Origin: a phage | Length of the DNA stretch: 64,000 nucleotides | Direction: 5' to 3' (one strand) | Sequence record: NC_129898.1 | In this document: positions 1-64,000 of the stretch, one piece after another | How the letters are laid out: the number at the start of each line of letters is the position of its first letter | Position numbering within the stretch: the first letter of the stretch is position 1 | Notes under the pieces: generated by a model | Database searches by the model: none | What the model was told of the DNA's origin: nothing | The model's input: the letters and a program-made list of their open reading frames with translations, nothing else | Program-made: the position numbers and the translations under genes

Positions 1-1
1 C

Positions 2-505
2 TTTAGAGGCACCATAGATGCAACCGGAGGTACCTTCCGTGGTCGTGTAGAAGCTTCTGTTATCCGCGCTAACCAGTTCGAAGGTGCAATTGTTGCACAC
101 AGGACTTACGGGGATTGTGCTCCAGTATATAACTCCCAGCAAAGGGTTTGCCGTTGGAGGTGGAGATACGTAGATAACGTTTCAGGTCAGGGTAAGAACG
201 TAACATTCTTCTTTAAACTGAATGGTACTCTTGCCAGCTCCCAACTGAATGCATGGATAGCTGGTCATCAGATCCTTGCTGGCAAGAAGTATTTTAACGC
301 TGGCAAGAAGTATTTTAACGACAACAACGGCATGTGTGCGGTAGGGATAACAGGTCTGGGTGAACAAACTATAGACATTGTTATCGAGATTTACACACCG
401 TGGTCAACGTCGAGCGTGACAGGTGTCACAATCTCCTGTCCTACTGTGATAGTAAGTCGTTCAAACTCTAGCTTCCAGGGACCTTGGAACGAGTCTCACG
501 ACTAA
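2..505 (+). CDS. hypothetical protein, C-terminal fragment (5' end lies outside the window)
   Basis: Frame is open from the window edge to TAA at 503-505 and is not in the ORF track because it has no in-window start; followed directly by a terminator hairpin. Confidence 0.45.
   Translation, partial: FRGTIDATGGTFRGRVEASVIRANQFEGAIVAHRTYGDCAPVYNSQQRVCRWRWRYVDNVSGQGKNVTFFFKLNGTLASSQLNAWIAGHQILAGKKYFNAGKKYFNDNNGMCAVGITGLGEQTIDIVIEIYTPWSTSSVTGVTISCPTVIVSRSNSSFQGPWNESHD
278..319 (+). repeat. perfect 21-bp tandem duplication (gctggcaagaagtattttaac x2), in frame
   Basis: Two identical adjacent 21-nt units inside the partial CDS, encoding AGKKYFN twice. Confidence 0.9.
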
Positions 506-512
506 CCTTTAA

Positions 513-540
513 AGCCCCGCTTCGGCGGGGTTTATTTTTA
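513..540 (+). terminator. rho-independent terminator
   Basis: Hairpin gccccgc-ttcg-gcggggt followed by a T-tract; the same hairpin recurs at 26691. Confidence 0.7.
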
Positions 541-548
541 TGCTCAGA

Positions 549-577
549 TTGACTATTGTTACAAAATTTGGTAAAAT
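549..577 (+). promoter_or_regulatory. sigma70-like promoter (TTGACT-17-TAAAAT)
   Basis: Near-consensus -35 and -10 hexamers with 17-nt spacer, followed by RBS GGAGGA and GTG at 611. Confidence 0.6.
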
Positions 578-610
578 ACCTTGTAGAGATTTTCATACCG
601 GAGGAGTGAC

Positions 611-2101
611 GTGGCTAAGTATGGATTGACAGAGGCTGGTTTCGTTATACCAACCCTAAATGACCTAATCGTTGAAACTAAGCAAAGCCTGATCCGTGCT
701 TTTGGCGAAAACTTCAACGTACAAAGTAACTCCGTTGCAGATAAGCTGACCACTATCTTCAACGAGCGAGAGTATCAACTTATTCTTATGGCAGCATCTG
801 TATACGCATCGCAGACGCTGTATGGGGCAGAAGGTATTTACCTTGATGAACTTCTTGGGAGGCAAGGTATTTACCGGAGAGGCCGTTCTAAATCATCAGG
901 TACTTGCCAGTTGACAATTAACACAACTGTCCCGTACAATATGATTTATGATTCCAAAACCTACACGCTGGATAGTGGCAACTTTGTTCTTAGCAGTGAC
1001 GTGCAGGTGGCTGGAAACCTTATTGCTCACAGAATAAACGCTCCAGATCTAAGAATTGGTAAATACAACTTTCAAATTACCAACCAGACGGATGGAAGTA
1101 TCAAAACAAAAAGTCTGGTTTTAACCGATAAGTCTCTGGACTCTTCTGATTTACCAAGCTTTTACGGCGAGATTAAGCAATTCATTGTAGATAATACAAC
1201 CTTGTTGAACGACGATCTAATTCAGATAGATATGTTGACAGGAACGTTGTGGATAGGATACAATTCGAATCTTGATCAAGTTGGGCTTAATAGCAGAGTA
1301 GATTTCAGAGTATCCCCGATTGTAGGTGAAAGAACTATCACCCTGGATGTTATCGCTAACGAGGCAGGTGAGCTGTCAAGAGAGGCAGAAACTGTAACAA
1401 CAATGTCGCCTACTCCAAGCGGATTTATCAAACTTACCAACCGAGAAAGATTCAATGATGGCAGGGATGTTGAGAAGGACTCAGAGTACCGCCTAAGAGC
1501 TTCCAGCACTAAGCAGTTGACATCTAAAGCTACCCGCCCTGCAATCCTTAGCGCTGTGAGCGAAGTGAAAGGTGTTGAGAAAGTAAGAGTGTTCTCTAAC
1601 AACACCGATAAAACGGATGCGAAAGGTATACCACCTTATAAGTTTCAAGTGGTGGTGTTTGGTGGTGCAACAGAGGATATTTGTCAAGCGCTGTATCAAA
1701 CCATAGCTTGCACAAACAGAACTTATGGGAATATCTTCTACGATATTACCACATCAGACGGTCAGACTGAAAGGATTTATTATTCTAAGGCAAACACTTA
1801 CCGCCTGGATATGAGAATTACTTACTCGGGTGCTGCACTTTCCACTACCGAAAAAGATGCCATTACAGAGGCTCTTTTGCAGGTTGTTAACGGCTTGGAT
1901 GTTGCCGACACGTTGTATAATATCCAATTAGTTGGCGCTGCATCGGCTGCTGTGTCAATAGGCAGATTTAACAGACTTGTAATTCAAGTTAAACCTGTTG
2001 GAGCCTCTGACGAAGCTTACACTACAAACGATATTGTTGCAAACATGACCGAGGTGTTTGACCTCGACGAAAGTAATATAACTTTCCAACAAACTATTTA
2101 A
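611..2101 (+). CDS. hypothetical protein, putative virion structural protein (tail/baseplate module)
   Basis: 496-aa ORF with GTG start and RBS GGAGGA; first gene of the tail-fibre-containing operon; no motif recognised. Confidence 0.6.
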   Translation: MAKYGLTEAGFVIPTLNDLIVETKQSLIRAFGENFNVQSNSVADKLTTIFNEREYQLILMAASVYASQTLYGAEGIYLDELLGRQGIYRRGRSKSSGTCQLTINTTVPYNMIYDSKTYTLDSGNFVLSSDVQVAGNLIAHRINAPDLRIGKYNFQITNQTDGSIKTKSLVLTDKSLDSSDLPSFYGEIKQFIVDNTTLLNDDLIQIDMLTGTLWIGYNSNLDQVGLNSRVDFRVSPIVGERTITLDVIANEAGELSREAETVTTMSPTPSGFIKLTNRERFNDGRDVEKDSEYRLRASSTKQLTSKATRPAILSAVSEVKGVEKVRVFSNNTDKTDAKGIPPYKFQVVVFGGATEDICQALYQTIACTNRTYGNIFYDITTSDGQTERIYYSKANTYRLDMRITYSGAALSTTEKDAITEALLQVVNGLDVADTLYNIQLVGAASAAVSIGRFNRLVIQVKPVGASDEAYTTNDIVANMTEVFDLDESNITFQQTI

Positions 2102-2112
2102 GGCGGCGAGAT

Positions 2113-2799
2113 ATGGCAGAGATTAAGTCGGATGTCAACCACATCCACACTCTGCCAGATTTTGTTCAGGGAGGTCTTGACTACCTACCTGGAGATTTTC
2201 TGGCTGAGAAGGTTAATTTAGTCACATTCTTAACCGTGTACCTTAAAAGGTTGGAGAATGTTGATAAGATGCTGGTAGGTTTGGCTGAAGGAAGACTGCT
2301 TAACAATGCCAGCGGAAGATACCTTGACGAAGTTGGTAATCAACTTGGTATTCTTAGGAATGGGCTTTCAGATGCAGATTTTCGTGCTACCTTGGTTATT
2401 CAGCAAGCAGCAGCATCAAGGGGTGGGACTCGCGAAGATGTCATCTCCACCTTGCGACAATTGTTCGGAAGAGACAATTTCGATACGTGGAAAGGGGACA
2501 ACTTCAGGTTTGACATAAACATTAGAAAAACCTGCTTTGACATACTGCAGTCTATCGACCAGATCTTAGATATGCTGCCATTGCCTTGTCATTTGCGTCT
2601 TACAGAGTCGCAAGGGCAAGCTTTTGGTTTTGAAGGGGACTCTACAGCTCTCGGCTTCGGGTCGGTGTGGGAAGAAAACCAGTTCGGTGTTGGAGGGTTG
2701 GCTACTTTGCTATATGTTCCTGACGTAAGACCTGATTGGGACACCACAACTATTTATTGTGAAAGTATTACAGTAAACGCAACTAGACAGGAGGGTTAA
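2113..2799 (+). CDS. hypothetical protein, putative structural
   Basis: 228-aa ORF tightly packed in the structural operon; stop overlaps the next start (TAATG). Confidence 0.6.
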   Translation: MAEIKSDVNHIHTLPDFVQGGLDYLPGDFLAEKVNLVTFLTVYLKRLENVDKMLVGLAEGRLLNNASGRYLDEVGNQLGILRNGLSDADFRATLVIQQAAASRGGTREDVISTLRQLFGRDNFDTWKGDNFRFDINIRKTCFDILQSIDQILDMLPLPCHLRLTESQGQAFGFEGDSTALGFGSVWEENQFGVGGLATLLYVPDVRPDWDTTTIYCESITVNATRQEG

Positions 2800-4871
2800 T
2801 GGCAACAGCTGTTTTTAAACCTTACCGTGATTACTCTACAATGGCTGCACGGTTTCATTACCGCACAGTTCAGGATACTGCAGTTCCAGGTAGGGATTAT
2901 GATCATGTTGAGGGCGATGTAACTATCCCGGTTGGGGCAACCAGTATTGAGATCCCTGTAGAAATTGTTGACAAATTGCCAAACAGGTTGCCAAGAAGCT
3001 TCTTTATGGAGTTTTCATCAAACTCCCAAGGGGTTATGATTGGAACACAAAGAGCAAAATGTACAATAGTTTCAGATGAGAATCTTGACAGAATATCTTG
3101 GGATACCGTTGAGGAGAGAATGTTTCACCCAAGATATTGGGTTACAACCACACAGCAGACTGAAAGCACCTGTATTGTTGCGGATAATAACTGCTGTATT
3201 AACCGTTTAGTGTCAAGAACATATGGAGGCATGGCTGGGTGCATTTGGGAAACAGTTGACAAGTATGACCATTTCGGCATTGGATTTGATGATCACTATG
3301 AGATGAGAAACACCAAGCTTTGGTTCAGAATGTCAATAACTAATGCCAGCAACTTCTCCACCCCTGAAAAGATGATTATGACTGTAGACCTTGTTGATGG
3401 TACAATCATCTATGTTCCTTTAGCTCAATATGCTGTCAGCATCTCAGAGGATAAGAATGTTGCAGAAATTCATATTGATTTCGAGGACTGCGTCGGGATG
3501 GACCAGAACAACAACATGATGGGTGTTGATCCTCGACAGGTGAGAAGGATTCTAATACCACTTATGCCTAAAGATTGGGTAAGTAATAGCACAGACCCAA
3601 GAACGGAAAATGTAGAGTGTGAGTTGCGTCTAGATCTGCTTCAGCCAGACACAGGCTGGAAAATGATGCAACTTAACAATATCCAGGTGAAAGAGCACGA
3701 CGTTGGGATCTGCACAGCATATGACGATATGTGGAACGTATCTCCTTTAAGGGTGTTGAGCAATATCAAGCGTCTGGGCTATACCGGAACCATAAACCAT
3801 TATGTTGGTATGAGCCATTATTATGATTACACATGGTCCGGAACCCAATGGTCTATAAACAGGACAGGGGCTCTAAACGCTGCAGCTTATAAATGGCACG
3901 ATGACTTTATGTATAATGCCAAGCGACATGACTTCGACGTTATGCAGTCTGTAAGCTTTGAGCTTTATAGCGATGCCTGTCCGTTAGAGTGGACCCAGAG
4001 AGATTGGAACGATAACTATGCTAAAACAGGCTATACGCCTTGTAGTTACCTCTTGTCTCCAACCATTGAAGAGGGTATGAATTTCCTTACTGCAGTATTT
4101 AAGAATTTTGCATCAGCCGCTATGAGAAACAACCTGCCAGTAATTATGCAGATTGGTGAACCGTGGTGGTGGTTCAATACCGATACTCGTAAGCCTTGTA
4201 TTTATGACTACCCTACAAAACAGGCGTTTTATGATGAGACTGGTGAATATGCACTAGACATTGGGACTGTTGACGATCCTAAAACTGGCGGTGTTTATGA
4301 CAAGTATGTAGCATTTTGTCGTGGTAAGCTTGGAGCTCGTATTGCAGCTATTTCAAAGGCAATAAAAGCACACGCTGCATCGGCTCAGATGACAGCTTTG
4401 CTGTTTTTTCCGACCATTATGGAAACCGAGCTTACGCAAAAGCTGAACCTTGCTGACCAATATAAAAAGGAAGCAGGTGCTCTTGATTTCTTCTGCACTG
4501 AGTGCTACGATTGGGTGATGCAGGGTGGTATTGAAAAGGCAAAAGAGTCTGTAAACATACCTATCGTTAAGTTAGGTTGGCAACCGTCTGAAATACAATA
4601 CCTTGCAGGGTTCGTTCCTAGCAAAGAGCTTGCTCCGGTATATGGCTACGACCCAACCAGGAATTACCAAGAATTTTTATGGAGATGCATCTGCGGAAAC
4701 ATGGCAACCATAGAGTATAGATACCCTGAGGTAAAACAGTATGTGTGGGCATACCCGCAAGTAATGTCTGACAGCATCACTGTTACCGCTAGGGATTCTA
4801 CCGTGCTTCATATGGGGCAGGTTGCTCTGAAAGGGTATGTAGAAGATGTTGTCCCGCCAGACTTCTCATAA
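2799..4871 (+). CDS. hypothetical protein, putative tail/baseplate structural protein
   Basis: 690-aa ORF translationally coupled to the upstream gene; lies just upstream of the tail-fibre genes. Confidence 0.6.
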   Translation: MATAVFKPYRDYSTMAARFHYRTVQDTAVPGRDYDHVEGDVTIPVGATSIEIPVEIVDKLPNRLPRSFFMEFSSNSQGVMIGTQRAKCTIVSDENLDRISWDTVEERMFHPRYWVTTTQQTESTCIVADNNCCINRLVSRTYGGMAGCIWETVDKYDHFGIGFDDHYEMRNTKLWFRMSITNASNFSTPEKMIMTVDLVDGTIIYVPLAQYAVSISEDKNVAEIHIDFEDCVGMDQNNNMMGVDPRQVRRILIPLMPKDWVSNSTDPRTENVECELRLDLLQPDTGWKMMQLNNIQVKEHDVGICTAYDDMWNVSPLRVLSNIKRLGYTGTINHYVGMSHYYDYTWSGTQWSINRTGALNAAAYKWHDDFMYNAKRHDFDVMQSVSFELYSDACPLEWTQRDWNDNYAKTGYTPCSYLLSPTIEEGMNFLTAVFKNFASAAMRNNLPVIMQIGEPWWWFNTDTRKPCIYDYPTKQAFYDETGEYALDIGTVDDPKTGGVYDKYVAFCRGKLGARIAAISKAIKAHAASAQMTALLFFPTIMETELTQKLNLADQYKKEAGALDFFCTECYDWVMQGGIEKAKESVNIPIVKLGWQPSEIQYLAGFVPSKELAPVYGYDPTRNYQEFLWRCICGNMATIEYRYPEVKQYVWAYPQVMSDSITVTARDSTVLHMGQVALKGYVEDVVPPDFS

Positions 4872-4883
4872 TCAGGAGATAAA

Positions 4884-5924
4884 ATGTCAAAACCTAGTTT
4901 TCCATTAGAGATTTGGGCAGAGGAGGATCAGGTTCTGCCTAACACCCACAGACAGAACAGGCTACGCCCGATTGATGATTTGTGGAGAAAAGGTTGGGAT
5001 CTTGGTCAAAAGCCATCCTGTGAAGAACTTAACTATATTTTCAATATGCTCGGGACTTGGGCAAAATACATTGCTGACGAGCAGATCCCCGCTCAAGAAG
5101 GCCGTTATCTGGTACGTGATAATAACCTGAGTGATCTTTTGAACATCCCTGTTGCCCGTAGAAACCTTGGGATTATTACTAAGGAAGAGGCAGACGCCAG
5201 GTATGTAAAAGTTACAGGTGATACAATGACAGGCCCATTGGGTTTGCAACGTATCAACTTTAAAGCTGCCGAGACAGATAAGGCTTGGATAGAGACAACT
5301 ATCGGCCCAGATAAGACAACCCTTGACTTTGGGTTAAGTGATAATATTGGGGCGTTCGATGATGGTGGCACATCTACAGTAGATGCGTTCCGTTGGAGAT
5401 TCCAGCCAACTCAGCCGAACATTAACCCAGAGTTCACTCTGATGTACCTGAACGCGATCACGGCTAATCGTGCGTTGTTGAAAGTGGTGGGCAATGTTGA
5501 AGTTGTTGATAACATGCGATGTAATAACCTCACCATTAGCAGCGCAGCAACATTCACCAACTGCAATGTAGCTAGTCAGTTGACGGCTGGGTCAGTATAT
5601 GTCAATGGCGGTGCAAGTTGTGACAGTATGGTTGTAAGAAGCCAGCATTGTGTTGTCGGTAACAGAAATGTGGTGCGCTCTGTGAATGGAGTGACGGCTA
5701 ACGGCAACGGAGATGTAACGATCACCATCCCGCAGACAGGTGTACAGGATATCAGAATCGGCGCAAGACTTGTTGATGGTGTTTCTGAATCTCCAGTTCG
5801 CAACGGCTACGTTGTCACAGGTTGGCATTTTGGTGATAAAAAAGAGATGCGTGGCTCAACCTACTGGGCAGGGCCTTTACAGAAACTTGTAAATGGTCAA
5901 TGGATCACTGTTAATTATGCGTAG
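4884..5924 (+). CDS. tail fibre protein (paralog A)
   Basis: 346 aa; contains the tail-fibre motif ARRNLGI...YVKVTGDTMTGPLGL; followed by a tail fibre assembly gene; N and C termini shared with the ORF at 6940. Confidence 0.75.
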   Translation: MSKPSFPLEIWAEEDQVLPNTHRQNRLRPIDDLWRKGWDLGQKPSCEELNYIFNMLGTWAKYIADEQIPAQEGRYLVRDNNLSDLLNIPVARRNLGIITKEEADARYVKVTGDTMTGPLGLQRINFKAAETDKAWIETTIGPDKTTLDFGLSDNIGAFDDGGTSTVDAFRWRFQPTQPNINPEFTLMYLNAITANRALLKVVGNVEVVDNMRCNNLTISSAATFTNCNVASQLTAGSVYVNGGASCDSMVVRSQHCVVGNRNVVRSVNGVTANGNGDVTITIPQTGVQDIRIGARLVDGVSESPVRNGYVVTGWHFGDKKEMRGSTYWAGPLQKLVNGQWITVNYA

Positions 5925-5938
5925 GTCGGAGGACTAGC

Positions 5939-6523
5939 ATGAAAATACTTCAAGAGTTTAAGCTTTACCAGCCGGGATCTGGCGAATACCACACCAACAA
6001 AGGTACCAAGGAGCTGACTCCTCAGGAGGTTGAGGATTACACGGCATACACTGGATATTTTTTACGTAATGATGATGGCGATTGGTATGTGCAATCACGA
6101 ACACTGCGACAAGAAAATCCAGGCTGTATCTTCCTACTTGTTGACGAGAAGGGTATTCTTAAGACATCTACAGAAGAACCTGATGCCTTGTGGCCTGCTC
6201 CAGGTCTTCGTGTGGTTATCGCCAAAAAAGAAGAGGTACCAGAAAACATTATGCTCCACCACGACGCTTTGCGTTTAGTTGGTGATGAATTTGTCACAGA
6301 CAATGAATTCTTTGTTCAACAGGCAGAGGGTGTCATAGAGACAGAACTTGCTTGGGCTACTGCTAGAATTGGTGCCTATCAAGACATGATTGACCTTGAA
6401 TACGATCTTACTGATGACCAAAAACGCAACATCAGAGATTTGAAAATGTACAGGGTAAAACTTCTTGAAATAGATACATCTAAAGCCCCTGACATTTTCT
6501 TCCCGGAACGACCTACCCTCTAA
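5939..6523 (+). CDS. tail fibre assembly chaperone (Caudo_TAP/Tfa-like)
   Basis: C-terminal motif KMYRVKLLEIDTSKAPDIFFPERP resembles the conserved Tfa C-terminus (WKKYRV..NRVDTS.APDI.WP); sits immediately 3' of a tail-fibre gene. Confidence 0.7.
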   Translation: MKILQEFKLYQPGSGEYHTNKGTKELTPQEVEDYTAYTGYFLRNDDGDWYVQSRTLRQENPGCIFLLVDEKGILKTSTEEPDALWPAPGLRVVIAKKEEVPENIMLHHDALRLVGDEFVTDNEFFVQQAEGVIETELAWATARIGAYQDMIDLEYDLTDDQKRNIRDLKMYRVKLLEIDTSKAPDIFFPERPTL

Positions 6524-6534
6524 GAGGAGGTGTT

Positions 6535-6849
6535 GTGGAGTTGGATTTGGCGGCATTGTACGGTATCTGCATGGGTACCGTTGTCCCGATCTGTGTATGG
6601 GCTTTCAACCAGTGGCACACCAAATGGAAAGGCATTTCCAAGAGGCTGGATGAGCTGGAGAAAGACCTCATTTTAGTGAAAAATAGCATGGTTACAAAAG
6701 ATAGACTTGATTCCATTATTGAGACCCGGTTAAGTAAGCTAGAGGCCGATATTAACGACCTTAAGCAAGATGTCAGGACAGATGTCTCCGGTATCAGAGC
6801 AGATGTGCAAAAGATTTTACACATGCTTGTAGAGCATAGTAAAAGGTAA
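6535..6849 (+). CDS. small membrane-anchored coiled-coil protein
   Basis: 104 aa, GTG start after RBS GAGGAGG; N-terminal hydrophobic segment then heptad-like charged region. Confidence 0.5.
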   Translation: MELDLAALYGICMGTVVPICVWAFNQWHTKWKGISKRLDELEKDLILVKNSMVTKDRLDSIIETRLSKLEADINDLKQDVRTDVSGIRADVQKILHMLVEHSKR

Positions 6850-6859
6850 ACAAAGGTCA

Positions 6860-6892
6860 GAACGGCAAGGATGCCGTTCTTGCATTTTGTTC
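6860..6892 (+). terminator. rho-independent terminator
   Basis: Hairpin gaacggca-agga-tgccgttc followed by a T-rich tail. Confidence 0.6.
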
Positions 6893-6908
6893 TCTAAAGT
6901 GTTAAAAT
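6880..6908 (+). promoter_or_regulatory. sigma70-like promoter (TTGCAT-17-TAAAAT)
   Basis: Hexamers with 17-nt spacer overlapping the terminator tail, upstream of the second tail-fibre gene. Confidence 0.45.
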
Positions 6909-6939
6909 AGTCCTTAAGGAATTTTCTCAGGAGAACGTG

Positions 6940-7983
6940 ATGACTAAACCAGTTATCCCTCTTGATATTTGGGCCAATCAGGATGTTGTGCTTGAAAATA
7001 CAGGAGAGTTGAACAAATCTCAACCGAACAAAGAAGAGAGATTGAAAGGTTGGGATATGACACAAAGGATAGCATGTGAAGTTGTTAACTTTGAACTCCA
7101 CATGCTCTCTGCGTGGCTAAAGCATTTAACAGAAGATGTTGTCCCAGGATGGGATAATAGATTCTTAATGGTCACTAATAATCTGGCAGACGTTCCAGAC
7201 AAAGCTGCTGCACGTCAAGTTCTCAATGTATACTCGCCTGAAGAAATGGATGACCTTTATGTTGACAAGGCTGGAGACACAATGATCCAGACTCAAACTT
7301 TAGGTCTTCAAAGAATCGAGTTTGCATCCGCGTCAACAGACAATGCGGCGATATACACCACCATAACTTCAGACAAGACGATGATGGATTTCTGGATTAT
7401 GGACAACATCGGTGGTGCTGACGGCACAGACCTTGATGATCCCTCTCACCAAATAGACGGTTTCCGTTGGAGATTTCAACCTTCCGGTGGGCAGCCTGTG
7501 TTTTCGGCTATGAAGCTCAATGCTATAACTGCCAACCGTGCAAGACTAGCTATCCAAGGAAATCTTGAATGCAATGATGCAAAAAGTTCCTCTGCAAATG
7601 CTAATGCGGTAACGATACCTAGAGCCACTGTTAATGGACAACAATCCTGCGGCAGCGCTCAAATAGGTGGAAGAGTAGATTGTAACGATAAAACCGCCAG
7701 GGGTCAATATGCAACAGTTGGTGGAAGAAACGTGGTCCGCAGGGTAAATGGCAGTAGCGCAGACAGTAGTGGTAACCTTACTATTCCTATGCCTAGTAGA
7801 GGTGTTGAAGATGTAAGGATAGCAAACCGTTTCAGAACCACCTACAGAGAATCAAGAGTATACCCTGGGCATGTAATGTGCTCCGGCAATTACGCCTATA
7901 AACACCCGTATCAGGGTGACTATTGGACTGGAGCTATTCAAAAATTTGTAAACGGTCAATGGATCACCATATCTTATGCTTAA
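6940..7983 (+). CDS. tail fibre protein (paralog B)
   Basis: ATG at 6940 follows RBS AGGAGA (the track starts at GTG 6937); N-terminus IPLDIWA and C-terminus KFVNGQWITISYA match paralog A; central region divergent. Confidence 0.7.
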   Translation: MTKPVIPLDIWANQDVVLENTGELNKSQPNKEERLKGWDMTQRIACEVVNFELHMLSAWLKHLTEDVVPGWDNRFLMVTNNLADVPDKAAARQVLNVYSPEEMDDLYVDKAGDTMIQTQTLGLQRIEFASASTDNAAIYTTITSDKTMMDFWIMDNIGGADGTDLDDPSHQIDGFRWRFQPSGGQPVFSAMKLNAITANRARLAIQGNLECNDAKSSSANANAVTIPRATVNGQQSCGSAQIGGRVDCNDKTARGQYATVGGRNVVRRVNGSSADSSGNLTIPMPSRGVEDVRIANRFRTTYRESRVYPGHVMCSGNYAYKHPYQGDYWTGAIQKFVNGQWITISYA

Positions 7984-7992
7984 AGAGGGTAA

Positions 7993-8259
7993 ATGAAATT
8001 AACTCAGTTTTTATGGGGACTGGTTGCAGCATCTGATGACCCTACAAAAGTGTCCCAATCTAAGCTATGGTCAAACATAGGCATGGCAGTGATGACTGGG
8101 GTGTTTATTCATATGGGGTACAATGATACGCTTCCTGAATGGTATGCGTGGATATACGCACCTTCGGTAGCCTGCCCCCAGCTTATTAGCAAATTCATCT
8201 CGCTCCGGTGGGGTTGCCAGCACCCTGACCACGTTAAAAACGAAGAGCAAAAAGCTTAA
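7993..8259 (+). CDS. hypothetical protein
   Basis: 88-aa ORF downstream of tail-fibre paralog B; hydrophobic stretch present. Confidence 0.45.
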   Translation: MKLTQFLWGLVAASDDPTKVSQSKLWSNIGMAVMTGVFIHMGYNDTLPEWYAWIYAPSVACPQLISKFISLRWGCQHPDHVKNEEQKA

Positions 8260-8268
8260 GGAGAAATC

Positions 8269-10014
8269 ATGGCGCAAGACATGACAAGCTTTGAGCAGGC
8301 GGTAGATCAAGTAATTGTTGATTCTGAACGTTTGCACCTGATTGTCAACGGTAACGCTGTGGATGAAGTTGTCGTAGAGGATGGTACCACTATCCCTACG
8401 GTACGAAAAGCCATGCTTGACACCCTTTATTTTAAAACGCCACCAATCCCTTGGGCGTATGGTGCATCCACAACAGTTTTTAACCAGCTGTATGAGTTTA
8501 AAGGAGACACAGGTCCCCAATGGTGGTACGCTCCAGCAGCATCAAAATCTAATCCGGTGAGGATGCCAGCAGATCCTTCACAATCTCCGAACTGGAGATT
8601 ATATACCGATTCTGCAGTAATGGCAAAATACTACGCAAAACTTAACAGCCCAAGATTCGAAGGTGACCCGAGAGTACCTACACCTCCAATGGACGATAAG
8701 TCCGAGTCTATAGCAAACACAGAATTTGTTGTTGACTATGTGGACAGCATATTTAAAGCCATGGAGGGGATGAAAGTTACTGTAGGGTCTTTGGTGGTAA
8801 AAGGTCTTACAGAACTTGCTAACACCATAGTTGGTGGCACCCTTACCATACACGGGCCTGTTAATGGAGCGGATTCTACTGCACGCTTCAGGAACCTAAT
8901 CCTTACTGCAAATACTTCTACACTAACTTTTGCGTGGAGCGATCCTAAGCATGCAGACTGGAGAAGCACAGAGCTGCAACCTCATGAAGTGGTCACCCAC
9001 AGAGTTATAGCTGACACTATAACTTCTGGGAAACCAGTGGCTAATAACAACGATGTGCATTTTGATGGTCTAGGTAATAACTTTTTTGACTACGTGTACA
9101 TTCGTGGTAATGCCATGAAGGCAGCAACCGAACCGACATTGCAGGTTGATGGGACCACCAGGGTTAAGAACCTTGAGGTGACAGGTACCGTTACAGGGAT
9201 AACCTACTCTGTAGATGGCACCATGATCTACCCTAGCTATATTGAAAGCACTGGAGATGCACTGATCAATGGAGATTTAGAGGTTGGCGGATCTATAGTC
9301 ATTCGTGGCACAGCATCCGTTCAGAACATATCTTTAAATACTCTGAGGGTGAATGAGCGTGCCACTTTTGAAGGAGAAGGGCTTACAGCCAACAAAGGTG
9401 CAATTACCGAGCTGACAACCACTACTCTAACTGCAACAACTGCAAACTCTGAAAACTGCAACGTTACCCGCAACTTGCAGGTAAATGGAGATGTTAGTTT
9501 AAACGCAGCAGGTACCGGAACCACTTATCTTCACAACCTTGAAATATCCGGCACGGTGACTGGGTGGCTGCCAGACTTCTCTAATGTTAACTTTGTCTGC
9601 AACGGCATTAACTCCAGTGGTAAGATAACCACCTCTCAAGAAATTGAGGCTGGTAAAACTATTACTGCCCCTACTTTCCACGCAGGGAAGGTAGATTTTG
9701 ATTTAGAGGAGGTTGACGCATCTAGTGGGACATGGACACCTAACGGGCAGGCCAGCATGTATGTTGTCCACGCGAAAGGGGATTTTACAATAGGTCAATG
9801 GCCTGGAACATCGGCTGAAGATAAACCTTACCCGTTTACTGCAATCATCTATGTCATTCAAGATGCTGTAGGCCACAACGTGACTTTGCACGATAAATAT
9901 GCCATACTGTCGGCTACCCCTGTCATTAACAACAAAGCCAACAGTGTTACCTTGCTACAATTGACATATTGTGGTGTTGGTGATATTGTGGATGTGGTTA
10001 TTGCACAACGTTAA
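8269..10014 (+). CDS. putative tail fibre / receptor-binding protein
   Basis: 581 aa, rich in Thr/Gly/Asn with repeated VTGTVTG-like segments typical of fibrous beta-structure proteins; in the fibre locus. Confidence 0.55.
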   Translation: MAQDMTSFEQAVDQVIVDSERLHLIVNGNAVDEVVVEDGTTIPTVRKAMLDTLYFKTPPIPWAYGASTTVFNQLYEFKGDTGPQWWYAPAASKSNPVRMPADPSQSPNWRLYTDSAVMAKYYAKLNSPRFEGDPRVPTPPMDDKSESIANTEFVVDYVDSIFKAMEGMKVTVGSLVVKGLTELANTIVGGTLTIHGPVNGADSTARFRNLILTANTSTLTFAWSDPKHADWRSTELQPHEVVTHRVIADTITSGKPVANNNDVHFDGLGNNFFDYVYIRGNAMKAATEPTLQVDGTTRVKNLEVTGTVTGITYSVDGTMIYPSYIESTGDALINGDLEVGGSIVIRGTASVQNISLNTLRVNERATFEGEGLTANKGAITELTTTTLTATTANSENCNVTRNLQVNGDVSLNAAGTGTTYLHNLEISGTVTGWLPDFSNVNFVCNGINSSGKITTSQEIEAGKTITAPTFHAGKVDFDLEEVDASSGTWTPNGQASMYVVHAKGDFTIGQWPGTSAEDKPYPFTAIIYVIQDAVGHNVTLHDKYAILSATPVINNKANSVTLLQLTYCGVGDIVDVVIAQR

Positions 10015-10023
10015 TATATCTGA

Positions 10024-10049
10024 CCGCTCCTGACGGGGCGGTTTTCTTA
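10024..10049 (+). terminator. rho-independent terminator
   Basis: Hairpin ccgctcc-tgac-ggggcgg followed by ttttcttat. Confidence 0.6.
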
Positions 10050-10062
10050 TCTGGAGAACACA

Positions 10063-13000
10063 ATGCTTCCAATCCCTTTGCTAAAACTTGGTCGTCATTT
10101 CCTCGATAAGAGGGGTGGAGTTAAGGAACTTGCTGTTCTGTCATACCCAATAGACAACAGTGACGGTACAAGCACTACAGTAGCCTATGTAAATAGCTTA
10201 GCTATACTTTTTGACAATGGTCAGCTTAATATTACGGGTTATAACAAATTCGGGGAGTGTCGCACTGGGGATAGTGACCCTATAAACTACCCTAGCGAAA
10301 CAGCCTGGAATGTTGATCATGTGTGGAGAGCAGACCGTGCGTTTGTGATCCGGACTTTTGATAACCAGTTTTTCTACATCGGCTGCACTGCAGGCCTTAT
10401 CGGGTCAACTGCGGCAGGTGGTAATGATGTTTGCGTAAACGAGTGGACACCTCTTCCTGAACAGATTGTTAAAGGGTTGCACCTTGATACCCACCCAGAG
10501 CGCCTTGTTGAGGTGATGGGCGGTATTAACAACACTATCTGGGTTATTGCAGAGGCAGAAGGCACTGGAATACTGAACCTGTACGGATCGGGTAACAACA
10601 CCTACGGATCTTTGCATGTAGATAAAAACCAGCATGCAACTCCTGTAAAGATTGGTGAAACATCAGAAAATCCTGAAACAGGTCCTTGGAAAAACCCAAG
10701 CATTAACTGCGAGGTGCATGATAACTCTGTTATTTTCGGTGGCCCTAGAGGTTTCTGGATTGCTGGATATGACTTTCTGAGAAATAATAGCAGAAACACT
10801 CTCGTTTGGCCCCCTGCTCAGATTACCCGTGACGATTTGAGGGGCATTCCTACAGATGAGGAGTGGAAAGGGTTCATGTGCGGTCCGAACGGGGCAGTGG
10901 TTGTAACACAAAGAATGCACAGACCTGATGACCAGCAACTTGTTAACGTATTCTACGGGCAAGATGTTTGGGGAGATGATACGTGGCGTGCCTTGAATAT
11001 CACCTACACCCATGAGGTAATAATGGCTCGTGGGTACGGCACAAGTGGCATTTTCTTCAACAATGGTACTAAGCAGTACCGTGGATTCTCTCGCAACTTG
11101 TGTAATGATATTGGTGCACAATCTGCAAACAATAGCCCTAGGGCTAATTTTATCCACTATCAGGCTCTTGCTACAGCTAAATATGTTGAGCAACGCCTGC
11201 CAGTTAGCTGGACAGAGAGTGTTTATTTCCAAGGCATCCACAGGGAAGGTTTCTTAGGAACCTTTACTGTTGTTAATGGCAAACTTTGGTGGTCAGGCAT
11301 CCCAAGAGGAAGTTTTGCAGGTTCTAACAACCTGTTTGGCGGCAGACTTAACAGTCAGGGGTTCACAGAGGTTCCTGAGAATTGGTATAAAAATGTCCCG
11401 GTAGATAGTTGGGGTGTTGAGGATATTTTCGACGTTAACGGTGTTAGCAGCGTTAGCAATATTTACATTGGTGACACGGTCAAGATGAAATTGAAGCCTC
11501 AGCCAGAGGGGGCTACGTTCATTATTGACAAGGTTGAACTGGTAAATGCTGCAGGCACGGTTGTTACAGATGCAAATTACCAATTCTCCACCAACTGGAA
11601 CCACGGTGGGGCCAACGAAGTTATTGTTACTCAGTATAACAGGAATGTTAACAGGCGTGGCCTGTACTCTGTAAAAATAACCTATCATGACAAACATGGT
11701 ACAGGCAGGACCCACACAACAAGGACTTTGAACTGGAACACTATTGTTCCGGCGTATCCGTCTGATGGTAAATGGCATACTGTCGGTAGAAACAAACAGT
11801 TCCATGTTAATGACACTGTATACTTTGGACTGAATGGGGCTCAGCCTGCAGTAGAAGGGGATACATCGTATATGGTCAGACTCCATAGAATGGATGCTGG
11901 ATCAGTAACTTATGATGTTACCCAAGAGATTTATGATCAGCGACGAAATACCTACAATAACTTGGTGCAGACGCAGGCCTTATGGGAGTTCAACCCCAAC
12001 GGCAGAGGTGGTAAAATGCTGCAGATCAACGAACAAAATGGGACATCGTTGACTGTTCACGAACACTCAGACCCGTGGCCTGATCCCGGAAAACCTCACC
12101 CAGGTGCTCGCACACTAAAAATTGTCAGCCATGACGTAGGATATTTCGGAATACGCTGGGAAGCAACGGTAAGATATGCCGACGGGACGACAAACAATAT
12201 AGGGATCACTCTTGGTGGAACCAGTGAGGATAACTCGCTGAAAATTGCCTACACACCCAGAGGCATCTCTATTGATAGTATGGATGTTGTTCGCAACGGT
12301 TACGGGGATGTGAACATCAAAGTTACTCTTGGTGAACATCTTGGCGGGGAAAGGATCATCATGTATGCCTTTGATCATGACCCTCGCACCAATGGAACAT
12401 ATGCAGACCAGGCGTGGAGCTACCTGATAAGCGCACCTGAGCCAAATACTAAAGAATTCTACTACGGTATGAAGCGAGATGTGTGCAAGAAAACAGGGAC
12501 ACATGACTGGATTGCGATCTGTGTTAAAGATGAACGTACCGCTTGGAACGAGCCTGTTAACAGATGGTTCATAGGTATTCCCACCCGAAGTGATAAATAC
12601 GTTGAAGAATATATTGTGTGCATGGGCGGCACCAACCTTAATATGTGTTGGAACGAGGATGCAAACAACAAATACTCTGATTATGACTATATGCGGGACT
12701 ATTCTTGCAATCAGTGGTTTAACCAACCTGGATATGCTGATCGACAGGCAAGAGTGAATCCTGCAATCTTCACAGATACTCAGGTTTTCTTGACAAAACA
12801 GGCTAACGAGGTTCAGACCTTCAAGAACAAATACGATCCTAACAAGTGGTTTTATAACTGTTATGGCGCATTTTTCTGGGGTCCTGGCGAACTACCTAAT
12901 GGAGGATCTTGCTTCGAGGCTGCAACTTACGCCAGTGACAGGTTTATGGGGCAGGTTAAGAAGTACAAGATAATCCCTGGTCCTGAAACTCTGGGCAATG

Positions 13001-15699
13001 CCGTTGACCCTTATATCGTCATGACCGTGCTGAGATCAAACATGGATGGGACATCCATGTCTATGCAAGTTCCAGTAACAAACGGGTACAAACGTGTTGT
13101 GATGATCATTAAGTGCGACTTAATAGGTAAGCAAGTTCTTGCAGAAAACGGAACCTCAACACATTTATTCGAGACTGCTCTGCATTATCAGTTTGCTGAT
13201 TCACCTTTTGCAGGGGATAAGAGAATATCTGATACAGACAATGCTCGATGCAAGAAATTTATGCTTGGTGGTGGATGGTGGTGGTATGAATTTGATTTAA
13301 CAGACAAATTCACCGACACGTCTAAAGTGGTGACAGGGCTTCGTCTAGATCTTGGCGAAAACATGCACAAAAGTGTTTGTGATGGCACCTACGGTGACCC
13401 AACAATCTACTTAAAGTATGTTTCTTTTGAGCACCCAGAGGATGTCGTTTATGGTCCAAAACTGAGACTGTTTGGCAATTGGATTGCTAAAGACAGGGCA
13501 GGTATGGGTAAAAAGGTGAGAGGGTTCTTAGTTGATGCAGGAACAGAAGACATGTTGGTTAATGCAGTGTGGCCTGAATTACCGGGAACTCAGTGGGACA
13601 ATTCTGCTAAGTCTATAAACTGGTTCAATATCCACAGAGCTATGTGGGCAACTAACTGCTATCTGTGGAAAGAGTTGAATGACGGCGCTTTCGGGTTTAC
13701 TGGTGGCAGAAGAATGGCAATCATTTGCTGGACAACGCTGCAGAGATGTTATGACCATGACTACGAGATTGGAGGCAGGGCATGGAAAAATATAAGGGAT
13801 AGAATCATAACTAACTTTGCAGATCCTAACGGTGGCGGGGCGTATGGTTTCGACTGCAGCAGGCTTATCCATTTGAACGGATCTTCGGCCTATAAGAAAG
13901 AAGGCTACTCTGGGTCCATGATTGAATGGGGCTTGGTAAAAGATTCTCGTGTGTTGATGGGTCAGCAACTTGCTGCTGCAATAGGACCGAACGCAGTACA
14001 ATCTGTTAAACCAGCATGGTTCGATATCCCATTATGGTCCTCTGGAACACCAGGAACTGCTGCAATCAACCCTACCACTGGGGATCTGGAAATCTCCTGG
14101 GAGGACCTGAAGCAGGTCGGTGGCTGGGATAAGACAGGGTACCAGGTGCAATGGTGGAGATCTGACGGATCATTGGCGGCTGATGAGTTTGTTAAGGACA
14201 ATTTCTACACCATGTCCTCTGCAAAAGCACAGCAATTGTTTGGTCAGGCCACTCCGTCAACGATCACCATGTCCATGTGCTGTAAAGACACCAGGACTGG
14301 AGCTCTGGGGCCAAGGGTTGCTAAAGTTTTCTCAGGTATTAAATGGAATCTCCCTGTTCAAAGTGTTTCATGGAAGCAAATAGGTGATAACAAGCTGCTG
14401 GTTACCCCAGCTTGTCAGTTCAACGCAACTCTTAACGTTGATCCTGCTGTTGCGGCAAACTCAGCTAAAGCTTCTGACTTCTCTGTGTCTAACACTGCTA
14501 TGGCAGATGTGAGGAAGATTGACACGCTGAACGCCAGAATTACCTGTAAAAACACTTATGGCACATTCCAGATCATCAACAACTTCACAGATGCTGATTC
14601 TAAGGTAGTGAGGACAGCAAGCCAAACTCTGAGTTTAGGAACTCTGGCCTACGCGGCCCTGATCACTGAACAGTCGGCAACACTCCAAGGAGGCGGTGTA
14701 GGCAAGTCCATTGCAACACCTGTGTGGAAGCCAAATGAGTGGGTTGTGTTTGATTTAACTGTGGACTTCTCCAGCGATAATAACTGGACATGGGTAAGGA
14801 ATTGCTTGTCACAACTGATGGGTGGTCCAAACTCCGTTAGTGATAGCCAAGACTCCACTGACCCGAGTGTGTTTCAGGTGGGTAAAACTCACCCAGAAAC
14901 TGGGGCACCGTTGCCTGACAGGAAGTATGCTTTGGTTTGCATCTCTTACGGAAAAGCAGATGTAACCTTCTCAGGGACACACACATATAACGGCACTTAC
15001 AACTTCTCTAAAAAGTACAGCCTCAAGGCAGGTAACATTGTAGACGAGGTTGGTGCGTTGTATAATCCAGGAAACGGGATAGGGATTGTAGGTGGTAAAC
15101 TGCAGATGCAGGAACCTTCTATTACCCCTTCCAACGTAGCCGGGATTAGAAAGACTTGGGAAAGTAGTAATACCAACATTGCAACAGTGGATGCTACCAC
15201 AGGACTAGTAACATTTAAAGCTCCTGGCAATGTCACTATAACGTTTGTAGCTACTGATGATGCAGGGCGCAAAACGTCTTCAACATCTTTTACTGTCAAA
15301 CAGATGACACCACAGTGGAGAATGTGGATAGGTACAGCAACAAACGGGGCATATCCTAATCCGGCAGGGACTTCTGGTATGAAGACTTTCTCTACAAGCA
15401 AGCCGATGGAGTACGGCAGCGGTCCTAAGGTAGGGCAGATGGTGTACTTTGGTGCGTATATTCCTGAAATTATAGGGCTTCCGAGAAGTCAGCTTCAGTT
15501 GCTGTTTGGGGCTGGTGTTGACGATCTTGCCACTTTCGGGTATAGAGACAACATCGATGCTGCAAGGAGTTCAGGATGGGTAGGGTTCAGAATGGAGTCT
15601 GGAAAGGAAGGCAGGATTCTAGGGACAGCCTCTATAGGTGTTATGTTCCCTGGTGACCAGCAGTATCGTCTAGAAGCCTACGCAACCTTTTCTCGTTAA
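10063..15699 (+). CDS. giant virion protein with Big_2 (bacterial Ig-like) domain, putative tail fibre/adhesin
   Basis: 1878-aa uninterrupted ORF; near the C-terminus the segment ITPSNVAGIRKTWESSNTNIATVDATTGLVTFKAPGNVTITFVATDDAGRKTSSTSFTVK resembles a Big_2 domain. Confidence 0.75.
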   Translation: MLPIPLLKLGRHFLDKRGGVKELAVLSYPIDNSDGTSTTVAYVNSLAILFDNGQLNITGYNKFGECRTGDSDPINYPSETAWNVDHVWRADRAFVIRTFDNQFFYIGCTAGLIGSTAAGGNDVCVNEWTPLPEQIVKGLHLDTHPERLVEVMGGINNTIWVIAEAEGTGILNLYGSGNNTYGSLHVDKNQHATPVKIGETSENPETGPWKNPSINCEVHDNSVIFGGPRGFWIAGYDFLRNNSRNTLVWPPAQITRDDLRGIPTDEEWKGFMCGPNGAVVVTQRMHRPDDQQLVNVFYGQDVWGDDTWRALNITYTHEVIMARGYGTSGIFFNNGTKQYRGFSRNLCNDIGAQSANNSPRANFIHYQALATAKYVEQRLPVSWTESVYFQGIHREGFLGTFTVVNGKLWWSGIPRGSFAGSNNLFGGRLNSQGFTEVPENWYKNVPVDSWGVEDIFDVNGVSSVSNIYIGDTVKMKLKPQPEGATFIIDKVELVNAAGTVVTDANYQFSTNWNHGGANEVIVTQYNRNVNRRGLYSVKITYHDKHGTGRTHTTRTLNWNTIVPAYPSDGKWHTVGRNKQFHVNDTVYFGLNGAQPAVEGDTSYMVRLHRMDAGSVTYDVTQEIYDQRRNTYNNLVQTQALWEFNPNGRGGKMLQINEQNGTSLTVHEHSDPWPDPGKPHPGARTLKIVSHDVGYFGIRWEATVRYADGTTNNIGITLGGTSEDNSLKIAYTPRGISIDSMDVVRNGYGDVNIKVTLGEHLGGERIIMYAFDHDPRTNGTYADQAWSYLISAPEPNTKEFYYGMKRDVCKKTGTHDWIAICVKDERTAWNEPVNRWFIGIPTRSDKYVEEYIVCMGGTNLNMCWNEDANNKYSDYDYMRDYSCNQWFNQPGYADRQARVNPAIFTDTQVFLTKQANEVQTFKNKYDPNKWFYNCYGAFFWGPGELPNGGSCFEAATYASDRFMGQVKKYKIIPGPETLGNAVDPYIVMTVLRSNMDGTSMSMQVPVTNGYKRVVMIIKCDLIGKQVLAENGTSTHLFETALHYQFADSPFAGDKRISDTDNARCKKFMLGGGWWWYEFDLTDKFTDTSKVVTGLRLDLGENMHKSVCDGTYGDPTIYLKYVSFEHPEDVVYGPKLRLFGNWIAKDRAGMGKKVRGFLVDAGTEDMLVNAVWPELPGTQWDNSAKSINWFNIHRAMWATNCYLWKELNDGAFGFTGGRRMAIICWTTLQRCYDHDYEIGGRAWKNIRDRIITNFADPNGGGAYGFDCSRLIHLNGSSAYKKEGYSGSMIEWGLVKDSRVLMGQQLAAAIGPNAVQSVKPAWFDIPLWSSGTPGTAAINPTTGDLEISWEDLKQVGGWDKTGYQVQWWRSDGSLAADEFVKDNFYTMSSAKAQQLFGQATPSTITMSMCCKDTRTGALGPRVAKVFSGIKWNLPVQSVSWKQIGDNKLLVTPACQFNATLNVDPAVAANSAKASDFSVSNTAMADVRKIDTLNARITCKNTYGTFQIINNFTDADSKVVRTASQTLSLGTLAYAALITEQSATLQGGGVGKSIATPVWKPNEWVVFDLTVDFSSDNNWTWVRNCLSQLMGGPNSVSDSQDSTDPSVFQVGKTHPETGAPLPDRKYALVCISYGKADVTFSGTHTYNGTYNFSKKYSLKAGNIVDEVGALYNPGNGIGIVGGKLQMQEPSITPSNVAGIRKTWESSNTNIATVDATTGLVTFKAPGNVTITFVATDDAGRKTSSTSFTVKQMTPQWRMWIGTATNGAYPNPAGTSGMKTFSTSKPMEYGSGPKVGQMVYFGAYIPEIIGLPRSQLQLLFGAGVDDLATFGYRDNIDAARSSGWVGFRMESGKEGRILGTASIGVMFPGDQQYRLEAYATFSR

Positions 15700-15710
15700 C
15701 AAGGGGGTAA

Positions 15711-15745
15711 ATAAAAAAGGGGCCAAACGGCCCCTTTCTTTTTAT
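15711..15745. terminator. bidirectional rho-independent terminator between convergent operons
   Basis: Hairpin aaaaggggcc-aaac-ggcccctttt with A- and T-tracts on both sides. Confidence 0.75.
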
Positions 15746-15747
15746 AG

Positions 15748-15948
15748 TTAGTAATACTCCCAACATGCCCCATCTTCAGACGGCTTGACGCGCTTACCTT
15801 TATGGTCAACATAGGTATAGCCACAACCTTCACAAATAACAGGTGCTGCATAGCCTTCCTTCCACTGATCCTCAGTGATCAGACCTTCCAAATCTTTGCA
15901 GTCAAAGCCAAACAACTCTTCAGAGCAATCTTTACAAAAATCAGCCAT
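15748..15948 (-). CDS. small zinc-ribbon-like protein
   Basis: 66 aa with CxxC pairs (CKDC and CEGC). Confidence 0.5.
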   Translation of the reverse strand: MADFCKDCSEELFGFDCKDLEGLITEDQWKEGYAAPVICEGCGYTYVDHKGKRVKPSEDGACWEYY

Positions 15949-15951
15949 TTC

Positions 15952-16434
15952 TCAGTCCTCGCATTTAACAAATTTTTCTACAGATCCGCCAAGCACAGCT
16001 TGTTGCTTGATGGCACTTCCTTCATCATAGTGGATAGATTTATGCTCCGTTCCACCAAACTTCCCTGTGTGGAAGGTGTGCACCCAAATCTCTTTGGGAA
16101 GGGATTTATTCTCTTCTCCCACCAATTCCCACATACCCCACAAGTGATCTGTGATATCTCTGATGAAATATCCCTCACCGAGGTTTGTATTCACACTATA
16201 GGCCGATTCGTGATCTCCGTGAGTATAACGGAAGGCAGTGTACTCTTTCCCCGGTGTGAAGTGGGTATCCATCAGTATAGCTGTTAGAGAATTAGGGTCT
16301 CGAAAGCCCAAGAACTTTAGTTTAACAATTTCTACGTTTACACTTGCAAGATTATCCATGACAATCTCCTCTGTTGGGTTGGTGAGATAATCATATATAA
16401 ATCTGGTGTTAGTGTCAAGCTTAATTTTAAGCAA
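15952..16434 (-). CDS. hypothetical protein
   Basis: 160-aa ORF; several His/Asp residues but no motif assigned confidently. Confidence 0.5.
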   Translation of the reverse strand: MLKIKLDTNTRFIYDYLTNPTEEIVMDNLASVNVEIVKLKFLGFRDPNSLTAILMDTHFTPGKEYTAFRYTHGDHESAYSVNTNLGEGYFIRDITDHLWGMWELVGEENKSLPKEIWVHTFHTGKFGGTEHKSIHYDEGSAIKQQAVLGGSVEKFVKCED

Positions 16435-16522
16435 TTTGAGAGGGTATTTTATTCAGAAGGGTAATCGCACATAGGTAGGAAGTTTATGAAGGCACAGGCC
16501 TCGTTTGAGGCCTTAAAATCGA

Positions 16523-16975
16523 TTATGACACTTTGACGTAGCGCTCTGACAAAGCTGGAAAGCCAACAGCAGTACCTATGCTGCCGTATGCTATCCACCA
16601 TTGAAGTTCATCGTGACACCATTTTCCGATCAGAAAGGTGCTGGGGTAGCGAGTCAGTATTTTGGCATAAGCTTTAGGGTCTGCATCCTCTGGGATAATG
16701 ATGCTTGGAGCATCTTTGTTATGACCACAGCAGCAGTTTATAGTTTTCAATCCTGCCGCCCATAGACTCATGATAGGCTTAGCCATGCACTTATCAAGGC
16801 ACACACGTTTTTTTGCCGTCACGGAGCTTTTTAGGCACATCAACGATAACATTTGGATGCTTGGCACCTTTAACTTTCCAATTATAGGATTTACACTTGC
16901 ACATTTAATCAGTCTCCATTTAGAAATACACACTATTACGTTTTTGAGGCATACCTTACTTAAAGTCTTTGTCAC
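16523..16975 (-). CDS. hypothetical protein (start uncertain, possibly internal)
   Basis: 150-aa ORF; N-terminal part is low complexity, C-terminal part is protein-like. Confidence 0.35.
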   Translation of the reverse strand: MTKTLSKVCLKNVIVCISKWRLIKCASVNPIIGKLKVPSIQMLSLMCLKSSVTAKKRVCLDKCMAKPIMSLWAAGLKTINCCCGHNKDAPSIIIPEDADPKAYAKILTRYPSTFLIGKWCHDELQWWIAYGSIGTAVGFPALSERYVKVS

Positions 16976-17126
16976 CTATTACGATTGCACGAATCCACTC
17001 ATTGTGATGCTTAATGGCGGTAAGGTGTAACATAATGTAGTGATTGTCATTACCAAACACGGCGCGATAAGCTTTAGCAGCACCATGGTATAACTTCCAC
17101 ATCAAGTAATGGTATCTTCGTTTCAT
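16956..17126 (-). CDS. small hypothetical protein (56 aa)
   Basis: ATG overlaps the upstream stop (ATGA); below the ORF-track size cut-off; found by manual translation. Confidence 0.3.
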   Translation of the reverse strand: MKRRYHYLMWKLYHGAAKAYRAVFGNDNHYIMLHLTAIKHHNEWIRAIVIGDKDFK

Positions 17127-17602
17127 GGCTCTTTCTCCGGTTCAGGGTCTGGGTAATCTTCAATAATAAAGGGCCATCCATTACGCTTAGCGTCAGACTT
17201 ATACTCAATTTCCTTCATTGCAAATTCTAGCTGATTCTTAGCTGGAATGCAAGCTGGAGAATCATCAACCCAGATGTCCGGGTAGATATCAAACTGAGCC
17301 AGATAAGCGGCCTTCTGAACACCTACAGTATAAAACACTCCAACATCAAGCTCCTTGCGCCAGTATTCAATGTCCACATTATCTTGAGTGATGAACCGAA
17401 AAGTCACAAGGTAGACTGTCCACCCTTCCTTCTTCAGGTCCTTAATCAAGCGGGAGAAGATGAAAGGGCTCGCATTAAACGTTCCATCAAAGTCAATGGC
17501 GATGATATGCGTGCCGTGGCGAGTCTCATATGGATTGCTCGTGGTAAGATTGCTGTAGTTAAAAGGCACTTCTTCCCCGCAGTAGCTGTAGTCCATATTC
17601 AC
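17123..17602 (-). CDS. HAD-superfamily phosphatase
   Basis: HAD motif I IIAIDFDGTF (DxDGT) and a downstream WVDD acidic motif. Confidence 0.65.
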   Translation of the reverse strand: MNMDYSYCGEEVPFNYSNLTTSNPYETRHGTHIIAIDFDGTFNASPFIFSRLIKDLKKEGWTVYLVTFRFITQDNVDIEYWRKELDVGVFYTVGVQKAAYLAQFDIYPDIWVDDSPACIPAKNQLEFAMKEIEYKSDAKRNGWPFIIEDYPDPEPEKEP

Positions 17603-17874
17603 ACCTTCTCGTTGATAAATTTACGGGCGGTTTGGTGAGTTGTTTCCGCTGTCTTCAGGATAATATCGATCTTGTTGTCAAGATCCGCCATTTCAGCAGT
17701 AAGCTCAGGAATCTCTCCGGCATGCATGGTGAAATCATACATAGGCATGCCAAGAATCTCATTGATGCGGCGGTTGCATTCTGCAGCACGCTGGTTCATT
17801 TTCCACGCTAACACCAAAGCCTCCTGTGTGGCTTCTAATGCAAAGTCTAATACGTCGGCCTCTTCTTTCGTCAT
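17599..17874 (-). CDS. hypothetical protein
   Basis: 91-aa ORF coupled to neighbours. Confidence 0.5.
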   Translation of the reverse strand: MTKEEADVLDFALEATQEALVLAWKMNQRAAECNRRINEILGMPMYDFTMHAGEIPELTAEMADLDNKIDIILKTAETTHQTARKFINEKV

Positions 17875-17929
17875 CTCAGTCTCTCCTGTTTATTGTTGAT
17901 AGGTGCATGAATACCTTATAACTAACTCT

Positions 17930-18496
17930 TTATTCAAATTGCAATAGCAAGTCCACCACCGCGCTAGGTCTGTCAACAAACTCACCAGGTCCACATGCCC
18001 ACAGAGGGTATCCGTCCACATACCTCCATATCCAACCTGAAGTGTGGAGCTCAAGAAGGGCAGTGCCGTCCTTACTGTCAACCACTCTTTCCCACAGTGT
18101 TGGGCAGCGAAGCTTGAGGATCGGATCCCCGCCCTTATACCCATCCATGTAGATACCCATTGCAAAGTTCAGCATCATCTTTTTGTGCACTGACCTCTTG
18201 CTGAGGGTGCTCATCACTTCCTCTTTGTGGATGTTTGTAAGCTTCTCCTTGGCTACCCGCAGATCGTTGCAGCCATTGCTCAGAAGATCTTCCAGACACT
18301 TGACCCGAAGGTCGTGAATATCTTTGTCGTGCACCGTTGGTACAGGGTCGTAGCGATATAGCACTGTTGATACAAGGTTGCTAGGGTGTGGGTCTGACAG
18401 CAACCCATAACCCCAATACTCTTCTGTATCTGAAAGGACAAGACACCCAATATCTCTATCAAGCTTTCCTGTGTTGTAAGCCACATTGACCGCCAT
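17930..18496 (-). CDS. hypothetical protein
   Basis: 188-aa ORF. Confidence 0.5.
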   Translation of the reverse strand: MAVNVAYNTGKLDRDIGCLVLSDTEEYWGYGLLSDPHPSNLVSTVLYRYDPVPTVHDKDIHDLRVKCLEDLLSNGCNDLRVAKEKLTNIHKEEVMSTLSKRSVHKKMMLNFAMGIYMDGYKGGDPILKLRCPTLWERVVDSKDGTALLELHTSGWIWRYVDGYPLWACGPGEFVDRPSAVVDLLLQFE

Positions 18497-18498
18497 AA

Positions 18499-18744
18499 TT
18501 ATAGCTCCACTAGCAAAGTGCTTTCAAAATGCCTCTCATGCAGACCGCTATAAGGAACCACTTCCACAACACCGTCTCGGATATATGGAGTCATCATGGC
18601 AACATAATCACCGAATGGGTTGGCATTATCACTAACCACAACCACATGCTGCCCCTCCTTGGCAGAGTGCCAGATAGATCTGCATTTCATCATGTGTTCG
18701 AGAGCGCCAGGTAAAATCTTGTTACGTTCTTTACGGGTCTTCAT
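18499..18744 (-). CDS. hypothetical protein
   Basis: 81-aa ORF. Confidence 0.45.
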   Translation of the reverse strand: MKTRKERNKILPGALEHMMKCRSIWHSAKEGQHVVVVSDNANPFGDYVAMMTPYIRDGVVEVVPYSGLHERHFESTLLVEL

Positions 18745-19190
18745 AACAGGTATAGCTCCTTATGAAAGTGGGCTTTCAATTTCTCACCGAGAAACTTCTT
18801 GATACCTTCCTCTAAGGTGTTTTCGATGTAGTCCAGCTTAACTGCTTCGATGGACATATCATAGATCGCCAGCTCTAAGCTGTCAAGTCCCATCATAGCA
18901 TGAACCATAAGATTTTCATCTTCAGATACATTCAGGGGACTGCCTATAACATCCGTGGGCAGAATAGTTTCCCAATTATTCTGGGTGGTAGATCTCTCGC
19001 CATCCACCTTACGTCGCAGCTCGAAGGTGTTTTTAGTGTAAAACACTTCATAAGAAACGATACGACTGTCGCTCTCGTAATAAACGAAGTTCAGGTAGGA
19101 GCCGAGCCGTAGTCGGCAAACTTCTACTCCAAACCATTGTTTCTTATAAGAATTCAGGCTGATGCTTTCGCATTCACGTTTGCTCAACAC
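18741..19190 (-). CDS. hypothetical protein
   Basis: 149-aa ORF; start overlaps the upstream stop. Confidence 0.5.
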   Translation of the reverse strand: MLSKRECESISLNSYKKQWFGVEVCRLRLGSYLNFVYYESDSRIVSYEVFYTKNTFELRRKVDGERSTTQNNWETILPTDVIGSPLNVSEDENLMVHAMMGLDSLELAIYDMSIEAVKLDYIENTLEEGIKKFLGEKLKAHFHKELYLL

Positions 19191-19207
19191 GGCTCTCTCT
19201 CCTTTTG

Positions 19208-19477
19208 TTAATCTTCGTAAATCAGGATCTCTGCTTTAGGTTTTCGTGCTTTCAGGTCCAGCTCTATCCAGTGCACCACAGCTGTTTCAAGAAAAACAGC
19301 CTGTATACATCCGTCTTCAGCGTGTCCTACCAACATAACAAGATCTTCACCTTCGTCATCTTCATCACGAACATACAGAATCTCTCCGGGTTCAAAATCT
19401 TTCACAGTTTGATTGTTGGACAACTTACGAATTCTTGCCATATTAGAAACCCTCCACGAAGCTCTTGTAGAAAACAA
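19208..19477 (-). CDS. hypothetical protein
   Basis: 89-aa ORF. Confidence 0.45.
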   Translation of the reverse strand: MFSTRASWRVSNMARIRKLSNNQTVKDFEPGEILYVRDEDDEGEDLVMLVGHAEDGCIQAVFLETAVVHWIELDLKARKPKAEILIYED

Positions 19478-19706
19478 TCTCAGTATCTACACCAGTCACG
19501 ATCTTGTCGTTCCTGATTTCATCTGTAAGATAGGTGTCAAAACGCAGAACCTGTGTGGTGTTGTCACACATCCACTCGGCTGTGACCATGGCGAAAATCT
19601 TAGCATCCTCATTGTCCGGTGTGAATGTTACCACCTCACCGCATTTAAACTTTTCGATAGGTTGCGTGTTAGCTTTCGGTTCTGCAATGGTGATTTTTGT
19701 GGTCAT
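19443..19706 (-). CDS. hypothetical protein
   Basis: 87-aa ORF. Confidence 0.45.
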   Translation of the reverse strand: MTTKITIAEPKANTQPIEKFKCGEVVTFTPDNEDAKIFAMVTAEWMCDNTTQVLRFDTYLTDEIRNDKIVTGVDTEIVFYKSFVEGF

Positions 19707-19972
19707 TGCTCTTCCTCCATAGTTTCACCAAATACTTCGATACGAGCGTCAAGCTCTGTTGCTTTCAGTTCTCCAACAAAATCTTTCAGTTCTTTCTCGT
19801 CAAGATCATATGCCCACACACAAGATGAGCATGCAGATTTCACGATTAGCAGTGTAGATACACGTCCTGACTCTGTAATCATGCTCACAATGGTTCCTAC
19901 AGGGAACGTGTTGATAGCTTTTTTAACTGGGCGTTCAGCCTTAATTACTACTTCTGTTGCCATAAATAACAT
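19703..19972 (-). CDS. hypothetical protein
   Basis: 89-aa ORF. Confidence 0.45.
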   Translation of the reverse strand: MLFMATEVVIKAERPVKKAINTFPVGTIVSMITESGRVSTLLIVKSACSSCVWAYDLDEKELKDFVGELKATELDARIEVFGETMEEEQ

Positions 19973-19978
19973 CCTCTC

Positions 19979-21460
19979 TTATTTAGCGTACTCGATTAAT
20001 TCTACAGTTTTCCCAAAGCTTGGGATATAATTTTTATTATACCCTTCGGTGAGAACCCATAAAGTATCGTACTTTTTCCACTTGTTGTCAACAGCCTTTT
20101 GTTCAAAGTTATGCTCAAAGTATAGGTCGGTCAGGACGATGACATCTTTTGCATTTGGTATGTTAGCGTCCAGATACTCGAACACGCAAGCGGCTGTTGT
20201 TCCCCATGTTGAGTGGACCTCATAGTTGATCATCTCGTCGATGTTCCCGCGAGTGTATACTTTAACCTCTCCAACCTCAGTTGACCAACAGAACATCGTA
20301 ACCTTGAACTCTTTATACAGATTGCACAACCCAGTGATCTCATTGAACATTTTCTTTAAAGTTCTTTGGGAGATCGATCCAGAAACGTCTAGAGCCACCA
20401 CAATATCTATAGTGTTTTCCGGATTACGACCTGGAACAACAACGTGCTGATTCTTGTTTATAGCCCCAACTTTTCGCATTGTGCTGGTCAAAGACCCAGA
20501 TCGGCGACCGGGTTTTCTATAGGTTAGTTCAGCCTTTCGTTTAGACAGCATACGTTGCTTAATGATGTCTATATAATTGATTACAGGCTTACCTCTGTTC
20601 TTGACAAACTCACGCACAGCCTCAGGGCAACGACCTCCGGAAGCCTGCATTGCTGCTTCCAACATGTCACCAGAGTCCTGCATAGCTTGATCTTTATCAG
20701 ATTGACTGATCACTGGTTGTGGCTGATCATACCCCATCGCCTTTCCAAGATCATCACTAGTGCCACCGTTACCACTCATGTGATCATCGGTTTGTCGTTT
20801 ATCTCCTTGAGAGTTCTCGCCTTTACCGTTCTTACTTTTACCGCTATTCTGATCTCTTTGCTTATCAAGAACCGCATAGACGTTCTCAGCAATCCATCCA
20901 TGGAACCTCATGTCACAGTAGCAACTAGCTAAGAAGCCAAAAGGCTTACCTTTTACAAACGTAGTGCTTTTCCCCTTCGGGAAGAAAACACAAGGTGGCT
21001 TGCTAAAGTCAACCACAAGACCTGTGTTGATAACATGATCACAGGCAATATTGAACAGTTCCGGCTCAAAGCTTTTACCACGGACCAGATGATCACAGAT
21101 AATATGCCCCACCTCATGCGATAGAAGAAATGCCACCTCTTTCACAGATTTGGGGGAATAGAAAACCTCAGCCATCTCAAACTGCTTGTCAGTCAAAGAT
21201 GCCTTAAGAATGGTTTTGCGCTCATCAGCCAATCCCATAACGAACTCAGGACTGTAATAAATGCGTTTATGATCTGTTGCCATGGTGGAGCACCATGTGT
21301 GGTTTTCTACGAACTGCAACCCTGACAACAGTGTGCCATAAAACGGCAGTTTTTCAAGAAGATACATACGTGCTGCCTGCAGCATTCGCAAGGCGTCATC
21401 TTTTTGTGCGGCAATGATTTCTGAACTTCTGCTATCCATTAAAGCTCCAGAAGGGGCCAA
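19979..21460 (-). CDS. vWA-domain protein with N-terminal putative zinc metallopeptidase domain
   Basis: HExxH motif (HEVGHIICDH) in the N-terminal half; C-terminal vWA MIDAS motif DVSGS (IVVALDVSGSIS); Gln/Ser/Gly/Asp-rich linker. Confidence 0.7.
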   Translation of the reverse strand: MAPSGALMDSRSSEIIAAQKDDALRMLQAARMYLLEKLPFYGTLLSGLQFVENHTWCSTMATDHKRIYYSPEFVMGLADERKTILKASLTDKQFEMAEVFYSPKSVKEVAFLLSHEVGHIICDHLVRGKSFEPELFNIACDHVINTGLVVDFSKPPCVFFPKGKSTTFVKGKPFGFLASCYCDMRFHGWIAENVYAVLDKQRDQNSGKSKNGKGENSQGDKRQTDDHMSGNGGTSDDLGKAMGYDQPQPVISQSDKDQAMQDSGDMLEAAMQASGGRCPEAVREFVKNRGKPVINYIDIIKQRMLSKRKAELTYRKPGRRSGSLTSTMRKVGAINKNQHVVVPGRNPENTIDIVVALDVSGSISQRTLKKMFNEITGLCNLYKEFKVTMFCWSTEVGEVKVYTRGNIDEMINYEVHSTWGTTAACVFEYLDANIPNAKDVIVLTDLYFEHNFEQKAVDNKWKKYDTLWVLTEGYNKNYIPSFGKTVELIEYAK

Positions 21461-21472
21461 AGGCCCCTGTCA

Positions 21473-22528
21473 TTATTTAACGTGCTTGAAAATACCAGCC
21501 AACTCGGTCATCGTCATGCGAGTGGTCTTCATAAGGTCTGTCATAGCCTTCTCCATGATTGGAGATACTACCATAAAGTTACCTTTGGTGAAACCTTTAT
21601 TCCAGTCGGTTACTAATAGTGGTTTAAGTCCGGTACCGAGACGCTCACCAGTTAAAGCACAACATTTTCTAATGTACGTGCTCTTAAATTGACTGAATGA
21701 CAGATCAACTTTCATACCTGCATCGTAGAACGTCTGGCAATAGAAAGTGTAAGCTTTGGCAATCTCAACATCGTCAGGCAGTGCAGGAACCTCTTCTGTG
21801 AGCTCTTCTTCGGCCCCTTGAGGCTCTTTTTCCTCTTCGTGATCCTGTTGCATCATTTCTTCAATCTCTTCTGTTACAGGCTCGTTTACAATGTCAGAAA
21901 TGTGCTTGTTGGCTCCACGATTAGCCATGAAGTTTTTAAAATCCTGCATTGGTGACATATCTTCCTCCCATTCTTCGTCAAAGAGTGCTAGTTTATCCTC
22001 TTCAGTTCCATATTGCAAGATGAAATCTTCAAAAGTGTAATCACCTTTCAATTTCTCCATACGCTCTTCGCTCAGGTGGAGCATCATCTGCTGGACAATT
22101 TTTCGATCAGTTTTGTCTTTAATCAAGATTGCGGTCTTTTTATCTACCAGGCAGTCTTTCAGAGAGTTACACCTCAATCCTACCACACAACAGTTATCAA
22201 TTGCGTAAGGACCTTCATCATCTATCCGCTCCAGAGATGGGTAGAAAGGATTCCCCAGCCCGTTTTCATCTGTGTGCATGTCGAAAGGTATAAGGGTATA
22301 GTCGCATACCCCCTCTCCTAAAAGTTTTTTACCAAATAGGAGGTATTCTTCCCATGACAGGTTGAACTCTATATCTCGTTTCCGTGCATTATTTTGTTTG
22401 CGTCTGTATTTTTTGAGCAGGCGCTCTAACTCTTCTGGTGTATAATATTTTTCAAGATTCATGAGTTGTCTCTTGTGCTCTGTAGGTGGAGAAATCTTAT
22501 CAAGCACCTGGGAATATGTCAACCTCAA
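21473..22528 (-). CDS. tandem HNH-like (His-Me finger family) domain protein, putative homing-endonuclease relative
   Basis: Two copies of a motif set (RKRDIEFNLS...C.YT...PSLERIDDEGPYAIDN and KVDLSFSQF...CALTGE...VTDWNKGFTKGNFMVV) flank an acidic linker. Confidence 0.4.
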   Translation of the reverse strand: MRLTYSQVLDKISPPTEHKRQLMNLEKYYTPEELERLLKKYRRKQNNARKRDIEFNLSWEEYLLFGKKLLGEGVCDYTLIPFDMHTDENGLGNPFYPSLERIDDEGPYAIDNCCVVGLRCNSLKDCLVDKKTAILIKDKTDRKIVQQMMLHLSEERMEKLKGDYTFEDFILQYGTEEDKLALFDEEWEEDMSPMQDFKNFMANRGANKHISDIVNEPVTEEIEEMMQQDHEEEKEPQGAEEELTEEVPALPDDVEIAKAYTFYCQTFYDAGMKVDLSFSQFKSTYIRKCCALTGERLGTGLKPLLVTDWNKGFTKGNFMVVSPIMEKAMTDLMKTTRMTMTELAGIFKHVK

Positions 22529-22535
22529 AAACGTG

Positions 22536-22564
22536 TTGACTTTACTCTAAATCCACGATATAGT
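22536..22564 (+). promoter_or_regulatory. sigma70-like promoter (TTGACT-17-TATAGT) in divergent intergenic region
   Basis: Hexamers with 17-nt spacer upstream of RBS AGGAG and ATG 22605. Confidence 0.55.
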
Positions 22565-22604
22565 TCACCCATTCGAAAGAAAACGAACACAGGAGTACTT
22601 AATC

Positions 22605-23504
22605 ATGGCAAATCTTAACAGCTTTAGCACTCGATGGAAACAAGATATCACAACTAATCTCTCTGCAGGCGATATCCTTTCTGCAATTTACGAGGCTTTG
22701 GATGATAAAGCTACTTCAAAATCGGTTTGTACCAACCCGTTAATTCCTATGGTAATGAAGGTGATTGAGCGTAGGTTGGTATCCGGATCTGATAAGTGGA
22801 CATATCTGGATAATGGAGGCCACACTTACTCCAACGGATATGTCGATATAAAAGTAGAATATGCGGTATCATATCGCCGGAGCGGCTCTGTAACTTTCAA
22901 CTTCTCTGGTGGTTTCCGATCTTTGGCAACTTCACCTTTTGTTTCCTCAGAGGAGAGGTTTGAACTTCCGTTCCTTTGGATGATGGCTAACGCGACAGGC
23001 AAAACCCCTGTAAGCATTCGCGTAAAATACAACTACAACGGATCTAGTAAGATCTATGCCGAGAGTGTCTCAGCAAGTTTTTATTTTGTGATGGGGGATG
23101 GAATCCTCAAACATATAAAGATGTGCGATATGCATGATGTTATAAATGAAGTGACTGATAAGAATGTTCTGGTGAAGGATCTCAACAATTTTTATACACC
23201 GGGAGACTATTACGTCAACCGTCCACTGTGCATCTTTAATGCTGTACACCCTTTAGGTGAGTATTTGATCGCCAATAGTGATATTGCCAATAACCGCTTC
23301 GAGGTAGCAAGAGTACAGAATGAGGTATTGACATCTTGCAAGAGTGGTGATAAGTTTACCGAAGAAGAGCTGGGTGTTTTAGAAATGATGGGATATAAGT
23401 GCAGTCTTTGGGTAGATGAGGTGTTTAATGACGGCATCTACGGACAGGATATTTACCCGTTAAAGAAGTATACTGATTCCAGTTTAATTTACGCGGAGAT
23501 TTGA
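22605..23504 (+). CDS. hypothetical protein
   Basis: 299-aa ORF, first gene of the plus-strand early block. Confidence 0.55.
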   Translation: MANLNSFSTRWKQDITTNLSAGDILSAIYEALDDKATSKSVCTNPLIPMVMKVIERRLVSGSDKWTYLDNGGHTYSNGYVDIKVEYAVSYRRSGSVTFNFSGGFRSLATSPFVSSEERFELPFLWMMANATGKTPVSIRVKYNYNGSSKIYAESVSASFYFVMGDGILKHIKMCDMHDVINEVTDKNVLVKDLNNFYTPGDYYVNRPLCIFNAVHPLGEYLIANSDIANNRFEVARVQNEVLTSCKSGDKFTEEELGVLEMMGYKCSLWVDEVFNDGIYGQDIYPLKKYTDSSLIYAEI

Positions 23505-23779
23505 CTATGATGAAGGCATGTGGTAGTGTATACTATGTGGGTGAAAATGTTCAGGCAGACAGTGTGTGGAAATCCATTAAGTCCACCACCGATGATGCCT
23601 TCTTGAGCGGGTTATGTTTCCCCAATCCTGGAGACATTCTCCCTCACCCTGGGGATTTTGTTGTTAACAAGACAGATGGTTATACTGTGTGCCTGATGGT
23701 TGAAAAAATCTTTTTAGACACTAGACACAATCACCGTCTTGTGTTAAGATTTCAAGAATGTAAAATGACAGTTGCCTAA
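23501..23779 (+). CDS. hypothetical protein
   Basis: 92-aa ORF coupled to the upstream gene. Confidence 0.45.
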   Translation: MTMMKACGSVYYVGENVQADSVWKSIKSTTDDAFLSGLCFPNPGDILPHPGDFVVNKTDGYTVCLMVEKIFLDTRHNHRLVLRFQECKMTVA

Positions 23780-23791
23780 GGAGGCCTACCA

Positions 23792-24148
23792 ATGTCTAAA
23801 GTTACTTATCGTGCAGCTATTTACTGCAATGAGCAACCAATCAATAGTGATGGTCACTGCTTTTTTAAAGAAAATCAGTTGGGCTGTATTGCCCTCCTTG
23901 ATGAAGGGGAAGGTTATATGATTGCATTGACAGGGTTTGAGCCTGAAGCCTTGGAAGCCAATCTGGACTACCTGGTAGAGAAGGGTGCTGCAGACTTGGT
24001 TGCCAATGGCCTCTCCATAAGCCTTGAAGAAGTGGAGCGCTTCATGGGCAACTACCGTGTAGTGCGTGAGTTTACTATCGAGGTGGAAACTCCAGAGTGG
24101 GGTAGCACCGAAACTAATGCTGAAGAAAAAGAAGAGGAGACAGAATAA
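23792..24148 (+). CDS. hypothetical protein with acidic C-terminus
   Basis: 118-aa ORF after RBS AAGGAGG. Confidence 0.5.
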   Translation: MSKVTYRAAIYCNEQPINSDGHCFFKENQLGCIALLDEGEGYMIALTGFEPEALEANLDYLVEKGAADLVANGLSISLEEVERFMGNYRVVREFTIEVETPEWGSTETNAEEKEEETE

Positions 24149-24405
24149 TGAAAGTACAGATCTTGACTAATGCCGAGAAGATGTTTATTGAAGATACGCC
24201 TTTTGAAACTGGTGAGCTACAGTTTGTATATTTTGTTGACTTAGATAAGGTTTTTCCTGCGCTTAATCTGGGTTTGGAGAAAGTACCTTATAAAACTCTA
24301 TGCCAGGTTGTCCGTGCCTTAGCAGCAGATGGAGAGTTCCACACCCTTGAAGATATCCAGACCTATGGGTATCTTGAACTGCAACGAGAAGAAGAGGTAG
24401 ACTGA
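24148..24405 (+). CDS. hypothetical protein
   Basis: 85-aa ORF with ATGA overlap. Confidence 0.45.
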   Translation: MKVQILTNAEKMFIEDTPFETGELQFVYFVDLDKVFPALNLGLEKVPYKTLCQVVRALAADGEFHTLEDIQTYGYLELQREEEVD

Positions 24406-24407
24406 TA

Positions 24408-24788
24408 ATGGCCCAGTGGAAGACAACAGTTGACCTTCATGATCAGTGGTTAGGACGCATAACTGAGGACGGGAAACTGGTAGAGTGGGACAACAAGCAT
24501 GTTAGCGAGTTGGCAAGTATTGTGGCTGGCAAGTTACGCTCCAAGTTCCCTGAACAGCTGGATCCTGATAGTTCAAAGTTCGATCCTGAGTTGGAGGATG
24601 TTGTATACTACTTCGATACCGTTGATGACTACGACGCGTGGTTTGCAGCACGAGAGCTTTACCCACAAGGCTCTGCTATGCGCCAGATGGAAGAAGATTA
24701 TCCTCCGTGTGAGCAATTCAATAGTGCAATGACTTGCCTCTATGATTGGGCAGATAAGAACCTTGTCTGGATTCGGACTGCATTTTAG
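24408..24788 (+). CDS. hypothetical protein
   Basis: 126-aa ORF. Confidence 0.5.
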   Translation: MAQWKTTVDLHDQWLGRITEDGKLVEWDNKHVSELASIVAGKLRSKFPEQLDPDSSKFDPELEDVVYYFDTVDDYDAWFAARELYPQGSAMRQMEEDYPPCEQFNSAMTCLYDWADKNLVWIRTAF

Positions 24789-24832
24789 TGGGTAGGGATG
24801 GCGGCAAGGATGCTGCTTAAGGAGTAGTAGAG

Positions 24833-25102
24833 ATGTTATACCAGCAGTACGAACTTCGTGCAGAAAAAGAATTAAATTTTGACAAAGATATTCACAGATA
24901 TTATTATGGGAAAGTTAGAGGGCAAGCAAGAAAGTGTACTCCAACACTTTTTTATGCCAGCAGACGACTAGCGCCAGAAGAGGCAACAGCAGAAAGGGTT
25001 GCATATGGCTGGAGAGTTGCGTATGATATTGACAGATCCGATGTGATGTCTGTTTTGGAAAACTTTGAAAACACTTACACACAAGTAGAGGACTTTTACT
25101 AA
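24833..25102 (+). CDS. hypothetical protein
   Basis: 89-aa ORF; stop overlaps the MoxR start. Confidence 0.45.
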   Translation: MLYQQYELRAEKELNFDKDIHRYYYGKVRGQARKCTPTLFYASRRLAPEEATAERVAYGWRVAYDIDRSDVMSVLENFENTYTQVEDFY

Positions 25103-26286
25103 TGTCAAGAAACGTATTCGAAAGTGGTCAAATCACTGTCCGCGAGTTGCCAGCTATTATTCAATTTGCCCAGCGTCATAACCGATCCGTCCTGATTTTA
25201 GGACCGATGGGTGTGGGGAAGAGTCAGGTGATGAAGCAGATTGCTGATAATATGTTCGGTGAGCGAGATGACAACCTGGTTGACGTGCGGTTGTCAGATA
25301 AAGATCCTGCTGACTTATCTGGACTGCCTATCCCTGTGGAGGCAGATGGAACTACACGTACCGTGTTTGCAATTCCAGAATTTTGGCCTGCGGACTCGGA
25401 CTGGAGCGGAATTATCTTTCTGGATGAGCTTACTCATGCAGATAACTACCTGCAGAAGGTTGCAATGCAAATTATGCTCGACCACAAGTGCGGCACCTAT
25501 GCATTTCCTAAGGGCTCTGTTTTTGTAGCTGCAGGTAACCGTGCTACAGACGGTGCTGTTCTTTCGGCACTCGAAGCTCCTCTAGCTAACCGCTTTATCA
25601 TTGTAGAAGTTACAAGCAATGCAGAGGTGTTTATTGAGGACTATGCATTCCTTAATGGGGTGCACTCCTCGGTAATTGGATATCTGAAAAGAGTCCCATC
25701 AGCCATCGATAATTATGAGGCCATGGCTGAGATTAATTGTCCATCTTTTGCTACACCGCGATCTTGGGTTGCTGCATCTGACATCCTGCACGATTTTGAC
25801 AGCGGTATTATTTCTGACGCTATGGCTCGTGTTCTTCTGCAAGGCGCTATCGGTCACACTGCAGCGGTAGAAATCTGGACCTACCACACCAAGAAACGAA
25901 ACTTGCCAGAAATCGGTCGGATTATGGCAGGGGGTTGCAAAGAGTATGTAGGTCCTAAGCAGCCAGACATCTTGTGGATTCTGGGGTCTGAAGGTTGTAT
26001 CGCTATTCGTAACATGATGGAAAATGCAAGTATCTCCGACGAAGATCTTGTCAGCTGTGTGGCAAACTTCCTTGATTTCCTTTGGGAAAATTTCAAGGAT
26101 GAGAACCGAGACTTTGTATTCTCAGTCTTTATGGCAATGATGAAACCCAACGCCCTAGGAAATGCCTTACTTATTGGTAAAGGTCGGGACAAGATCGTTG
26201 CTCAGCTGATCAAAGCATACCCAAACCTGATGAAGATTGTAAAAGAGTTTGGTGAAGAGTTTAGCGCCATTTTAGCTAAAGCTTGA
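25102..26286 (+). CDS. MoxR-family AAA+ ATPase (CbbQ/NorQ/CobS-like)
   Basis: Walker A LILGPMGVGKSQ and Walker B IIFLDELTHA at spacing typical of AAA_5/MoxR proteins. Confidence 0.75.
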   Translation: MSRNVFESGQITVRELPAIIQFAQRHNRSVLILGPMGVGKSQVMKQIADNMFGERDDNLVDVRLSDKDPADLSGLPIPVEADGTTRTVFAIPEFWPADSDWSGIIFLDELTHADNYLQKVAMQIMLDHKCGTYAFPKGSVFVAAGNRATDGAVLSALEAPLANRFIIVEVTSNAEVFIEDYAFLNGVHSSVIGYLKRVPSAIDNYEAMAEINCPSFATPRSWVAASDILHDFDSGIISDAMARVLLQGAIGHTAAVEIWTYHTKKRNLPEIGRIMAGGCKEYVGPKQPDILWILGSEGCIAIRNMMENASISDEDLVSCVANFLDFLWENFKDENRDFVFSVFMAMMKPNALGNALLIGKGRDKIVAQLIKAYPNLMKIVKEFGEEFSAILAKA

Positions 26287-26295
26287 GGAGGTTGT

Positions 26296-26676
26296 ATGGC
26301 TAAAGTAGGTAAGCGGGGAAACTACCTGGTGGTATTGACCGAGGAGCCGGAAAAGGAGTACGAATGCAGCTCCACTTGCGTGATCGATATCCGAGAAAAA
26401 GATGTAGATGAAATCTGGTTTAAAATATTGGACGCTTGCGACAGCAGTGACTATTTCTTCATCTATGTCAACGATAAAGCGGGGTTCTTCCATGACGATG
26501 GAGAGTTACCGTATGAAATCTATGAACTTGTAGAGGCTTGCCATCGTGGAGATGCGGAGTTGTTTGGTCTACGGCTGAAAAGTGGTAAGTTCTTCTACCA
26601 AGACGAATGCATGAATCTTCACAACTTCGTAGAGGGAACTTGCAACGATGGAGAGATTCTGGCACACTACGACTAA
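26296..26676 (+). CDS. hypothetical protein
   Basis: 126-aa ORF after RBS GAGGAGG. Confidence 0.5.
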   Translation: MAKVGKRGNYLVVLTEEPEKEYECSSTCVIDIREKDVDEIWFKILDACDSSDYFFIYVNDKAGFFHDDGELPYEIYELVEACHRGDAELFGLRLKSGKFFYQDECMNLHNFVEGTCNDGEILAHYD

Positions 26677-26688
26677 TTTCTAAGACCA

Positions 26689-26718
26689 CCCCCGCTTCGG
26701 CGGGGATTTTCTATTTGG
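26689..26718 (+). terminator. rho-independent terminator
   Basis: Hairpin ccccgc-ttcg-gcgggg plus T-tract; same hairpin as at 515-533. Confidence 0.7.
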
Positions 26719-26725
26719 AGTTATT

Positions 26726-27226
26726 GTGAAAATTAAAATCTTTGCTATTATTTTGAGCGCATTTTTATCGCTGCCTGTTGTTGCAGCACCAAAACAAAAA
26801 GTATATCACACCTGCAAGCCATCGGATACTAAGGAGAACATTCTGGCATGCAATATCTACAGGGAAGCCAGAGGAGATGGCACGATGGGTATGTTGGCAT
26901 CTGGGTTTGCCACACTGAACAGGAAATCTCACCCTAAATACCCAGACACTATAAGAAAGATTGTCTACCAACCTAACCAGTTTTCGTGGACAAACCACGG
27001 CAAAACTTTTAAGGTGACAGAAAAAGATTCATGGGATCACGCTAAAAGTCTTGCAAAGATGCTTCTAAAGGTCTATAATAACAACCATGTTGCATACATG
27101 GCTATGGATATAACAGGTGGAGCAACACACTATCATACAACAAAAGTACGACCGGAATGGGCAAAAAAGATGCAGAGGACAGCTCAATTCGGGAGTCATA
27201 TCTACTACAAGGAGCGCAATAAATGA
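26726..27226 (+). CDS. SleB-type cell wall hydrolase (Hydrolase_2 family) with N-terminal signal peptide; candidate secreted endolysin
   Basis: N-terminal MKIKIFAIILSAFLSLPVVAAP signal-like segment; motifs NIYREARGDG and YQPNQFSW match the SleB family signature. Confidence 0.65.
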   Translation: MKIKIFAIILSAFLSLPVVAAPKQKVYHTCKPSDTKENILACNIYREARGDGTMGMLASGFATLNRKSHPKYPDTIRKIVYQPNQFSWTNHGKTFKVTEKDSWDHAKSLAKMLLKVYNNNHVAYMAMDITGGATHYHTTKVRPEWAKKMQRTAQFGSHIYYKERNK

Positions 27227-29205
27227 TTGTAAACAGTAATGAAACTAAAGCAGTGCTAACTGGGAATATGGAGGTCACAAGGGGATCAATTTCTCTGAAT
27301 AAAGAGACTTTTGGGTTAATCATTAAAGGGATTTATGAAGATAAGGTGCTGGCAAGCTGCCGTGAACCAATCTTCAATGCTGTAGACTCCCATGTTGAGT
27401 CTGGACGGAGTGATGTACCGATCATTATTCACTCTCCTACAGATCTTGAACCATACTTCTTTGTGCAGGACGTTGGCCTAGGCATGTCAGAAGAGATGGT
27501 CCGCAACACCTTCATGAACCTCGGTGAGTCAACCAAGCGCAATAGCAACGCTCTGGTTGGTAATAAGGGTGTTGGTTCAAAGGCCCCGTTCAGCATGGTA
27601 GACACTTTCGATGTAATCAGTGTGCACAATGGTGTGGAAAGCACATATCTATTGTTCTTGGATCAGGGCATCCCAAATGTCACCAAGATCCGTGAGCGGA
27701 AGACTGAAGAGCACAACGGGGTAAAAGTTCAGTTTCATGTTAAGAAAGAGCATGTTCTGAAATATCGCACTGCTATTGCATCATGTTTGCGCTATGCAAA
27801 ATTTCCGTTCACTGTCACCGATCCGATGACGAGCAAGATGCTGGAGGGAGACAAAGTAGAGGCGCAGTATTATTATGAAAAAGATGGTTGGAAGATGACC
27901 ATCCTGAAGGGCTATACCAGTTCTGACGAGAGTCGTGTGGTAATGGGTCACCAACCTTACCGTTCTAAGTTCCTGGAAACACTAACAGATTATCCTGCAA
28001 TTTGTGTAGAGATCCCTATCGGAGATTGCAATATTAACCCAGGGCGTGAATGGACCATAGAAGGTCACGATGATGGTGGATTCCAAGAGCGTTTGGAAGC
28101 TTTTGTCAAAGAAGGCATTCGCCTTCGTGGAGCAGAAGTTGTTGCAGAACTAGAGACAGCAAAAACATCCTCAGAAGCACGCGAGATGATGAAGAACAGT
28201 GGAGTGTTCGGGCACATCTTCGGTAAGAATTTTATGTATGACCGCTGGGAAGAAACAGGGCTAGGGAATTTGGGGGACTGCGAGATCTTCGCTGGCGGCT
28301 TAAATAAAGGCCGCATAGGTTACGCCTGCTACGGAAAGGTAGAATTCTTACGGGGAGTTTATTTAGTATTTAACGACGGAGACGGCAAATATAACCGGAA
28401 TAAGTGTAACTACTTAAGCGAGATCACCGGACGCAACGTTTTCTATTGCCGTAACACGGATCTGGTGAAAGAGTTTAAAGAGGCGGCACACCATCCGTTT
28501 TTTGCAGATACGGTCAAATTGTTATCAGAGCTCCCTCGCCGACCTGTGAAGAAAGGTGAAACAAAAACTCGTTATGAGCCCGGTTATTGGGTTAAAAAAC
28601 TTGAGAAGGATGGTTACTTCCGTCGTGAGCGTATTACCAAGGCAGAGTTCAGGAAGATTAAGCACTGCATACCGTATGAGGGGGATATCCAACGCGGAAG
28701 TTGTTGGCTAGGGCAGATGAGTAACATCTACCAGCAAAATTATGACCGTGTGCGTGCGGCACTCCAGATCCCTGAAGGTGAAGATCTGTACCTGGTATCA
28801 GAATCTCGTCTGCTTTGGACTGATCCTAATTGCCAATATGTTACAGAGAAGAATGTGGAACATTTGCTGAAAGAGGATGCTTGGAAATTCTTACTGACTC
28901 GCGCAGCAAATGAAACTTCATATGACAGCCTGTACAGACAGTTAGGTAAAATTATACCCATGCAGGATTTTGGAAATTATCAGCCACATTTCCACAAGTG
29001 GGAAGGTAGCACCACGTGGAAGTATGGTGAGCTGAATCATCGTGCCAAAGTCTTAATCGCCAACCGAGTTAAGTGCGGGAAGGCCTATATTGCAAGATTG
29101 GAAAAGAAATATCCACTTTTAAAGCATGTAGGCTTGAAATATTGGGACACCCCTGCTATGATTGAATACCGTGAACTGATCGATACAAAGAATAACATCA
29201 AATAA
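27223..29205 (+). CDS. GHKL-type ATPase domain protein, possibly rIIA-like
   Basis: N-terminal Bergerat-fold motifs: N-box EPIFNAVDS, G1 box QDVGLGMS, G2 box VGNKGVGSKAPFS; 660 aa; followed by a candidate rIIB-like gene. Confidence 0.55.
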   Translation: MIVNSNETKAVLTGNMEVTRGSISLNKETFGLIIKGIYEDKVLASCREPIFNAVDSHVESGRSDVPIIIHSPTDLEPYFFVQDVGLGMSEEMVRNTFMNLGESTKRNSNALVGNKGVGSKAPFSMVDTFDVISVHNGVESTYLLFLDQGIPNVTKIRERKTEEHNGVKVQFHVKKEHVLKYRTAIASCLRYAKFPFTVTDPMTSKMLEGDKVEAQYYYEKDGWKMTILKGYTSSDESRVVMGHQPYRSKFLETLTDYPAICVEIPIGDCNINPGREWTIEGHDDGGFQERLEAFVKEGIRLRGAEVVAELETAKTSSEAREMMKNSGVFGHIFGKNFMYDRWEETGLGNLGDCEIFAGGLNKGRIGYACYGKVEFLRGVYLVFNDGDGKYNRNKCNYLSEITGRNVFYCRNTDLVKEFKEAAHHPFFADTVKLLSELPRRPVKKGETKTRYEPGYWVKKLEKDGYFRRERITKAEFRKIKHCIPYEGDIQRGSCWLGQMSNIYQQNYDRVRAALQIPEGEDLYLVSESRLLWTDPNCQYVTEKNVEHLLKEDAWKFLLTRAANETSYDSLYRQLGKIIPMQDFGNYQPHFHKWEGSTTWKYGELNHRAKVLIANRVKCGKAYIARLEKKYPLLKHVGLKYWDTPAMIEYRELIDTKNNIK

Positions 29206-29215
29206 GGAGACCAAG

Positions 29216-30421
29216 ATGATTTTCATCTACGAACATTTCAAAACCCGTAAAGAAGCACGAGACCGCCGTGCAGAACTTGAGAAGAAAGGTTTCACATGCG
29301 CTATTGAGAAAGGTGACACAACCTGGACACTGGCAGTGGGTGCCCCAGAGGTGTTCGATCCTGACCGTGACAGCGTCTGCTACACCCGTGAGGATTTTGA
29401 AACCCGTGAAGAGGCCCGTTTATTTCGATATGGGTTGGAAGATAACGGTAAGTACGCCATGATCCTAGACTTAGGCGAAGGTTCCGTTAAACGTTGGGGC
29501 GTGGTATACCCACTGTGTGTTGTTCACGGTGTGGGGTTCACTGGGGTAGCAGTTAAGTCAGAAGAACCTTCGGTAGAAGTCAAAGACCCGGTGCTGGAGG
29601 TGGTGAGCAGTGTGTCTCAGCAACAGACTCGAAGCATCGAGCCTTTGGTAGTTATTTGCGGAGAACTCCTCCAGATCACCTGCAACGAAGGTATTTTTGA
29701 AATTCGCCGTAGCGAAAGTGAGGAAGTTTACCAGAAAGTCTTCGACCATATCTCTGTTCAGGAATATGATGAGGCAATTGGTGAAATCCTTATCTGGCTG
29801 GAACGCAAGAATGAGTTCACTACACTGACAGACAACCTGATTATGAAAGATGGTAAGCTCTACTACTACGGTGTAGAGATGCGATCTACCATTGCAAAGA
29901 AAATTGAGAAAGATTATGCAGATGGAACACTGGATGACCGCTATGTGAAATTCCTAGTTCGCCTGTTACGCAATCCGTCTGCAAAATCTGTAAACATGCT
30001 CTACGATTTTATGCAGGCAAACGACATTCAGATTGCAGAAGATGGTCGAATCATTTGCTACAAAGGGGTTCAGTTTAACGGCGACAAGTGGGTGGATTGG
30101 CACAGTGGTAAAGTCCCACAATACCAGGGTGCTTTTGTATCCATGCCTCGTAACTTTGTAGAGGATGATCCGGAAGCTGCATGCTCTTATGGTCTGCACT
30201 GTGCCAGCAAAGAGTGTGCAAAGAGCTACGGCACTGTGATGACGGTTATGGTTGACCCTGCTGATGTAGTCAGTGTACCTTACCAACACAACAGCGCTAA
30301 GTGCCGTGCATGCCGCTACGAAATCGTAGTAGCTCCAGAATCGCGCAAAGATGGAGACCCAATCGAGTACGTGGTTGACCGCGACGGCAACACTATCGAC
30401 ATTATCTACGAGGAGGCGTAA
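29216..30421 (+). CDS. hypothetical protein, possibly rIIB-like partner
   Basis: 401 aa; C-terminal region SYGLHCASKE...VMVDPADVVSVP...CRACRYEIV resembles what I recall of the rIIB C-terminus; recall-based. Confidence 0.4.
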   Translation: MIFIYEHFKTRKEARDRRAELEKKGFTCAIEKGDTTWTLAVGAPEVFDPDRDSVCYTREDFETREEARLFRYGLEDNGKYAMILDLGEGSVKRWGVVYPLCVVHGVGFTGVAVKSEEPSVEVKDPVLEVVSSVSQQQTRSIEPLVVICGELLQITCNEGIFEIRRSESEEVYQKVFDHISVQEYDEAIGEILIWLERKNEFTTLTDNLIMKDGKLYYYGVEMRSTIAKKIEKDYADGTLDDRYVKFLVRLLRNPSAKSVNMLYDFMQANDIQIAEDGRIICYKGVQFNGDKWVDWHSGKVPQYQGAFVSMPRNFVEDDPEAACSYGLHCASKECAKSYGTVMTVMVDPADVVSVPYQHNSAKCRACRYEIVVAPESRKDGDPIEYVVDRDGNTIDIIYEEA

Positions 30422-31791
30422 TGGAAAAAGGGCAGTACGATGTAGGCACAGATGCTGCCCTTGTTGCAATCATGAGTGGTGAGAATGTCTTCGTAAGTGG
30501 ACCGGGTGGAACCGGGAAGACATATCTTATCAACATGATCCAGTCTATGTATGGAGACTCTTGTATAACGGTTGCCCCGACAGGGGTAGCCGCTTTAAAC
30601 GTTAATGGAGCAACAGCACACCGAACTTTCGATCTTGCCGCAGGTGTGAGCATGGAGTCAGACTGGACAGCAATAAGGGCAAAAACAGCAAAGCCTCTGA
30701 AAAGCAAGGCATTTACCATCCTAATTATCGATGAAATCTCTATGATCCGTGCTGACAAGTTCATAGAGATGGACAGAAAACTCCGCTTTCTTCGGAAAAA
30801 TGACAAACCTTTCGGAGGCATTCAGGTGTTATTGTTTGGAGATTTCTACCAAGCGCCTCCAGTTGTCTCTTCCATGGAGAAAGAAGCCTACTTCAACTTC
30901 TACCACACAGATCTGTGTTGCTATACAGAATCTTGGGAGGATCTTAATCTTCACAATATAGCCTTAGTAGACCAGTTCCGTCAGGAATCTGTTCGCTTCG
31001 CCACAATGTTGAACTGTGTTCGTGAAGGTCGTCGCATAAAAGAGGTTGTAGCAGAGCTTAACACTCGTTGCTATCATGGCGGTGTCCCAACAGATGCCTT
31101 GACCATCTGTGCCACCAATAAGCAAGCAGAGGAGGTGAACAGACGTTTCTATGATGCCATCAAGGCCCCAGAGAAGACCTACATTGGTAAAATGAAGGGT
31201 AAGTTCCCTTCCACACTGCCTGTGGAGCAGGAAATGAGGCTGAAGATAGGGATGAAGGTTATGATAACCTCAAACGATGTTGACCCTACTCACAAAGTTC
31301 CGTATTATGTCAACGGGACACGTGCCACAGTGGTAAAATTCAAGACCAAATCCGTGGTAGTTGAGCTAGAAGATGGGGCACAGGTTGAAATTGAGCCGAG
31401 ATTGTGGGAGAATAACGAGTACAAACCTTCCCAGAGGTACAATATTGCCGAAAGGAAGATGGAGAAGTTCATAGAGAGGGTTGTGATCGGGTCTTATGAG
31501 CAACTCCCTTTGAAATCGTGGTACGCAGTAACATCGCATAAAAGTCAAGGACTTACACTAGATTGTTACAACCTGGACCTCGGAAAGAACGGAGCTTTCT
31601 CTCCCGGAATGACGTATGTTGCCTTGAGTCGGGTTAAGACGATACAAGGAATAAACTTGTTGCGTCCATTAAGAGAGGTGGATATTATTGTTGACCCGCG
31701 AGTCGTAGAGTTTTATAATACAACTTTCCCTGGCTTAGACGAGAAAGTCAGGAAAGATTTTGAAACTAGAGTAGAAAAGGGGGACGTATGA
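30421..31791 (+). CDS. Dda/PIF1/RecD-like superfamily 1 DNA helicase
   Basis: Walker A GPGGTGKT, Walker B LIIDEISM, motif LLFGDFYQAPPV and C-terminal SHKSQGLTLD. Confidence 0.8.
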   Translation: MEKGQYDVGTDAALVAIMSGENVFVSGPGGTGKTYLINMIQSMYGDSCITVAPTGVAALNVNGATAHRTFDLAAGVSMESDWTAIRAKTAKPLKSKAFTILIIDEISMIRADKFIEMDRKLRFLRKNDKPFGGIQVLLFGDFYQAPPVVSSMEKEAYFNFYHTDLCCYTESWEDLNLHNIALVDQFRQESVRFATMLNCVREGRRIKEVVAELNTRCYHGGVPTDALTICATNKQAEEVNRRFYDAIKAPEKTYIGKMKGKFPSTLPVEQEMRLKIGMKVMITSNDVDPTHKVPYYVNGTRATVVKFKTKSVVVELEDGAQVEIEPRLWENNEYKPSQRYNIAERKMEKFIERVVIGSYEQLPLKSWYAVTSHKSQGLTLDCYNLDLGKNGAFSPGMTYVALSRVKTIQGINLLRPLREVDIIVDPRVVEFYNTTFPGLDEKVRKDFETRVEKGDV

Positions 31792-32126
31792 GTTTGTGGA
31801 GAAATATAGTTAACTACGTGTGTGGCAATCCAAATCCTGAAGAGAAGGCTGTTGTGATTCACGATTTTACTAAAAGATCTCGTGAAAAAGACCTCCTGCT
31901 AACAAAGGTGATCGATAAAGACCCTGTAGGGGACTGGGCAGGGTTTGCGTTTACATCTGACAAATACACCTTTAACAAAGGTGACTACCTTGTTGTGGAT
32001 TTTAACGAAGACATCGAGGGTGCTGAACCTTACTATCAGACCCTTATCGTTGCGGAGTGTGTTGAGCTATCTGCAAACATGCACAGTTTGATTCTTTTTG
32101 AGCTTGACTCTGAAGACCTTCAGTAG
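31788..32126 (+). CDS. hypothetical protein
   Basis: 112-aa ORF coupled to the helicase gene. Confidence 0.5.
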   Translation: MSLWRNIVNYVCGNPNPEEKAVVIHDFTKRSREKDLLLTKVIDKDPVGDWAGFAFTSDKYTFNKGDYLVVDFNEDIEGAEPYYQTLIVAECVELSANMHSLILFELDSEDLQ

Positions 32127-32149
32127 TTAGTAAGACGTGAGTATAAAGG

Positions 32150-32167
32150 GGAGGAACTCCTCCCCAC
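32150..32167 (+). promoter_or_regulatory. intergenic hairpin (ggggagg-aact-cctcccc) upstream of the methyltransferase gene
   Basis: Perfect 7-bp stem with no T-tract; function unknown. Confidence 0.35.
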
Positions 32168-32190
32168 AAAACTGGGGAGAGCACCAAACG

Positions 32191-33531
32191 ATGAGCAAAA
32201 CCAAATTAGAGCTTACCTGGACAGGCAAAAACGAGCGAAAAAAGTTAGATCCGTGCATTTTGTTAGAAGATACGAGCAAGTCTTATCACGCCAGTCAAAA
32301 GGTTACCGAAAACGATATTTTTGATAATAAACTGATTTTTGGCGATAACTTACTGGCATTGAAGGCACTAGAGCAAGAGTATGCAGGCAAAGTGAAGTGT
32401 GTTTACATAGACCCACCATTCAATACCGGAAGGGATTTTGAGCACTACGATGATAGCCTGGAGCACTCCATTTGGCTGGGCTTAATGCGGGACAGGTTAG
32501 AAATAATTCGTAATCTGCTAAGCGATGATGGAGTAATATTCGTTCACCTAGATGACTGCGAAATGGCTTATTTAAAAGTTTTGATGGACGAGATTTTTGG
32601 TCGTGCAAATCAGTTAAATACCATATCGATGACCACGAACTGTCCTTCGGGCTTTAAGGCAACAGGAACTACAGTTTTCTCCACAGCAAACTTTTTGCTT
32701 GTATATGCAAAAGATCGTACCAAGAAGCCGCTTAACAAAATCTATATACCTAAAGGATATGATACGGGATATAACAAATATCTATTAAACCCGGATGACC
32801 ATTATAAAAGTTGGACGTGGTGCGGTATTGCCGATGCGTTTGCAAAGGCCAATGGCTATAAAGATACAAAAGAGGCCAAGAAAAAACTGCCTGATACATT
32901 TGATGATGAATTAGCACAATTTGCAATTGATAATGCAGAACGTGTATTTCAATCCGTTGCAATTGGCGGCGGTGCTAAGATAAAGAGAAAAGAAACTATC
33001 GAGAAGTCAAAGAAAGACAGGGATAAGGTTTATGTACATCCAAATGAGGATGTCGAAGGCTTTTATATCGTAAATGGTAGGCAAATGGTATTTTACTCTA
33101 ATAGGCTTTTGGAAATTGACGGTGAGATGCAGCCTGCTGAACTAATAACTGATGTTTGGACTGACATTAGTTGGAATGGAATAGCAAATGAAGGAGGCGT
33201 TAGTTTCAAAAATGGGAAAAAACCTGAAGCGCTTTTAAAGCGGATTTTCGAAATGTGTACGCGAGAAGGGGATTTAGTCTTGGATTCGTTCGGCGGTTCA
33301 GGAACTACTGCTGCTGTAGCTCACAAGATGAAAAGACGTTGGATCTCGGTCGAGCTAGGTGATCATTGTCATACCCATATCATCCCGCGCTTGCAAAAAG
33401 TGATCGATGGCGAAGATCAAAGTGGTATTTCTAAATCTGTAAACTGGCAAGGTGGCGGCGGCTTTCGCTATTACAAACTTACCCCGAACTTAGTTGTGAA
33501 AGATAGGTTTGACTCAGAAGAAGATTTATAG
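32191..33531 (+). CDS. beta-class N6-adenine or N4-cytosine DNA methyltransferase (N6_N4_Mtase family)
   Basis: Motif IV DPPF (VYIDPPFNTG) N-terminal and AdoMet motif I LDSFGGSGTT C-terminal; ATG 32191 chosen after RBS GGGGAGAG (track begins upstream at 32137). Confidence 0.75.
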   Translation: MSKTKLELTWTGKNERKKLDPCILLEDTSKSYHASQKVTENDIFDNKLIFGDNLLALKALEQEYAGKVKCVYIDPPFNTGRDFEHYDDSLEHSIWLGLMRDRLEIIRNLLSDDGVIFVHLDDCEMAYLKVLMDEIFGRANQLNTISMTTNCPSGFKATGTTVFSTANFLLVYAKDRTKKPLNKIYIPKGYDTGYNKYLLNPDDHYKSWTWCGIADAFAKANGYKDTKEAKKKLPDTFDDELAQFAIDNAERVFQSVAIGGGAKIKRKETIEKSKKDRDKVYVHPNEDVEGFYIVNGRQMVFYSNRLLEIDGEMQPAELITDVWTDISWNGIANEGGVSFKNGKKPEALLKRIFEMCTREGDLVLDSFGGSGTTAAVAHKMKRRWISVELGDHCHTHIIPRLQKVIDGEDQSGISKSVNWQGGGGFRYYKLTPNLVVKDRFDSEEDL

Positions 33532-33590
33532 TAATATTTAAAACATCGAAGGGGAGGTCTACTCTCAGCCCGAGATAAGGAGAACACCGA

Positions 33591-33896
33591 ATGATGAAGC
33601 GTTATAAACCCTACACTTTTGAAATCGATTTCGAACTTGACGATATGCTCACTGTAGAGGCTCAGGCAGTTGTCCAGCTGCCAGATCAGGAGTGCTGTGA
33701 TTCTGATGTTGATTATTATGGATTTAGACAAATTACTGATGTGCATGTTTACCACAACGGAGAAGAGGTGGATTTTCACCAGCTGCCAAACGATCTGCGC
33801 CACTCGATTTACAAACGTGCAGCACGTGAACTAGAGTCCTATTTGGATGCAGCAACAACAGCAGCAGCATTTGCTGAAGAAGTAGGAGGCTTCTAA
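33591..33896 (+). CDS. hypothetical protein
   Basis: 101-aa ORF after RBS AAGGAGA. Confidence 0.5.
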   Translation: MMKRYKPYTFEIDFELDDMLTVEAQAVVQLPDQECCDSDVDYYGFRQITDVHVYHNGEEVDFHQLPNDLRHSIYKRAARELESYLDAATTAAAFAEEVGGF

Positions 33897-34294
33897 TGAT
33901 TACAGATGTGAAGATTATTCAATACCACTTAACCAAATTGGAAGATGCTGAAAAAGAGCTTGCAGAAGTTCTGAATAGTGGGTATACTTTACTTACATGC
34001 TCCTGTTCAGACACATACATTGTGTGGACACTTGCTAAGAAGGAAGAACCAGCAGGAATCTTGGTGCCAAACCCTAAGATTATTAGTGAGGTGGACGACT
34101 ACTCTCAGGATGGCCTGCCAGAAGGCTGGGAAGCATGGGAAGGTGGTGAAAACCCTGCACCAGGTAAGTGGGTAAAATACAAGCTGCGGAGTGGTACACA
34201 ACATGCTTACTACTCTGATGATCTGGACTGGGGTCACTCTTCACCAGATTCGTTTGAAAGTCAATATGATATCGTTGCTTATCAGGAAGAATAA
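33896..34294 (+). CDS. hypothetical protein
   Basis: 132-aa ORF with ATGA overlap. Confidence 0.5.
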   Translation: MITDVKIIQYHLTKLEDAEKELAEVLNSGYTLLTCSCSDTYIVWTLAKKEEPAGILVPNPKIISEVDDYSQDGLPEGWEAWEGGENPAPGKWVKYKLRSGTQHAYYSDDLDWGHSSPDSFESQYDIVAYQEE

Positions 34295-34306
34295 GGAGAT
34301 AGTGTT

Positions 34307-34789
34307 ATGTCAGATTTCATGTGGAAGGTAGGCTATGCTTCTCCTGAAATGTGCGAGGCCTGCTTTGTGAAAATAGGTCGAGAGGATATCGATAAAGTGA
34401 TCCTTAAGTTTCGTGATGTGGCTGTAATCGGCAACCGAGTGCTTAAGCACTTAAAGAATCTGAAGCTCACCAAAAAGAAGTTCTTTGGGCTTTTCGAAGA
34501 GAAAGTTGATGCTTGGACCCATTGCATTCAGGAAGCTAAATCTCACTACAGTGCTATCGTTACCCCAGAACGGGTAGCTAAGATGGAAGGATTCATCAAC
34601 AGCACAGAGTTTGAGTGCCTAAAGGCTGCCCTTGATAGCTATCCAAAGTGCCTCAAACACCTTGACAAGTATGTGGAAAAAGATGGGGAAATGTATCTCA
34701 CCCTGGATGCATACTATGAGATGCAAGAAATTTTAAATTTAGATTTGACATTGGTATCCACCGAGTATACAATAGGTATCCGGGTTTAA
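34307..34789 (+). CDS. hypothetical protein
   Basis: 160-aa ORF after RBS AAGGAGA. Confidence 0.5.
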   Translation: MSDFMWKVGYASPEMCEACFVKIGREDIDKVILKFRDVAVIGNRVLKHLKNLKLTKKKFFGLFEEKVDAWTHCIQEAKSHYSAIVTPERVAKMEGFINSTEFECLKAALDSYPKCLKHLDKYVEKDGEMYLTLDAYYEMQEILNLDLTLVSTEYTIGIRV

Positions 34790-34793
34790 CACT

Positions 34794-34823
34794 AGGCCCT
34801 GCCCGAAAGGGTGGGGCTTTTTG
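34794..34823 (+). terminator. rho-independent terminator
   Basis: Hairpin gccctgccc-gaaa-gggtggggc plus T-tract; near-identical copy at 45915. Confidence 0.65.
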
Positions 34824-34840
34824 CATTAGGAGACAGCAAA

Positions 34841-35605
34841 TTGAAATTTATCTACAAAGAACACTACCACAAAGGTGTTGTGTGGAGTCTATTTGACGGG
34901 TCTGGTGGTGCAGTTATTGACTGGGCAAAAGCTGGATATCTGTGCCTGTGCTTTAACGCAGAAGGCGCTGACCATGGCAGTTATGCAGAGGTGATAACCG
35001 ATCATCCAAACATTCACTACGTGGATTATTGGATTGACCCGTGGTTTCCTCAAGAAACTTTTTGCATGTACCCAGCTCCAGACTTTATTCTTGCATTTCC
35101 TCCGTGCACGCATTTAGCAGTATCAGGTGCTGCACATTTTAAGAAAAAGCTGGCTAAGGATCCTCTGATTCAAATTAATGCTGTAAAAGATGCTCGGGTT
35201 GCAGAAGAGTTAGGAGAGATTTACGATTGCCCGTGGCATGTGGAGAATCCTGTGGGAGTTATGTCCACACTGTGGCGAAAACCTGATTACCGTTTTCATC
35301 CTTCAGATTATGGCGGGTATTTACCGGAGGATGATGTAAACCCGTGGTTTCCTGAATTTATAGCTCCACGTGATGCCTACCCAAAAATAACTTGCGGTTG
35401 GATAGGCAATGGATTTATAATCCCAGCCACAAAACCTGTTCCGCAAATAGTAGATGCGGTTAGTGGTTATTCTATGCAACACGCTAAGCTAGGTGGAAAG
35501 AGTGCAAGGACGAAGATGATTCGAAGCCTTACACCACGTGGCTGGGCTAAAGCTGTATTCTTAGCAAACGAGCCTGCAGTAAGGAGCAGAATTAATGGGC
35601 AGTAA
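34841..35605 (+). CDS. compact cytosine-5 DNA methyltransferase-like protein
   Basis: Motif I SLFDGSGG, motif IV-like FPPCTHLAVSGA, motif VI HVENPVG; TTG 34841 chosen after RBS AGGAGA (track starts at GTG 34811 inside the terminator); no obvious target-recognition domain. Confidence 0.55.
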   Translation: MKFIYKEHYHKGVVWSLFDGSGGAVIDWAKAGYLCLCFNAEGADHGSYAEVITDHPNIHYVDYWIDPWFPQETFCMYPAPDFILAFPPCTHLAVSGAAHFKKKLAKDPLIQINAVKDARVAEELGEIYDCPWHVENPVGVMSTLWRKPDYRFHPSDYGGYLPEDDVNPWFPEFIAPRDAYPKITCGWIGNGFIIPATKPVPQIVDAVSGYSMQHAKLGGKSARTKMIRSLTPRGWAKAVFLANEPAVRSRINGQ

Positions 35606-37673
35606 ATTCATGGCATCTGCATACAACCGTTTCGGTGAGCCAAACCCGAAAGCAACCAAATATAAAAGTGGGGGGAGTGTGAAACGAGACTATCGTGATG
35701 AAAAAGAGGTCGAAACTGTAGAGACTGTTTTAGAAAATACTAAAATTGTCCCTGTCCCACAACAAAATATCGGACTAATGGCTGCACAATACTTTGGTGT
35801 GCGATCAGCATTGTCTCAAGAAGATGGGGTAACGGTCACTGCAACATATTTCCCATATTACGACCGCTACGGTAATCTATCTGGCTTTAAAAAGCGCGAC
35901 TGGACAATCCCTAAAGAGCAAAGAGGCCATTTCTCAGTTGTTGGCATAGTAAAGGCCAACTCTCAGATGTTTGGTCAAAAGCTGTGTGCATCCTCCAACA
36001 ACCGCAAGCAGATTAACGTTTGTGAGGGGGAAGGGGATGTTATTGCAGCATGGCAAGCTGCATATCAGATACAAGTGAAAGGTATTCTCACCAATGCTAA
36101 AGCCCCCGCGAAGGTGAAGCAGTGGGCTAAAGAAGTTCAGGATGGGATCGATGCAGTTATCAACGGCGGCGATCTGGCAGGAAAACCCTGCCTGCCTTTT
36201 GTTGGAATTAACTGCGGGTGTGCAAACGCCGTAGATACTTTTGCTAACAATGAGAAATTTATCCGTAGCTACGGAACAGTGGTCCTTGCAATGGACAACG
36301 ATGCAGCTAACGAGGTAGAGAAGCAAAAACACGTTATCAAAGGTGTTGAGGCCACACATAATATCGCAGCATTTTTGATGGCTGATAACGTTTACCACGT
36401 GGAATACCCAGGTGAGGTAAACGACCCTGATGGTGTAAAAGATATTCGTGACATGCTGAAGGCTAAAAAGCTGGAAGATATTGTCAACATGTTCCGTCAC
36501 CCAGTTAAATATGTGCCCGATGCTGTATCTGATTTAGAAGACTTCTCCATTGAGTCTCTTCGTAAGAAGACTTCCAATGGCGTGGATATCAGTGCGGAGT
36601 TCCCTAAATTGCAGAAGATGCTGAAAGGGCTCCACAAAGGCACCTTGATGATGCTGACAGGTCCATCTGGCGGTGGTAAAACAACTGTAGCCAAGAAGCT
36701 GGAACACTGCATCGCAAGATACTTGATGGATCCAACATGCCCTAAAGCTGATGATTATGAAGAGGATGATCGCCTGTGTCTGATTCACCTTGAAGAGGAT
36801 CCTGAGGAAGCAATCAACTCTCTGTACGCTAACCAGTTGGGGTTTGATGTTAAAGAGTTTGTTGAAGACCCTAGTCAGTTCCTGACCGACCAGGAGCACG
36901 CTGAGATTCATCAATCTTGGGCCAAGGCCGGAAAAATCAAAGTGTTCAAGCATTTCGGCTCCATCCCTGTGGATGAGCTGATCACTAAGCTTAAACAAAT
37001 GGTGTGCCTGTATCACTGCCGTTACATTGTGCTGGATCACTTGTCTATGGTGATTTCAGGGCTTAATGTTAAGGATGAGCGCAAAGAACTTGACATGGCT
37101 ATGACCCAACTAGCTGCGTTCTGTAAGCAGTTTAATGTGTTTATCCTGGTGATTGCTCACCTGAAACGTACAGAGATTGTACCTCCTAAGGATAAGGATG
37201 GGAATCCGTTGCCTTTCTGGTACCCTGTACGAAAAGAGAACCTTCGTGGTAGTGCCGGATTGGAGCAACTCAGCTGGGTAGTTGTTGGGGTAGAAGCAGA
37301 AGAGATGGTGGATCGTTCTCGTGGGCGTGTCCGTCTAGTAGGTCTTAAAAACCGTCCAGCAAAAACGTTAGGTATTGCGGACACTTTAGTTATGGATCCG
37401 CACACAGGCAAGTTCCACGATGCCAGCAATTGGTACTGGGATAAAGAAATGCAAATGTTTACAGACGGAGAAGGTGGGGAGGTTGTTTGGAGACCTCAGG
37501 CTATGTTTGAGGATCAGGATCATGCAGTTGTGGAAACACCTATGGGCAAGGTTGTGGCTGATAAGGTTGTAACTCCTACTGTTACCCCAGTTGACACACA
37601 GGAAGACCTTCAGTATGATGATCCGTCCTCTAACCACGTTCCTGGTTTTGAAGACGACGAAACACCTTTTTAA
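35595..37673 (+). CDS. bifunctional primase-helicase (Toprim primase plus DnaB-like helicase, T7 gp4-like)
   Basis: Toprim acidic motif VVLAMDNDAANE, Walker A MLTGPSGGGKTT, Walker B-like YIVLDHLSMV. Confidence 0.75.
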   Translation: MGSKFMASAYNRFGEPNPKATKYKSGGSVKRDYRDEKEVETVETVLENTKIVPVPQQNIGLMAAQYFGVRSALSQEDGVTVTATYFPYYDRYGNLSGFKKRDWTIPKEQRGHFSVVGIVKANSQMFGQKLCASSNNRKQINVCEGEGDVIAAWQAAYQIQVKGILTNAKAPAKVKQWAKEVQDGIDAVINGGDLAGKPCLPFVGINCGCANAVDTFANNEKFIRSYGTVVLAMDNDAANEVEKQKHVIKGVEATHNIAAFLMADNVYHVEYPGEVNDPDGVKDIRDMLKAKKLEDIVNMFRHPVKYVPDAVSDLEDFSIESLRKKTSNGVDISAEFPKLQKMLKGLHKGTLMMLTGPSGGGKTTVAKKLEHCIARYLMDPTCPKADDYEEDDRLCLIHLEEDPEEAINSLYANQLGFDVKEFVEDPSQFLTDQEHAEIHQSWAKAGKIKVFKHFGSIPVDELITKLKQMVCLYHCRYIVLDHLSMVISGLNVKDERKELDMAMTQLAAFCKQFNVFILVIAHLKRTEIVPPKDKDGNPLPFWYPVRKENLRGSAGLEQLSWVVVGVEAEEMVDRSRGRVRLVGLKNRPAKTLGIADTLVMDPHTGKFHDASNWYWDKEMQMFTDGEGGEVVWRPQAMFEDQDHAVVETPMGKVVADKVVTPTVTPVDTQEDLQYDDPSSNHVPGFEDDETPF

Positions 37674-37731
37674 TGTTTAACCAAGAGTGGGAGGGGTAGT
37701 ACAACCGCCTCCCCTTTAAGGAGAACTGTAT

Positions 37732-40155
37732 ATGAGTATGTGGTCTTTCGATCTGGAGGCCTCTGGCTTGCTGGAAGATCCAGATCTTTATTATCACTGC
37801 GGTTTGTTTAAAGAGCTGAATAAGAACCGTTTTATGCTGTTCCTTCCTCTAAATGACCGCACACACTACTCGGAAGAGGATGTAGAGAAGGCTAAGAACT
37901 TTATTCTGGCAAAGAGAACTCTTTATAAAGATTTTGAGGTTCGCATAGCAGATTTTTCAGAGTTGGAAGGTTGGCTTACAGGCAACTCAGACTGGTCACC
38001 TACGGCTTTGAACTGTCATAACTGCTACAGCTATGACTTTATGCTGATGGAAAGATTATCCGGTGTTCATTTTGATATGTTCCGTGATCCTAAATGTATG
38101 GGGACTATTAACGACCACCAGGTTAATCTGTTTGATACGTTGGCGATGAGTCGAATCTTGTGGCCTGACCGCCCTTTGCCAAAAGGTTGTCCGGACGCAG
38201 TATTCAATCCAGTTACCAAGAAAATGCAGCCTGTTGGGCCTCATGGCCTTATGGCATGGGGCTATGCCCTTGGTAACCAGAAAGTTCAAATCGATGACTG
38301 GCGTGAGCTTCCGCTGTGGAAGTATGTGGATCGTGTGTTCGAGGACGTTATCATCCAGGAGTTGCTCTGGAAAGAGTTGGTAGCGGAATCAAAAGGTGTA
38401 TTCTACGGCAAATCTGACATGCAGAACTTTATGTATGACCCTGCCAAAGAGAAGCCTAAAGGATTCAAGAAGATTACCTGGAAGAATGCATTACGCCGAG
38501 GCATGCTGCAGCATTTCCTGATGGAGCTGCAGGCTCGACAGGGTGTGTATTTCGACATAGATGGGGCTATTGCTTTACGTGACCGCTGCGATGCGTGGAT
38601 GAAAGAGATCGCTGATCGTGTTGAACCACAACTTCCTTTAAAAGAGTTATCAATGTCTCAGCGGCCTAAGTTCCCTGAAAAGCCGTTTAACCAGGATGGG
38701 ACAATCTCCAATAATGGTTGGAAATGGTTAAAAGACAAGCTTGGCTATCCTGTGGATATGAGCGCTTTAGAGTTCAAAGCTCCTCCTAAGCGAGCATTTA
38801 CCTCCACAGGGGATGTCAGTAAAATGGGGATAAAATGGTGTGAAGAGATGGGCTGTAAAGACCCAGATAAGATGGCTGATTTCTTGAGAGGGTATATCAA
38901 AGGAACTTCTACACCACACCCTTTACCTAAAGAGCTAATGGATCAGGCAATAAGTGACCTACAGCAGAAGCGAATGCCTGACTGCAAGATACCTATGAAA
39001 ATCAGCAATCAGGACGACATCAAGCGATACCTGATCAGTGCTGGTTGGCTCCCAACAATGTGGAGAACTAAGGATGTAACTAAAGACAGCAAGAAGAAAG
39101 CTCTGCCTGATGCTGATGTTGATGCACGAGTATATGCATATATGGACGAGCTTTTAGAGTCAGAGTATTGTGACCTAATTATCAACTTCTGGAACAAAAC
39201 TGATGCTAAGTTTCAGACAACCGTGCACAAGTTCCGAAGCTTCCCTAACTCAGAAAGGATTAAAAAGGAAGTGTTTGGGAAGATACGTAGAAAAGCCAGA
39301 GCGCTTATTACTTCTCCGCAACTGAAAGATACGTTTGGACACCTATGTCCGAATCTTGAAAAGTTGAACGGAGAGATGGCTAAAGATATCGTCTTGTGGT
39401 TATCCTTGCGAAACCGTAGATCGGTCCTTGATCCAATCAAGGAGGATAAGGTTGATACTGGTCTTCTTAATCATCCACGTTTGAAGATTGACCATAAGCT
39501 TCCTGCTAAAAGTTCTGGATTAACAAACACTTCCAGACAGAAACACAGCATTTGTGCAAACATGCCTAAACCATCTCCTAAAGTGGTTATGGGTAAAGAG
39601 ATGCGTAGTCTGTGGGGTGTTCCTCCAGGATACTTTGAGATCGGTATTGACGGGTCCAACTTAGAGCAGCTTATCGGGGCTTGGGGTGCCTTTGAGTTCG
39701 ACAACGGCCTGTACTATGATGTTGTAAGTAACGGGGACGCGCACCAAAACAATGCTGAGGCATATACAAAGGTAGCAGGTAGGGAGGTGTCTCGTAACGA
39801 TGGTAAACCTATCACGTATGGGGTTATGTATGGGGCACAAAAAGATAAAGTTGCAGATATGCTGGATATCTCTCCAGAGCTGGGGCAGAGAGTAATCGAT
39901 GCTCTCTGGGATGCCAACCCAGGCCTTAAGGGGCGTAAAGAGGATCTGGAGAAATTCTGGGAAGCAACAGGTAAGAAATTTATCTACTCTTTTGACGGTC
40001 ATGCCATTTGGACCCGCTCTAAACACTCTTTGCTTAATGCATATCAGCAAAATGGCGGTGCATCGTTGTGCGACTTGGTCGGAATCCTCATGCACCACCA
40101 AATGGTGAAGCGTGGATGGTATGATGAGGGTGTTCGTCGTATTATTTATTACCAT
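37732..40155 (+). CDS. family A DNA polymerase, exon 1 (3'-5' exonuclease and most of polymerase domain)
   Basis: Exo I motif FDLEASGL; motif A-like IGIDGSNLEQL; motif B RNDGKPITYGVMYG; frame as annotated stops 1 codon after the proposed splice site, before motif C. Confidence 0.8.
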
Positions 40156-40483
40156 AAATAACATTGTGGCTTCGTGCAGTGATGCACGTCGAAAACCTCT
40201 TTAATTGACGGGAAGGCTAAGTTGACTTTTACACCTAAACATGGTAAAAGCTCAATATGCTAATCCGCAGCGAAGCATCCGAGAGGATGAACGTTCAGAG
40301 ACTATCGAAAGCATAGCTCCAACACAGTTTGGGGTGAAGAAGCGAGTAGAGTAGGCCAGCAAGTGCGGTCGAAATGAGAGGTGCCTTGGTAACAAGGCAG
40401 TGAGATAGTCCGATCCATACGGGAAACTGTATGGCTATGCACGTAATGGTGCGGGGTAGCTTAACGACCTACCTGAACTATTG
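40156..40483 (+). ncRNA. group I self-splicing intron in the DNA polymerase gene, no internal ORF
   Basis: Conserved core elements P (aattgacgggaagg 40203), Q (aatccgcagc 40262), R (gttcagagactatc 40303), S (gagatagtccg 40402); 5' exon ends in U, intron ends in G; guide-like gtgg at 40167 pairs with exon end ccau. Confidence 0.7.
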
Positions 40484-40837
40484 GATGAGTACCAACTTCA
40501 AGTCCCTGACACACCTAAGTATAAAACTGTATACACCTTCGACACAATTGAAGAGCTGGAAACATTTAAGTCCCAGCAGGAGGCTAAACTTCATGTGTTC
40601 GACGGTCATAAGTACAAAAAGGCACGCAAGGATGAAGAAGGAAACGAAGTAGTTGACAGTGATGGAAATACGGTATACGATCCTATCTTGAACGATGACG
40701 GAAAGCTTGAACTTATCTGGAGCCCTGTGGGCGAAATGGTGGTACATTGCTTCTGGCAAGCTTCTAAAATGATGGGCGTTCCGTTCCAGATCACAGGTGA
40801 ATACTTGTGTGGACGTAACTGGGGCGATTGTCACTAA
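40484..40837 (+). CDS. family A DNA polymerase, exon 2 (motif C and C-terminus)
   Basis: Joining to exon 1 gives IIYYHDEYQLQV (motif C HDE); C-terminus GRNWGDCH matches the NWxxxH end of Pol I-type enzymes; frame open from 40460. Confidence 0.7.
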   Translation, partial: DEYQLQVPDTPKYKTVYTFDTIEELETFKSQQEAKLHVFDGHKYKKARKDEEGNEVVDSDGNTVYDPILNDDGKLELIWSPVGEMVVHCFWQASKMMGVPFQITGEYLCGRNWGDCH

Positions 40838-40886
40838 TGTAAACTATCAACACACGGAAGTGTTGTTAGACAGAGAGGAGACTTTT

Positions 40887-41171
40887 ATGGTAGTAGAACC
40901 GACAAAAACATTCACCTCCATGACTATTCCTGTTATTATGCAGGTAGAGTGCGTTCAGGTGTCCCAAGTGTGGCCAGGTACTAAAATTCCAACAGGGCCT
41001 GATTTCTTCCAGGTTGGAAAGGTGTACAATGTATGGAAGGCACCGGATTGTTACCCTTTCATTAAAGATGACCGTGGAATGTTATGGTATCTAGGAAATG
41101 ATTTGACACTGCATCTTGGAAATGCTATTATTGCAGTGTTCCGGCTCAACAAGAAGGAGACAGATCAATGA
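40887..41171 (+). CDS. small protein, paralog family member 1
   Basis: ATG 40887 after RBS GAGGAG; shares pattern FxxGxxY...KDDxGxxW with the next two ORFs. Confidence 0.5.
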   Translation: MVVEPTKTFTSMTIPVIMQVECVQVSQVWPGTKIPTGPDFFQVGKVYNVWKAPDCYPFIKDDRGMLWYLGNDLTLHLGNAIIAVFRLNKKETDQ

Positions 41172-41395
41172 CAACTTTGGTTAAAGCTACGTTTGTAGAA
41201 GAAAAGATGACAGGCTTGTCATTCTTTAAAGAAGGAAAGACCTACAAGGTTTATTACGATAAGGATCGCGGAAACAATATGATCGAAGACGAGGAAGGTA
41301 TTTCCTGGTATATCTCTCACCTGGCAAATGGTGAGTATCATATCTATGGAACCACCCTACTTGCCAAGTTTGTAGCTGTTGAAGAGGATCTATGA
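41168..41395 (+). CDS. small protein, paralog family member 2
   Basis: 75 aa; FKEGKTYKVY...IEDEEGISWYI. Confidence 0.5.
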   Translation: MTTLVKATFVEEKMTGLSFFKEGKTYKVYYDKDRGNNMIEDEEGISWYISHLANGEYHIYGTTLLAKFVAVEEDL

Positions 41396-41586
41396 AAGTA
41401 AAGTATCTGGCTGAAGGTATGAGTAGGTATTTTACCCTTGGAGAAGAGTATTGGCCCTTTACGGAAAATGGAGATGTATACGTGAAGGATGACCAAGGTG
41501 TGCCGTGGTTTCTGCACCATAATGGGTTGGGGTATTCCATCTACTGCGGTGCAGTGAACAACACAACCCTTGCAGAGTTTGTCTAG
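41392..41586 (+). CDS. small protein, paralog family member 3
   Basis: 64 aa; FTLGEEYWPF...VKDDQGVPWFL. Confidence 0.5.
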   Translation: MKVKYLAEGMSRYFTLGEEYWPFTENGDVYVKDDQGVPWFLHHNGLGYSIYCGAVNNTTLAEFV

Positions 41587-41596
41587 AGGAGGCAGA

Positions 41597-41968
41597 ATGT
41601 TAGTAAAAGGTACCCACACAGTCAAGCAACGTATTGAAGTTGAGATCGATGATTGTGAGCTGAAGCATATTTTACGGTCATGCTCCAACGTTTTGCTCCT
41701 TAGTATTCTCCAGGAGCGAGCGGAGAGCGAGTTCCTAAATGCACTAGCAGGCCGTCCTGGGGACTTCTGTGTGCGTAAGCGTGAAGATCATAAGTCATGG
41801 TTGTGGGAAATCGATGCCGACTGGGATTACCACAAAAATGAGGGCATAGATGAGCCTATTCGTGAATTGACAGATAAAGAGATTCAGATGTACAATGAAG
41901 TTTGTCATTGGGCAAAACGCCAACAAATTTACCTCGACCCTGTGTGGATGATTGAAAATAGCCATTGA
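41597..41968 (+). CDS. hypothetical protein
   Basis: ATG 41597 after RBS GAGGAGG (track begins at 41570). Confidence 0.5.
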   Translation: MLVKGTHTVKQRIEVEIDDCELKHILRSCSNVLLLSILQERAESEFLNALAGRPGDFCVRKREDHKSWLWEIDADWDYHKNEGIDEPIRELTDKEIQMYNEVCHWAKRQQIYLDPVWMIENSH

Positions 41969-42044
41969 CAAGAAGTAAGATTGGATATAAGATGCTTCAC
42001 ACAAACAGAGAGTTGATTTTTAAATAATTGAGGAGACTGCTAAG

Positions 42045-42299
42045 ATGCAAATCACTTTGAAGCCAGAATGCGTTGCAAATGACCGAGCTTTTAAAGATTG
42101 CACAATCGGTGCAATTTATGAAGCAGAGTTTTGTGAGAACCCTCTGGTAAAAGCTCTTCTGGAAGAAGGGACCTATTTATCACAAGAAGAACTTGATGAG
42201 TTGGAAAACTCAGCCCAGTGCCTTACCTTTAAAGATGATGAAGGAGATTCTGTCTGGTGCACCGTTAACGAAGTAGTTTTTGTAAAACCTGAGCATTAA
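42045..42299 (+). CDS. small protein, paralog family member 4
   Basis: 84 aa; DRAFKDCT...KDDEGDSVWCT shared with the ORF at 42363. Confidence 0.5.
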   Translation: MQITLKPECVANDRAFKDCTIGAIYEAEFCENPLVKALLEEGTYLSQEELDELENSAQCLTFKDDEGDSVWCTVNEVVFVKPEH

Positions 42300-42362
42300 T
42301 ACTTGACAACAGCGATAGGGCCTAATATAATGGTCCTATCAAAACGAAAGGAGACCACAACA

Positions 42363-42635
42363 ATGACCAAACAGTATCAACGAATTAAAGCCAAGGTTAA
42401 GCCAGACTACTTGGAGAAGGACTCTGCTTTTCGAGACTGCACCGCAGACAAAGTTTACACAGGTGCCGTTCTGTTAAACGACGAATTTGAAGTGGATGTG
42501 CTGGGTAAAGAGGCTACTATCAAGGACGACCAGGGAGATTATGTTTGTTGCACCACCAGAGAGCTGGAGGTATTAGAATACTTCGGTGAAATCTTCACCT
42601 CTCTTGATGATTACTTAGATGACGAGGAAGAGTGA
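42363..42635 (+). CDS. small protein, paralog family member 5
   Basis: ATG 42363 after RBS AAGGAGA; DSAFRDCT...KDDQGDYVCCT; acidic C-terminus. Confidence 0.5.
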   Translation: MTKQYQRIKAKVKPDYLEKDSAFRDCTADKVYTGAVLLNDEFEVDVLGKEATIKDDQGDYVCCTTRELEVLEYFGEIFTSLDDYLDDEEE

Positions 42636-43036
42636 TGAAAAACATTTGGGATATTAATATCTTTGAAGCCTCTGAGCTTGACGGTGCCGATGGTGTTATT
42701 ATAGTTTCTGATGGAAAGGTAACATTGACCTCTGGACTGACCTACTATGACACTACCTACGTATTGGGCGATCTTGCCTTGTTGAAATCAACAGGCGACT
42801 CTCTGGAAGAACGTCTGCAAGGATTTGCCTTTAAAGAAGGCACAAACACCACACTGATGTGCACTACACGCACTGTTCAGTTGGGCAACGGGGTATATAT
42901 GGTCATTGCAGTGTGCCCCAAATTCAGCAACATTAATAAAGATGATGCTGACGCTGTCAACGACGTGGTTGTCCTCTTCGTGGGTGACGCTATGGCAGAT
43001 CTGATGAATGCAGGAGAAGCAGCAAATGAAGACTGA
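42632..43036 (+). CDS. hypothetical protein
   Basis: 134-aa ORF with ATGA overlap. Confidence 0.5.
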   Translation: MMKNIWDINIFEASELDGADGVIIVSDGKVTLTSGLTYYDTTYVLGDLALLKSTGDSLEERLQGFAFKEGTNTTLMCTTRTVQLGNGVYMVIAVCPKFSNINKDDADAVNDVVVLFVGDAMADLMNAGEAANED

Positions 43037-43328
43037 AAACATTACACCAGAAGGATTCCTGAAAGTATACCGTGAACTATTGTATACCACAGAGGATAGT
43101 GTTCTAGAGTACCCAGAATATCTTTTGCTGTATAAGTATCTGCAGGAAGCTGGTGAAAATCTTCCAATTAGCGCAGAAGGTGGTCCAAACTGGGTCTACA
43201 GTGCATGGAGAAAGGTTGACATTCTCCCAGATCCCGGTAAAGATATGGTAGTTTGGCAGCTTATCAACAACATCGGGATTCCAATCTTTGATGAAGCTGT
43301 TAAAATCTATTTTGAACTTGACGATTAA
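43026..43328 (+). CDS. hypothetical protein
   Basis: ATG 43026 after RBS AGGAGA (track begins at 43008). Confidence 0.5.
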   Translation: MKTENITPEGFLKVYRELLYTTEDSVLEYPEYLLLYKYLQEAGENLPISAEGGPNWVYSAWRKVDILPDPGKDMVVWQLINNIGIPIFDEAVKIYFELDD

Positions 43329-43344
43329 TATCAGGAGACTTAAG

Positions 43345-43590
43345 ATGGCTGAAGTAGTTGCTCGTGCAGGACAGAAAGTGCGTTGTGTTGAAGTGGGTTT
43401 TGGTGGCAAAGGGTGTCAAAACTTGACTCAAGGTAAGGAATACACTGTTATTTCTGGCGGTGGTGACGAAAGTATTGTGTTCGATGATCATATTCTGGAT
43501 GCTGAAAACTTTGAAATAATTGACGATGATGGTGATCCGATCACCTGCCTGCTGAACGGGAGTTGGGGAACTTTCGAAGTAATTGGCTAA
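43345..43590 (+). CDS. small protein, possible distant member of the paralog family
   Basis: ATG 43345 after RBS AGGAGA; GKEYTVISGGGDESIVFDD pattern. Confidence 0.45.
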   Translation: MAEVVARAGQKVRCVEVGFGGKGCQNLTQGKEYTVISGGGDESIVFDDHILDAENFEIIDDDGDPITCLLNGSWGTFEVIG

Positions 43591-43627
43591 CAAATACCTG
43601 TTGTAATTTACAGAAGGAGATGCTAAA

Positions 43628-44038
43628 ATGGTGTCTCCTTTATGTTGTTCAAATAAAATCGGAGATTCCACAATGGAACAAATGAACGATCAAGCGTCGG
43701 TTGCGATGAACGAGCAAGAACAACCTCAAGACTTTTTCTTAGGGTTAAGCAAAGATCAAGTGTCTCTTCTGTTGGTACTTTCTTCTTTCATGGGGAGACT
43801 TCAGGAGCTTACACAACAACCGGAGGCTGAACAGTTATTTCAGGCCCTGCGTGAAGAAGAAAAATATCGTCGTTTGGATTATGCCTTAGGTTGGGTAGCT
43901 CAACAACGAGATATGCTAATGGCCCTTTCTGGGACAACAAGTTTTGCAATGGGACTGTTGGCTCAAGTCCAGGACAAATTAATTCAGGCAGGGTTTGCAA
44001 ACACAGCGACCACTAACGAAGAACAAGGAGACAAATAA
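43628..44038 (+). CDS. hypothetical protein
   Basis: 136-aa ORF after RBS AGGAGA. Confidence 0.5.
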   Translation: MVSPLCCSNKIGDSTMEQMNDQASVAMNEQEQPQDFFLGLSKDQVSLLLVLSSFMGRLQELTQQPEAEQLFQALREEEKYRRLDYALGWVAQQRDMLMALSGTTSFAMGLLAQVQDKLIQAGFANTATTNEEQGDK

Positions 44039-45309
44039 TGAGCGTTATTCAACAATTCACCAACCCGATGAATCCGCGTGAAACTGTTTTACTGGCTCAC
44101 GGTATGATTAAACGTGTCAGCATCAAGCCTATCAAAGGTGCTGATCCTACAACAGGTATTAAAACCACTGTGTGGCAAGGTAAGAAAATCGAGTCCAGTC
44201 ACACCATCTCTTTACTGATTTCTGAACTGGATTCTTCTGATAACCTACTTCAAGGTGGTGAAGAAGTTTGGATCAGCATGGGTGATAAATTGCTCAAACC
44301 CGGTCATCAAGATTCCGTCTCTGTTAAAATTGATGACAAGTGGGAAACAGTAACGCCAGGATGGATCGTAAATATCCCTTTAAAGGCAAATGAGCATAAC
44401 GGTAAGACCTACTACAAAGGCTCATTGGCTAAAATGGTTAAGCTGGGGGCAGGAGATGCTCCAGCAGCCCCACAGCAACAAAAACAGCAACAAGGCACAC
44501 AATCACAAGGCCAGAAGCAGAAACCTCAGCAGAATGCCAATCAGGACGTTTTACGCATCTATGGTGATGTGACTCAGATTGTTGGTAACGTGGTTACTGT
44601 CAATGACCACAAGATTGGCGAAGGTGCTATGGTTGTCTCCGATGAGCAGCTTAAAGACCTGGTGGTTGGCGGTCGTGTTGCAGCTATTGTTGACAAAGAC
44701 ACCGGGAATATTATCAGCGGCTTCAAGGCCTACCCGCCTAAAGCAGAGAACGGTACACAAGGTTCTGGTGGTAAGCGTAAATCCTCTTACGACCCCATCG
44801 GTGTAGAGACAGGGCACAGTATCAATGCGTTGCAGATCATTCTGGATCGCGGGTTTAAGATTGACAGTCCTTTAGATGTGGCTAAAACACTGCACGTGGT
44901 CACCATCGAGCTTAAGAAAGAGTACGCTCAAGCCACCAACCGAACTGAAGATGAAGTAGGTGCCAGTGTTGGTAATGCGGTATTGAACGCTTGTCGCCGT
45001 ATTGACAAGAAGACGAAAGTTGATGATTTTGCAGTAGCAATTACTGCAGAGGCAAAAGATGTCTTGACTAATCTTGCTGAACCGTTGTATGATTGGATCA
45101 AGAACGGTGCTGGAGCCACTGACCATCAAGAGCCTCAAGCTGCCAAACAGGAAGCCTCCCCACAGCAAAACACTGTAGACGCCCCTCCTGTAGATGATGC
45201 GGAAGATGACCCAATGGATCAGAATCCAGCACAGTATGACTTCTGTGATGACATACCTTTCGCTCCGGTGGGTTTGCAATATGGCAAAAGTAGAATCCAC
45301 GCATTGTAA
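44038..45309 (+). CDS. putative DNA-binding protein with Gln-rich linker and SSB-type acidic tip motif (DDIPF)
   Basis: 423 aa; low-complexity [25 protein letters not shown] linker; DFCDDIPF at 45247-45261 resembles the SSB C-terminal tip but is followed by 15 more codons. Confidence 0.35.
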
Positions 45310-45904
45310 GAGGTGCATCAAGTGCGGAGAGGTGAAAAACCTCTCCGAGTTCTACAAACACCCAAAGATGTCTGACGGTCATCTTAATAAGTGCAAAGAG
45401 TGTTGTAAGAAGGCCAGTAGGGAGGCTGACCAGTTTTCCCACGACTCTTCAGAAAAAGGTGTAATACGCGTGTTGTACAAGGCTCAAAAGTGCAACAGCA
45501 AGCAAAGAGGTCACCCTCCTCCGACTTACACCAAAAAAGAGTTTAAGGAGTGGCTATACCTGAACGGTTACAAAGAGTTGTATGACCAGTGGGTAGCCAG
45601 CGGATACGACAAAAGGAAAAAGCCCTCTTGTGACAGGATAGATGATTTCAAAGGGTACTCTTTTGATAATATCCGTTTAACGACCTGGGGAGAAAATAAA
45701 GACAAGCAGACGGAGGATATTCTGTTGCATAGAAGCACCAGCGGTAGACGGTGTAAAAATGTAAGGAGGTTGGACATGAATGGCAACGTTCTTAAAGAAT
45801 GGGTATCCCACAATTCTTGTAGAAGAGAAACCGGAATATGTGTTGATTACTACATTCATGAAAAAATTCCAGCTCCCGATGGATACCTCTATGAATACTT
45901 TTAG
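45281..45904 (+). CDS. HNH-family homing endonuclease-like protein
   Basis: ATG 45281 (track begins at 45194); N-terminal CxxC...CxxC cluster; motif [25 protein letters not shown]; overlaps the 3' end of the upstream gene. Confidence 0.55.
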
Positions 45905-45914
45905 CACCTAACTG

Positions 45915-45945
45915 ACATAGCCCTGCCCGAAAGGGTGGGGCATTT
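45915..45945 (+). terminator. rho-independent terminator
   Basis: Hairpin gccctgccc-gaaa-gggtggggc plus T-tract; duplicate of the element at 34794. Confidence 0.65.
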
Positions 45946-45966
45946 TTGTATAAGGAGATCTGAAAA

Positions 45967-46383
45967 ATGACATTAGAAGATATCATTGTTAAACCTGAGA
46001 ACTATGACCAATACAATCTATCAACTCAATCTGTGGACCTTGGATGCGCTACGGTCAGTGCGTGGCTGGTTAACGGAAAAGAGCTGGATAAATGCTTAGA
46101 AGCTCACATGACTGTGAACAAGTTCCTTGATGAAAATACTCACTGGCTTGAGGGTGCAGGCGTATATGCTTCATGGTTGGAGAGTATGGGATTCGACTAC
46201 CAATCTGAAGAGGGGTGGTGGAGCTATTTAGCTATCTGTCCAGAGACGCTACAATGCTTCATGAAATATTCTGAAGATTTGGAGTACCGGGCGAGGGTTG
46301 ATAGTGCTATTGCCCGTTATAGCCGTAAACCTTTTTCCCACGACATTAAAACTGTGGAAGAATTTGTTGAAGTTTTCTGTTGA
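45967..46383 (+). CDS. hypothetical protein
   Basis: 138-aa ORF. Confidence 0.5.
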   Translation: MTLEDIIVKPENYDQYNLSTQSVDLGCATVSAWLVNGKELDKCLEAHMTVNKFLDENTHWLEGAGVYASWLESMGFDYQSEEGWWSYLAICPETLQCFMKYSEDLEYRARVDSAIARYSRKPFSHDIKTVEEFVEVFC

Positions 46384-46479
46384 CACAGATTGAAAGGTGT
46401 GCAATTATAACTTCATAGAACGGGAGGACGTGATGAACGAAGAAAACTGGGATGTATAACTAACAGGAGGCCACTGCCC

Positions 46480-46677
46480 ATGATTTATCGAATCCGTGTA
46501 AGAGAAGATGCACCAGGCTGTTACTTTGACTGGCGTGGGTGGTGGTTTCTCCACCCGATGGATGGACTCACAGATAGAATGCTGGATGCTGCCCTTTATA
46601 CAGATACCGACATAGAATATAATCTCTATCTGAAGGACGGTATAGATAACGGTCTATTTGAAGCAATTCCTGTGTAA
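46480..46677 (+). CDS. hypothetical protein
   Basis: 65-aa ORF. Confidence 0.4.
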   Translation: MIYRIRVREDAPGCYFDWRGWWFLHPMDGLTDRMLDAALYTDTDIEYNLYLKDGIDNGLFEAIPV

Positions 46678-46745
46678 GAGGATGTGATAGCCATGTTTTA
46701 TGATCTTCCTATAGCGCCACCACCTGTTGAACACGGAGAACTAAG

Positions 46746-47171
46746 ATGACCTATGAAATGCCAAAACTGATTCGTGATGATGCCCAAAACGCTCACACCA
46801 TTATTATGGGCAAACGCATGGATATTATTTGTCATAAAGATTTCTGGGAAGGAAGTTACTTCACAGAGTATTTTGGTAAACTGGACAATGGTCTGCTGAT
46901 CCAGTTCTACACCGATGCGGAAAACAACATTCACTGGGAGTTCGAAACTGAAGATATCCATAAACTTTTCACCTTCCTCGGTATCAAGGTTGAGGCCAAG
47001 TTTGAAGAAGGTGAGTGCGACGATTGTGGATTCTACGAGGTAACAGATTTCTATCTTCCGAGTGGTGAGAACCTTTACTATGAAAGCCACTTCGGTAACT
47101 CTAATATGCCACAGAGCTGGACTGAGTTTTTTGAAATTGTGGAAGAGGAGCTGGCATATCGTGATTATTGA
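46746..47171 (+). CDS. hypothetical protein
   Basis: 141-aa ORF; stop overlaps the macro-domain gene start. Confidence 0.5.
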   Translation: MTYEMPKLIRDDAQNAHTIIMGKRMDIICHKDFWEGSYFTEYFGKLDNGLLIQFYTDAENNIHWEFETEDIHKLFTFLGIKVEAKFEEGECDDCGFYEVTDFYLPSGENLYYESHFGNSNMPQSWTEFFEIVEEELAYRDY

Positions 47172-47619
47172 TACTGTAGAGGGAGATTTAATCTCCCTTT
47201 TTAAGAGCGGCACTGGTCACCTGATCCACGGTTGTAACTGCTTCCACACAATGGGTAAGGGTGTAGCAAAACAGATTGCCCGTGAGTTCCCTCAAGCATT
47301 GGAAGCTGATAAAACGACTACCTACGGTTGCCTAAGTAAGCTAGGTGCGTTCTCTCGGTGGGAGCACTTATCTCCGAAAGGTATTGTATACGGAATCAAT
47401 CTGTACACTCAGTTCTACCCAGGGCCTAATGCTGAATATTTCTCAATTCTGAAAGGCTTTGAGCGAGTCAATGAGATATTTAAGGGATCGACTTTACCAT
47501 TCTACATCCCTAAGATTGGGTGCGGCATAGGCGGCTTGAAGTGGGGACACGTGGAGGACGTTATTAACCTTGCCACTTTTGATATAGATATTATCGTGGT
47601 GGAGTACAAAGAGTGTTGA
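47161..47619 (+). CDS. macro-domain protein (ADP-ribose binding / ADP-ribosyl hydrolase fold)
   Basis: GTG 47161; EGDLISL...LIHGCNCFHTMGKGVAKQI aligns with macro-domain N-terminal motifs (GD..., AAN...GGGV); IPKIGCGIGGL matches the phosphate-binding loop. Confidence 0.6.
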   Translation: MIIDTVEGDLISLFKSGTGHLIHGCNCFHTMGKGVAKQIAREFPQALEADKTTTYGCLSKLGAFSRWEHLSPKGIVYGINLYTQFYPGPNAEYFSILKGFERVNEIFKGSTLPFYIPKIGCGIGGLKWGHVEDVINLATFDIDIIVVEYKEC

Positions 47620-47673
47620 CAGCAGGATTTTGAGGTGGTATAGTCACCACAACGACTAAGACAGGGGAACACT

Positions 47674-47868
47674 ATGGAGACTAAAATCTTAATTCTAGCT
47701 GTGATAGATACAACAGAAGGAGCCATGTTTGAATCTGCAGGAGGGTATTTCTACCTGCCCTCTGGAAAAAGAACTTCCGAGCCGAGTAAAGATTCAATCC
47801 TTAAAGTGTTCCCGTGTGCTTTCTGGCTGGAGATTCTGATAGAGGATTGCAGAGGATTGGGGAGATAA
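47674..47868 (+). CDS. hypothetical protein
   Basis: 64-aa ORF. Confidence 0.4.
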   Translation: METKILILAVIDTTEGAMFESAGGYFYLPSGKRTSEPSKDSILKVFPCAFWLEILIEDCRGLGR

Positions 47869-47870
47869 TT

Positions 47871-48065
47871 ATGAGAAACAAGAAAGAGCTTTACTCTGGA
47901 GAGTGGATCAACGATCAACAGGTCGGAGAGGTAACCTGCTTCCGGTGCTTTACTCGGTACAATCTTAAAACTGCACCAAAAAGTGTTCCAAAGACTGATG
48001 GTTATTACATAAAAGAACCTCATTGCCCAAAATGCAAATGCCGATTATACTGGAGTAACCTGTAA
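47871..48065 (+). CDS. small zinc-ribbon protein
   Basis: ATG 47871 after RBS GGGGAGA; CxxC...CPKC motifs. Confidence 0.5.
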   Translation: MRNKKELYSGEWINDQQVGEVTCFRCFTRYNLKTAPKSVPKTDGYYIKEPHCPKCKCRLYWSNL

Positions 48066-48128
48066 AAGGTTGACATCTGAAAACTGCAGTATATAATACA
48101 AACATAGACTAGCAGAGAGGAACAAATT

Positions 48129-48320
48129 ATGGTAATTTTTAATCGAGACGGTATCATAGTTAGACAGCACCCATTCCTTGAATACTATCAAATTGAGCAA
48201 TGGTGTTACGGAGATTGCAGTCACTCCTATGGGCAAAGTTGGGGATATCGCACAGTTTTTGAATCAACAGATCTTGATAAAGTAAAACAGAAAGTTTTAG
48301 AACTTCTTAACAACAAGTGA
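48129..48320 (+). CDS. hypothetical protein
   Basis: 63-aa ORF. Confidence 0.4.
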   Translation: MVIFNRDGIIVRQHPFLEYYQIEQWCYGDCSHSYGQSWGYRTVFESTDLDKVKQKVLELLNNK

Positions 48321-48330
48321 GTATTATACT

Positions 48331-48663
48331 ATGGTAACATTAGAAAGACGTAAAGCTATCGCCGCCACACTGGCAGACATCTTTTGGGATTGTAATTTAA
48401 AAGATACCCGATATTGCGGCGCATCTATAGATGTATTATTCCCACGGCCCACCATTGTTGCAATGGGTAGCCTACTGGGCGTAGTTGCAGGTGCATGGGA
48501 TAAGGAAGGCGGTTTCTATATCTGGCAGCCTGACTACGGGACCTGGAAAGAAGTAAGAGGTGCTGAGGACTTTGGACCTGCAGCTGCTAAGATGGATGGC
48601 TGGGAAATTTATGTTGGAAACGACATGAAGCTGAAAGGCGAGATTGTTTACTGGTTACCTTAA
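48331..48663 (+). CDS. hypothetical protein
   Basis: 110-aa ORF. Confidence 0.5.
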   Translation: MVTLERRKAIAATLADIFWDCNLKDTRYCGASIDVLFPRPTIVAMGSLLGVVAGAWDKEGGFYIWQPDYGTWKEVRGAEDFGPAAAKMDGWEIYVGNDMKLKGEIVYWLP

Positions 48664-48683
48664 GAAAGTGCAGGAGATAAAGT

Positions 48684-48929
48684 ATGAACAAAGGGTGGAC
48701 ATTCGTAGACGGCGTTGAAAACATGCCTCTTGGAAAGTATATCGTAGCCATGGCTGACGAGAATGGCAATGTAGATTTCGGAGCTTGCGAGGTTGTTCTT
48801 GCAGGATCTGGTGACTATGTGCACAAAACTGGGGTAATTAATGGTCAGTTCTACTTTGATCACAACCCTGTTGTAGCGTATACGGCTATGCCAGAGTTCA
48901 AGTTCCCAAAGGAGGGTGCCGATGTTTAA
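48684..48929 (+). CDS. hypothetical protein
   Basis: 81-aa ORF after RBS AGGAGA. Confidence 0.45.
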   Translation: MNKGWTFVDGVENMPLGKYIVAMADENGNVDFGACEVVLAGSGDYVHKTGVINGQFYFDHNPVVAYTAMPEFKFPKEGADV

Positions 48930-49116
48930 GCTTAAATCTGCATGGAACATTGCTGTAGGTGATGAGATCCGCATTCCGGGTGGGAAGACCGTTATGAAGA
49001 TATCTCGTATTGAATACGAAGGTGACCGTGTATTCCACATTTTTGCAAAAGATGGTCGAGAAATTTATATACAGGCAGGCTCACACATCTATATTCGTAA
49101 AGGGGATGACAAATGA
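48916..49116 (+). CDS. hypothetical protein
   Basis: 66-aa ORF. Confidence 0.45.
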   Translation: MPMFKLKSAWNIAVGDEIRIPGGKTVMKISRIEYEGDRVFHIFAKDGREIYIQAGSHIYIRKGDDK

Positions 49117-49454
49117 CAGAGATCATCATTTCAACTGCAGGGTATGTATTCCTGACAATCATTGCGCTGATCATCTTGGTGGTGGTGTATGGATTTGTTA
49201 TCCTGCCTATTCTTGAGACATTTAGTTTGTGTCGGTGTTGGAGAAAGGCTTACGGACCACAGCCGTGGAAAGACTGGCCTCATCTGTTACGCATAGCGTT
49301 CTCCTATGCCTATGATCACTCCAGCAGTGCATGCATAACTGGGTACCACGCCCACAATTGGAACTGGGAAGGGTTGGGGAGATGGAATGTTACAAAGACT
49401 ATACCTCTACGCATGTACAAAGGAAAAGGTGGGATTGATGGGAATACCTGTTAA
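49113..49454 (+). CDS. membrane protein
   Basis: 113 aa with N-terminal transmembrane-like segment YVFLTIIALIILVVVYGFVILPIL. Confidence 0.45.
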   Translation: MTEIIISTAGYVFLTIIALIILVVVYGFVILPILETFSLCRCWRKAYGPQPWKDWPHLLRIAFSYAYDHSSSACITGYHAHNWNWEGLGRWNVTKTIPLRMYKGKGGIDGNTC

Positions 49455-50082
49455 AGACAGAAAAGTATGTGGTCGTGGAGTAAACGATTTAAAAGACAAA
49501 GTCCCAATGTACCAATCTGTTAATGGTAAGAGAGTACCAGAACCCCACTATGCTACATGGAAAGCATTATTCCAGAGGTGCTACGGCGATAACTCAAAGT
49601 ACCATACAGGTTGTGAAGTTGTAGAAGATTGGTGGTTGTTCTCAGAATTCTGGAAATGGATGGATACACAAGAGTGGAAAAGAGACGCTAAGAAGTTCAC
49701 TCTTGACAAAGATCTGAAAATCCCTGGAAACAGAATATACTCCCCAGAAACATGCATGTTTGTTCCACCACAAATAAACACCCTATTTGGCATAAGACAG
49801 GCAGCACGAGGGGATTTACCTTTGGGTGTGACACTTAGAAAAGATGTAAACAAGTATCTCGTGCATTGTCATCGAGATGGAAAAATTGTTCATGGCGGTC
49901 ATTTCGATGATCCACAGACAGCACACAAGGTGTGGCAAGAAATGAAACTTGAGGAGATGAAACTTCAGGCTATTAAAAACAAAGATGAGATTTGGCTGTT
50001 CGCCATTAAACGTGCAATAACTATCCTTGAGAATGATTTGAAAAATAATAAGGAGACTATAACATTGGTGAAATTTATTTAA
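49438..50082 (+). CDS. AP2-domain protein, putative HNH-AP2 homing endonuclease
   Basis: ATG 49438; C-terminal GVTLRKDVNKYLVHCHRDGKIVHGGHFDDPQTAHKVW resembles the AP2 DNA-binding domain; N-terminal W..F..RCY...GC.V...W.FSEFWKWM motif. Confidence 0.5.
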   Translation: MGIPVKDRKVCGRGVNDLKDKVPMYQSVNGKRVPEPHYATWKALFQRCYGDNSKYHTGCEVVEDWWLFSEFWKWMDTQEWKRDAKKFTLDKDLKIPGNRIYSPETCMFVPPQINTLFGIRQAARGDLPLGVTLRKDVNKYLVHCHRDGKIVHGGHFDDPQTAHKVWQEMKLEEMKLQAIKNKDEIWLFAIKRAITILENDLKNNKETITLVKFI

Positions 50083-50411
50083 GATATTTATGGTAGTATT
50101 TATTTTAAAATTATAAAAATTTTAGGCGATGAGGGAAAATATGTAATGGATTTTCCCTTATTTATCAGATATTTGCAGATATTTGGAAATCCTTAGAAAA
50201 TCAGAAAATGGATCGAAAACTAAAATGGATTTTTTCAAGACAGGCACGATAAGCTGCGCTGCTCATTCTATCGTTCGCACCGTACTTCAAATCACCATTC
50301 CAGATTTTCCGCACATACTCTCACCCCTCTGCCAGAACTTTCCCAACTTACCTTCAGCCTTTTATGACAATAAGTTAATTATTATCAGTAAGTTTTGATA
50401 CATCTCTCTCA

Positions 50412-50495
50412 GTACTCGATCTGTTTTTCATTTCAAAGATTGGATTTTCTGAAAATTTTTCTCGATAAATTTTTCGGTACTCGATCTGTTTTTCG
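50412..50495. repeat. 18-bp perfect direct repeat pair (gtactcgatctgtttttc) in an AT-rich non-coding block
   Basis: Copies at 50412-50429 and 50478-50495; further short repeats (aaatggatttt, ttttcgttttc) nearby. Confidence 0.85.
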
Positions 50496-50730
50496 TTTTC
50501 TGAATCGGATTTTCTTGAAATTGGTCCAGCACCAGATCTAAAATTTTTGGGAACGAAAGCGATTTTTCGTTTTCAGAAATGGATTTTTAAAATTTCTATA
50601 TGGGAATATTTTATGAGGTATTATTTTATATAGAATTGTCACGGTAGGTAATTAGCATGCTAACTAAATTTATGAAATGCGAAAAGTTCTCATTTAGAAT
50701 TTTGAATGATAATCATTCTCGTTTGCAGAA

Positions 50731-50906
50731 TAACGGGCACCCCCGGTGATTGTCTCCCGGCCCCTACTGCCCCGGCTTGTTATTATAGTATCACACAGGA
50801 CAAAGAAAGCAAGAAGTTTTTGCATAAATTTTTAGACGATAATGATAATCGTTCTCATTTCATGCAGCGCCCATCCCCGGTGGTTGTCTCCCCCGTCACC
50901 GGTGCC
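50731..50906. repeat. two direct copies of a roughly 45-70 bp dyad-containing repeat unit
   Basis: acgggcacccccggtgattgtctcccggcc at 50731 and cccatccccggtggttgtctcccccgtcaccggtgcc at 50870; inverted copy at 59118-59160. Confidence 0.85.
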
Positions 50907-51064
50907 TGCCGTCCTTTCGATATGTATATTGTGCCACCTGGCGGGGCCGCTGTCAACACTTTTCAAAAAAATTCTAACCTGATGCGCTAACCGTTGCAAC
51001 CTGGCGGGGCCAGCCTGGTGGGCCTATGCTATAGGATAGTAACAATTGAAGAGGAGGTACAAAA

Positions 51065-51181
51065 ATGGAAGGTAATATGATCCCCCTGGAAAATGTAGCT
51101 ATTAATGACGCTGAGGCTATCGCCCTGGTTGAAAAGGCTATGGCGGGAGCGTTGGAACATAAAGAAGAGTACGAAAAATGA
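51065..51181 (+). CDS. small hypothetical protein (38 aa)
   Basis: ATG after RBS GAGGAGG; below the track size cut-off. Confidence 0.35.
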   Translation: MEGNMIPLENVAINDAEAIALVEKAMAGALEHKEEYEK

Positions 51182-51243
51182 CGGTTAACCTGGCAGGGGC
51201 GGCGGCTGGGGAATTTTGCCCAAAAAATAATTTTAACTAGTGG

Positions 51244-51272
51244 TTGACAGCTCGGACAGTTTTTGTTATTCT
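51244..51272 (+). promoter_or_regulatory. sigma70-like promoter (TTGACA-17-TATTCT)
   Basis: Consensus -35 with 17-nt spacer. Confidence 0.5.
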
Positions 51273-51325
51273 TATCCTCGCAAGGTGAACAACACCACAC
51301 TAATTAACAGAGAGGATAAAAAATC

Positions 51326-51523
51326 ATGAACGCCTACGGAATCAAAGTACGTCGCAGCACTCGCCAGGTGGTCACCGATCAAATGATTTGCCAGGTGGAT
51401 GTGACCATCAACAACGGGCAAGGCCTTTATAAATTCCGTCGCGGTCAGAGCTATACCCGGCAACAGCTTAATCGTTGCGCCCTGACAAAAGGCCAGATCA
51501 ACCACTGGTTTAATAAAAAATAA
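51326..51523 (+). CDS. hypothetical small basic protein
   Basis: 65 aa after RBS GAGAGGA. Confidence 0.5.
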   Translation: MNAYGIKVRRSTRQVVTDQMICQVDVTINNGQGLYKFRRGQSYTRQQLNRCALTKGQINHWFNKK

Positions 51524-51526
51524 GTA

Positions 51527-51555
51527 TTGACATATAGGCCGACACCAAATACACT
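51527..51555 (+). promoter_or_regulatory. sigma70-like promoter (TTGACA-17-TACACT)
   Basis: Hexamers with 17-nt spacer upstream of the ORF at 51588. Confidence 0.5.
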
Positions 51556-51587
51556 AAAAGCACAAAAGACACTGAGAGGATAAAATC

Positions 51588-51986
51588 ATGAAAACCACCA
51601 CCTTTAATTTTGATAATGCGGACTTTTCTTTTTCTGATGTCAAAAACTGCCGCCGTGATCGTGGATTTTACAAGGCCTATAATCTGGTGGGCCTGGACGA
51701 TGACAATAATTTGCACGAAGTAGCTGAGATCCGGTATTATGCCGCCGCCAGCGGGAACACTTACTACTGCGTTTTTTGGATACACGACAACAAGAACAAT
51801 AAGTACGGCTATACTGGCGGCAAGGCGAGCGGTCACGGTTACGATAAAGCTAACGCAGCACTTGAGAGCGCATTAAATGCTATGGGGATCACTGCCGACG
51901 GCTGGATCTACGAAGAAGAGTTTTTGTCGGCACTTGCTGCCCATCTAGGGTATAAAAAGCACATTGTGACATGTGCCCACGAATAA
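51588..51986 (+). CDS. hypothetical protein
   Basis: 132 aa after RBS GAGAGGA. Confidence 0.55.
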   Translation: MKTTTFNFDNADFSFSDVKNCRRDRGFYKAYNLVGLDDDNNLHEVAEIRYYAAASGNTYYCVFWIHDNKNNKYGYTGGKASGHGYDKANAALESALNAMGITADGWIYEEEFLSALAAHLGYKKHIVTCAHE

Positions 51987-51991
51987 AAATC

Positions 51992-52048
51992 ATTGACACG
52001 CTGCAAAATTCAAGTAAACTAGACACAAAAGGCGGGAATGTTTCCCGC
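51992..52048 (+). promoter_or_regulatory. promoter plus 5'UTR stem-loop cassette (TTGACA ... ggcggg-aatgtt-tcccgcc)
   Basis: -35 TTGACA at 51992, -10-like aaacta, perfect stem-loop at 52030-52048, then aacacaaa and RBS. Confidence 0.5.
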
Positions 52049-52068
52049 CAACACAAAGGAAAAAGATC

Positions 52069-52473
52069 ATGAATAAGAACGTACGCCGCATCATGAACGA
52101 GTTGGCAAACGATGAAAAAATTATTGACATGCATTTGATCAACATTTGCCGCCGTTGTGTAACATATAACAACCGCGCCGCAAAAGCGCGTGAGATGAAC
52201 GCAAAAGGCACCTTAAAGCCATTCCAGGTGGTGGTAAAGGCCATTAAAAATGTAACTAATACGGCAAACCAGGTACAGGGGAACACCAACGAGAGTACCA
52301 ATATTGATCCGGCTTACATCATGAAACGGATCCGGACCTATAAGAACAAAGAGCAAGTGTATAATGTTATAGACTGGTTGGATTCTATGGGCGACGTGGT
52401 GTACAATAGATTCTCGGCAGCTATTGAGATCCAGCTTGACAGGTTGGACGGTAAAGTACTGAAAACTTATTAA
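52069..52473 (+). CDS. hypothetical protein
   Basis: 134-aa ORF. Confidence 0.55.
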   Translation: MNKNVRRIMNELANDEKIIDMHLINICRRCVTYNNRAAKAREMNAKGTLKPFQVVVKAIKNVTNTANQVQGNTNESTNIDPAYIMKRIRTYKNKEQVYNVIDWLDSMGDVVYNRFSAAIEIQLDRLDGKVLKTY

Positions 52474-52484
52474 GTTTATTTTTA

Positions 52485-52508
52485 GATGGCCTTGACTCTA
52501 GGGCCATC
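52485..52508 (+). repeat. conserved hairpin element gatggccttgactctagggccatc (copy 1 of 4)
   Basis: 7-bp stem with TTGACT in the loop; preceded by tttatttttag and followed by aataaagtaaac; copies at 53107, 53437 (variant), 56829. Confidence 0.8.
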
Positions 52509-52553
52509 AATAAAGTAAACTAGTCTCAACTAAGCGAAAAAGGGGGCTTTAAG

Positions 52554-52673
52554 ATGAGCACTACACGCCAATACACAAAGGTAACTATTATCGTTTGCGT
52601 TGTCGGTTACATCCTGGCGCAAATGTTAATGAGTAGCGCCAACAGTTTTGCAAAATTTTTCTTAAATTTTTAA
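52554..52673 (+). CDS. small hydrophobic peptide (39 aa)
   Basis: ATG after RBS AAGGGGG; central hydrophobic segment. Confidence 0.4.
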   Translation: MSTTRQYTKVTIIVCVVGYILAQMLMSSANSFAKFFLNF

Positions 52674-52730
52674 TTGACAAGTAAATCTCAATAAGTATAC
52701 TTAAACACGTAAACGGGAAAACTTCCCAGA
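52674..52730 (+). promoter_or_regulatory. promoter plus stem-loop cassette, copy A (TTGACA-16-TATACT, degenerate stem-loop)
   Basis: Nearly identical over about 55 nt to the cassette at 54512-54568. Confidence 0.55.
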
Positions 52731-52752
52731 ACACACAAAAGGAGAAAACACC

Positions 52753-53094
52753 ATGACTACTATGACCGCCGCAGAAAAAGCTATGCAGATCGCCGCGCTG
52801 AAAAAACAGATCGCAGACCTTGAGAACAAGATCGATAACTTTGAAATCGACGAGGACAAGTACGACGAAAACTATAATGAATGGCTAGACGAGATCCACG
52901 GCGAAATTATGATCGGTAACATTTCTTTTCTTCCGTCGCGTATCCTCAAAGAGTTAGATCCTATTGCTTACCGCTGCGGATTTAGCGATTACATCGATAG
53001 CCTGGATATTGAGGACGATGAAGAGTACCAAGAATTGCAGATAGAGCTGGGAGAAGTGAAAGAGGAGCTTTCAAAGCTGGAAGAGAACGAGTAA
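52753..53094 (+). CDS. hypothetical acidic protein
   Basis: 113 aa after RBS AAGGAGA. Confidence 0.55.
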   Translation: MTTMTAAEKAMQIAALKKQIADLENKIDNFEIDEDKYDENYNEWLDEIHGEIMIGNISFLPSRILKELDPIAYRCGFSDYIDSLDIEDDEEYQELQIELGEVKEELSKLEENE

Positions 53095-53106
53095 AATTTA
53101 TTTTTA

Positions 53107-53130
53107 GATGGCCTTGACTCCAGGGCCATC
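53107..53130 (+). repeat. conserved hairpin element (copy 2)
   Basis: gatggccttgactccagggccatc with the same flanks. Confidence 0.8.
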
Positions 53131-53181
53131 AATAAAGTAAACTTTACACTGTTAACACTGAACTAATGAGGAGTTAAAACT

Positions 53182-53427
53182 ATGGCAGCACTAATCACCA
53201 AATATTATGCGCCTACCAACACAAAAAGCGCCCGTATCATGGTAAAAGGCTTCGGACGTAAAAAGGTTTACGCCTGGGACTATTCCCTAGATATGGAAGA
53301 CAATTATACCAACGTAATGACCGATTTTATTAATGATCTGAATAAACAGATCTTAACCGACTACAAAGTGACCGATATTGCTTACATAGGTGAAGGCGGG
53401 ATCTGTTTTGTAGGCATTGTGAAATAG
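53182..53427 (+). CDS. hypothetical protein
   Basis: 81 aa after RBS GAGGAG. Confidence 0.5.
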   Translation: MAALITKYYAPTNTKSARIMVKGFGRKKVYAWDYSLDMEDNYTNVMTDFINDLNKQILTDYKVTDIAYIGEGGICFVGIVK

Positions 53428-53436
53428 TTATTTTTC

Positions 53437-53460
53437 GGTGGTCCTGGTTGCAGGGCCATC
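53437..53460 (+). repeat. conserved hairpin element (copy 3, variant)
   Basis: ggtggtcctggttgcagggccatc with a similar 5' flank. Confidence 0.6.
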
Positions 53461-53502
53461 TATAAAGATAATTTATTAACACCATGAAAGGAGAAAGTAC
53501 AC

Positions 53503-53856
53503 ATGATCAGCGGGGCTAGTTTTATTATTGGCGCTATTGCTACGGCTTTAATTGTAAACAAGATCCAGGATAAAAAGGAAAGAGGAAGTACCGCCCTTGC
53601 AGAATATCCATTTTGGACATTTAACGATAACGAAGATTATATTATAAAGTATAAAAATAAAGAAGGCGACCAAGTAACACCGCGACCGATCCCGGCTTAC
53701 AAAATGCAGGAAACACTATACCGCTTGGAGGCGGGGGGCGCAAAAATTGTTGACTTTTGGGGATACGACCACACAGATCAGGAAGTTATAAAGCGCCGTA
53801 TCCGGGCTATTCAGGCCAATATTGAGGTTAACAAGGGGGGAATATATGAAAATTAA
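53503..53856 (+). CDS. hypothetical protein with N-terminal hydrophobic segment
   Basis: 117 aa after RBS AAGGAGA. Confidence 0.5.
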   Translation: MISGASFIIGAIATALIVNKIQDKKERGSTALAEYPFWTFNDNEDYIIKYKNKEGDQVTPRPIPAYKMQETLYRLEAGGAKIVDFWGYDHTDQEVIKRRIRAIQANIEVNKGGIYEN

Positions 53857-54043
53857 TTTCGAGAAAATTGTAAAGCGCCCTCATGATTCCGAAGAGTTGC
53901 CAGAACGCCGACAGCGCAACAATAAACTGAATAAGCCAAAAAGGTTTGGGAAGATCTGGCGGAATCATTATGATCGTAAATTGCCCGGCCTACTTTTGGA
54001 ACGTGAACGACAGGCAGAACGATACCGCCATAAAGACAAATAA
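53846..54043 (+). CDS. small basic protein
   Basis: ATG 53846 after RBS AAGGGGGG (track begins at 53822). Confidence 0.45.
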   Translation: MKINFEKIVKRPHDSEELPERRQRNNKLNKPKRFGKIWRNHYDRKLPGLLLERERQAERYRHKDK

Positions 54044-54049
54044 CAACCA

Positions 54050-54080
54050 ACGCCCCGCCATTGTGCGGGGCTTTTTATTT
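54050..54080 (+). terminator. rho-independent terminator
   Basis: Hairpin ccccgc-cattgt-gcgggg followed by ctttttattt. Confidence 0.65.
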
Positions 54081-54201
54081 CTATCCTACGAATAGCGCCC
54101 CTGGTTGGCCCTGTAAGCGCCAAAAAGGCCCCCACCTATGCAATCGCCCCCTTTAACCTGAAAACATCGCTCAGGGCCGTTTTATAGCGTTAAAAATATC
54201 A

Positions 54202-54229
54202 TTGACATCGTCAACAGGTTAGCTATACT
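54202..54229 (+). promoter_or_regulatory. sigma70-like promoter (TTGACA-16-TATACT)
   Basis: Upstream of RBS AAAGGAG and the ORF at 54262. Confidence 0.5.
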
Positions 54230-54261
54230 AACCACATCAAAGAGAGAAAGGAGTAAACGCC

Positions 54262-54522
54262 ATGCGTAAATTAAAAAATTTTGATAAAGTTGATGTTATC
54301 CTGAATAATTTTTACTACTGCAACAACAAGGCTATTTGGTGGCGGGATAGTTCCACCGATAAAGTCAAGGCGCGCTTTCTTCAGGGGCACTGGCAAGGCC
54401 GCCCAGTGATTAAAATCATGGGGCAATTGGTAGCGTTTAAAAATTGCCGCCGTGTTGATGACGTTGAGGAGATTTTAAACATTTTGCGCCACAATAATTT
54501 AAAAAATAGTGTTGACAAGTAA
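54262..54522 (+). CDS. hypothetical protein
   Basis: 86-aa ORF. Confidence 0.5.
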   Translation: MRKLKNFDKVDVILNNFYYCNNKAIWWRDSSTDKVKARFLQGHWQGRPVIKIMGQLVAFKNCRRVDDVEEILNILRHNNLKNSVDK

Positions 54523-54568
54523 ATCTCAATAAGTATAATTAAACACACAGGCGGGAAAACTTCCCGCC
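54512..54568 (+). promoter_or_regulatory. promoter plus stem-loop cassette, copy B (TTGACA-16-TATAAT, ggcggg-aaaact-tcccgcc)
   Basis: Consensus promoter then perfect stem-loop at 54550-54568; duplicate of the cassette at 52674. Confidence 0.6.
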
Positions 54569-54596
54569 ACTAACAAAGAAAACAGGAGAAAATATC

Positions 54597-55220
54597 ATGA
54601 CCACCGTTAACATTACCACAGGTTACAATTTATCTTTCGACGTGCTGACCGACGAACAAAAAGAAAAAGCCATTGAAATGGTCCGCGAAAGAGAAGAACG
54701 CAGCGGGGATGATTTTTTCGCAGAAAATGTAATTGATTACTACAAAGAATATATCTTTCCAGAGTACGGCCTTGAGGATACCGAAGTACATTGGTCCGGC
54801 TTTTGGTGTCAAGGCGATGGCGCATCGATTAGTGCTGAAAATGTAGACTTAGAAAAATTCTTGCGTAAAGTCAAGGCCCTGACCAAGTTCAGATCAATTC
54901 GTCACTTGTTCGGCACAATGCACGATGGCGAACTATCCGCCAGTGTTGAACGCGACAAGTACAGCCATTACAGCCATGAAAACACTGTAAGCGGGTACAT
55001 TGATACCACTTGGATAGATCTGACCGCCAAACAAGAAAACAAAGTGGAAGATCTGGAAGAATTGATCACCGAGACGGTACGGGAGCTATCCCGCAAGGTT
55101 TACGTAGACCTTGAGGAGGCCTATCTAGAACAGTTCACCGCAGAAAACCTGATCGGCCTTATTCAGGCCAATGATTGGCGGTTTGATGTCGATGAATATG
55201 GTGAGATGACTTTTTCATAA
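54597..55220 (+). CDS. hypothetical protein
   Basis: 207 aa after RBS AGGAGA. Confidence 0.55.
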   Translation: MTTVNITTGYNLSFDVLTDEQKEKAIEMVREREERSGDDFFAENVIDYYKEYIFPEYGLEDTEVHWSGFWCQGDGASISAENVDLEKFLRKVKALTKFRSIRHLFGTMHDGELSASVERDKYSHYSHENTVSGYIDTTWIDLTAKQENKVEDLEELITETVRELSRKVYVDLEEAYLEQFTAENLIGLIQANDWRFDVDEYGEMTFS

Positions 55221-55228
55221 ATAAAGTG

Positions 55229-55289
55229 TTGCAATAACCTAAAAACCTGCTATATTAAAACTCAAGGCGGGCGAGACGTTTGCCCGCCA
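55229..55289 (+). promoter_or_regulatory. promoter plus stem-loop cassette (TTGCAA-16-TATATT, ggcgggcgagacgtttgcccgcc)
   Basis: Stem-loop at 55267-55289 followed by aacacaaa and RBS AGAGGA. Confidence 0.5.
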
Positions 55290-55313
55290 ACACAAAACAA
55301 AGAGGATAACATC

Positions 55314-55694
55314 ATGAAAAATACTACCAAGGCTATTGACACCGTTATGTTTAACCTGGTTACATTCCGTGAAGATATGAAAGATCTTCCGCGTGAAACA
55401 GTGTGCGACCATATCGAAAACTATCGCAAACTAATCAAAGAGTTGCCTTTAAAACGTGATCAATATGCGGCTAACGCCATGCTTAATGCCATGATCAAAA
55501 AGATGATCCAGTGTGATTTAACCCTGGCCTATGATTATGCAGGCGGTCGTTTTGCAGTATACAATCAGCCCGTGCCCGGTATGAGTACCACCGAAGAATT
55601 GCACGCGCTCAATCTAAAACAGGACGTGTGGGATAGTATGCCTCGCGTGGTGGTATGGGTAGAAAGCGGAAAGATTTACGGCGATAATTTTTAA
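55314..55694 (+). CDS. hypothetical protein
   Basis: 126-aa ORF. Confidence 0.55.
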   Translation: MKNTTKAIDTVMFNLVTFREDMKDLPRETVCDHIENYRKLIKELPLKRDQYAANAMLNAMIKKMIQCDLTLAYDYAGGRFAVYNQPVPGMSTTEELHALNLKQDVWDSMPRVVVWVESGKIYGDNF

Positions 55695-55758
55695 TCAGGT
55701 AGCAGGCGGCATATTTGCCGCCTTATTGTTGATCAGAACTGCAAAAGAGGTACATAGA

Positions 55759-56130
55759 ATGGAATTTATTATTTTGGCTGTATTGGTTGCCTTATTTAAC
55801 GCCTGGATCGCTGGCAAGATGGGAAGATCCGCCTTTTTATGGTTTATTATATCTATTTTCCTGGGGGTGGTTGCAACTATTGTATTGGTTATCCTTGCAA
55901 TTGTTGACAAGGGGAATAATAGAAAGGGTAAAGTATTTTCAGACCTGTACGACGCTCAAACTTTTGTTAACGCCTATTATAGTGATCTCCCAGTCTCCCT
56001 ACGTTGCAGCCTTGCACAACAGGTTTTCGATGAAGCTAAAACCAGAGACCACGCCCATGAGATTTGTTTAACTGAGGCGGATCGCTTATTTGAGAGGAAT
56101 AGAAAATATGTGGGCCAGCCGTTTAAATAA
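55759..56130 (+). CDS. membrane protein (two predicted TM segments)
   Basis: ATG 55759 after RBS AAGAGG (track begins at 55726); hydrophobic helices. Confidence 0.5.
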   Translation: MEFIILAVLVALFNAWIAGKMGRSAFLWFIISIFLGVVATIVLVILAIVDKGNNRKGKVFSDLYDAQTFVNAYYSDLPVSLRCSLAQQVFDEAKTRDHAHEICLTEADRLFERNRKYVGQPFK

Positions 56131-56329
56131 TACCACGTTAATTAATCCATTTAGTGAAGATTTGAGGCCAGCCGCCTGGCGGGATGGATTCAATAACGAA
56201 AAATTTACTTTTAGGCCTGATCTTGAGGAATTTTATAACAATGGATCGAACAACGACAGAGATAATTTTTCTTGCGGTGTGTGTCGTGATCGGACTACTG
56301 GGAGCCATTGCAAACCACGTAACCGCTAA
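56108..56329 (+). CDS. hypothetical protein (alternative frame 56241-56366 also possible)
   Basis: ATG 56108 after RBS GAGAGGA; overlaps a second plausible small TM ORF in another frame. Confidence 0.3.
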   Translation: MWASRLNNTTLINPFSEDLRPAAWRDGFNNEKFTFRPDLEEFYNNGSNNDRDNFSCGVCRDRTTGSHCKPRNR

Positions 56330-56349
56330 CAGAAGGAAAGGGGGAGACG

Positions 56350-56469
56350 ATGACACCCAAGGATAAGCCCCGCACCGATAAGGCGCGCCGTGTTATGGTA
56401 TGGCTGGAGATCATCGCCCTTGAAATATTGTTAGGCGTAGGGATGTATTTTATCGCCGTACGTACCTGA
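56350..56469 (+). CDS. small membrane peptide (39 aa)
   Basis: ATG after RBS AAGGGGGAG; hydrophobic C-terminal half; terminator follows. Confidence 0.45.
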   Translation: MTPKDKPRTDKARRVMVWLEIIALEILLGVGMYFIAVRT

Positions 56470-56473
56470 TAAC

Positions 56474-56506
56474 GGCCCCCGATCCCTGGGGGCCTGACTT
56501 TTTTCA
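56474..56506 (+). terminator. rho-independent terminator
   Basis: Hairpin ggccccc-gatccct-gggggcc followed by tgacttttttc. Confidence 0.65.
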
Positions 56507-56528
56507 AAAAAATTTTTCTTCCGGGGTG

Positions 56529-56582
56529 TTGCAATCCGGTCCGGGATATGGATAATAACAATCAACGGGGAGACACTCCCCA
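56529..56582 (+). promoter_or_regulatory. promoter plus stem-loop cassette (TTGCAA-16-GATAAT, ggggag-acac-tcccc)
   Basis: Shares the spacer core atatggataataa with the cassette at 57347. Confidence 0.5.
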
Positions 56583-56615
56583 CCACACAGACAAAGTTCC
56601 AAAAGGAGAAACAAA

Positions 56616-56816
56616 ATGAGCAACAATATCCGCGTTATTAATTTCAAAAAAGAAGAAAAAATCGCTGTGCTGGTTGATGGTCAAGAAATATTCAAGGGGT
56701 ATTATGAAGATCATCAGGCGGCGATCAGTATTACCCGCGTAATTGGTTACCATAATTTTTACCCTCAAGGCGCTGAGGCAGCAGTAAAACGAATTAAAGA
56801 GATCGTAGGCCTGTAA
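56616..56816 (+). CDS. hypothetical protein
   Basis: 66 aa after RBS AAGGAGA. Confidence 0.5.
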   Translation: MSNNIRVINFKKEEKIAVLVDGQEIFKGYYEDHQAAISITRVIGYHNFYPQGAEAAVKRIKEIVGL

Positions 56817-56828
56817 AATTTATTTTTA

Positions 56829-56852
56829 GATGGCCTTGACCCCAGGGCCATC
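56829..56852 (+). repeat. conserved hairpin element (copy 4)
   Basis: gatggccttgaccccagggccatc with the same flanks. Confidence 0.8.
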
Positions 56853-56902
56853 AAATAAAGTAAATTTAAACCCTGCTAAAATAATCAGTGCAAAAAGGAG
56901 CA

Positions 56903-57208
56903 ATGATCATGTTTATACCCGCCAATAATCTTTATTTCTTTGATGGTCAGATCGTAGACGGCGTGGAAGTTGAGATCACTGGATGTCAAGGCGGCCAGGT
57001 AATGATCTTCCGCAATAGTGCCTTTAACGATCATTTTATTACAATGACTGTGGAAGTTAAAAAGCTGGATGATAAGAAAACACTCATTGACTATTCCGTG
57101 AAAGATCATCCAGACTACCACATGATCTATGGTGATTTGTGCATTGTTGACCGTGACAAGGTGGGCGGCATTGTGATCGCTATTGTGAACGATGTTTTCT
57201 CTGAATAA
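56903..57208 (+). CDS. hypothetical protein
   Basis: ATG 56903 (or 56909) after RBS AAAGGAG (track begins at 56888). Confidence 0.5.
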   Translation: MIMFIPANNLYFFDGQIVDGVEVEITGCQGGQVMIFRNSAFNDHFITMTVEVKKLDDKKTLIDYSVKDHPDYHMIYGDLCIVDRDKVGGIVIAIVNDVFSE

Positions 57209-57346
57209 TTCCGGCAAATGATGCAAAATAAGGCCCATGGCAGGGCCTGCAGCGATATAATCACACAAAGGCTATGCGGTTGCATGGCCTTTTTTATTTT
57301 AGCGCTACAGCGGCCCCCAAGGCGTTTAAAAAATTTTTAAAAGTAC

Positions 57347-57398
57347 TTGCATCAAGTCCGACAATATGGATAATAAGACTTATCAGGGGGCGGCCCCC
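57347..57398 (+). promoter_or_regulatory. promoter plus stem-loop cassette (TTGCAT-16-GATAAT, gggggcggccccc)
   Basis: Hexamers with 16-nt spacer, stem-loop at 57384-57398, then RBS and ATG 57431. Confidence 0.5.
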
Positions 57399-57430
57399 AA
57401 TCATTAACCGGATAGATAGGAGTTAAAATC

Positions 57431-57715
57431 ATGGCTATTGTTACTGTTGGCGATGTAGTAGAAATGGAAGCAAAATACTTAAAAGCGGGTATGCATATCC
57501 TACGCAACGATCTTGAACTAGTCCTGACAATGGTCGACTATAATCCCGGTCAGGATTATCCAAGCATCGACTACTTTTTCCAGTATGTTGATGAAGAATT
57601 AAAAGAGGATGAGGCTTATCAGGGTGAATTTTGTAATTTCTTTTGCCCTGACGAGATTGTAAAAGTTATCTATCAACCTGGCGTACCTTTCCCGTTGCAC
57701 GCCATCAATAAATAA
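57431..57715 (+). CDS. hypothetical protein
   Basis: 94 aa after RBS TAGGAG. Confidence 0.55.
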   Translation: MAIVTVGDVVEMEAKYLKAGMHILRNDLELVLTMVDYNPGQDYPSIDYFFQYVDEELKEDEAYQGEFCNFFCPDEIVKVIYQPGVPFPLHAINK

Positions 57716-57778
57716 GCCTGGCGGGGCCGAAAAAGGCCCCTCCTGAAAATATGAAAAAATAAAGATAGGTGAATCATC

Positions 57779-58012
57779 ATGATGGAACAAATTAAACGCG
57801 CTGAGGCTATTAATGGTAATGTGATCTATTTTGTCAGCAAAAACGAAAAAGGCGTACCCTATGCGGCGGTAATAGTACAGCCTGACGGCGATTATTGGTG
57901 CACTGTGTACGGCGCTTATTCTTTTGGGCGTCCAGTGCATGATAAAATTTTGAAAGTAGCGAACCCTACCGGGAAAAATATCACAGCAGAAAAATTTTTT
58001 GAAAATAGTTGA
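57779..58012 (+). CDS. hypothetical protein
   Basis: 77-aa ORF. Confidence 0.5.
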   Translation: MMEQIKRAEAINGNVIYFVSKNEKGVPYAAVIVQPDGDYWCTVYGAYSFGRPVHDKILKVANPTGKNITAEKFFENS

Positions 58013-58076
58013 CAACAAACAACAATCTAACAAAGCATAATACATAAGGCGGCAATGATGCCGCCAACATGACAGA

Positions 58077-58340
58077 ATGAGAAACATCATTTACAGACTG
58101 ACAAAACGCAACATTATGATCGCCACCGTGATCGCTTGCCTTTTCGCTTTCGTGAGTAACGCAACGTTTAACGCCGTGGGCGGGGCGATGTTTAATGCTG
58201 GCAGCGTTTCAACAGCTAACACAATGATCGATTGTTTGCAACTTTTCTTTTATGTTGCCTTTCGTTTAAAAATAGCTTGCAAGGTAGACCGTTTTGATTT
58301 ACCTTTCATTTGTGGCGGCGTGATCGCTATCGTATGTTAA
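58077..58340 (+). CDS. hypothetical hydrophobic protein (start uncertain)
   Basis: 87 aa; preceded by a TTGACA promoter-like site and stem-loop ggcggcaatgatgccgcc; weak RBS. Confidence 0.35.
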   Translation: MRNIIYRLTKRNIMIATVIACLFAFVSNATFNAVGGAMFNAGSVSTANTMIDCLQLFFYVAFRLKIACKVDRFDLPFICGGVIAIVC

Positions 58341-58507
58341 GGATCAGAAGATGGGAAAACTCTCAATTCTGTTGTTTTATCAAAAACCTTGACAATATCA
58401 GAATGTACAGACGGTTAAAAATAATTGTTGACACCAGGCGCGGATCTGGTAAAGTGTACGACATAGGGCGGGGCAATAAGGCAACGCCCATTAATGATGG
58501 TGGAATC

Positions 58508-58612
58508 ATGTTAGAAAAAATTTTCACGGTTGTAGTAGTTGGCATGGCATTATCGGTTGGAGTGGTTGCAACTATGGCTAACATGATCCTATCTTCCCAC
58601 GGTATCGGGTAA
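58508..58612 (+). CDS. small membrane peptide (34 aa)
   Basis: Internal ATG of track ORF 58310-58612; the region upstream of it carries promoter-like sequence, so the longer ORF is unlikely. Confidence 0.3.
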   Translation: MLEKIFTVVVVGMALSVGVVATMANMILSSHGIG

Positions 58613-58613
58613 G

Positions 58614-58838
58614 GTGAAACAAATGATCACGAACAAAACAGGGAAAACGGAATTTTTACGCGGCTTGCAAATAGGCAAGCCTGAGATCTGGCATTGCACT
58701 AAAACACCACGTGACGAAATGAAAGACTTTACCGCCACGCTGAAGCGGGTAAAAATATCCATTACGCAGAAAAAAGCCTTGATAGTGGTGGAAGGTGAGA
58801 TCCCTCAAACCGTTGTTATTGTTGAGCGTACAGCATAG
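58614..58838 (+). CDS. hypothetical protein
   Basis: 74-aa ORF. Confidence 0.45.
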   Translation: MKQMITNKTGKTEFLRGLQIGKPEIWHCTKTPRDEMKDFTATLKRVKISITQKKALIVVEGEIPQTVVIVERTA

Positions 58839-58927
58839 TTTAATCTATACCGTACGCCCCATTGACTAACAAAGCATAAGCAGGCGGCGGTGACCGCCTT
58901 GAACGCAACAGAAAGAGAATAGAAAAC

Positions 58928-59062
58928 ATGAGAAAGATAATTATTACCATGGGGATCGTGGCGGCAATGTTGGCGATCTTTCCCTTTATGGTTAGGTATG
59001 TGCTGATCAGTGTTGTCCTGATAGGCAGTGATCTATTGGAAACGGTTGGCAACTGGTTTTAA
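58928..59062 (+). CDS. small membrane peptide (44 aa)
   Basis: Manual ORF, strongly hydrophobic; preceded by a promoter-like site and stem-loop ggcggcggtgaccgcc. Confidence 0.35.
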   Translation: MRKIIITMGIVAAMLAIFPFMVRYVLISVVLIGSDLLETVGNWF

Positions 59063-59117
59063 GATAATAAACAGGGCTTGAAATGGTCCTGTTTTTTGTT
59101 ATACTTATCTCACGGGT

Positions 59118-59160
59118 GGCACCTGGCGACGGGGGGAGACAATCACCGGGGGTGCCCGTT
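59118..59160. repeat. inverted copy of the 50731/50870 dyad repeat unit
   Basis: gggagacaatcaccgggggtgcccgtt is the exact reverse complement of 27 nt at 50731-50757; the extended match resembles the 50870 copy. Confidence 0.85.
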
Positions 59161-59182
59161 ATATAAAAAACTATAAAAACAG

Positions 59183-59211
59183 TTGACATCTGCCAGGTGG
59201 TTAGGTAACAT
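59183..59211 (+). promoter_or_regulatory. sigma70-like promoter (TTGACA-17-TAACAT)
   Basis: Followed by short stem-loop ggggcaaaagtgccc and RBS GAGAGGA before ATG 59266. Confidence 0.5.
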
Positions 59212-59265
59212 TTATCTTGAAGGGGCAAAAGTGCCCACACAACAACCGGAAGAGAGGAAAACATT

Positions 59266-59538
59266 ATGTCAAGCTGGATTAATCAAGAAATCGAATCACG
59301 TTTTAATGCTATTTGGGATCTCATCGAAAAAGAGGACGGAACATCAAGCCCTTATCTCAATAACCTGGAATTTCATTTTGTGGAAGCGATGAACGCAGAA
59401 CATGATCACGAAGGTGGCGCGGATGAGTTCGCTCAAGGGTATGGCTTCAACAATGCCAACGAAATGATTGAGGCGGTTGTACTTCAGGCTGAGGAAGATT
59501 ATCAATTAAAAACACTTGAATTTTGCCGCCGTAAGTAA
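59266..59538 (+). CDS. hypothetical acidic protein
   Basis: 90-aa ORF. Confidence 0.55.
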   Translation: MSSWINQEIESRFNAIWDLIEKEDGTSSPYLNNLEFHFVEAMNAEHDHEGGADEFAQGYGFNNANEMIEAVVLQAEEDYQLKTLEFCRRK

Positions 59539-59599
59539 TAAGATAATGACACTGGCCAAAAGGCCCACCAAACCAGAACCCCATAAAGAGGAAAACATC

Positions 59600-59863
59600 A
59601 TGAAACGCCTTGATCAGCTCAAACTAGTTCAGTACATGGCCTACAAAGTTATTGAAGTCCAAAAAGGTAGTAAAAAGGAGGTTTGCGAGAAAGCGTACAA
59701 GATCTTTACTCGTAAAAAAGATGATTGGATGTTGCGCCAGACCAAAAAGGCTGATATCCTGGGGTACCTGGAAGAAGAGATCCGGCTTGAAGAGCAAGAA
59801 GAGATCCGCCGAAGTGAGGCAGATTATCAGGCAGCTTGGGAAAGCTGGATGAGCAACAAATAG
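59600..59863 (+). CDS. hypothetical protein
   Basis: ATG 59600 after RBS AAAGAGGA (track begins at 59516). Confidence 0.5.
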   Translation: MKRLDQLKLVQYMAYKVIEVQKGSKKEVCEKAYKIFTRKKDDWMLRQTKKADILGYLEEEIRLEEQEEIRRSEADYQAAWESWMSNK

Positions 59864-59875
59864 TACAACATTATC

Positions 59876-59910
59876 AAGGGGCCTTAAGGCCCCTTTCTTT
59901 TTTGTTTTCT
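59876..59910. terminator. rho-independent terminator ending the plus-strand early block
   Basis: Hairpin aaggggcc-ttaa-ggcccctt followed by tcttttttgtttt. Confidence 0.7.
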
Positions 59911-60510
59911 CTTTTCCTACCATAAACGGCCCCGCCTGGCAAGTGGAATAATTAACGAGCCATCAATCCCGCACACTGTACAAATATACATGTAAAATAG
60001 TTATTGCATAACCTTTCATTGTGTGGTAGCGGTGCTATTTTTACCTGTTTTCTCTCCCAAAATTGCACGTAATGCAGCTATTGCACAAAATTTAACCTGA
60101 TGCACATCTTCAGTATACTGTCAACAATTAAAAACCCTTATAAGTCATACACTTACACAAACCAAAAAGCGCGTCCTACGTGAAAAATCGGGTGTAACTA
60201 TAGCCGACAGATCTCAGAATCCACGTACGATCACCATTCTATAGCCTGCAAAGTATTTATTCCAACCACAGAATAACGGAATAGTCAATACCTGTACAAA
60301 ATAATTATTCGTACAAACTGCATAACATAAACCTGCCCAGGTGTCAACATTTTTCGTAAACAGTTAGAAATTGTCACGATAGGTTACTATAATCAGAGAA
60401 ATATTTAGTCGTCTAATGTTTACTGTACATAACTATACTGACTGGAATCATTAGATGACTAAGAGAAAGATAAGAAATAGTTAACAATGTAATTGTTTTA
60501 CCTGTAACAA

Positions 60511-60707
60511 TAAGGCAACTATGCAAACGAATGGCATGGCGCGACGGAGTCGCGACATAATATAAAAGCAGTAACAATCACCCCCGTGATAGTTTGTCTG
60601 CAATCTATTAATCAGATCATAGTTGCCTTGTATTTAGTTAATCATGACATAACAAGCAAGGCAACTATAGATCTTCTAATAGTTGCCCTGCTTTTATATT
60701 ATGTCAT
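60511..60707. repeat. nested inverted repeats (18-bp gacataatataaaagcag pair; 12-bp atagttgccttg pair) in the non-coding region
   Basis: Perfect 18-bp inverted repeat at 60555-60572 and 60690-60707 encloses a 12-bp inverted repeat pair (60620 and 60656); related copies at 60513 and 60678. Confidence 0.8.
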
Positions 60708-60761
60708 AGAAACGCCCGAAGGGGTGACCTAGTCACCTGGCATAGCCAGCGAAATATTATT

Positions 60762-60824
60762 AACTTGTTAATTGTCAGCTTGTTGGCTGTTAGCTTGTCA
60801 ATTGTTAACTTGCTAATTGTTAAA
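60762..60824. repeat. four tandem copies of a 15-bp unit (agcttgtYaattgtt)
   Basis: acttgttaattgtc agcttgttggctgtt agcttgtcaattgtt aacttgctaattgtt read directly. Confidence 0.8.
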
Positions 60825-62459
60825 CTCGGGAGCATAGCCCTCGTCTCAAGGGTGTTATCATGCAAACGAATGTCATGGCTTATCATCTATGCGTAAACTG
60901 TCAGGGTGTAGACTATTCAGGCGTAAACAGTCTATGCGGGAACAATCTATACGTGAACAGTGAAATATGAAATAATAACAGTCGTTATTGTATCGAAAGT
61001 GTATAAGGTGTCAGATTATGGCATATTGTGTGACATTGTGTCAGACAAGTTTTTCTCCTCTTTGTCAAGTGCTGCATGGAAAATTTACAATCTGGTATGG
61101 TAGCATTTTTGCGGCCCTGTTTACATTCAGGAGTGTATGTATAACCCTTGTTGTGTGGGCGTTTAGACGTCTGGACGGTCAGAAGTCTGCAGGTTAATAT
61201 CTAATCTATTGGTCGCTAACTATATCCCCCACAAATAATAAGAAATGCAATTGTTATATGCGTAAACAGTAACTCATGTTATCAATCCCTGTATGTATCG
61301 CCAGTGGTGCGCATAATGGGTATTATGTTAAATTGCCCGTAATGATAACAGTTCTCACAATGATAGGTATTCTCATTCACCCCCACAAAATAGATTGCAA
61401 ATGTTGTGCCACTGTGTGAACGGCCTCGCCTATTAATTTGCCTCACTGCTCCGATATTTGAGAATTGTTATAAGAATGAGAAGTATTCCCATTTCGTCCG
61501 CCTGGCAGCGCTCCTGTAGGTCAGGTCAAAATCGTGGTAGAACTGGACCCCTTCAGATATTTCTAGCTGACTCTTCAGGCCTGTGTGGGAAAAGCCAACC
61601 TCTCCGGCGGGGCAGGGGGGTCAATTAAAAAATTTACGTAGGGTACGAAGCGCTCTTCAGGTAAGGCATGTATTAGAGGATGAAACCCTCTTCAGGTGAT
61701 GATATTTGTGGGTGTGATATTTGCTGGAAAGCCAGATATGACGGGACTACCGGCGGGGATGGGGTAGTATAGGCAGGGAAAATGTGGAGAATGTGGTTGG
61801 TAAATTTATCAGGCAGGTAGAGTATGGGATATGTTACAGGTATGTTAAATATGGAGGTAGGATATTTGTAAGATTTGTGTGTAAAATCAAAGACTTAAGT
61901 GGTGTTGTGGTATTTTCTATAAATAATTCAAGTTTAATAGGTAATATTTGTCTCTATCCACTTTGTGGGGTAAACAGATTCTAATTGAATTGGTTTACAA
62001 GTGTATATAAAGTATACAAATTAAAGATATAAGAAACCCCCCTCCCCCTTCGGCTACCATTCACCTTTTCCTCTGACTGGTACTTAAACACTTATTCAGA
62101 CTCTTCAGGTTATCACCCATATACTATATGGCAGTGACTGGTGTCCTCTGGCCCCTCTTTCGTCACCCGTCCGCTTCGCCATGCTAATGCCATAGCTAAA
62201 GGTTCGGTTGTTCACCCTGTTCACTCAGGTGTATCTCCATACCCCTTCAAACCGAAGAGAACAGAAAACCCGAATTACTCGGTAAAAGAAAAGAGAAGAA
62301 CTTAATTTTATCAGGATAGGCAAGAATGTCAAGGCATGACTGCTCACTAAACAAGCAAACAGTCATGTGTGGGAGGTAAGTGATTGTGGTGGTAGGAAAT
62401 TTAGTTGAAAGATGTGTTATAGGTGCTTCCAGCACTTTAGCCGGGCAGCTAATTGTGTG

Positions 62460-62675
62460 TCAGTCCAGCGGTTCATCCTCTACTTCACTGAAATCGATGT
62501 TCAGGGTCTCTTCCCAACCATCGATCTCAGCACAAGAGTGGAGTTCTTTAGGGTTTACTCCCAAAGCCTCAGCAACAGCGTCTATATTTAACACCTCTGG
62601 CAGGTATGATTCATCAAATTCAAGGTAAATCAGGCCACGAGTGTTGTCAGCTCCACCAAATATTTCTATCTTCAT
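62460..62675 (-). CDS. hypothetical acidic protein
   Basis: 71-aa ORF, first gene of a minus-strand block. Confidence 0.5.
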   Translation of the reverse strand: MKIEIFGGADNTRGLIYLEFDESYLPEVLNIDAVAEALGVNPKELHSCAEIDGWEETLNIDFSEVEDEPLD

Positions 62676-62795
62676 AAAATCTCCTCTGGAAATGAGAGTG
62701 TGAACAGGGTTATACGTTCCAATGCGCAGGAATTTATATACGTTTGCCTCTTCAGGCCATGCTTTAGCATGATAAACTTATGTGGGCTCGGTGCT

Positions 62796-63185
62796 TCATA
62801 GTCTGCCACCTCTGAACTCTTCGTGCTCAGGCAGGATAGATAACCAGATGTCTAAGATGTCTTCCCACGTCAGGTCATCAGCCTCAGGATCCACCTGAGA
62901 CGGAGATAAAGAATCCTCAGAATTGAAGTTTTCCTCTGTAGTCACTTCTTCAGATGACTCTTTAGGTGCATGTGTGTTGGTCATGTTCCACCCGTTAGTA
63001 TTCCGGCAACAGCTGCTATGGACGTAATGATCATCAGGATCACCACCAAAACCTCGGACAATGTTTTCATTGCGTATTCCATATTCTCCAAACGATGTGT
63101 GGATACTATCACAGGAGCTGTAATGTGTCAACAGAAACACCGCGAGGGTTTGGTTAAAATCCGAGCGTATGGTGATTTGGGTCAA
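62796..63185 (-). CDS. hypothetical protein
   Basis: 129-aa ORF. Confidence 0.5.
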   Translation of the reverse strand: MTQITIRSDFNQTLAVFLLTHYSSCDSIHTSFGEYGIRNENIVRGFGGDPDDHYVHSSCCRNTNGWNMTNTHAPKESSEEVTTEENFNSEDSLSPSQVDPEADDLTWEDILDIWLSILPEHEEFRGGRL

Positions 63186-63344
63186 AACGGACGTGCGTTC
63201 TCGCCACGCTCGAAATAGAGAGTTGTTTGCAGACCGCTCTTAAACGCTCTGTAGCGAGATTATTCATCTAAGGTATGCAATCGTGCACCAGATAAAGAAA
63301 AGGACGCCACAGAGCGTCCTAGGTGTCTTAAATTTGATATTTTG

Positions 63345-63656
63345 CTATACCCATGAGGGCTTATCAAGGTTGGAGTAGCTAAAAGGTGTCAAAAGGTGAC
63401 TGTCAAAATCTTTCAAACTATCCAAATCTTTTTCCTCGTCCTGACACCATCTGTGCCTACATTTATTGTTGTAGTGCATGGAATGCATAGCGTTCTGCAA
63501 TTTAACAGGCACAAGTGATTCAGGAGTAGATAGTATTGTAGGGTATGCCAGAACCACCTCAAACAGTGGAAACACATCGAAACTAAAGTCTACCTCTGCA
63601 GAGGTTGATGGCATATAGGAGTATTTAGCCGCCTTTGTAGACATAATCCACCTCAC
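63345..63656 (-). CDS. hypothetical protein
   Basis: 103-aa ORF. Confidence 0.5.
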   Translation of the reverse strand: MRWIMSTKAAKYSYMPSTSAEVDFSFDVFPLFEVVLAYPTILSTPESLVPVKLQNAMHSMHYNNKCRHRWCQDEEKDLDSLKDFDSHLLTPFSYSNLDKPSWV

Positions 63657-63979
63657 ACAGGTTTGATAATACCTTTACCGAATAACTCTTCGTATCTAAT
63701 CTTATCCGGATCCCACTCCTGGATAATTTCGAAGACAATATCTAACCCAGGGATAATCACTTCTCCAGTGTCAAGTTTGGCAAGAACAAAACCAGAAGGC
63801 TGAATGGTTTCCCAGTTGCGACGATTGGAATAGAAGACCTCAAAAATATCACCGACCTCGATCTGTTGATCAAGATGTTCAAGATTCTCTTTCATACGGA
63901 CGCAGCGGATTTTTCGTGCAGGCCATAGACCACCTGCATCACGTTCATTCAACTCTTTTACAGTGATCGGTATACCCAT
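63653..63979 (-). CDS. hypothetical protein
   Basis: 108 aa; RBS AAGGAGA upstream on the minus strand; ATGA overlap with the downstream ORF. Confidence 0.55.
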   Translation of the reverse strand: MGIPITVKELNERDAGGLWPARKIRCVRMKENLEHLDQQIEVGDIFEVFYSNRRNWETIQPSGFVLAKLDTGEVIIPGLDIVFEIIQEWDPDKIRYEELFGKGIIKPV

Positions 63980-64000
63980 CTCAAATCTCCTTCATAGATA

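Follow-up and report, generated by a model that had tools for sequence, protein, structure and literature searches.

The analysed stretch of DNA, hereafter the window, comprises 64,000 nucleotides of phage record NC_129898.1, and its source is a Vequintavirus of the rV5/FV3-like type that infects E. coli, with FV3 as the nearest relative (95.7% nucleotide identity). Here we consider two methyltransferase genes within it, ORF A (32191..33531; 446 aa, ATG start) and ORF B (34841..35605; 254 aa, TTG start), which, like the features given below in the form start..end, are located on the + strand. Both had been pointed out in an earlier note made from the letters alone, and their coordinates hold, agreeing with the deposited annotation of FV3. 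More than 100 deposited genomes already carry annotation for both. The two genes are genuine and intact, with purifying selection on each, and both are ordinary in kind.

The replication genes that the earlier note had placed next to the pair are present as well. Upstream lies a Dda/PIF1-like helicase (30421..31791; Pfam PIF1, E 1.8e-33; phrog_325, E 3.6e-109), followed by a 112-aa ORF of unknown function (31788..32126; phrog_11869). In the relatives MaxTheCat and HeinrichReichert, which lack ORF A, the 112-aa ORF directly adjoins the next small gene, and it thus represents the left edge of the insertion or deletion of ORF A. The methyltransferase genes are separated by three small ORFs (33591..34789; 101, 132 and 160 aa; phrog_4240, phrog_11995 and phrog_12900) that have no Pfam match and no known function, and in synteny comparisons these are kept together with ORF B in relatives without ORF A. 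Downstream follow a primase-helicase (35595..37673; from the ORF list, Pfam and PHROG profiles) and a large ORF (37732-40161) that by position and size is the counterpart of the FV3 gene annotated as DNA polymerase. The primase-helicase has its ATG 11 nt within the 3' end of ORF B, and the AAGGAG belonging to it also falls inside ORF B, an arrangement implying co-transcription. That the methyltransferase genes lie near the replication genes points to joint expression with replication rather than being evidence for a special modification.

ORF A encodes, as had been proposed from its motifs, a beta-class N6/N4 methyltransferase. Pfam PF01555 (N6_N4_Mtase) is matched at E 3.5e-42 and 145.3 bits (curated cut-off 26.7), and the catalytic motif IV, DPPF (residues 74-77; 32410..32421), is found ahead of the SAM-binding motif I, FGGSGTT (residues 367-373; 33289..33309), with the target-recognition domain (TRD) between them, which is the beta-class order. 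N6-adenine enzymes typically have an Asp in motif IV. The resemblance to type III Mod proteins includes the N-terminal LTWxGK region, and the best PDB matches are the Mod proteins 6k0w and EcoP15I. The target-recognition region spans residues ~180-340 (32728..33210), with motifs IV-VIII on one side and X/I on the other, and it cannot be aligned with the EcoP15I or 6k0w Mod, as expected of a TRD. The PADLOC profile MTase_III (PDLC03636) is matched at E 9.6e-205, at profile positions 2-446 of 575 only. No Res-type protein was recognised near ORF A, where the neighbours are small ORFs, the Dda/PIF1-like helicase and the primase-helicase, the latter of DnaB type. Considering PF01555, PADLOC and the identity to a host Mod described below, we assign ORF A to the beta-class N6-adenine DNA methyltransferases, as a type III Mod that lacks the C-terminal Res-contacting domain.

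The host counterpart is a 567-aa E. coli Mod (P0121), to which ORF A is 95% identical at the amino acid level over residues 1-443, TRD included. Among 5,426 complete E. coli genomes, 24 carry this mod gene on the chromosome, with 94.7-94.9% nucleotide identity to ORF A. It is located in a selC island, directly upstream of a REase_III/ResIII gene (E 9e-191), and its product matches the PADLOC type III methyltransferase profile over the full profile length. In the phage, the stretch 32178..33520 is homologous to the 5' 1.33 kb of the E. coli type III mod (94.5% nucleotide identity by local blastn), the homology beginning 13 nt 5' of the ORF A ATG and ending 11 nt 5' of the phage stop codon. Between ORF A and the host gene, the overall dN/dS is 0.095. 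It falls to 0.02 in the TRD, where a single nonsynonymous difference stands next to 11 synonymous ones. Through the alignment of the host Mod to EcoP15I, the phage end point maps to about residue 525 of EcoP15I Mod, between the methyltransferase domain (which ends at 516) and the C-terminal domain (CTD; 539-644). EcoP15I Mod dimerises via its N-terminal domain (NTD) and methyltransferase domains, and extensive Res contacts are made by the ModA CTD (Gupta et al. 2015, PMC4490356). ORF A is hence a Mod devoid of the nuclease-docking domain, and this truncation is the sole new detail among both genes.

ORF B is initiated at a TTG (34841) and not an ATG, a start codon kept in all seven relatives checked and preceded, at a distance of 7 nt, by the Shine-Dalgarno sequence AGGAGA (34828..34833). 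An in-frame GTG further upstream (34811) is disfavoured as a start, as it falls within an intrinsic-terminator-like element, a GC-rich hairpin with a T-run that separates ORF B from the ORF before it (34794..34824). A sigma-70-like promoter match, TTGACA-17-TACAAT, is found at 34745..34773 (11/12, a consensus match only). The TTG start suggests low expression of ORF B.

Two of the C5-methyltransferase motifs quoted in the earlier note, motif I with the FxGxG SAM loop, LFDGSGG (residues 17-23; 34889..34909), and motif IV, FPPCTHLAVSG (residues 86-96; 35096..35128), are found as described, while motif VI had been misread as ENV and is in fact ENP (V-E-N-P-V; residues 135-137; 35243..35251). Cys89 of motif IV is the predicted catalytic nucleophile, invariant in all 27 aligned relatives and equivalent to C82 of the Dcm-like methyltransferase of phage K42 (K42 Dcm). 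Glu135 and Asn136 are likewise invariant in the 27 sequences, as are PPC and ENP in full, Glu135 corresponding to K42 Dcm E128. The canonical motif VIII, QxRxR, was not found in ORF B, where YPK(K/I)T, here YPKIT (35378..35392), is situated at this position and precedes the corresponding strand. Its Lys182 is invariant and equals K42 Dcm K175, and K176 of the latter is replaced by Ile183. The unusual compactness and the missing clear TRD noted earlier are also borne out: motifs VIII and IX are not separated by a small domain of its own, only by ~38 residues (190-226) that are mostly loop in an AF2 model. This 'mini-TRD' (35408..35518), flanked by the motif VIII-like strand and the motif IX-like block, harbours the one variable segment of the family, of GYSxQH type in ORF B and of DNPGW type in K42 and KarlJaspers. 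It is followed by IRSLTPRG (35519..35542), almost invariant in the family and resembling motif IX (RxLTPRE). No separate motif X (GN[SA]V) is recognisable in ORF B, and the near-invariant Asn243 on the last helix might serve as its substitute.

Searches with the ORF B protein against Pfam, NCBIfam and PADLOC gave no match. Profile support for its methyltransferase nature nevertheless comes from phrog_757 (E 7.9e-87), a family of ~225-260 aa proteins, and from the relatives of ORF B, 20 of 27 matching PF00145 at an E of 1 or less (best 1.3e-6). ORF B displays the C5-methyltransferase fold, its N-terminal half is in register with DNMT3B, HaeIII and HhaI, and in structure it is most similar to DNMT3, an enzyme with a small TRD. 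The gene is carried by 12/12 phages of the BASEL Vequintavirus set and occurs in 1,503 phage records, it evolves among relatives with a dN/dS of 0.006-0.024 at dS 0.3-0.4, and its family adjoins helicase genes also in unrelated phage families. ORF B belongs to a widespread compact phage cytosine-methylase family. The proposal of an atypical substrate is not supported. ORF B is 54% identical over its full length (E 2e-86) to KarlJaspers bas06_0055, a copy of K42 Dcm whose Cys has the number, 82, given for it in the publication on K42 Dcm. K42 Dcm yields 5mC in DNA as detected by LC-MS, with a requirement for the catalytic Cys and Glu, the product being abolished in a C82A/E128A/K175A/K176A mutant in which the four residues were changed only together. 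The CCWGG specificity given for K42 Dcm derives from assumption and msDNA mutagenesis, not from mapping.

Published plating data bear directly on the anti-restriction role that the earlier note had put forward for both genes. In the BASEL work, the Vequintavirinae are called 'exceptionally susceptible' to RM systems. Seven BASEL Vequintavirus phages, all with ORF B and three also with ORF A, plate on EcoRI at an EOP of ~1e-3 to 1e-4, form essentially no plaques on EcoRV and are strongly restricted by EcoCFT_II or EcoP1. On each of the six BASEL RM systems, plating is the same with and without ORF A, and for ORF B no protection is detectable in these assays. EcoRI, EcoRV and type III systems strongly restrict relatives with ORF B only as well as relatives with both genes, and a broad anti-restriction effect is thereby ruled out. 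For ORF A, the proposed role is strengthened by the 95% identity to the Mod of an E. coli type III Mod-Res pair. Virion DNA of Bas51 contains m6A beyond GATC, at ~510 GTAC sites and ~350 other sites, independent of the GATC enzyme. These extra motifs are not attributable to ORF A, as bas51_0200 is another candidate adenine methyltransferase in the same phage.

Family, fold, conservation, the host homology with its boundaries, the function of the EcoP15I CTD, the formation of 5mC by a relative 54% identical to ORF B and the missing broad RM protection are established here or in the literature, and against this background we consider it likely that both genes encode active sequence-specific methyltransferases that act on replicating phage DNA, ORF A as a captured Mod and ORF B as a minimal Dcm-like enzyme, with differing roles. 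ORF A would be a captured copy of the E. coli type III Mod in which the NTD, the methyltransferase core and the TRD were retained, parts with which EcoP15I can already dimerise, recognise its site and methylate adenine. ORF A is expected to have the specificity of the host enzyme without binding Res, although activity and Res-blindness of a CTD-less Mod are here extrapolated from the distantly related EcoP15I. ORF A would then write the 'self' mark of the host system on the phage DNA while being unable to build new restriction complexes. The resulting immunity would be narrow, effective on the rare lineages of E. coli equipped with the cognate Mod-Res system, a reading that fits the present-or-absent pattern of ORF A among rV5-like phages. 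For ORF A, we favour such narrow protection from the cognate host system over the other readings. ORF B, a core gene transcribed with the primase-helicase, would function as a minimal C5-cytosine methyltransferase in which Cys89 and Glu135 perform the standard covalent C6-attack and methyl transfer, with the target read by the ~38-residue loop in place of a full TRD. The nature of its target site and its biological payoff we infer.

For ORF B, it is possible, if rather unlikely, that the main role is other than anti-restriction, for example control of replication, transcription or packaging, action against non-RM defence, or methylation of ssDNA or hairpins with relaxed specificity. Such a role is congruent with a core gene at a dN/dS of about 0.01 that yet gives nil protection in BASEL, with the translational link to the primase-helicase and the helicase neighbours in unrelated phage families, and with the minimal recognition loop and the small TRD of DNMT3. 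Moreover, the K42 homolog methylates the stem-loop of a retron msDNA although the MG1655 host has its own Dcm, a control msDNA carrying little 5mC. Against this, none of the six BASEL systems has a site that a CCWGG-type enzyme would protect, so that ORF B may act against other restriction systems. Orphan phage C5-methyltransferases are, in the classic view, protective.

ORF A is an accessory gene. It is missing from ~30/116 related records, about a quarter, and from Bas56-59, and in Bas49 it is disrupted such that 43 N-terminal codons are left in frame. Being lost from so many relatives and disrupted in Bas49, the gene is dispensable, and together with the missing phenotype on the six RM systems this could indicate a functionless or decaying remnant of a host gene fragment, with the truncation simply marking a recombination point. 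We regard this as improbable, as selection has remained strongly purifying after capture: the dN/dS of ORF A is 0.07-0.10 at dS 0.2-0.36, with 0.07-0.09 for the phage copies among themselves. Furthermore, DPPF and FGGSGTT are intact, two diverged phage clades have kept the length at 441-447 aa, another phage carries a 444-aa copy, 81% identical, at another locus between PhoH and ClpP, and the protein ends just where a domain does.

Alternatively, ORF A could act mainly as a dominant-negative decoy, forming a heterodimer with the host Mod that binds Res poorly. EcoP15I dimerises by NTD and methyltransferase domain with Res docking on the CTD, and ORF A keeps exactly the former at 95% identity to the host Mod, without the latter. 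This mechanism is inference throughout, and as only one of the two EcoP15I Mod CTDs contacts Res, a heterodimer could stay restriction-competent. Nor does a decoy need constrained catalytic motifs and a TRD at dN/dS 0.02, and we find it quite unlikely as the main function.

Transfer of a non-methyl group by ORF B, such as carboxymethyl from Cx-SAM in the manner of CmoX (PDB 8yf3), a phage DNA cytosine C5-carboxymethyltransferase, or action on RNA or free nucleotides, is very improbable. CmoX is defined by an SPPC motif, an Arg in place of HhaI N304 and an associated CmoA. In the ORF B family the SPPC signature is absent, with FPPC or YPPC in 121/121 sequences checked, a scan of the neighbouring ORFs revealed no CmoA or CmoY partner, and the family member K42 Dcm generates 5mC, in contrast to CmoX. 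Finally, that ORF A and ORF B jointly provide broad restriction protection through dense genome modification is hardly tenable, for although related genomes encode at least two methyltransferases elsewhere, beyond the two of this window, it is contradicted by the BASEL plating irrespective of gene content, and short palindromes are not avoided in the window.

More speculatively, and rather improbably in our view, loss of the Res-docking domain from a captured Mod may be a deliberate, recurrent counter-defence design, with a cassette that is mobile across loci and lineages, placed beside the helicase here, and that may in addition poison host Mod-Res assembly through heterodimers with full-length Mod. 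If true, a Res-blind Mod would mark the phage DNA as self, and the host nuclease would never be armed.

Among known systems, bas51_0176, the GATC-specific N6-adenine methyltransferase of a Vequintavirus that triggers the retrons Asa1 and Squ1, is an orphan enzyme from the same phage group and methylates phage DNA as detected by nanopore sequencing. With 177 aa and an NPPY motif it represents another gene and family than ORF A, and no counterpart is encoded within the window. The ORF A homolog was likewise rejected as the GATC enzyme, as its residues 69, 79 and 83 disagree with the published mutations. The catalytic domains of DNMT3A and DNMT3B, and M.HhaI and M.HaeIII (PF00145), are ~12-17% identical to ORF B, which differs from them in YPK(K/I)T for QxRxR, in a TRD cut to ~38 residues and in having no recognisable motif X. 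Closer is the K42/KarlJaspers (Bas06) Dcm-like enzyme, the trigger of retron Ec86 (Eco1), which as ORF B belongs to phrog_757, with ~236-254 aa and a location near helicase genes. The catalytic Cys, Glu and first Lys of K42 Dcm are all kept in ORF B, whereas the phages differ (Drexlerviridae versus Vequintavirinae), as do the loop (DNPGW versus GYSxQH) and K176 (Ile in ORF B). For ORF A, the EcoP15I/EcoP1I Mod (PDB 4zcf; E 1.7e-23) is of the same family, with an NTD, a methyltransferase domain with inserted TRD and the beta-class order, yet the sequence kinship is only distant, the TRD is another, and the CTD is missing from ORF A. The host Mod (WP_024226319.1, cluster P0121, of the selC/tRNA-Sec defence island) has the NTD, DPPF, FGGSGTT and a near-identical TRD in common with ORF A. 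Whereas ORF A ends at the linker without a Res partner, the host protein continues through a C-terminal domain of ~125 residues to a length of 567-568 aa, and a Res gene lies next to its own.

The earlier note had placed two methyltransferase genes beside replication genes, and the ORF order agrees: rIIA, rIIB, a Dda/PIF1-like helicase (30421-31791), a 112-aa ORF, ORF A (32191-33531), three small ORFs, ORF B (34841-35605), a primase-helicase (35595-37673) and a DNA polymerase (37732-40161, named from the annotation of the corresponding FV3 gene). Over the 4 kb around both genes, identity to Escherichia phage FV3 is 95.7%; for more than 100 further rV5-like phages (genus Vequintavirus) it is 92-95%. 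ORF A, 446 aa from an ATG, is a beta-class methyltransferase as previously proposed, with 145 bits to Pfam PF01555 and DPPF (residues 74-77) preceding FGGSGTT (367-373). Among solved structures it is closest to Mod subunits of type III systems (6k0w with E 2.5e-30 and EcoP15I Mod with E 1.7e-23), and the PADLOC type III methyltransferase profile PDLC03636 matches with E 9.6e-205, at profile positions 2-446 of 575 only. A database search recovered a chromosomal E. coli protein of 567 aa, 95% identical to ORF A over 443 residues. The gene of this host Mod was found in 24 of 5,426 complete E. coli genomes, at 94.7-94.9% nucleotide identity and chromosomal in every case, many of the listed carriers being cattle or human-stool isolates and several having been sequenced by PacBio.

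Homology between phage and host at the nucleotide level is limited to window positions 32178-33520, from 13 nt 5' of the ATG to 11 nt before the phage stop. Residues 339-449 of the host Mod align with 414-531 of EcoP15I Mod, hence the end of homology (residue ~443) corresponds to EcoP15I residue ~525. In EcoP15I Mod, the N-terminal domain spans 14-60, the methyltransferase domain 62-262 and 390-516, the target-recognition domain (TRD) 263-384 and the C-terminal domain (CTD) 539-644; the N-terminal and methyltransferase domains dimerise two Mods, and the CTD of ModA contacts the nuclease-motor subunit Res extensively (Gupta et al. 2015, PMC4490356). As read from these alignments, ORF A is a Mod devoid of the Res-docking domain that would retain the parts for dimerising, site recognition and methylation. 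Such a protein would put the self-mark of the host system on phage DNA, with Res not being recruitable. The protein is clearly under constraint, with dN/dS of 0.095 against the host gene and 0.07-0.09 among phage copies. Across the TRD (codons 180-340), 1 nonsynonymous and 11 synonymous changes separate ORF A from the host gene (dN/dS 0.02), and we infer, straightforwardly, a recognition specificity identical to that of the host Mod.

All phage copies of ORF A measure 441-447 aa. The copies of the two Vequintavirus clades each share ~95% identity with the gene of E. coli but only 92-93% with one another, and have a common 5' junction; the 3' junctions differ between the clades. In comparisons with loci L008, L010, L011 and L013 (the last from E. 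coli NZ_CP024618.1), the window copy was nearer the host gene (94.8% nucleotide identity, dS 0.21) than the ORF A of the other clade (92-93%, dS 0.33-0.36). The simplest history suggested by these sequences would be a single capture followed by faster divergence in the phages. That the window copy is nearer the host gene could result from a host copy that evolves more slowly or from recurrent exchange between phage and host. A Mod lacking the CTD (444 aa, 81% identical) is present in another phage, at 8001-9335 of L017 (Logan SRR16894903 contig), between PhoH and a Clp protease, where a split NrdD and a Dam-like methyltransferase are also neighbors. With phage and insertion site both differing from those of ORF A, the truncated mod behaves as a mobile cassette. 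That a short Mod by itself signifies a phage gene found no support, since a short Mod of 442 aa, P0171, has a cellular context.

In two genomes (L013, strain SMN152SH1, and L014, strain 2014C-3011, the latter E. coli NZ_CP027591.1), the host mod gene resides in an island beside tRNA-Sec (selC), between setC and yicJ. The island order (coordinates 4115-13464) is an HTH (mad1-like) protein, a DrmD-like SNF2, AbiD, a 206-aa protein without matches, Mod and Res. The island Mod covers PADLOC profile positions 1-572 of 575, and directly downstream is a type III Res of 912 aa (E 9e-191 to REase_III; also Pfam ResIII). On an unrelated metagenomic contig (L015), a Mod again occurs together with an SNF2 fragment and a small protein (~186 aa). 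From this co-occurrence, there are hints that the host Mod family acts inside a larger SNF2-containing system. ARMADA II and DISARM were considered as identities of the island and set aside; ARMADA II is located on O-island 172, has another composition and is not at selC. To our knowledge the selC island is missing from K-12, and its frequency is only 0.4% of complete E. coli genomes.

Both genes had been put forward as candidates for anti-restriction, and here gene content can be set against plating. ORF A is accessory: in ~30 of 116 related records, the match is confined to sequence downstream of it, and in MaxTheCat and HeinrichReichert the small genes flanking its site sit adjacent. Among the 12 Vequintavirus phages of the BASEL collection, ORF A is present in Bas48 and Bas50-55, disrupted in Bas49 and absent from Bas56-59, and ORF B is found in all 12. 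The Vequintavirinae have been described as 'exceptionally susceptible' to restriction-modification systems (PMC8594841). The plating efficiencies (EOPs) covered were those of Bas50-52 (with ORF A), Bas56 in part and Bas57-59 (without), and one row for Bas49. EcoRI reduced plating to ~1e-4 to 1e-3 for every phage covered, and EcoRV gave zero plaques except for one Bas58 replicate at 1.25e-6 (BASEL raw data, PMC8594841). With EcoCFT_II, which like EcoP1 is a type III system, plaques were zero for the ORF A carriers Bas50 and Bas52 (one Bas50 replicate at 4e-6) and none to 0.06 for the carrier Bas51; EcoP1 yielded 0.02-0.04 for the former two and zero plaques for Bas51. Among phages without ORF A, EcoCFT_II gave zero plaques for Bas56, Bas57, Bas58 and Bas59, and EcoP1 0.12-0.57 for Bas56 and Bas57 and none to 0.004 for Bas58 and Bas59. 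Across six restriction-modification systems, no consistent difference with ORF A presence was found among the rows covered. Neither gene thus confers broad protection, which is excluded, and ORF A is without effect on these six systems; a narrow anti-restriction role is plausible for ORF A. The null result is what a model of protection against the cognate system only predicts, yet it is negative evidence rather than support. Observed versus expected counts of CCWGG, GATC, GTAC, EcoRI, EcoRV and type III sites in the window displayed no strong avoidance or enrichment and are uninformative on specificity, and the rV5 genome paper has no methylation content.

Methylation data are available for the relative Bas51, a carrier of an ORF A homolog, from native nanopore sequencing restricted to 6mA calling, with 5mC outside its scope (PLoS Biology 2025, PMC12548924). 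GATC methylation was shown to need a phage 'N6 adenine methyltransferase', in which the mutations of escapers were D69G, D79G and T83P; wild type displayed 1405 GATC, 509 GTAC and 576 other m6A sites, and the T83P mutant 35, 511 and 349, respectively (Fig 4f source data, PMC12548924). Thus, the GTAC and other calls that persist in T83P represent adenine methylation without an assigned gene in virion DNA of an ORF A-homolog carrier. GTAC occurs 151 times per 64 kb in the window, from which ~660 GTAC adenines are expected per 140-kb genome; compared with the ~510 calls, both strands are then methylated at most sites. We refrained from assigning this GTAC methylation to ORF A, as bas51_0200 (MZ501111 124069-124887) is an equally good candidate: a 272-aa protein of phrog_5172 with EPSAGRG followed by NPPF, the gamma-class order, for which Pfam and PDB searches gave no match. 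As a target, a palindromic 4-mer would fit this enzyme no less well than a Mod. A 5-bp Mod site methylated on one strand would give about as many sites as the ~350 others. It is also a possibility that the GTAC calls are miscalls arising by cross-talk beside 5mC made by ORF B. Identity of the retron-triggering methyltransferase of Bas51 with the ORF A homolog was rejected, because residues 69, 79 and 83 of the homolog are C, G and E. The trigger is rather bas51_0176 (MZ501111 108091-108624), an NPPY enzyme of 177 aa with D69, D79 and T83, whose gene neighbors are ClpP and PhoH; it is not encoded in the window. In total, with inspection of Bas51 covering the genome beyond position 61 kb, rV5-like phages have at least four methyltransferase genes, two adenine ones in addition to ORF A and ORF B.

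ORF B encodes 254 aa with LFDGSGG and FPPCTHLAVSG as noted earlier, with two corrections: motif VI reads ENP rather than ENV, and the start codon is a TTG, preceded by AGGAGA 7 nt ahead and kept in all seven relatives examined. An upstream in-frame GTG, at 34811, falls within a GC-rich hairpin and T-run (34794-34824). In the same region (34745-34824), TTGACA-17-TACAAT, close to the sigma-70 promoter consensus, is found ~20 nt upstream of this strong terminator-like hairpin. Given the odd order of promoter and then hairpin, the latter might serve as a 5' stabiliser or an attenuator of the ORF B/primase-helicase transcript. The ATG of the primase-helicase overlaps the ORF B stop by 11 nt, and its AAGGAG is inside ORF B. 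This overlapping junction is in Bas49 (L009 6816-7487) and Bas58 (L012 5132-5803) instead interrupted by a putative homing endonuclease gene, inserted exactly between the two genes; in Bas49, it is found together with the disrupted ORF A homolog.

Other observations concern the surrounding locus. The DNA polymerase gene is split into 37732-40161 and 40481-40837 by a group I intron (40146-40433, + strand; Rfam RF00028, 75.6 bits, E 3.5e-19), and the 320-nt gap is devoid of a homing-endonuclease ORF in the window, whereas an HNH endonuclease is annotated in the FV3 gap and the BASEL relatives have the polymerase annotated as a two-piece join. Weak matches were obtained for two small ORFs flanking ORF A, at 31788-32126 (phrog_10936, E 3.7e-5, a short family annotated 'DNA ligase') and 33896-34294 (phrog_10384, a short 'DNA ligase' family, E 3.9e-7, N-terminal ~50 residues only), and for the ORF at 33591-33896 (a PHROG labelled DNA methyltransferase, E 6.5e-4). 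Sixteen GenBank records named as Campylobacter jejuni phages (MG065635, MG065646, MG065659 and others; 'Campylobacter phage C12, D1, C5 ...') are ~92% identical to E. coli rV5-like phages at this locus. These records, all without annotation, are on this similarity probably mislabelled or carry-over E. coli phages.

Pfam, NCBIfam and PADLOC searches with the ORF B protein gave no match, and phmmer and hmmsearch against the PDB yielded weak hits (E ~0.4 to 1) to motifs I-IV only, hence the classification rests on PHROGs, fold and alignment. ORF B matches phrog_757 with E 7.9e-87, and has 3,550 homologs of ~225-260 aa. The family is present in 1,503 deposited phage genomes, among them Drexlerviridae (Tls dcm), Dhillonvirus, Klebsiella T1-like phages and Seunavirus. 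When 27 diverse members are aligned, PPC, ENP, the Lys of YPK(K/I)T and, in the C-terminal part, a GGK..RTK.IRSLTPRG block do not vary; 20 of the 27 match PF00145 (best E 1.3e-6). The AlphaFold2 model is confident (pLDDT 88.3, pTM 0.88), with C5-methyltransferases as all top Foldseek matches (DNMT3A/B; E. coli prophage enzyme 3g7u); the C5 class given for the compact protein in the earlier note is right. Alignments to the DNMT3B, HaeIII and HhaI sequences are weak, but keep register between motifs I and IV; hhalign of the family to an approximate M.HhaI sequence reached motifs I-IV only at 5% probability and illustrates register only. Purifying selection is very strong (dN/dS 0.006-0.024 at dS 0.29-0.40).

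Regarding its product, a study of retron Ec86 isolated escape mutants from phage K42, a close relative of the BASEL phage KarlJaspers (Bas06); four of four escapers were mutated in a 711-bp 'Dcm' gene, disruptively or likely so, and Dcm expression raised 5mC in msDNA by LC-MS, with no rise for a C82A/E128A/K175A/K176A mutant (10.1101/2023.08.16.553469). KarlJaspers bas06_0055 is likewise 711 bp with Cys at position 82, and ORF B is 54% identical to it over the full length (E 2e-86). C89, E135 and K182 of ORF B equal C82, E128 and K175 of K42 Dcm, whereas K176 is replaced by Ile. As a family member makes 5mC in DNA, the atypical substrate suggested earlier for the compact enzyme lacks a basis. 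A match to CmoX had raised carboxymethyltransferase chemistry, which is likewise improbable: the defining features of CmoX enzymes are SPPC and an Arg replacing HhaI N304, and the ORF B family has FPPC or YPPC in 121 of 121 sequences and a near-invariant Asn close to the C-terminus. A CCWGG target was assumed for K42 Dcm, backed solely by msDNA mutation, and control msDNA of dcm+ MG1655 contained little 5mC (10.1101/2023.08.16.553469); the action of the phage enzyme therefore differs from that of host Dcm. The sole variable segment of the family is in the mini-TRD and exists as two types, GYSxQH in 87 of 120 sequences, ORF B among them, and DNPGW in 30 of 120, the latter also found in the KarlJaspers protein, which is outside the 120. 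Specificity may accordingly differ between types, and that of ORF B may be other than that of K42 Dcm and KarlJaspers.

Orphan methyltransferases are common among phages, and rV5-like phages are in use for O157 typing and in therapeutic and biocontrol cocktails. ORF A ties one phage gene to one rare E. coli defence island, and thereby provides a determinant of host range that is concrete and can be tested. Its truncation before the Res-docking domain suggests a safe way for a phage to take over a single subunit from a restriction enzyme made of several. Phage methyltransferases from two of the families carried by rV5-like phages are known retron triggers, and are thus liabilities as well as assets. 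For the Bas51 nanopore motifs lacking an assigned enzyme, few knock-outs would be enough to complete the methylation map of rV5-like phages.

Compared with canonical C5-methyltransferases, ORF B has YPK(K/I)T in place of QxRxR, ~20 extra residues after the motif VII DYGG, and no recognisable separate motif X. The observation that it has no clear TRD was right, as ~38 residues link the motif VIII-like strand to the motif IX-like RSLTPRG block, where canonical enzymes have a full TRD. At face value the finding is ordinary: both genes are of known kind and already annotated in many rV5-like genomes, with deposited labels of 'putative adenine methyltransferase' or 'type III RM methylation subunit' for ORF A and from 'hypothetical protein' to 'Dcm-like C5 cytosine methyltransferase' for ORF B, and one member of the compact family has been tested biochemically. 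What is new, on the sequence comparison, is that ORF A is a near-identical, domain-precise truncation of one specific host type III Mod.

Follow-up and report, generated by a model that had tools for sequence, protein, structure and literature searches.

A group I (IA2) intron lacking a homing endonuclease gene at motif C of a predicted family A DNA polymerase gene of an rV5-like coliphage

The interrupted polymerase gene

The stretch of phage DNA analysed here (the window; 64,000 nucleotides of sequence record NC_129898.1) belongs to a Vequintavirus (rV5-like coliphage), and the coding sequence of its DNA polymerase lies in two pieces separated by 328 nt:

37732-40155, + strand: exon 1 of the predicted family A DNA polymerase gene (from the ORF list), 808 codons, ending ...Y-Y-H
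40156-40483, + strand: group I intron, subgroup IA2, 328 nt, without a homing endonuclease ORF (RF00028, structure, covariation, MFE fold, stops)
40159-40161, + strand: in-frame UAA at intron positions 4-6, at which translation of unspliced mRNA would stop after 809 aa, before motif C
40484-40837, + strand: exon 2, 117 codons plus stop, its first residues the catalytic Asp-Glu of motif C and its last ...GRNWGDCH

As the first-pass annotation had described, the upstream frame (ORF 37732-40161) closes with a TAA right after ...IIYYHK and before motif C, and the next frame is open from 40460 (after a TAG at 40457-40459) and closes at 40837 with ...GRNWGDCH. Its proposal that splicing after U40155 and after G40483 restores the HDE motif is borne out, as joining U40155 to G40484 produces a 2778-nt ORF with a 925-aa product that reads ...IIYYHDEYQLQV... 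(...YYHDEYQLQV...) around motif C, the intron separating the His codon of this motif from its Asp codon. The boundaries are exact: in the intron-less JeffSchatz allele, whose polymerase CDS starts where exon 1 does and has the 2778-nt length of the spliced ORF, TATTACCAT runs directly into GATGAGTACC over the predicted junction, the contiguous junction is present in 57 coliphage-type records, and the spliced protein aligns to the uninterrupted 925-aa JeffSchatz polymerase with 98.5% identity and zero gaps. Judged from these sequences the exact junction lies between CAU and GAU, which predicts ...UAUUACCAU joined to GAUGAGUACC... for the cDNA and IIYYHDEYQLQVPDTPK for the junction-spanning peptide.

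The product of the host gene has the motif A and motif C carboxylates and a Pol I/T7-type palm-fingers sequence, and residues 469-658 of T7 gp5 align to the spliced protein (E 3e-20) with the HDE falling on H653-D654-E655. The Pfam DNA_pol_A match covers residues 620-742 of the exon 1 protein, and splicing moves its end from residue 742 to 822, past the junction. Because the Pfam score remains below the 34.3-bit gathering cut-off even for the spliced protein (31.7 bits, E 1e-7), we base the assignment on the T7 alignment, which points to a divergent family A polymerase. The C-terminus of exon 2 is collinear with that of T7 gp5 (GPNWAICH) in a weak BLASTP segment (E 0.27); neither Pfam, given C-terminal fragments, nor the PDB, searched with the exon 2 sequence, returned a match. 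Pol I ends in ...NW...H, and the label 'Pol I-type C-terminus' used in the first pass, whose basis is this ending and the T7 segment only, is weakly suggested.

The ribozyme and its conservation

The reading of the intervening 328 nt as a group I intron agrees with the covariance model, with covariation over 13 homologues and with the MFE fold. Rfam RF00028 matches 40146-40433 (+ strand) over the full model (1-253) with 75.6 bits (E 2.2e-17) against a gathering threshold of 50 bits, and no other group I intron was found in the 64-kb window even in a permissive re-scan. The core elements P, Q, R and S, already recognised from the letters, could be located at 40203-40214, 40262-40271, 40293-40304 and 40403-40411. 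A hand-drawn P1-P10 model accommodates all canonical helices:

40152-40169, + strand: P1, exon CCAU plus intron AA (40152-40157) with UUGUGG (40164-40169)
40162-40169, + strand: internal guide sequence CAUUGUGG (hand-drawn structure)
40162-40165 with exon 40484-40487, + strand: P10, CAUU with GAUG, 4 bp
40173-40188, + strand: P2 hairpin, 6 bp, GUGA (GNRA) loop
40195-40201, + strand: P3 5' strand, partner 40376-40382
40206-40294, + strand: P4-P6 domain (structure, covariation, MFE fold)
40206-40212 with 40264-40269, + strand: P4, in the P4-P6 domain
40215-40217 with 40259-40261, + strand: P5, in the P4-P6 domain
40222-40255, + strand: P5a-c extension, in the P4-P6 domain
40270-40272 with 40292-40294, + strand: P6, in the P4-P6 domain
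40276-40289, + strand: P6a hairpin, GAGA loop, site of the HNH gene in relatives
40298-40304, + strand: P7 5' strand, G40298, bulged A40299 and GACUA 40300-40304, partner 40406-40411
40305-40345, + strand: P7.1 (structure, covariation)
40354-40357 with 40367-40370, + strand: P7.2, linked to P7.1 by ...GUA (40351-40353)
40376-40382, + strand: P3 3' strand (hand-drawn structure)
40383-40398, + strand: P8 hairpin, GUAA loop, followed by J8/7 and the P7 3' strand (40406-40411)
40416-40433, + strand: P9, GAAA loop
40439-40452, + strand: P9.1 (structure, covariation, MFE fold)
40455-40473, + strand: P9.2 (structure, covariation, MFE fold)
40483, + strand: omega G, the terminal guanosine (junction set by intron-less alleles)

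The features that define a group I intron are all present, namely the covariance-model score, a P1 with its U.G pair, a terminal G together with P10, and a conserved core with a P3/P7 pseudoknot and a bulge in P7. At the 5' splice site GUGG (40166-40169) pairs with the exon end CCAU (40152-40155) through a U40155.G40166 wobble, just as first noted. The 4-bp P10 is an addition of this analysis and did not figure in the earlier account. PMC3428280 gives as the mark of subgroup IA2 a pair of additional helices (P7.1 and P7.2) that lie between P7 and P3' and are joined by G-U-A. The window intron has P7.1 at 40305-40345, GUA at 40351-40353 and P7.2 at 40354-40370, and this GUA-linked pair of helices assigns it to subgroup IA2.

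Conservation of the model was measured over 13 homologous introns inserted at the same site in phages of at least five genera, in an alignment that contains real sequence only, with N standing for excised ORFs. Over the whole structure 92.9% of cells are paired, a value somewhat inflated by the relatedness of the sequences and by the structure having been drawn on one of them, compared with 35-42% in controls with slid partners, and two-sided changes occur in 46 of the 91 pairs. For four of five measures none of 500 shuffles reached the observed value, and for the fifth, pair types, one of 500 did. With the same reservation about paired cells, the four exon pairs of P1 are invariant in 13/13 homologues, P2 has two-sided changes in all six pairs (100% of cells paired in the 13 homologues), P3 has compensatory changes in 4/7 pairs (89%), and compensatory changes are found both in P4 and P5 taken together (96%) and in P6 (97%). 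The guanosine-binding helix P7, in which G40300-C40410 is the pair that binds guanosine and which is pseudoknotted with P3, shows compensatory changes in 3/6 pairs (98.7% of cells paired), P7.1b in 4/6, P7.2 in 3/4 (100%) and P8 in 5/6 (93%), and P10 is paired in 98.1% of cells, all of these percentages being subject to the same inflation. Unconstrained RNAfold recovers every canonical helix except the pseudoknotted P7 (z = -2.74). A tertiary pairing of L9.2 (UAACGA, conserved) with J2/3 (GUCG) was also considered and was dropped, as the KASIA sequence lacks compensation.

That the intron has no homing endonuclease ORF could likewise be substantiated: each of its three frames contains 5-9 stop codons, the longest ORF is 37 aa, and tblastn with 11 endonuclease or neighbouring ORFs of relatives as queries gave no match inside it. 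The intron-encoded endonuclease gene that marks a mobile (homing) intron was therefore not found, and without one the intron would be inherited vertically, or spread only via recombination or an endonuclease acting in trans. The statement that free-standing HNH genes lie nearby stands in part. ORF 49387-50082, ∼8.9 kb downstream, belongs to an HNH endonuclease family (PHROGs phrog_953, E 5e-65), but none adjoins the polymerase gene, and Pfam HNH families matched 0 of the 30 ORFs scanned between ∼5.9 and 58 kb; ORF 45194-45904 is endonuclease VII-like (PHROGs).

Splicing of the polymerase transcript

We consider it very probable that 40156-40483 is a functional, self-splicing IA2 intron without an ORF in the family A polymerase gene of this Vequintavirus. 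In such a model the gene would be transcribed as a single pre-mRNA, and the intron within it would adopt the P1-P10 ribozyme fold. P7 would bind an external guanosine, which would attack after U40155, at the U.G wobble that P1 forms with the guide GUGG; P10 (CAUU/GAUG) would then align exon 2, and the free 3'-OH of U40155 would attack after the terminal G40483. Ligation of CAU to GAU would yield ...YYH-DE-YQLQV..., restoring motif C and giving the 925-aa polymerase. On unspliced RNA, translation would end at the UAA at 40159-40161 and yield an 809-aa protein without the motif C carboxylates, and active polymerase would therefore depend on splicing. We infer the guanosine-dependent catalysis itself from established group I chemistry.

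If the gene were instead truly split, the intron would be a dead remnant and the two ORFs would be translated apart, their products assembling into a two-piece polymerase, an arrangement reported for nrdA of Aeromonas phage Aeh1, which is split by mobE. The records of HMD-6, JLBYU08, FV3 and rV5 annotate at least two separate CDSs, a possible TTG start for the downstream ORF lies at 40481, and PMC7344957 reports an HNH insertion in CB7 that does not splice. However, the separate annotations look like automatic gene calls, and the curated BASEL records use a join; the TTG overlaps the splice site, and the 28 nt 5' of exon 2 contain no evident Shine-Dalgarno-like sequence. Moreover, the His and the catalytic Asp-Glu would fall on different chains, and every helix of the ribozyme is intact and maintained through compensatory change, which is unexpected for a dead remnant, making a split gene very unlikely.

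A group I intron with splice sites other than those proposed is an extremely improbable reading, as intron-less alleles are contiguous exactly between CAT and GAT, no other junction leaves 925 codons open and collinear with the uninterrupted homologue, and P1 with its U.G pair, the omega G and the 4-bp P10 all fit. The Rfam alignment does stop at 40433, 50 nt short of the proposed 3' splice site, and RF00028 itself therefore leaves the 3' end unfixed, but these extra 50 nt are accounted for by P9.1 and P9.2, both backed by covariation. Inteins are known in related phages such as CB7, and the interruption could in principle be bypassed at the protein or translation level by an intein, programmed frameshifting or read-through; the 5-9 stop codons per frame within 328 nt effectively refute this. 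The reading frames of the two exons also differ ((40484-37732) mod 3 = 1), no protein-coding signal was found in the intron, and the strong RNA-structure signal would be left without explanation, so that the likelihood of any such bypass is vanishingly small.

Relatives and known polymerase introns

Public phage records show this site in several states. It is empty in the 57 records with the contiguous junction; 24 records, including rV5, have a 276-nt intron, 31 have the window's intron type with an HNH gene in P6a, and three have the window's ORF-less form. The HNH-bearing form accounts for 31/34 records of the window's intron type and carries a 168-aa HNH gene, the 528-nt ORF segment of which stands in the FV3 and EmilHeitz alignment where the window has its 14-nt P6a hairpin. 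Outside P6a the ribozymes of EmilHeitz and FV3 are 97-99% identical to the window's. Rfam gave no match at the gathering threshold for the HNH-bearing FV3 locus because the ∼514-nt net insertion in P6 evidently breaks the model alignment; judged from the DNA alignment, in which the ribozyme is evidently the same, this miss is a limit of the model and not counter-evidence. The ORF-less form recurs in HMD-6 (99.4%) and JEP1 (98.8%), and in its three records is annotated as two separate CDSs, not as an intron.

The intron is real, well supported and ordinary, and it is not novel, since the same gene is already a joined CDS in the BASEL records. These give the polymerase gene as a two-piece join for the HNH-bearing and the 276-nt intron forms alike, and in EmilHeitz (MZ501062) and RudolfGeigy (MZ501102) the gene, the insertion point and the boundaries are as in the window. 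In the BASEL paper (Maffei et al. 2021, PMC8594841) intron boundaries are treated only in general terms, in the methods. By the account of the rV5 genome paper the polymerase is one protein of 775 aa, and the only introns reported there are in the terminase gene. The main value of the present result is a correct annotation, one essential replicative polymerase of 925 aa from a spliced mRNA, as the records of HMD-6, JLBYU08, FV3 and rV5 still show 'DNA polymerase' pieces or a hypothetical protein (the window equivalents being 809 and 117 aa). For phage engineering or therapy it would mean that polymerase expression depends here on the folding of a ribozyme.

The states seen at this position are the empty site, an intron without an ORF, an intron with an endonuclease gene, and a further ORF-less intron that has diverged; relatives carry HNH or LAGLIDADG genes here. 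Across genera the endonuclease genes sit in different loops: P6a carries an HNH gene of 168 aa, the P4-P6 region one of 127 aa, and P7.1 a LAGLIDADG gene. The GNRA-capped P6a hairpin (CAUCC-GAGA-GGAUG) recurs in an ORF-less Avunavirus intron, and in both genera it is replaced cleanly by the HNH cassette at identical nucleotides. We tentatively suggest, without quite favouring it, that one codon boundary in one genus displays all stages of the homing-endonuclease life cycle, that the ORF-less ribozyme of the window may be ancestral and predate the invasion, and that at least three endonuclease genes entered its backbone independently. The ORF-less form could alternatively be a deletion product. 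Shared 5' and 3' ends of 18 and 55 nt may mark recombination breakpoints. The four-state polymorphism, spread over more than 100 sequenced Vequintavirus-type records, is a handy natural data set on gain and loss of introns and endonucleases, one that illustrates established models and opens no new question.

A 2004 study (Bonocora and Shub) reportedly places the polymerase introns of T7-like phages at Pol I position 881, which we take to be the same His/Asp boundary of motif C (H881-D882-E883). As they are described, these introns resemble the window's in lying in a family A polymerase gene at 'site 881 (E. coli numbering)' and in belonging to IA2, and they carry the endonuclease in P6a, as do the window's HNH-bearing relatives. 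Unlike the window's intron, they carry HNH genes (I-TslI in W31) and have podovirus hosts; no T7-like phage was among the BLAST matches of the window intron.

Homologous introns at the same site as in the window (exon TACCAT, intron ending in G, exon GATGA) are present in phiTE, a close CB7 relative (Certrevirus), and in KASIA. PMC7344957 reports splicing by RT-PCR of two HNH-bearing introns in the polymerase gene of Pectobacterium phage CB7. The phiTE/CB7 intron has a different, 127-aa HNH gene, and its P4-P6 region is not alignable to the window's. For Shewanella phage KASIA, cDNA sequencing showed the polymerase reading frame to be restored, according to PMC8541194; its record joins three exons, and the 282-nt ORF-less intron is one of its introns, not singled out in the description of that assay.

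Self-splicing IA2 introns in family A polymerase genes are further described for the Bacillus phages SPO1, SP82 and Bastille, cyanophage Pf-WMP3 and Xanthomonas phage phiL7. Their insertion sites are 674 and 676 (E. coli numbering), in the fingers subdomain, whereas the window's lies at 881, and all carry HNH nicking endonucleases, whereas the window's carries none. Like the window's intron, they interrupt highly conserved coding sequence, and in several of them a stop codon lies right at the intron's start (PMC3428280).

The interrupted gene and its splice junction

The frame of the polymerase gene reads ...RRIIYYHK before halting at a TAA stop (40159-40161), and the next frame, open from 40460, ends at 40837 with the C-terminus ...GRNWGDCH, both as described in the first-pass annotation. 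Exon 1 and exon 2 are in differing frames, and the intron carries 5–9 stops in each of the three frames, bearing out the claim that it lacks a homing endonuclease ORF. An Rfam search of the whole window places the group I intron model RF00028 at 40146-40433 (+) with the full model covered (75.6 bits, gathering threshold 50 bits, E 2.2e-17); this is the sole above-threshold Rfam match, and a permissive re-scan of the window gave no second intron. The neighbourhood is organized as follows:

34811-35605 (+), DNA methyltransferase-family ORF (phrog_757), directly upstream of the primase/helicase gene
35595-37673, DnaB-type primase/helicase gene, upstream of the polymerase gene
37732, start of the polymerase gene
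45194-45904 (+), endonuclease VII-like ORF (phrog_1035), downstream of the polymerase gene
47062-47619 (+), ORF with a partial Macro domain, downstream of the polymerase gene
49387-50082 (+), HNH-endonuclease-family ORF (phrog_953, E 5e-65), downstream of the polymerase gene; a homologue adjoins the polymerase gene in Vibrio phage K470

With 40156-40483 (328 nt) excised, the gene becomes a 2778-nt ORF of 925 aa containing ...IIYYHDEYQLQV..., a result that confirms on sequence that splicing after U40155 and G40483 would restore the HDE motif. An artificial 'spliced' query of 120 nt finds a single unbroken match in many related phages, and the 2778-nt polymerase CDS of the intron-less relative JeffSchatz has ...TATTACCAT followed by GATGAGTACC... 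with nothing between. Using a 44-nt junction probe, the halves of which are too short to score separately, we found the junction contiguous in 57 coliphage-type and 82 Vibrio ICP1-type records. At the sequence level the splice junction is fixed by these natural alleles, and the boundaries proposed in the first-pass annotation are correct to the nucleotide, as are its observation and interpretation in general. Its sole loose point is the mention of free-standing HNH genes nearby: an HNH-family ORF exists, but the nearest lies ~8.9 kb away, and Pfam detects no HNH domain among 30 window ORFs.

The spliced protein and the JeffSchatz polymerase (each 925 aa) are 98.5% identical with zero gaps. In the alignment to T7 gp5 that had been suggested as a check, the spliced protein matches residues 469-658 (E 3e-20) and YYHDEYQL aligns on WVHDEIQV, placing HDE on H653-D654-E655; D654 (Pol I D882) is a catalytic carboxylate in motif C that binds metal. 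Before splicing the Pfam DNA_pol_A match spans residues 620-742; after it the match spans 620-822 and crosses the junction, with a score (31.7 bits) that is below the 34.3-bit cut-off because the polymerase is divergent. The C-termini GRNWGDCH and GPNWAICH (T7) are collinear and end together, a match that is weak as a separate segment (E 0.27).

Secondary structure and covariation

The full secondary structure was drawn on 40146-40493 and includes the core elements P, Q, R and S that had been recognized between the frames, as well as the proposed pairing of the intron-proximal gtgg with the exon end ccau through a U-G wobble (P1):

40152-40157 with 40164-40169 (+), P1, with U40155.G40166 at the splice site
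40162-40165 (CAUU) with 40484-40487 (GAUG) (+), P10, 4 bp
40173-40178 with 40183-40188 (+), P2, GUGA loop
40195-40201 with 40376-40382 (+), P3
40203-40214 (+), P element
40206-40212 with 40264-40269 (+), P4
40215-40217 with 40259-40261 (+), P5, plus a P5a-c extension
40262-40271 (+), Q element
40270-40272 with 40292-40294 (+), P6
40276-40280 with 40285-40289 (+), P6a, GAGA loop
40293-40304 (+), R element
40298, 40300-40304 with 40406-40411 (+), P7, bulged A40299
within 40305-40345 (+), P7.1
40354-40357 with 40367-40370 (+), P7.2
40383-40388 with 40393-40398 (+), P8, GUAA loop
40403-40411 (+), S element
40416-40422 with 40427-40433 (+), P9, GAAA loop
40439-40442 with 40449-40452 (+), P9.1
40455-40459 with 40469-40473 (+), P9.2
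40483 (+), omega G

Unconstrained RNAfold, run as the suggested folding check, recovers all drawn helices except P7, which is missing because it is pseudoknotted with P3 and cannot be drawn by RNAfold; the MFE is -104.5 kcal/mol (z = -2.74 versus shuffles). P7.1 and P7.2 are joined by G-U-A, the arrangement cited as the subgroup IA2 criterion in the Pf-WMP3 paper (PMC3428280).

BLAST with the intron identified homologues of 254 to 919 nt at exactly the same site (between ...TACCAT and GATGA...) in four Vequintavirinae genera, an Aeromonas Plateaulakevirus, Vibrio phage K470 and Shewanella siphovirus KASIA. Pairs of the window structure were counted in an alignment of 13 same-site introns with endonuclease ORFs masked as N, the sequences being related and the structure drawn on one of them. 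Standard pairs occupy 92.9% of 985 cells, compared with 35-42% when the 3′ partners are slid 1-3 columns, and 46 of the 91 pairs change on both sides (slid controls 11-17); on four of five measures 0/500 column shuffles reached the observed value. Compensatory changes occur in P2 (6/6 pairs), P3 (4/7), P7 (3/6), P7.2 (3/4), P8 (5/6), P9 (4/7) and P9.2 (3/5), and P1 and P10 are near-invariant, as expected where the partner is conserved coding sequence.

Within the L9.2 loop (40460-40468), UAACGA is near-invariant across the 13 introns, which come from several genera, and this suggests a tertiary contact. J2/3 (GUCG, 40188-40191) was considered as the partner and rejected, its pairing being uncompensated in KASIA.

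States of the site and endonuclease genes in relatives

The intron region is 91-95% identical to many Vequintavirus (rV5-like) coliphages across 24 kb, and at the polymerase 3′ end the nearest record is Escherichia phage HMD-6 (99.2%). The window carries the rarest form of the site, as only three records share it.

States of the site in Vequintavirus-type records of the phage collection (RefSeq/GenBank duplicates included)
Empty site: 57 records
276-nt ORF-less intron: 24 records (rV5 itself, RudolfGeigy, LL12; Rfam 64.7 bits)
Window-type intron with 168-aa HNH gene, ~838-842 nt: 31 records
Window-type intron without ORF: 3 records (HMD-6, JEP1, JLBYU08)

The HNH form has a segment of 528 nt in the exact place of the 14-nt GNRA-capped P6a hairpin (window 40276-40289; FV3 locus L002 3757-4598). 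The ORF-less intron of Avunavirus 19-1-2 (L007 1501-1817) has nearly the same hairpin, CAUCCC-UAC-GGGAUG, and its relative Av-05 (L013 1001-1843) has an HNH cassette at the same nucleotides in place of P6a; these sequences suggest that the ORF-less form is old and not a recent deletion.

The 276-nt (rV5) and 328-nt introns are identical over their first 18 and last 55 nt (window 40156-40173 and 40429-40483). In the cores the two differ, with compensatory changes at many places, and identity across the 300 nt of flanking exon is only ~92%. JLBYU08 combines a window-type core with an rV5-type P2 (AUAGA...UCUAU). Judged from sequence, the identical ends and the mixed JLBYU08 intron look like the outcome either of exchange between intron variants, by recombination or gene conversion, or of a strong constraint on P9.1 and P9.2. 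The same intron states occur in ~17-20 'Campylobacter phage' records (MG065635-MG065690, host Campylobacter jejuni) that match E. coli rV5-like phages with 92-100% identity throughout the locus, and these host labels look doubtful.

The same backbone at the same site holds different endonuclease genes in different loops: a LAGLIDADG gene within P7.1 in PVP-SE1 (L016 1501-2419), and a 127-aa HNH-like gene, unrelated to that of FV3, in the P4-P6 region of phiTE (L011 1501-2187) and Aeromonas 4L372D (L009 959-1697); the P4-P6 domain of these two could not be matched to the drawn structure. In 19-1-2, KASIA, phiTE, SSE121 and Av-05 the polymerase gene is interrupted at a second, more upstream point, and each of these interruptions has an endonuclease-like ORF of its own (e.g. 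phiTE_009, Av05_00135, SSE121 gp072, KASIA_p101); the window gene has no such second interruption. The P4′-P6-J6/7-P7 core (window 40261-40311) shares 94% identity across ~51 nt with MZ501093 (MaxBurger) 1241-1292. This stretch belongs to the terminase large-subunit gene, as it does in many Vequintaviruses; the gene lies outside the window and is where the rV5 genome paper reports introns. Because of this identity, the polymerase and terminase introns of the genus appear related.

Proposed splicing and comparison with known introns

By analogy with the established group I route, exogenous guanosine would dock in P7 and attack after U40155, P10 would position exon 2, and the exon-1 3′-OH would attack after G40483, with ligation (CAU to GAU) restoring motif C. 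On unspliced mRNA, translation would end at the UAA in intron positions 4-6, and the resulting polymerase would lack the catalytic Asp-Glu; in the Pf-WMP3 intron a stop codon is likewise at the very start (PMC3428280). Lacking an endonuclease gene, the window copy cannot home unaided. Splicing has been supported by experiment in relatives only: in Certrevirus CB7 both polymerase-gene introns with HNH genes were shown by RT-PCR and cDNA sequencing to be removed, and the paper lists them as shared with phiTE (PMC7344957), and the same methods showed a restored polymerase reading frame in KASIA (PMC8541194), whose record joins three exons.

Polymerase annotations are inconsistent among public records. 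A two-piece join is used only in the BASEL collection, for HNH-bearing and 276-nt forms alike, with boundaries set by comparative genomics according to the BASEL paper; the HMD-6, FV3 and JLBYU08 records each have two 'DNA polymerase' CDSs. The rV5 genome paper reports introns in the terminase gene only and a 775-aa polymerase, and in the rV5 record (DQ832317; L006 739-3690) hypothetical ORFs 227-225 come after this CDS and cover the intron and exon 2. Literature searches found no published account of the structure or polymorphism of the Vequintavirus polymerase intron. The practical value of the intron is in mending split-gene annotations, and it also serves, modestly, to illustrate from nature the cycle of intron and endonuclease gain and loss.

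Public records contain the window intron at 99% identity, and the nearest relatives carry an intron annotation. Since the work on SPO1, phage genes for family A polymerases have been known to harbour group I introns, and the window intron is an ordinary member of this class. In Pol I, position 881 is the motif C His (H881-D882-E883). In E. coli numbering, insertion sites lie at 674 in SPO1, SP82, Bastille and Pf-WMP3, at 676 in phiL7 and, with reference to Bonocora and Shub 2004, at 881 in T7-like PhiI and W31 (PMC3428280). By this numbering, the PhiI and W31 introns share the His-Asp boundary of the window intron, a likeness in insertion position.

Follow-up and report, generated by a model that had tools for sequence, protein, structure and literature searches.

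More than a dozen proteins of genome maintenance provide docking sites for the free C-terminal Phe on which SSB biology depends. Phage T7 follows the same principle, as gp2.5 and gp4 have acidic C-terminal tails ending in a Phe that must be free; we know of no capping module in T7. The pockets of SSB-interacting proteins require the alpha-carboxyl of the terminal Phe, which is anchored by a basic lip (PMC10164576). Among phage proteins with such a tip, Bas52_0087 has been described as SSB-like, with two OB folds and an FDDDIPF tip, and as a trigger of the DRT10 defence; ExoI dosage modulates this defence, and the escape mutations fall at D252 and Y351, outside the tip (bioRxiv 10.64898/2026.04.29.721553). 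SegG, which adjoins gene 32 in T4-like phages, is a free-standing homing endonuclease associated with intronless homing and marker exclusion (PMC2988022).

Here we describe a locus found in 64,000 nt of phage DNA (hereafter, the window), whose source phage is an rV5-like coliphage of Vequintavirus. In this locus, an SSB-type tip is followed by a 15-residue tail, and the codons of the tail overlap an endonuclease gene. Overall, we consider that the locus is best explained by a conserved tail module and a separable mobile endonuclease that have been joined as one cassette in Vequintavirus, a reading to which we assign a probability of roughly 60%.

The SSB-like gene and its internal acidic tip

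The ORF bearing the tip matches phrog_4477 over its full length, with the profile stopping at residue 408 (Table 1), and its locus is syntenic with rv5_gp209 and bas52_0087. The protein is 96-99% identical to the copies of rV5-like phages; neither gp208 nor gp209 is treated in the paper on the rV5 genome. In the AF2 model, the protein is composed of a beta domain (residues 1-138), a Q-rich linker, a second beta domain (171-232), a four-helix domain (253-357) and a disordered acidic tail (364-423). A Foldseek search with this model returned weak OB-fold matches (RPA, SSBs, DUF2815 and LEF-3), the best of them at E 9e-3, and Pfam gave no match at E up to 0.1, the PF00436 domain being absent. Judged by fold and motif, the protein may bind ssDNA, and its orthologue was likewise termed SSB-like from predictions.

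The preliminary description of this DNA had placed DDIPF 15 sense codons before the stop codon and had likened it to the tip of bacterial SSBs. Both points were confirmed on the ORF: the tip matches the way in which SSBs of enterobacteria and Vibrio end, ...NEPPMDFDDDIPF being the terminus of fragments P0151 and P0158. Canonical SSBs present a free ...DDIPF-COOH, while here the motif occupies residues 401-408 and 15 residues come after it; the untailed alleles of relatives do end in the free form. Where a tail stands behind the tip, the tip is fully conserved. In addition, the DnaB-like primase/helicase of the same phage ends in a free tip, and its orthologue in Klebsiella phage P8734 is tailed, ending DDDTPF-APIGLQYAKHAIYVI.

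Table 1. Positions of the features discussed, numbered from the first nucleotide of the window.
Feature	Position	Strand	Remarks
DnaB-like primase/helicase	35595..37673	+	ends ...FEDDETPF and stop; free PF tip, no tail
Family A DNA polymerase gene	37732-40161		after the primase/helicase gene
SSB-like protein gene	44038..45309	+	423 aa; phrog_4477, E 2e-172; orthologue of rV5 gp209 and Bas52_0087
SSB-type acidic tip DFCDDIPF (residues 401-408)	45238..45261	+	DDIPF itself at 45247-45261; Cys for canonical Asp
15-codon tail capping the tip	45262..45306	+	then TAA 45307-45309; one instance of the module PF-AP[IV]GL[QM][YH]x4[IL][HY]x[ILMV]
640-nt cassette (tail plus endonuclease ORF minus its stop codon)	45262..45901	+	absent from endonuclease-free relatives
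GGTGGG, possible weak Shine-Dalgarno for the endonuclease	45267..45272	+	8 nt upstream of ATG 45281, within tail codons; proposed from sequence
Putative free-standing homing endonuclease gene	45281..45904	+	207 aa; start ATG 45281; phrog_1035, E 4e-41
Intrinsic terminator	45920..45949	+	hairpin GCCCTGCCCGAAAGGGTGGGGC plus T-run; common to all allele classes

Allele classes and the endonuclease cassette

The cassette lies between the Phe codon and the site of the ancestral stop codon, and 621 of its 640 nt belong to the endonuclease ORF. Close relatives without the endonuclease are shorter by exactly these 640 nt, which bears out the earlier proposal that an endonuclease gene was inserted where the host gene ends, and marks the inserted gene as optional. 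Among approximately 115 phage records of close relatives, the endonuclease is present in 51 (31 at 95% identity or above, 20 at 80-95%), the other 64 ending exactly FDDDIPF-TAA. The locus occurs in length classes of 2801 nt (window), 2748 nt and 2161 nt (class c), and these allele classes are interleaved with respect to overall identity to the window. In a second junction type, the same endonuclease is free-standing after a stop codon, with its own ribosome-binding site, and decayed copies of the endonuclease were found in V18 and L008. Phages Bas50, Bas51 and Bas52 of the BASEL collection bear the three allele types: Bas50, which like rV5 belongs to class a, has both tail and endonuclease, Bas51 has the endonuclease alone, and Bas52 has neither.

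The allele classes are linked to distinct sequences in the tip itself. The last 24 nt form class-specific haplotypes (4/4, 4/4 and 7/7 loci), and polymorphisms further upstream are common to the classes. At the tip, TTC TGT GAT GAC ATA CCT TTC stands in each of the four class-a loci that were compared, and all seven endonuclease-free loci read TTT GAT GAT GAC ATY CCN TTT TAA; at the protein level, a tip Asp is replaced by Cys in the window allele and by Ser in the second junction type. Two hallmarks of homing endonucleases are hence present, namely presence or absence at one site in otherwise near-identical genomes, with clean junctions, and a difference between carrier and empty alleles at the putative target beside the insertion. 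Evidence that tail and endonuclease move together comes from DNA identity, which rises from approximately 50% to 67-90% at the tip; between L014 and the window, the host gene is 44% identical, the endonuclease 75%, and the tail matches in 13 of 15 residues. Overall, it is highly probable that the locus holds a mobile cassette.

As for the endonuclease, its start codon does lie inside the tail codons, as the preliminary description had it. The ORF overlaps the SSB-like gene by 29 nt in another frame, thereby covering the last nine tail codons, and the TAA of the SSB-like gene is hidden in the endonuclease Cys-Lys codons TGT AAG. This overlap ('..T ATG CCT TGT AA..') is shared by L006, L014 and L022, and ECH1 has an equivalent one. 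The protein has an N-terminal CxxC...CxxC zinc ribbon and then a predicted PacI-like beta-beta-alpha-Me (HNH-type) core. It matches phrog_1035, 'endonuclease VII', has no significant Pfam match, and by sequence resembles PacI (3ldy) weakly (E 0.17), with the motif DRxD..GYS..N.RL in common. The AF2 model (pLDDT 91) found PacI as its best Foldseek match, again with a weak E-value (1.2e-2; probability 0.98). Where the canonical motif has its first His, this family has Arg (DRID), as does PacI, and some homologues have NUMOD-type domains. From these weak scores, we regard the protein as a putative HNH member; as an endonuclease it is ordinary. A -1 frameshift fusing the SSB-like protein to the endonuclease was considered, the endonuclease frame being open from 45194 onwards, and was rejected for want of a slippery site and of any support.

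The terminator downstream originally belonged to the SSB-like gene. It had been noted as duplicated at 45915, where there is no tandem duplication; an identical 22-nt hairpin does occur once more at 34796-34817, 11 kb off, with 0 copies expected by chance.

Conservation and distribution of the tail

The window tail fits a tip-plus-tail pattern defined in this analysis: PF, then AP[IV]GL[QM][YH], about four residues, and a C-terminal [IL][HY]x[ILMV]. Conservation peaks immediately past the Phe, and tail codons 1-8 have a pN/pS of 0.13 (pS 0.82, pN 0.11; 12 lineages), with synonymous sites saturated. As the tail is conserved at the amino-acid level, we take it to be translated, and it is very probably a selected peptide. 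In the AF2 monomer model the tail is disordered (pLDDT ~40) and does not dock on the monomer, and no partner is indicated. A clamp-binding, PIP-like tail was also considered and dropped, since the spacing does not fit the consensus. Nearly all sampled alleles either stop at the PF tip or bear the entire tail. Relatives with 94-98% identity in the body of the protein do without the tail, which is dispensable in nature. Either state may be met among phages that are otherwise nearly identical, with free switching from one to the other, and tails are exchanged mosaically between lineages.

In the literature that could be searched, we saw the tail described nowhere. A search with a 40-aa query returned short fragments only, yet many of the SSB fragments carried tails, and these were the seed of an exhaustive search. 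The module was found in 230 phage records. Approximately 55 cluster representatives with the tail include PF00436 SSBs, DUF669 proteins and families without a Pfam match, and at least six protein families bear it; it occurs on the canonical SSBs of Vibrio, P22-like and Drexlerviridae phages, as well as on a primase/helicase. In addition, prophage ssb genes with the tail are present in at least 158 of 5426 E. coli genomes (~3% of complete genomes).

The tail is also found without the endonuclease, in PVP-SE1 (gp038), BIS47 (BIS47_17), L017, the phi92-like L026, BT-1011, K290, epsilon34 and the P8734 helicase. The preliminary description had asked whether orthologues lacking the HNH gene end at DDIPF; this is true of close relatives, with their FDDDIPF-TAA, but the first four of the phages just listed keep the extension, an outcome which that description had itself named as refuting. 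Across lineages, the association between the tail and a neighbouring endonuclease was not significant (~6/14 tailed versus ~3/17 untailed). Within Vequintavirus, the tail was found solely alongside the endonuclease or a remnant of it, so that hitchhiking explains the tail there and no benefit to the phage is needed. Overall, the tail appears to be a widespread, optional and selected module that phages add to PF-ending tips, and the proteins concerned, which bind ssDNA or act in replication, are of several unrelated kinds.

Proposed mechanism, rival explanations and known systems

To the observed anatomy, presence/absence polymorphism and linkage, and to the conservation of the tail and the selection on it, we add cleavage, homing and binding by the tail as inferred steps. 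The disordered acidic C-terminus of the SSB-like protein copies the tip of the host SSB. The endonuclease has its start codon and its possible ribosome-binding site inside the tail codons, and it stops where the old stop codon stood. In a mixed infection, it may cut alleles that lack the endonuclease, within or close to the DNA that encodes the canonical tip (TTTGATGATGACATYCCNTTTTAA), whereupon recombinational repair would transfer the endonuclease gene, accompanied here by the tail, to the broken genome; carrier alleles would be shielded by the interruption and by the linked substitutions (Cys for Asp here, Ser for Asp at the second type of junction). As the tail leaves the terminal Phe without a free alpha-carboxylate, the window allele should not dock in standard pockets of SSB-interacting proteins. 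The role we would favour for tip and tail is that of one extended internal docking motif for another partner; since the phages that carry the tail have little else in common, this would probably be a host protein that is conserved. We propose this docking function tentatively. More speculatively still, tip and tail might constitute a new bipartite docking/switch motif, spread over ssDNA-binding proteins and helicases in numerous phages and prophages, which would redirect host-SSB mimics to a specific partner, or hide them from tip-sensing factors or defences (the ExoI/DRT10 axis), and which would be shuttled by homing-endonuclease cassettes targeting the tip-coding DNA. In that case, a selfish element would rewire a host-interaction motif while moving.

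Several other explanations have to be weighed against the joined cassette. The stop codon might simply have been displaced by the endonuclease insertion, the 15 extra residues being a meaningless read-through that damages the tip; the preliminary description had suggested, as one of two readings, that the insertion altered the C-terminus. This would fit the exact FDDDIPF-TAA ending of endonuclease-free close relatives and the restriction of the tail, within the genus, to loci with the endonuclease or a remnant. However, the same tail is present in endonuclease-free phages of other genera, orthologues included, and in unrelated protein families such as other SSBs and the primase/helicase, where the tailed genes are not recent endonuclease scars with near-identical DNA. 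The low pN/pS at saturated synonymous sites indicates purifying selection, and in the second junction type the endonuclease was inserted with an immediate stop codon supplied, all of which makes a meaningless read-through very improbable. The same description had suggested that an unrecognized splicing element restores the tip; more broadly, a hidden intron, an intein or recoding might remove the insertion or end translation at Phe408. Excision of 45262-45901 would indeed join ...CCT TTC straight to TAG, and introns are known from another gene of rV5-like phages, that of the terminase (PMC3606486). Nevertheless, scanning 44900-46100 against Rfam, with E up to 10, turned up noise only and no intron or ribozyme, and no slippery heptamer was found at the Phe codon. 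Moreover, the 640 nt are almost all ORF, the tail is conserved as amino acids, the endonuclease of the second junction is free-standing after a stop codon, and tailed genes without endonuclease contain nothing to splice. We consider restoration of the tip by these routes scarcely credible.

Other explanations accept the tail as a selected peptide and give it a different role. It could be a removable pro-peptide or degron, with a protease of host or phage cutting between Phe and Ala, or trimming the tail, to expose the tip, so that tailed and untailed alleles would be equivalent. The full conservation of the tip under the tail, the peak of conservation directly after the Phe, the near absence of partial tails and the free flipping between states in near-identical relatives would all agree with this, as would the bipartite build (conserved AP.GLQY, a spacer and a hydrophobic C-terminal tripeptide), which resembles adaptor-plus-protease tags such as ssrA. 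We know, however, of no protease or cleavage site of this Phe-Ala kind, and processive C-terminal degradation would be expected to take the tip too; a removable tail is therefore unlikely in our view. Doubtful, too, is a simple cap that blocks host factors, be they ExoI, other SSB-interacting proteins or tip-reading defences such as DRT10. The dependence of the pockets on the terminal alpha-carboxyl (PMC10164576) speaks for it, and so does the fact that the untailed Bas52_0087 triggers DRT10 in a manner modulated by ExoI dosage (bioRxiv 10.64898/2026.04.29.721553); presence/absence polymorphism, displayed by the three allele types of Bas50, Bas51 and Bas52, is moreover typical of arms-race traits. 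Yet any extension would do as a cap, which leaves the strong conservation of AP[IV]GLQY in distant phages unexplained, and the mutations that escape DRT10 affect D252 and Y351 rather than the tip.

The reading we prefer, a conserved tail joined to a separable endonuclease, can finally be set beside the known systems. The window protein resembles E. coli SSB-Ct (DFDDDIPF) in its acidic, disordered C-terminus with the same motif, its homologues sharing ...PPMDFDDDIPF; it differs in that its Phe is internal, with 15 conserved residues after it and no anchoring alpha-carboxyl, and in that its body is not PF00436. The locus points to a natural, conserved and widespread form of the SSB tip with an internal Phe, in at least six families and hundreds of phages. 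Bas52_0087 of phage RudolfGeigy (DRT10/UG17) is an orthologue from the same locus, with ~96% identity, two OB folds and D252 conserved, but it is untailed and endonuclease-free, ending FDDDIPF, where the window has FCDDIPF, tail and endonuclease. The defence triggered by this orthologue works with a reverse transcriptase and has a threshold governed by ExoI, an enzyme that binds the tip, and with Bas50, Bas51 and Bas52 in BASEL the consequences of capping are directly testable. As in T7, a single phage equips both its SSB-like protein and its primase/helicase with similar acidic Phe tips, a family A polymerase gene lying adjacent; in the phages studied here, unlike in T7, either protein may bear the tail.

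With regard to the endonuclease, PacI and I-HmuI-type HNH enzymes resemble it in the predicted zinc-ribbon-flanked beta-beta-alpha-Me core and in DRxD..GYS..N.RL, although the window protein scores weakly and has no Pfam match. Group I/II introns or inteins with an endonuclease differ from this locus, which has no ribozyme core or splicing blocks, and no Rfam match at E up to 10. The likeness to SegG of T4-like phages lies in an endonuclease placed between conserved genes and beside an SSB gene, in its presence or absence in close relatives, and in linked polymorphisms of the neighbouring coding sequence. In contrast to SegG, the nuclease here is predicted to be PacI-like HNH rather than GIY-YIG, and its gene overlaps the 3' end of the host gene. 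Moreover, one variant here bears a functional-looking peptide extension of the host protein, and the locus is a clear example of a putative homing endonuclease cassette bearing a coding extension of its host gene.

Organization of the locus and the SSB-like protein

The 3' end of the gene encoding the SSB-like protein was found to be organized as in the preliminary description, with the acidic tip, the 15-codon extension and the overlapping endonuclease ORF all present. The terminator noted there as duplicated does have an identical 22-nt hairpin elsewhere in the window (45920-45941 and 34796-34817), but as a dispersed repeat rather than a local duplication; downstream of each copy lie a similar T-run and a ribosome-binding site (AGGAGA). 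The number of copies expected by chance is 0, and the element looks like a dispersed terminator-plus-RBS cassette. The endonuclease frame is also open for 87 nt upstream of its ATG (45194-45280), within the host gene. No evidence of a fusion product of the host protein and the endonuclease was found, nor any slippery site in 45194-45280.

Coordinates of the features discussed (positions in the window, or in loci of relatives where an L number is given)
Feature	Position	Strand	Basis or remark
DnaB-like primase/helicase, SSB-like acidic tip ...FEDDETPF at the end	35595-37673	+	window
SSB-like host gene, 423 residues	44038..45309	+	ORF reading
DDIPF tip codons	45247-45261	+	15 codons, then TAA
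Endonuclease ORF, 207 aa, in another frame than the host gene	ATG 45281 to 45904	+	ORF reading
Strong terminator hairpin	45920-45949	+	sequence
SSB-adjacent endonuclease-like genes	L039 1853-2263; L043 1327-1683; L016 3691-4116; L035 1908-2381; L022 3696-4181		

Across this region, 116 phage records of the rV5 group (genus Vequintavirus) share 92-97% identity with the window. The SSB-like protein had no match in a Pfam search, and matches phrog_4477 (E 2e-172), which has no annotated function and whose profile ends at residue 408, the tip Phe. Its AlphaFold model, obtained from 34 homologues, shows two beta domains (1-138 and 171-232) separated by a Q-rich disordered linker, then a four-helix domain (253-357) and, at 364-423, a disordered tail whose last 15 residues have a pLDDT of approximately 40. 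In Foldseek, this model matches proteins with an OB fold, namely RPA, bacterial and phage SSBs, DUF2815 and LEF-3, only at E values of 9e-3 or weaker. The orthologue in phage RudolfGeigy, bas52_0087, was described in a 2026 preprint as an SSB-like protein that contains two OB folds, has an FDDDIPF tip, is needed for triggering the DRT10 reverse-transcriptase defence and is mutated in escapers (D252V, Y351C) (bioRxiv 10.64898/2026.04.29.721553). Residue D252 is nearly invariant in our alignment.

Two annotation issues were also observed. A PVP-SE1-like orthologue (P0045) bears the UniRef name 'Tail fiber protein', probably mis-transferred from the adjacent convergent tail-fibre gene. Moreover, 16-20 MG0656xx records named 'Campylobacter phage', with C. 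jejuni given as host, are 93-94% identical to rV5-like coliphages at this locus, and these host labels look doubtful.

Distribution of the C-terminal tail

The C-termini of 78 homologues fall into two states, ending either at ..[IV]PF or with AP[VI]GLQY plus 7-10 further residues, and the tailed state is found in each major clade. PVP-SE1 gp038 and BIS47_17 are tailed and have no endonuclease, with a terminator and a convergent tail-fibre gene directly downstream; two further relatives (L017 and the phi92-like L026) are likewise tailed without a downstream endonuclease. As these endonuclease-free orthologues carry the same tail, the proposal that the 15-residue extension is a by-product of the insertion does not hold.

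A 20-residue tip-plus-tail query matched 230 phage records. Among these, tails were found on canonical PF00436-type SSBs (Vibrio phages BT-1011 and K290, P22-like phage epsilon34), on the small SSB that ECH1 and ACG-M12 (Drexlerviridae) encode, on the SSB of Pseudomonas phage Torfinnsbu and on the primase/helicase of Klebsiella phage P8734. An exhaustive profile search for the tail was carried out on 1.8 billion cluster representatives (E below 1e-3); it gave approximately 55 tailed representatives, among them members of PF00436, DUF669 and several 250-480-aa families without a Pfam match. Of 5426 complete E. coli genomes, at least 158 contain an epsilon34-type ssb 3' end, tail included, and their tailed prophage genes are annotated just as ssb (epsilon34 gp35, L044 757-1263). 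Across 12 lineages, the tail codons have a pS of 0.82 and codons 1-8 a pN of 0.11 (ratio 0.13); this combination of free synonymous divergence and few amino-acid changes indicates that the tail is a translated, selected peptide. No paper printing or discussing the motif was found in the literature, and the tail appears to be undescribed; it, not the endonuclease, is the unexpected part of the locus.

Endonuclease insertion and exchange of tails

Close relatives of the window present three allele classes at the 3' end of the host gene. In class a (31 records, including the window, rV5 and Bas50; endonucleases at least 95% identical), FCDDIPF and the tail are overlapped by the 207-aa ORF. In class b (20 records, including bov10K2 and Bas51; 80-95% identical), the host gene ends FDDSIPF-TGA, and a 192-aa version starts 8 nt past the stop with its own GAGG ribosome-binding site. 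Class c (64 records, including FV3, EdH4 and Bas52) is 640 nt shorter than class a and lacks the endonuclease, with FDDDIPF-TAA directly followed by the terminator, as had been foreseen for endonuclease-free close relatives. The endonuclease stop of classes a and b lies exactly at the position of the class-c TAA. Records of the different classes are interleaved in overall identity to the window, so that endonuclease presence does not track phage relatedness. Natural decay of the endonuclease is seen in phage V18 (L048 1666-2210), which has a class-b junction and a broken ORF, 42 nt shorter, of which only 129 nt are annotated as an ORF. In a metagenomic relative with an 83% identical host gene (L008, 4255-4340), an internal deletion has left approximately 20 nt of each end of the endonuclease gene, and the tail intact. 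The allele classes, clean junctions and decayed copies support the earlier suggestion that the endonuclease gene was inserted at this site. In addition, each class has its own sequence in the 24 nt preceding the junction (4/4, 4/4 and 7/7 loci examined), while polymorphisms farther upstream are common to several classes, a pattern that would be expected if the endonuclease targets canonical tip-coding DNA and its carriers hold resistant variants.

The endonuclease had no match in a Pfam search, matches phrog_1035, and can be aligned, weakly, with PacI, an HNH enzyme that shares the motif DRxD..GYS..N.RL. PacI is also the top Foldseek match (probability 0.98, E 1.2e-2) of its confident AlphaFold model (pLDDT 91), and more distant homologues carry HNH homing endonuclease annotations across many phage groups and contexts. 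Judging from sequence and model, it is probably an ordinary free-standing HNH homing endonuclease of a known kind adjoining an SSB gene, with cleavage predicted. Drexlerviridae, a Pseudomonas phage and several Vequintavirinae-like contigs also have small endonuclease-like genes that directly follow or overlap SSB genes. The products of most begin with a zinc ribbon (C.KCG..K....FYKH...DGHLNKCK.C), of which the Torfinnsbu copy (L043) keeps only the second half. Since small zinc-ribbon endonuclease genes directly follow untailed alleles too (class b, L016, L035), SSB genes appear to have a general, recurrent hotspot for endonuclease insertion at their 3' end.

Within Vequintavirus, the tail occurs only with a class-a endonuclease or its remnant. 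Between the relative L014 and the window, the host gene is 44% identical, the endonuclease 75% and the tail 13/15 residues, and DNA identity jumps at the tip from approximately 50% to 67-90%, which argues for joint transfer of tail and endonuclease. A Tyr codon of the tail supplies the endonuclease start codon, and the endonuclease TGT AAx contains the host TAA; L006, L014 and L022, from very different phages, share this overlap, and ECH1 has an equivalent one. Tails also move independently: proteins with 81% identical bodies bear different tail subtypes, those with 34-38% identical bodies share one, and tail presence differs between bodies 94-98% identical. Across lineages, no significant association between the tail and an adjacent endonuclease was detected. 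In P0071, a 318-aa protein with a phi92-like body, the doubled tip ...DDVPF-DDDIPF-APIGLQYGMNLLHAMP looks like the footprint of a tip-plus-tail unit added after a resident tip. The tail caps SSB-type tips, is both conserved and optional, and is exchanged horizontally.

Possible roles of the tail and comparison with known systems

The binding pockets of SSB-interacting proteins have three features in common: a hydrophobic pocket holds the terminal Phe, a basic lip anchors the alpha-carboxyl of this residue, and a basic ridge accommodates the Asp residues (PMC10164576). In the tailed allele, the tip Phe has no alpha-carboxyl. That hidden splicing, as had also been suggested, or recoding restores a free tip is very unlikely: an Rfam scan at permissive thresholds gave no intron or ribozyme match at the locus, the inserted DNA is almost wholly endonuclease ORF, the class-b gene is free-standing, and tailed genes without an endonuclease offer splicing nothing to remove.

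Three observations limit the possible roles: in the homologue alignment, the tip is fully conserved beneath the tail; the tail itself is most conserved immediately after the Phe; and the phages that carry it share little beyond gamma-proteobacterial hosts. We favour the possibility that tip and tail together would serve as an extended internal motif on which a conserved partner, probably from the host, docks; no intramolecular docking of the tail was seen in the AlphaFold model. Alternatively, the tail may be removed post-translationally by proteolysis to expose the tip, which would neatly explain the free interchange of tailed and untailed states, or it may act purely as a cap, its role being tied to host factors that sense the tip, the ExoI/DRT10 axis being one example. 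Phages Bas50, Bas51 and Bas52 make the tail directly testable.

The tip is not confined to the SSB-like protein, as the primase/helicase of the window, with a family A polymerase gene 3' of its own, also carries one. Its orthologue in Klebsiella phage P8734 (L038 500-2563) ends DDDTPF-APIGLQYAKHAIYVI, indicating that the optional tail module is used on the helicase too. Helicase and SSB-like protein with acidic, Phe-ending tips recall the arrangement in T7, where both helicase and SSB have acidic tails ending in Phe, and an endonuclease beside the SSB-like gene follows a logic comparable to that of SegG beside gene 32 in T4.
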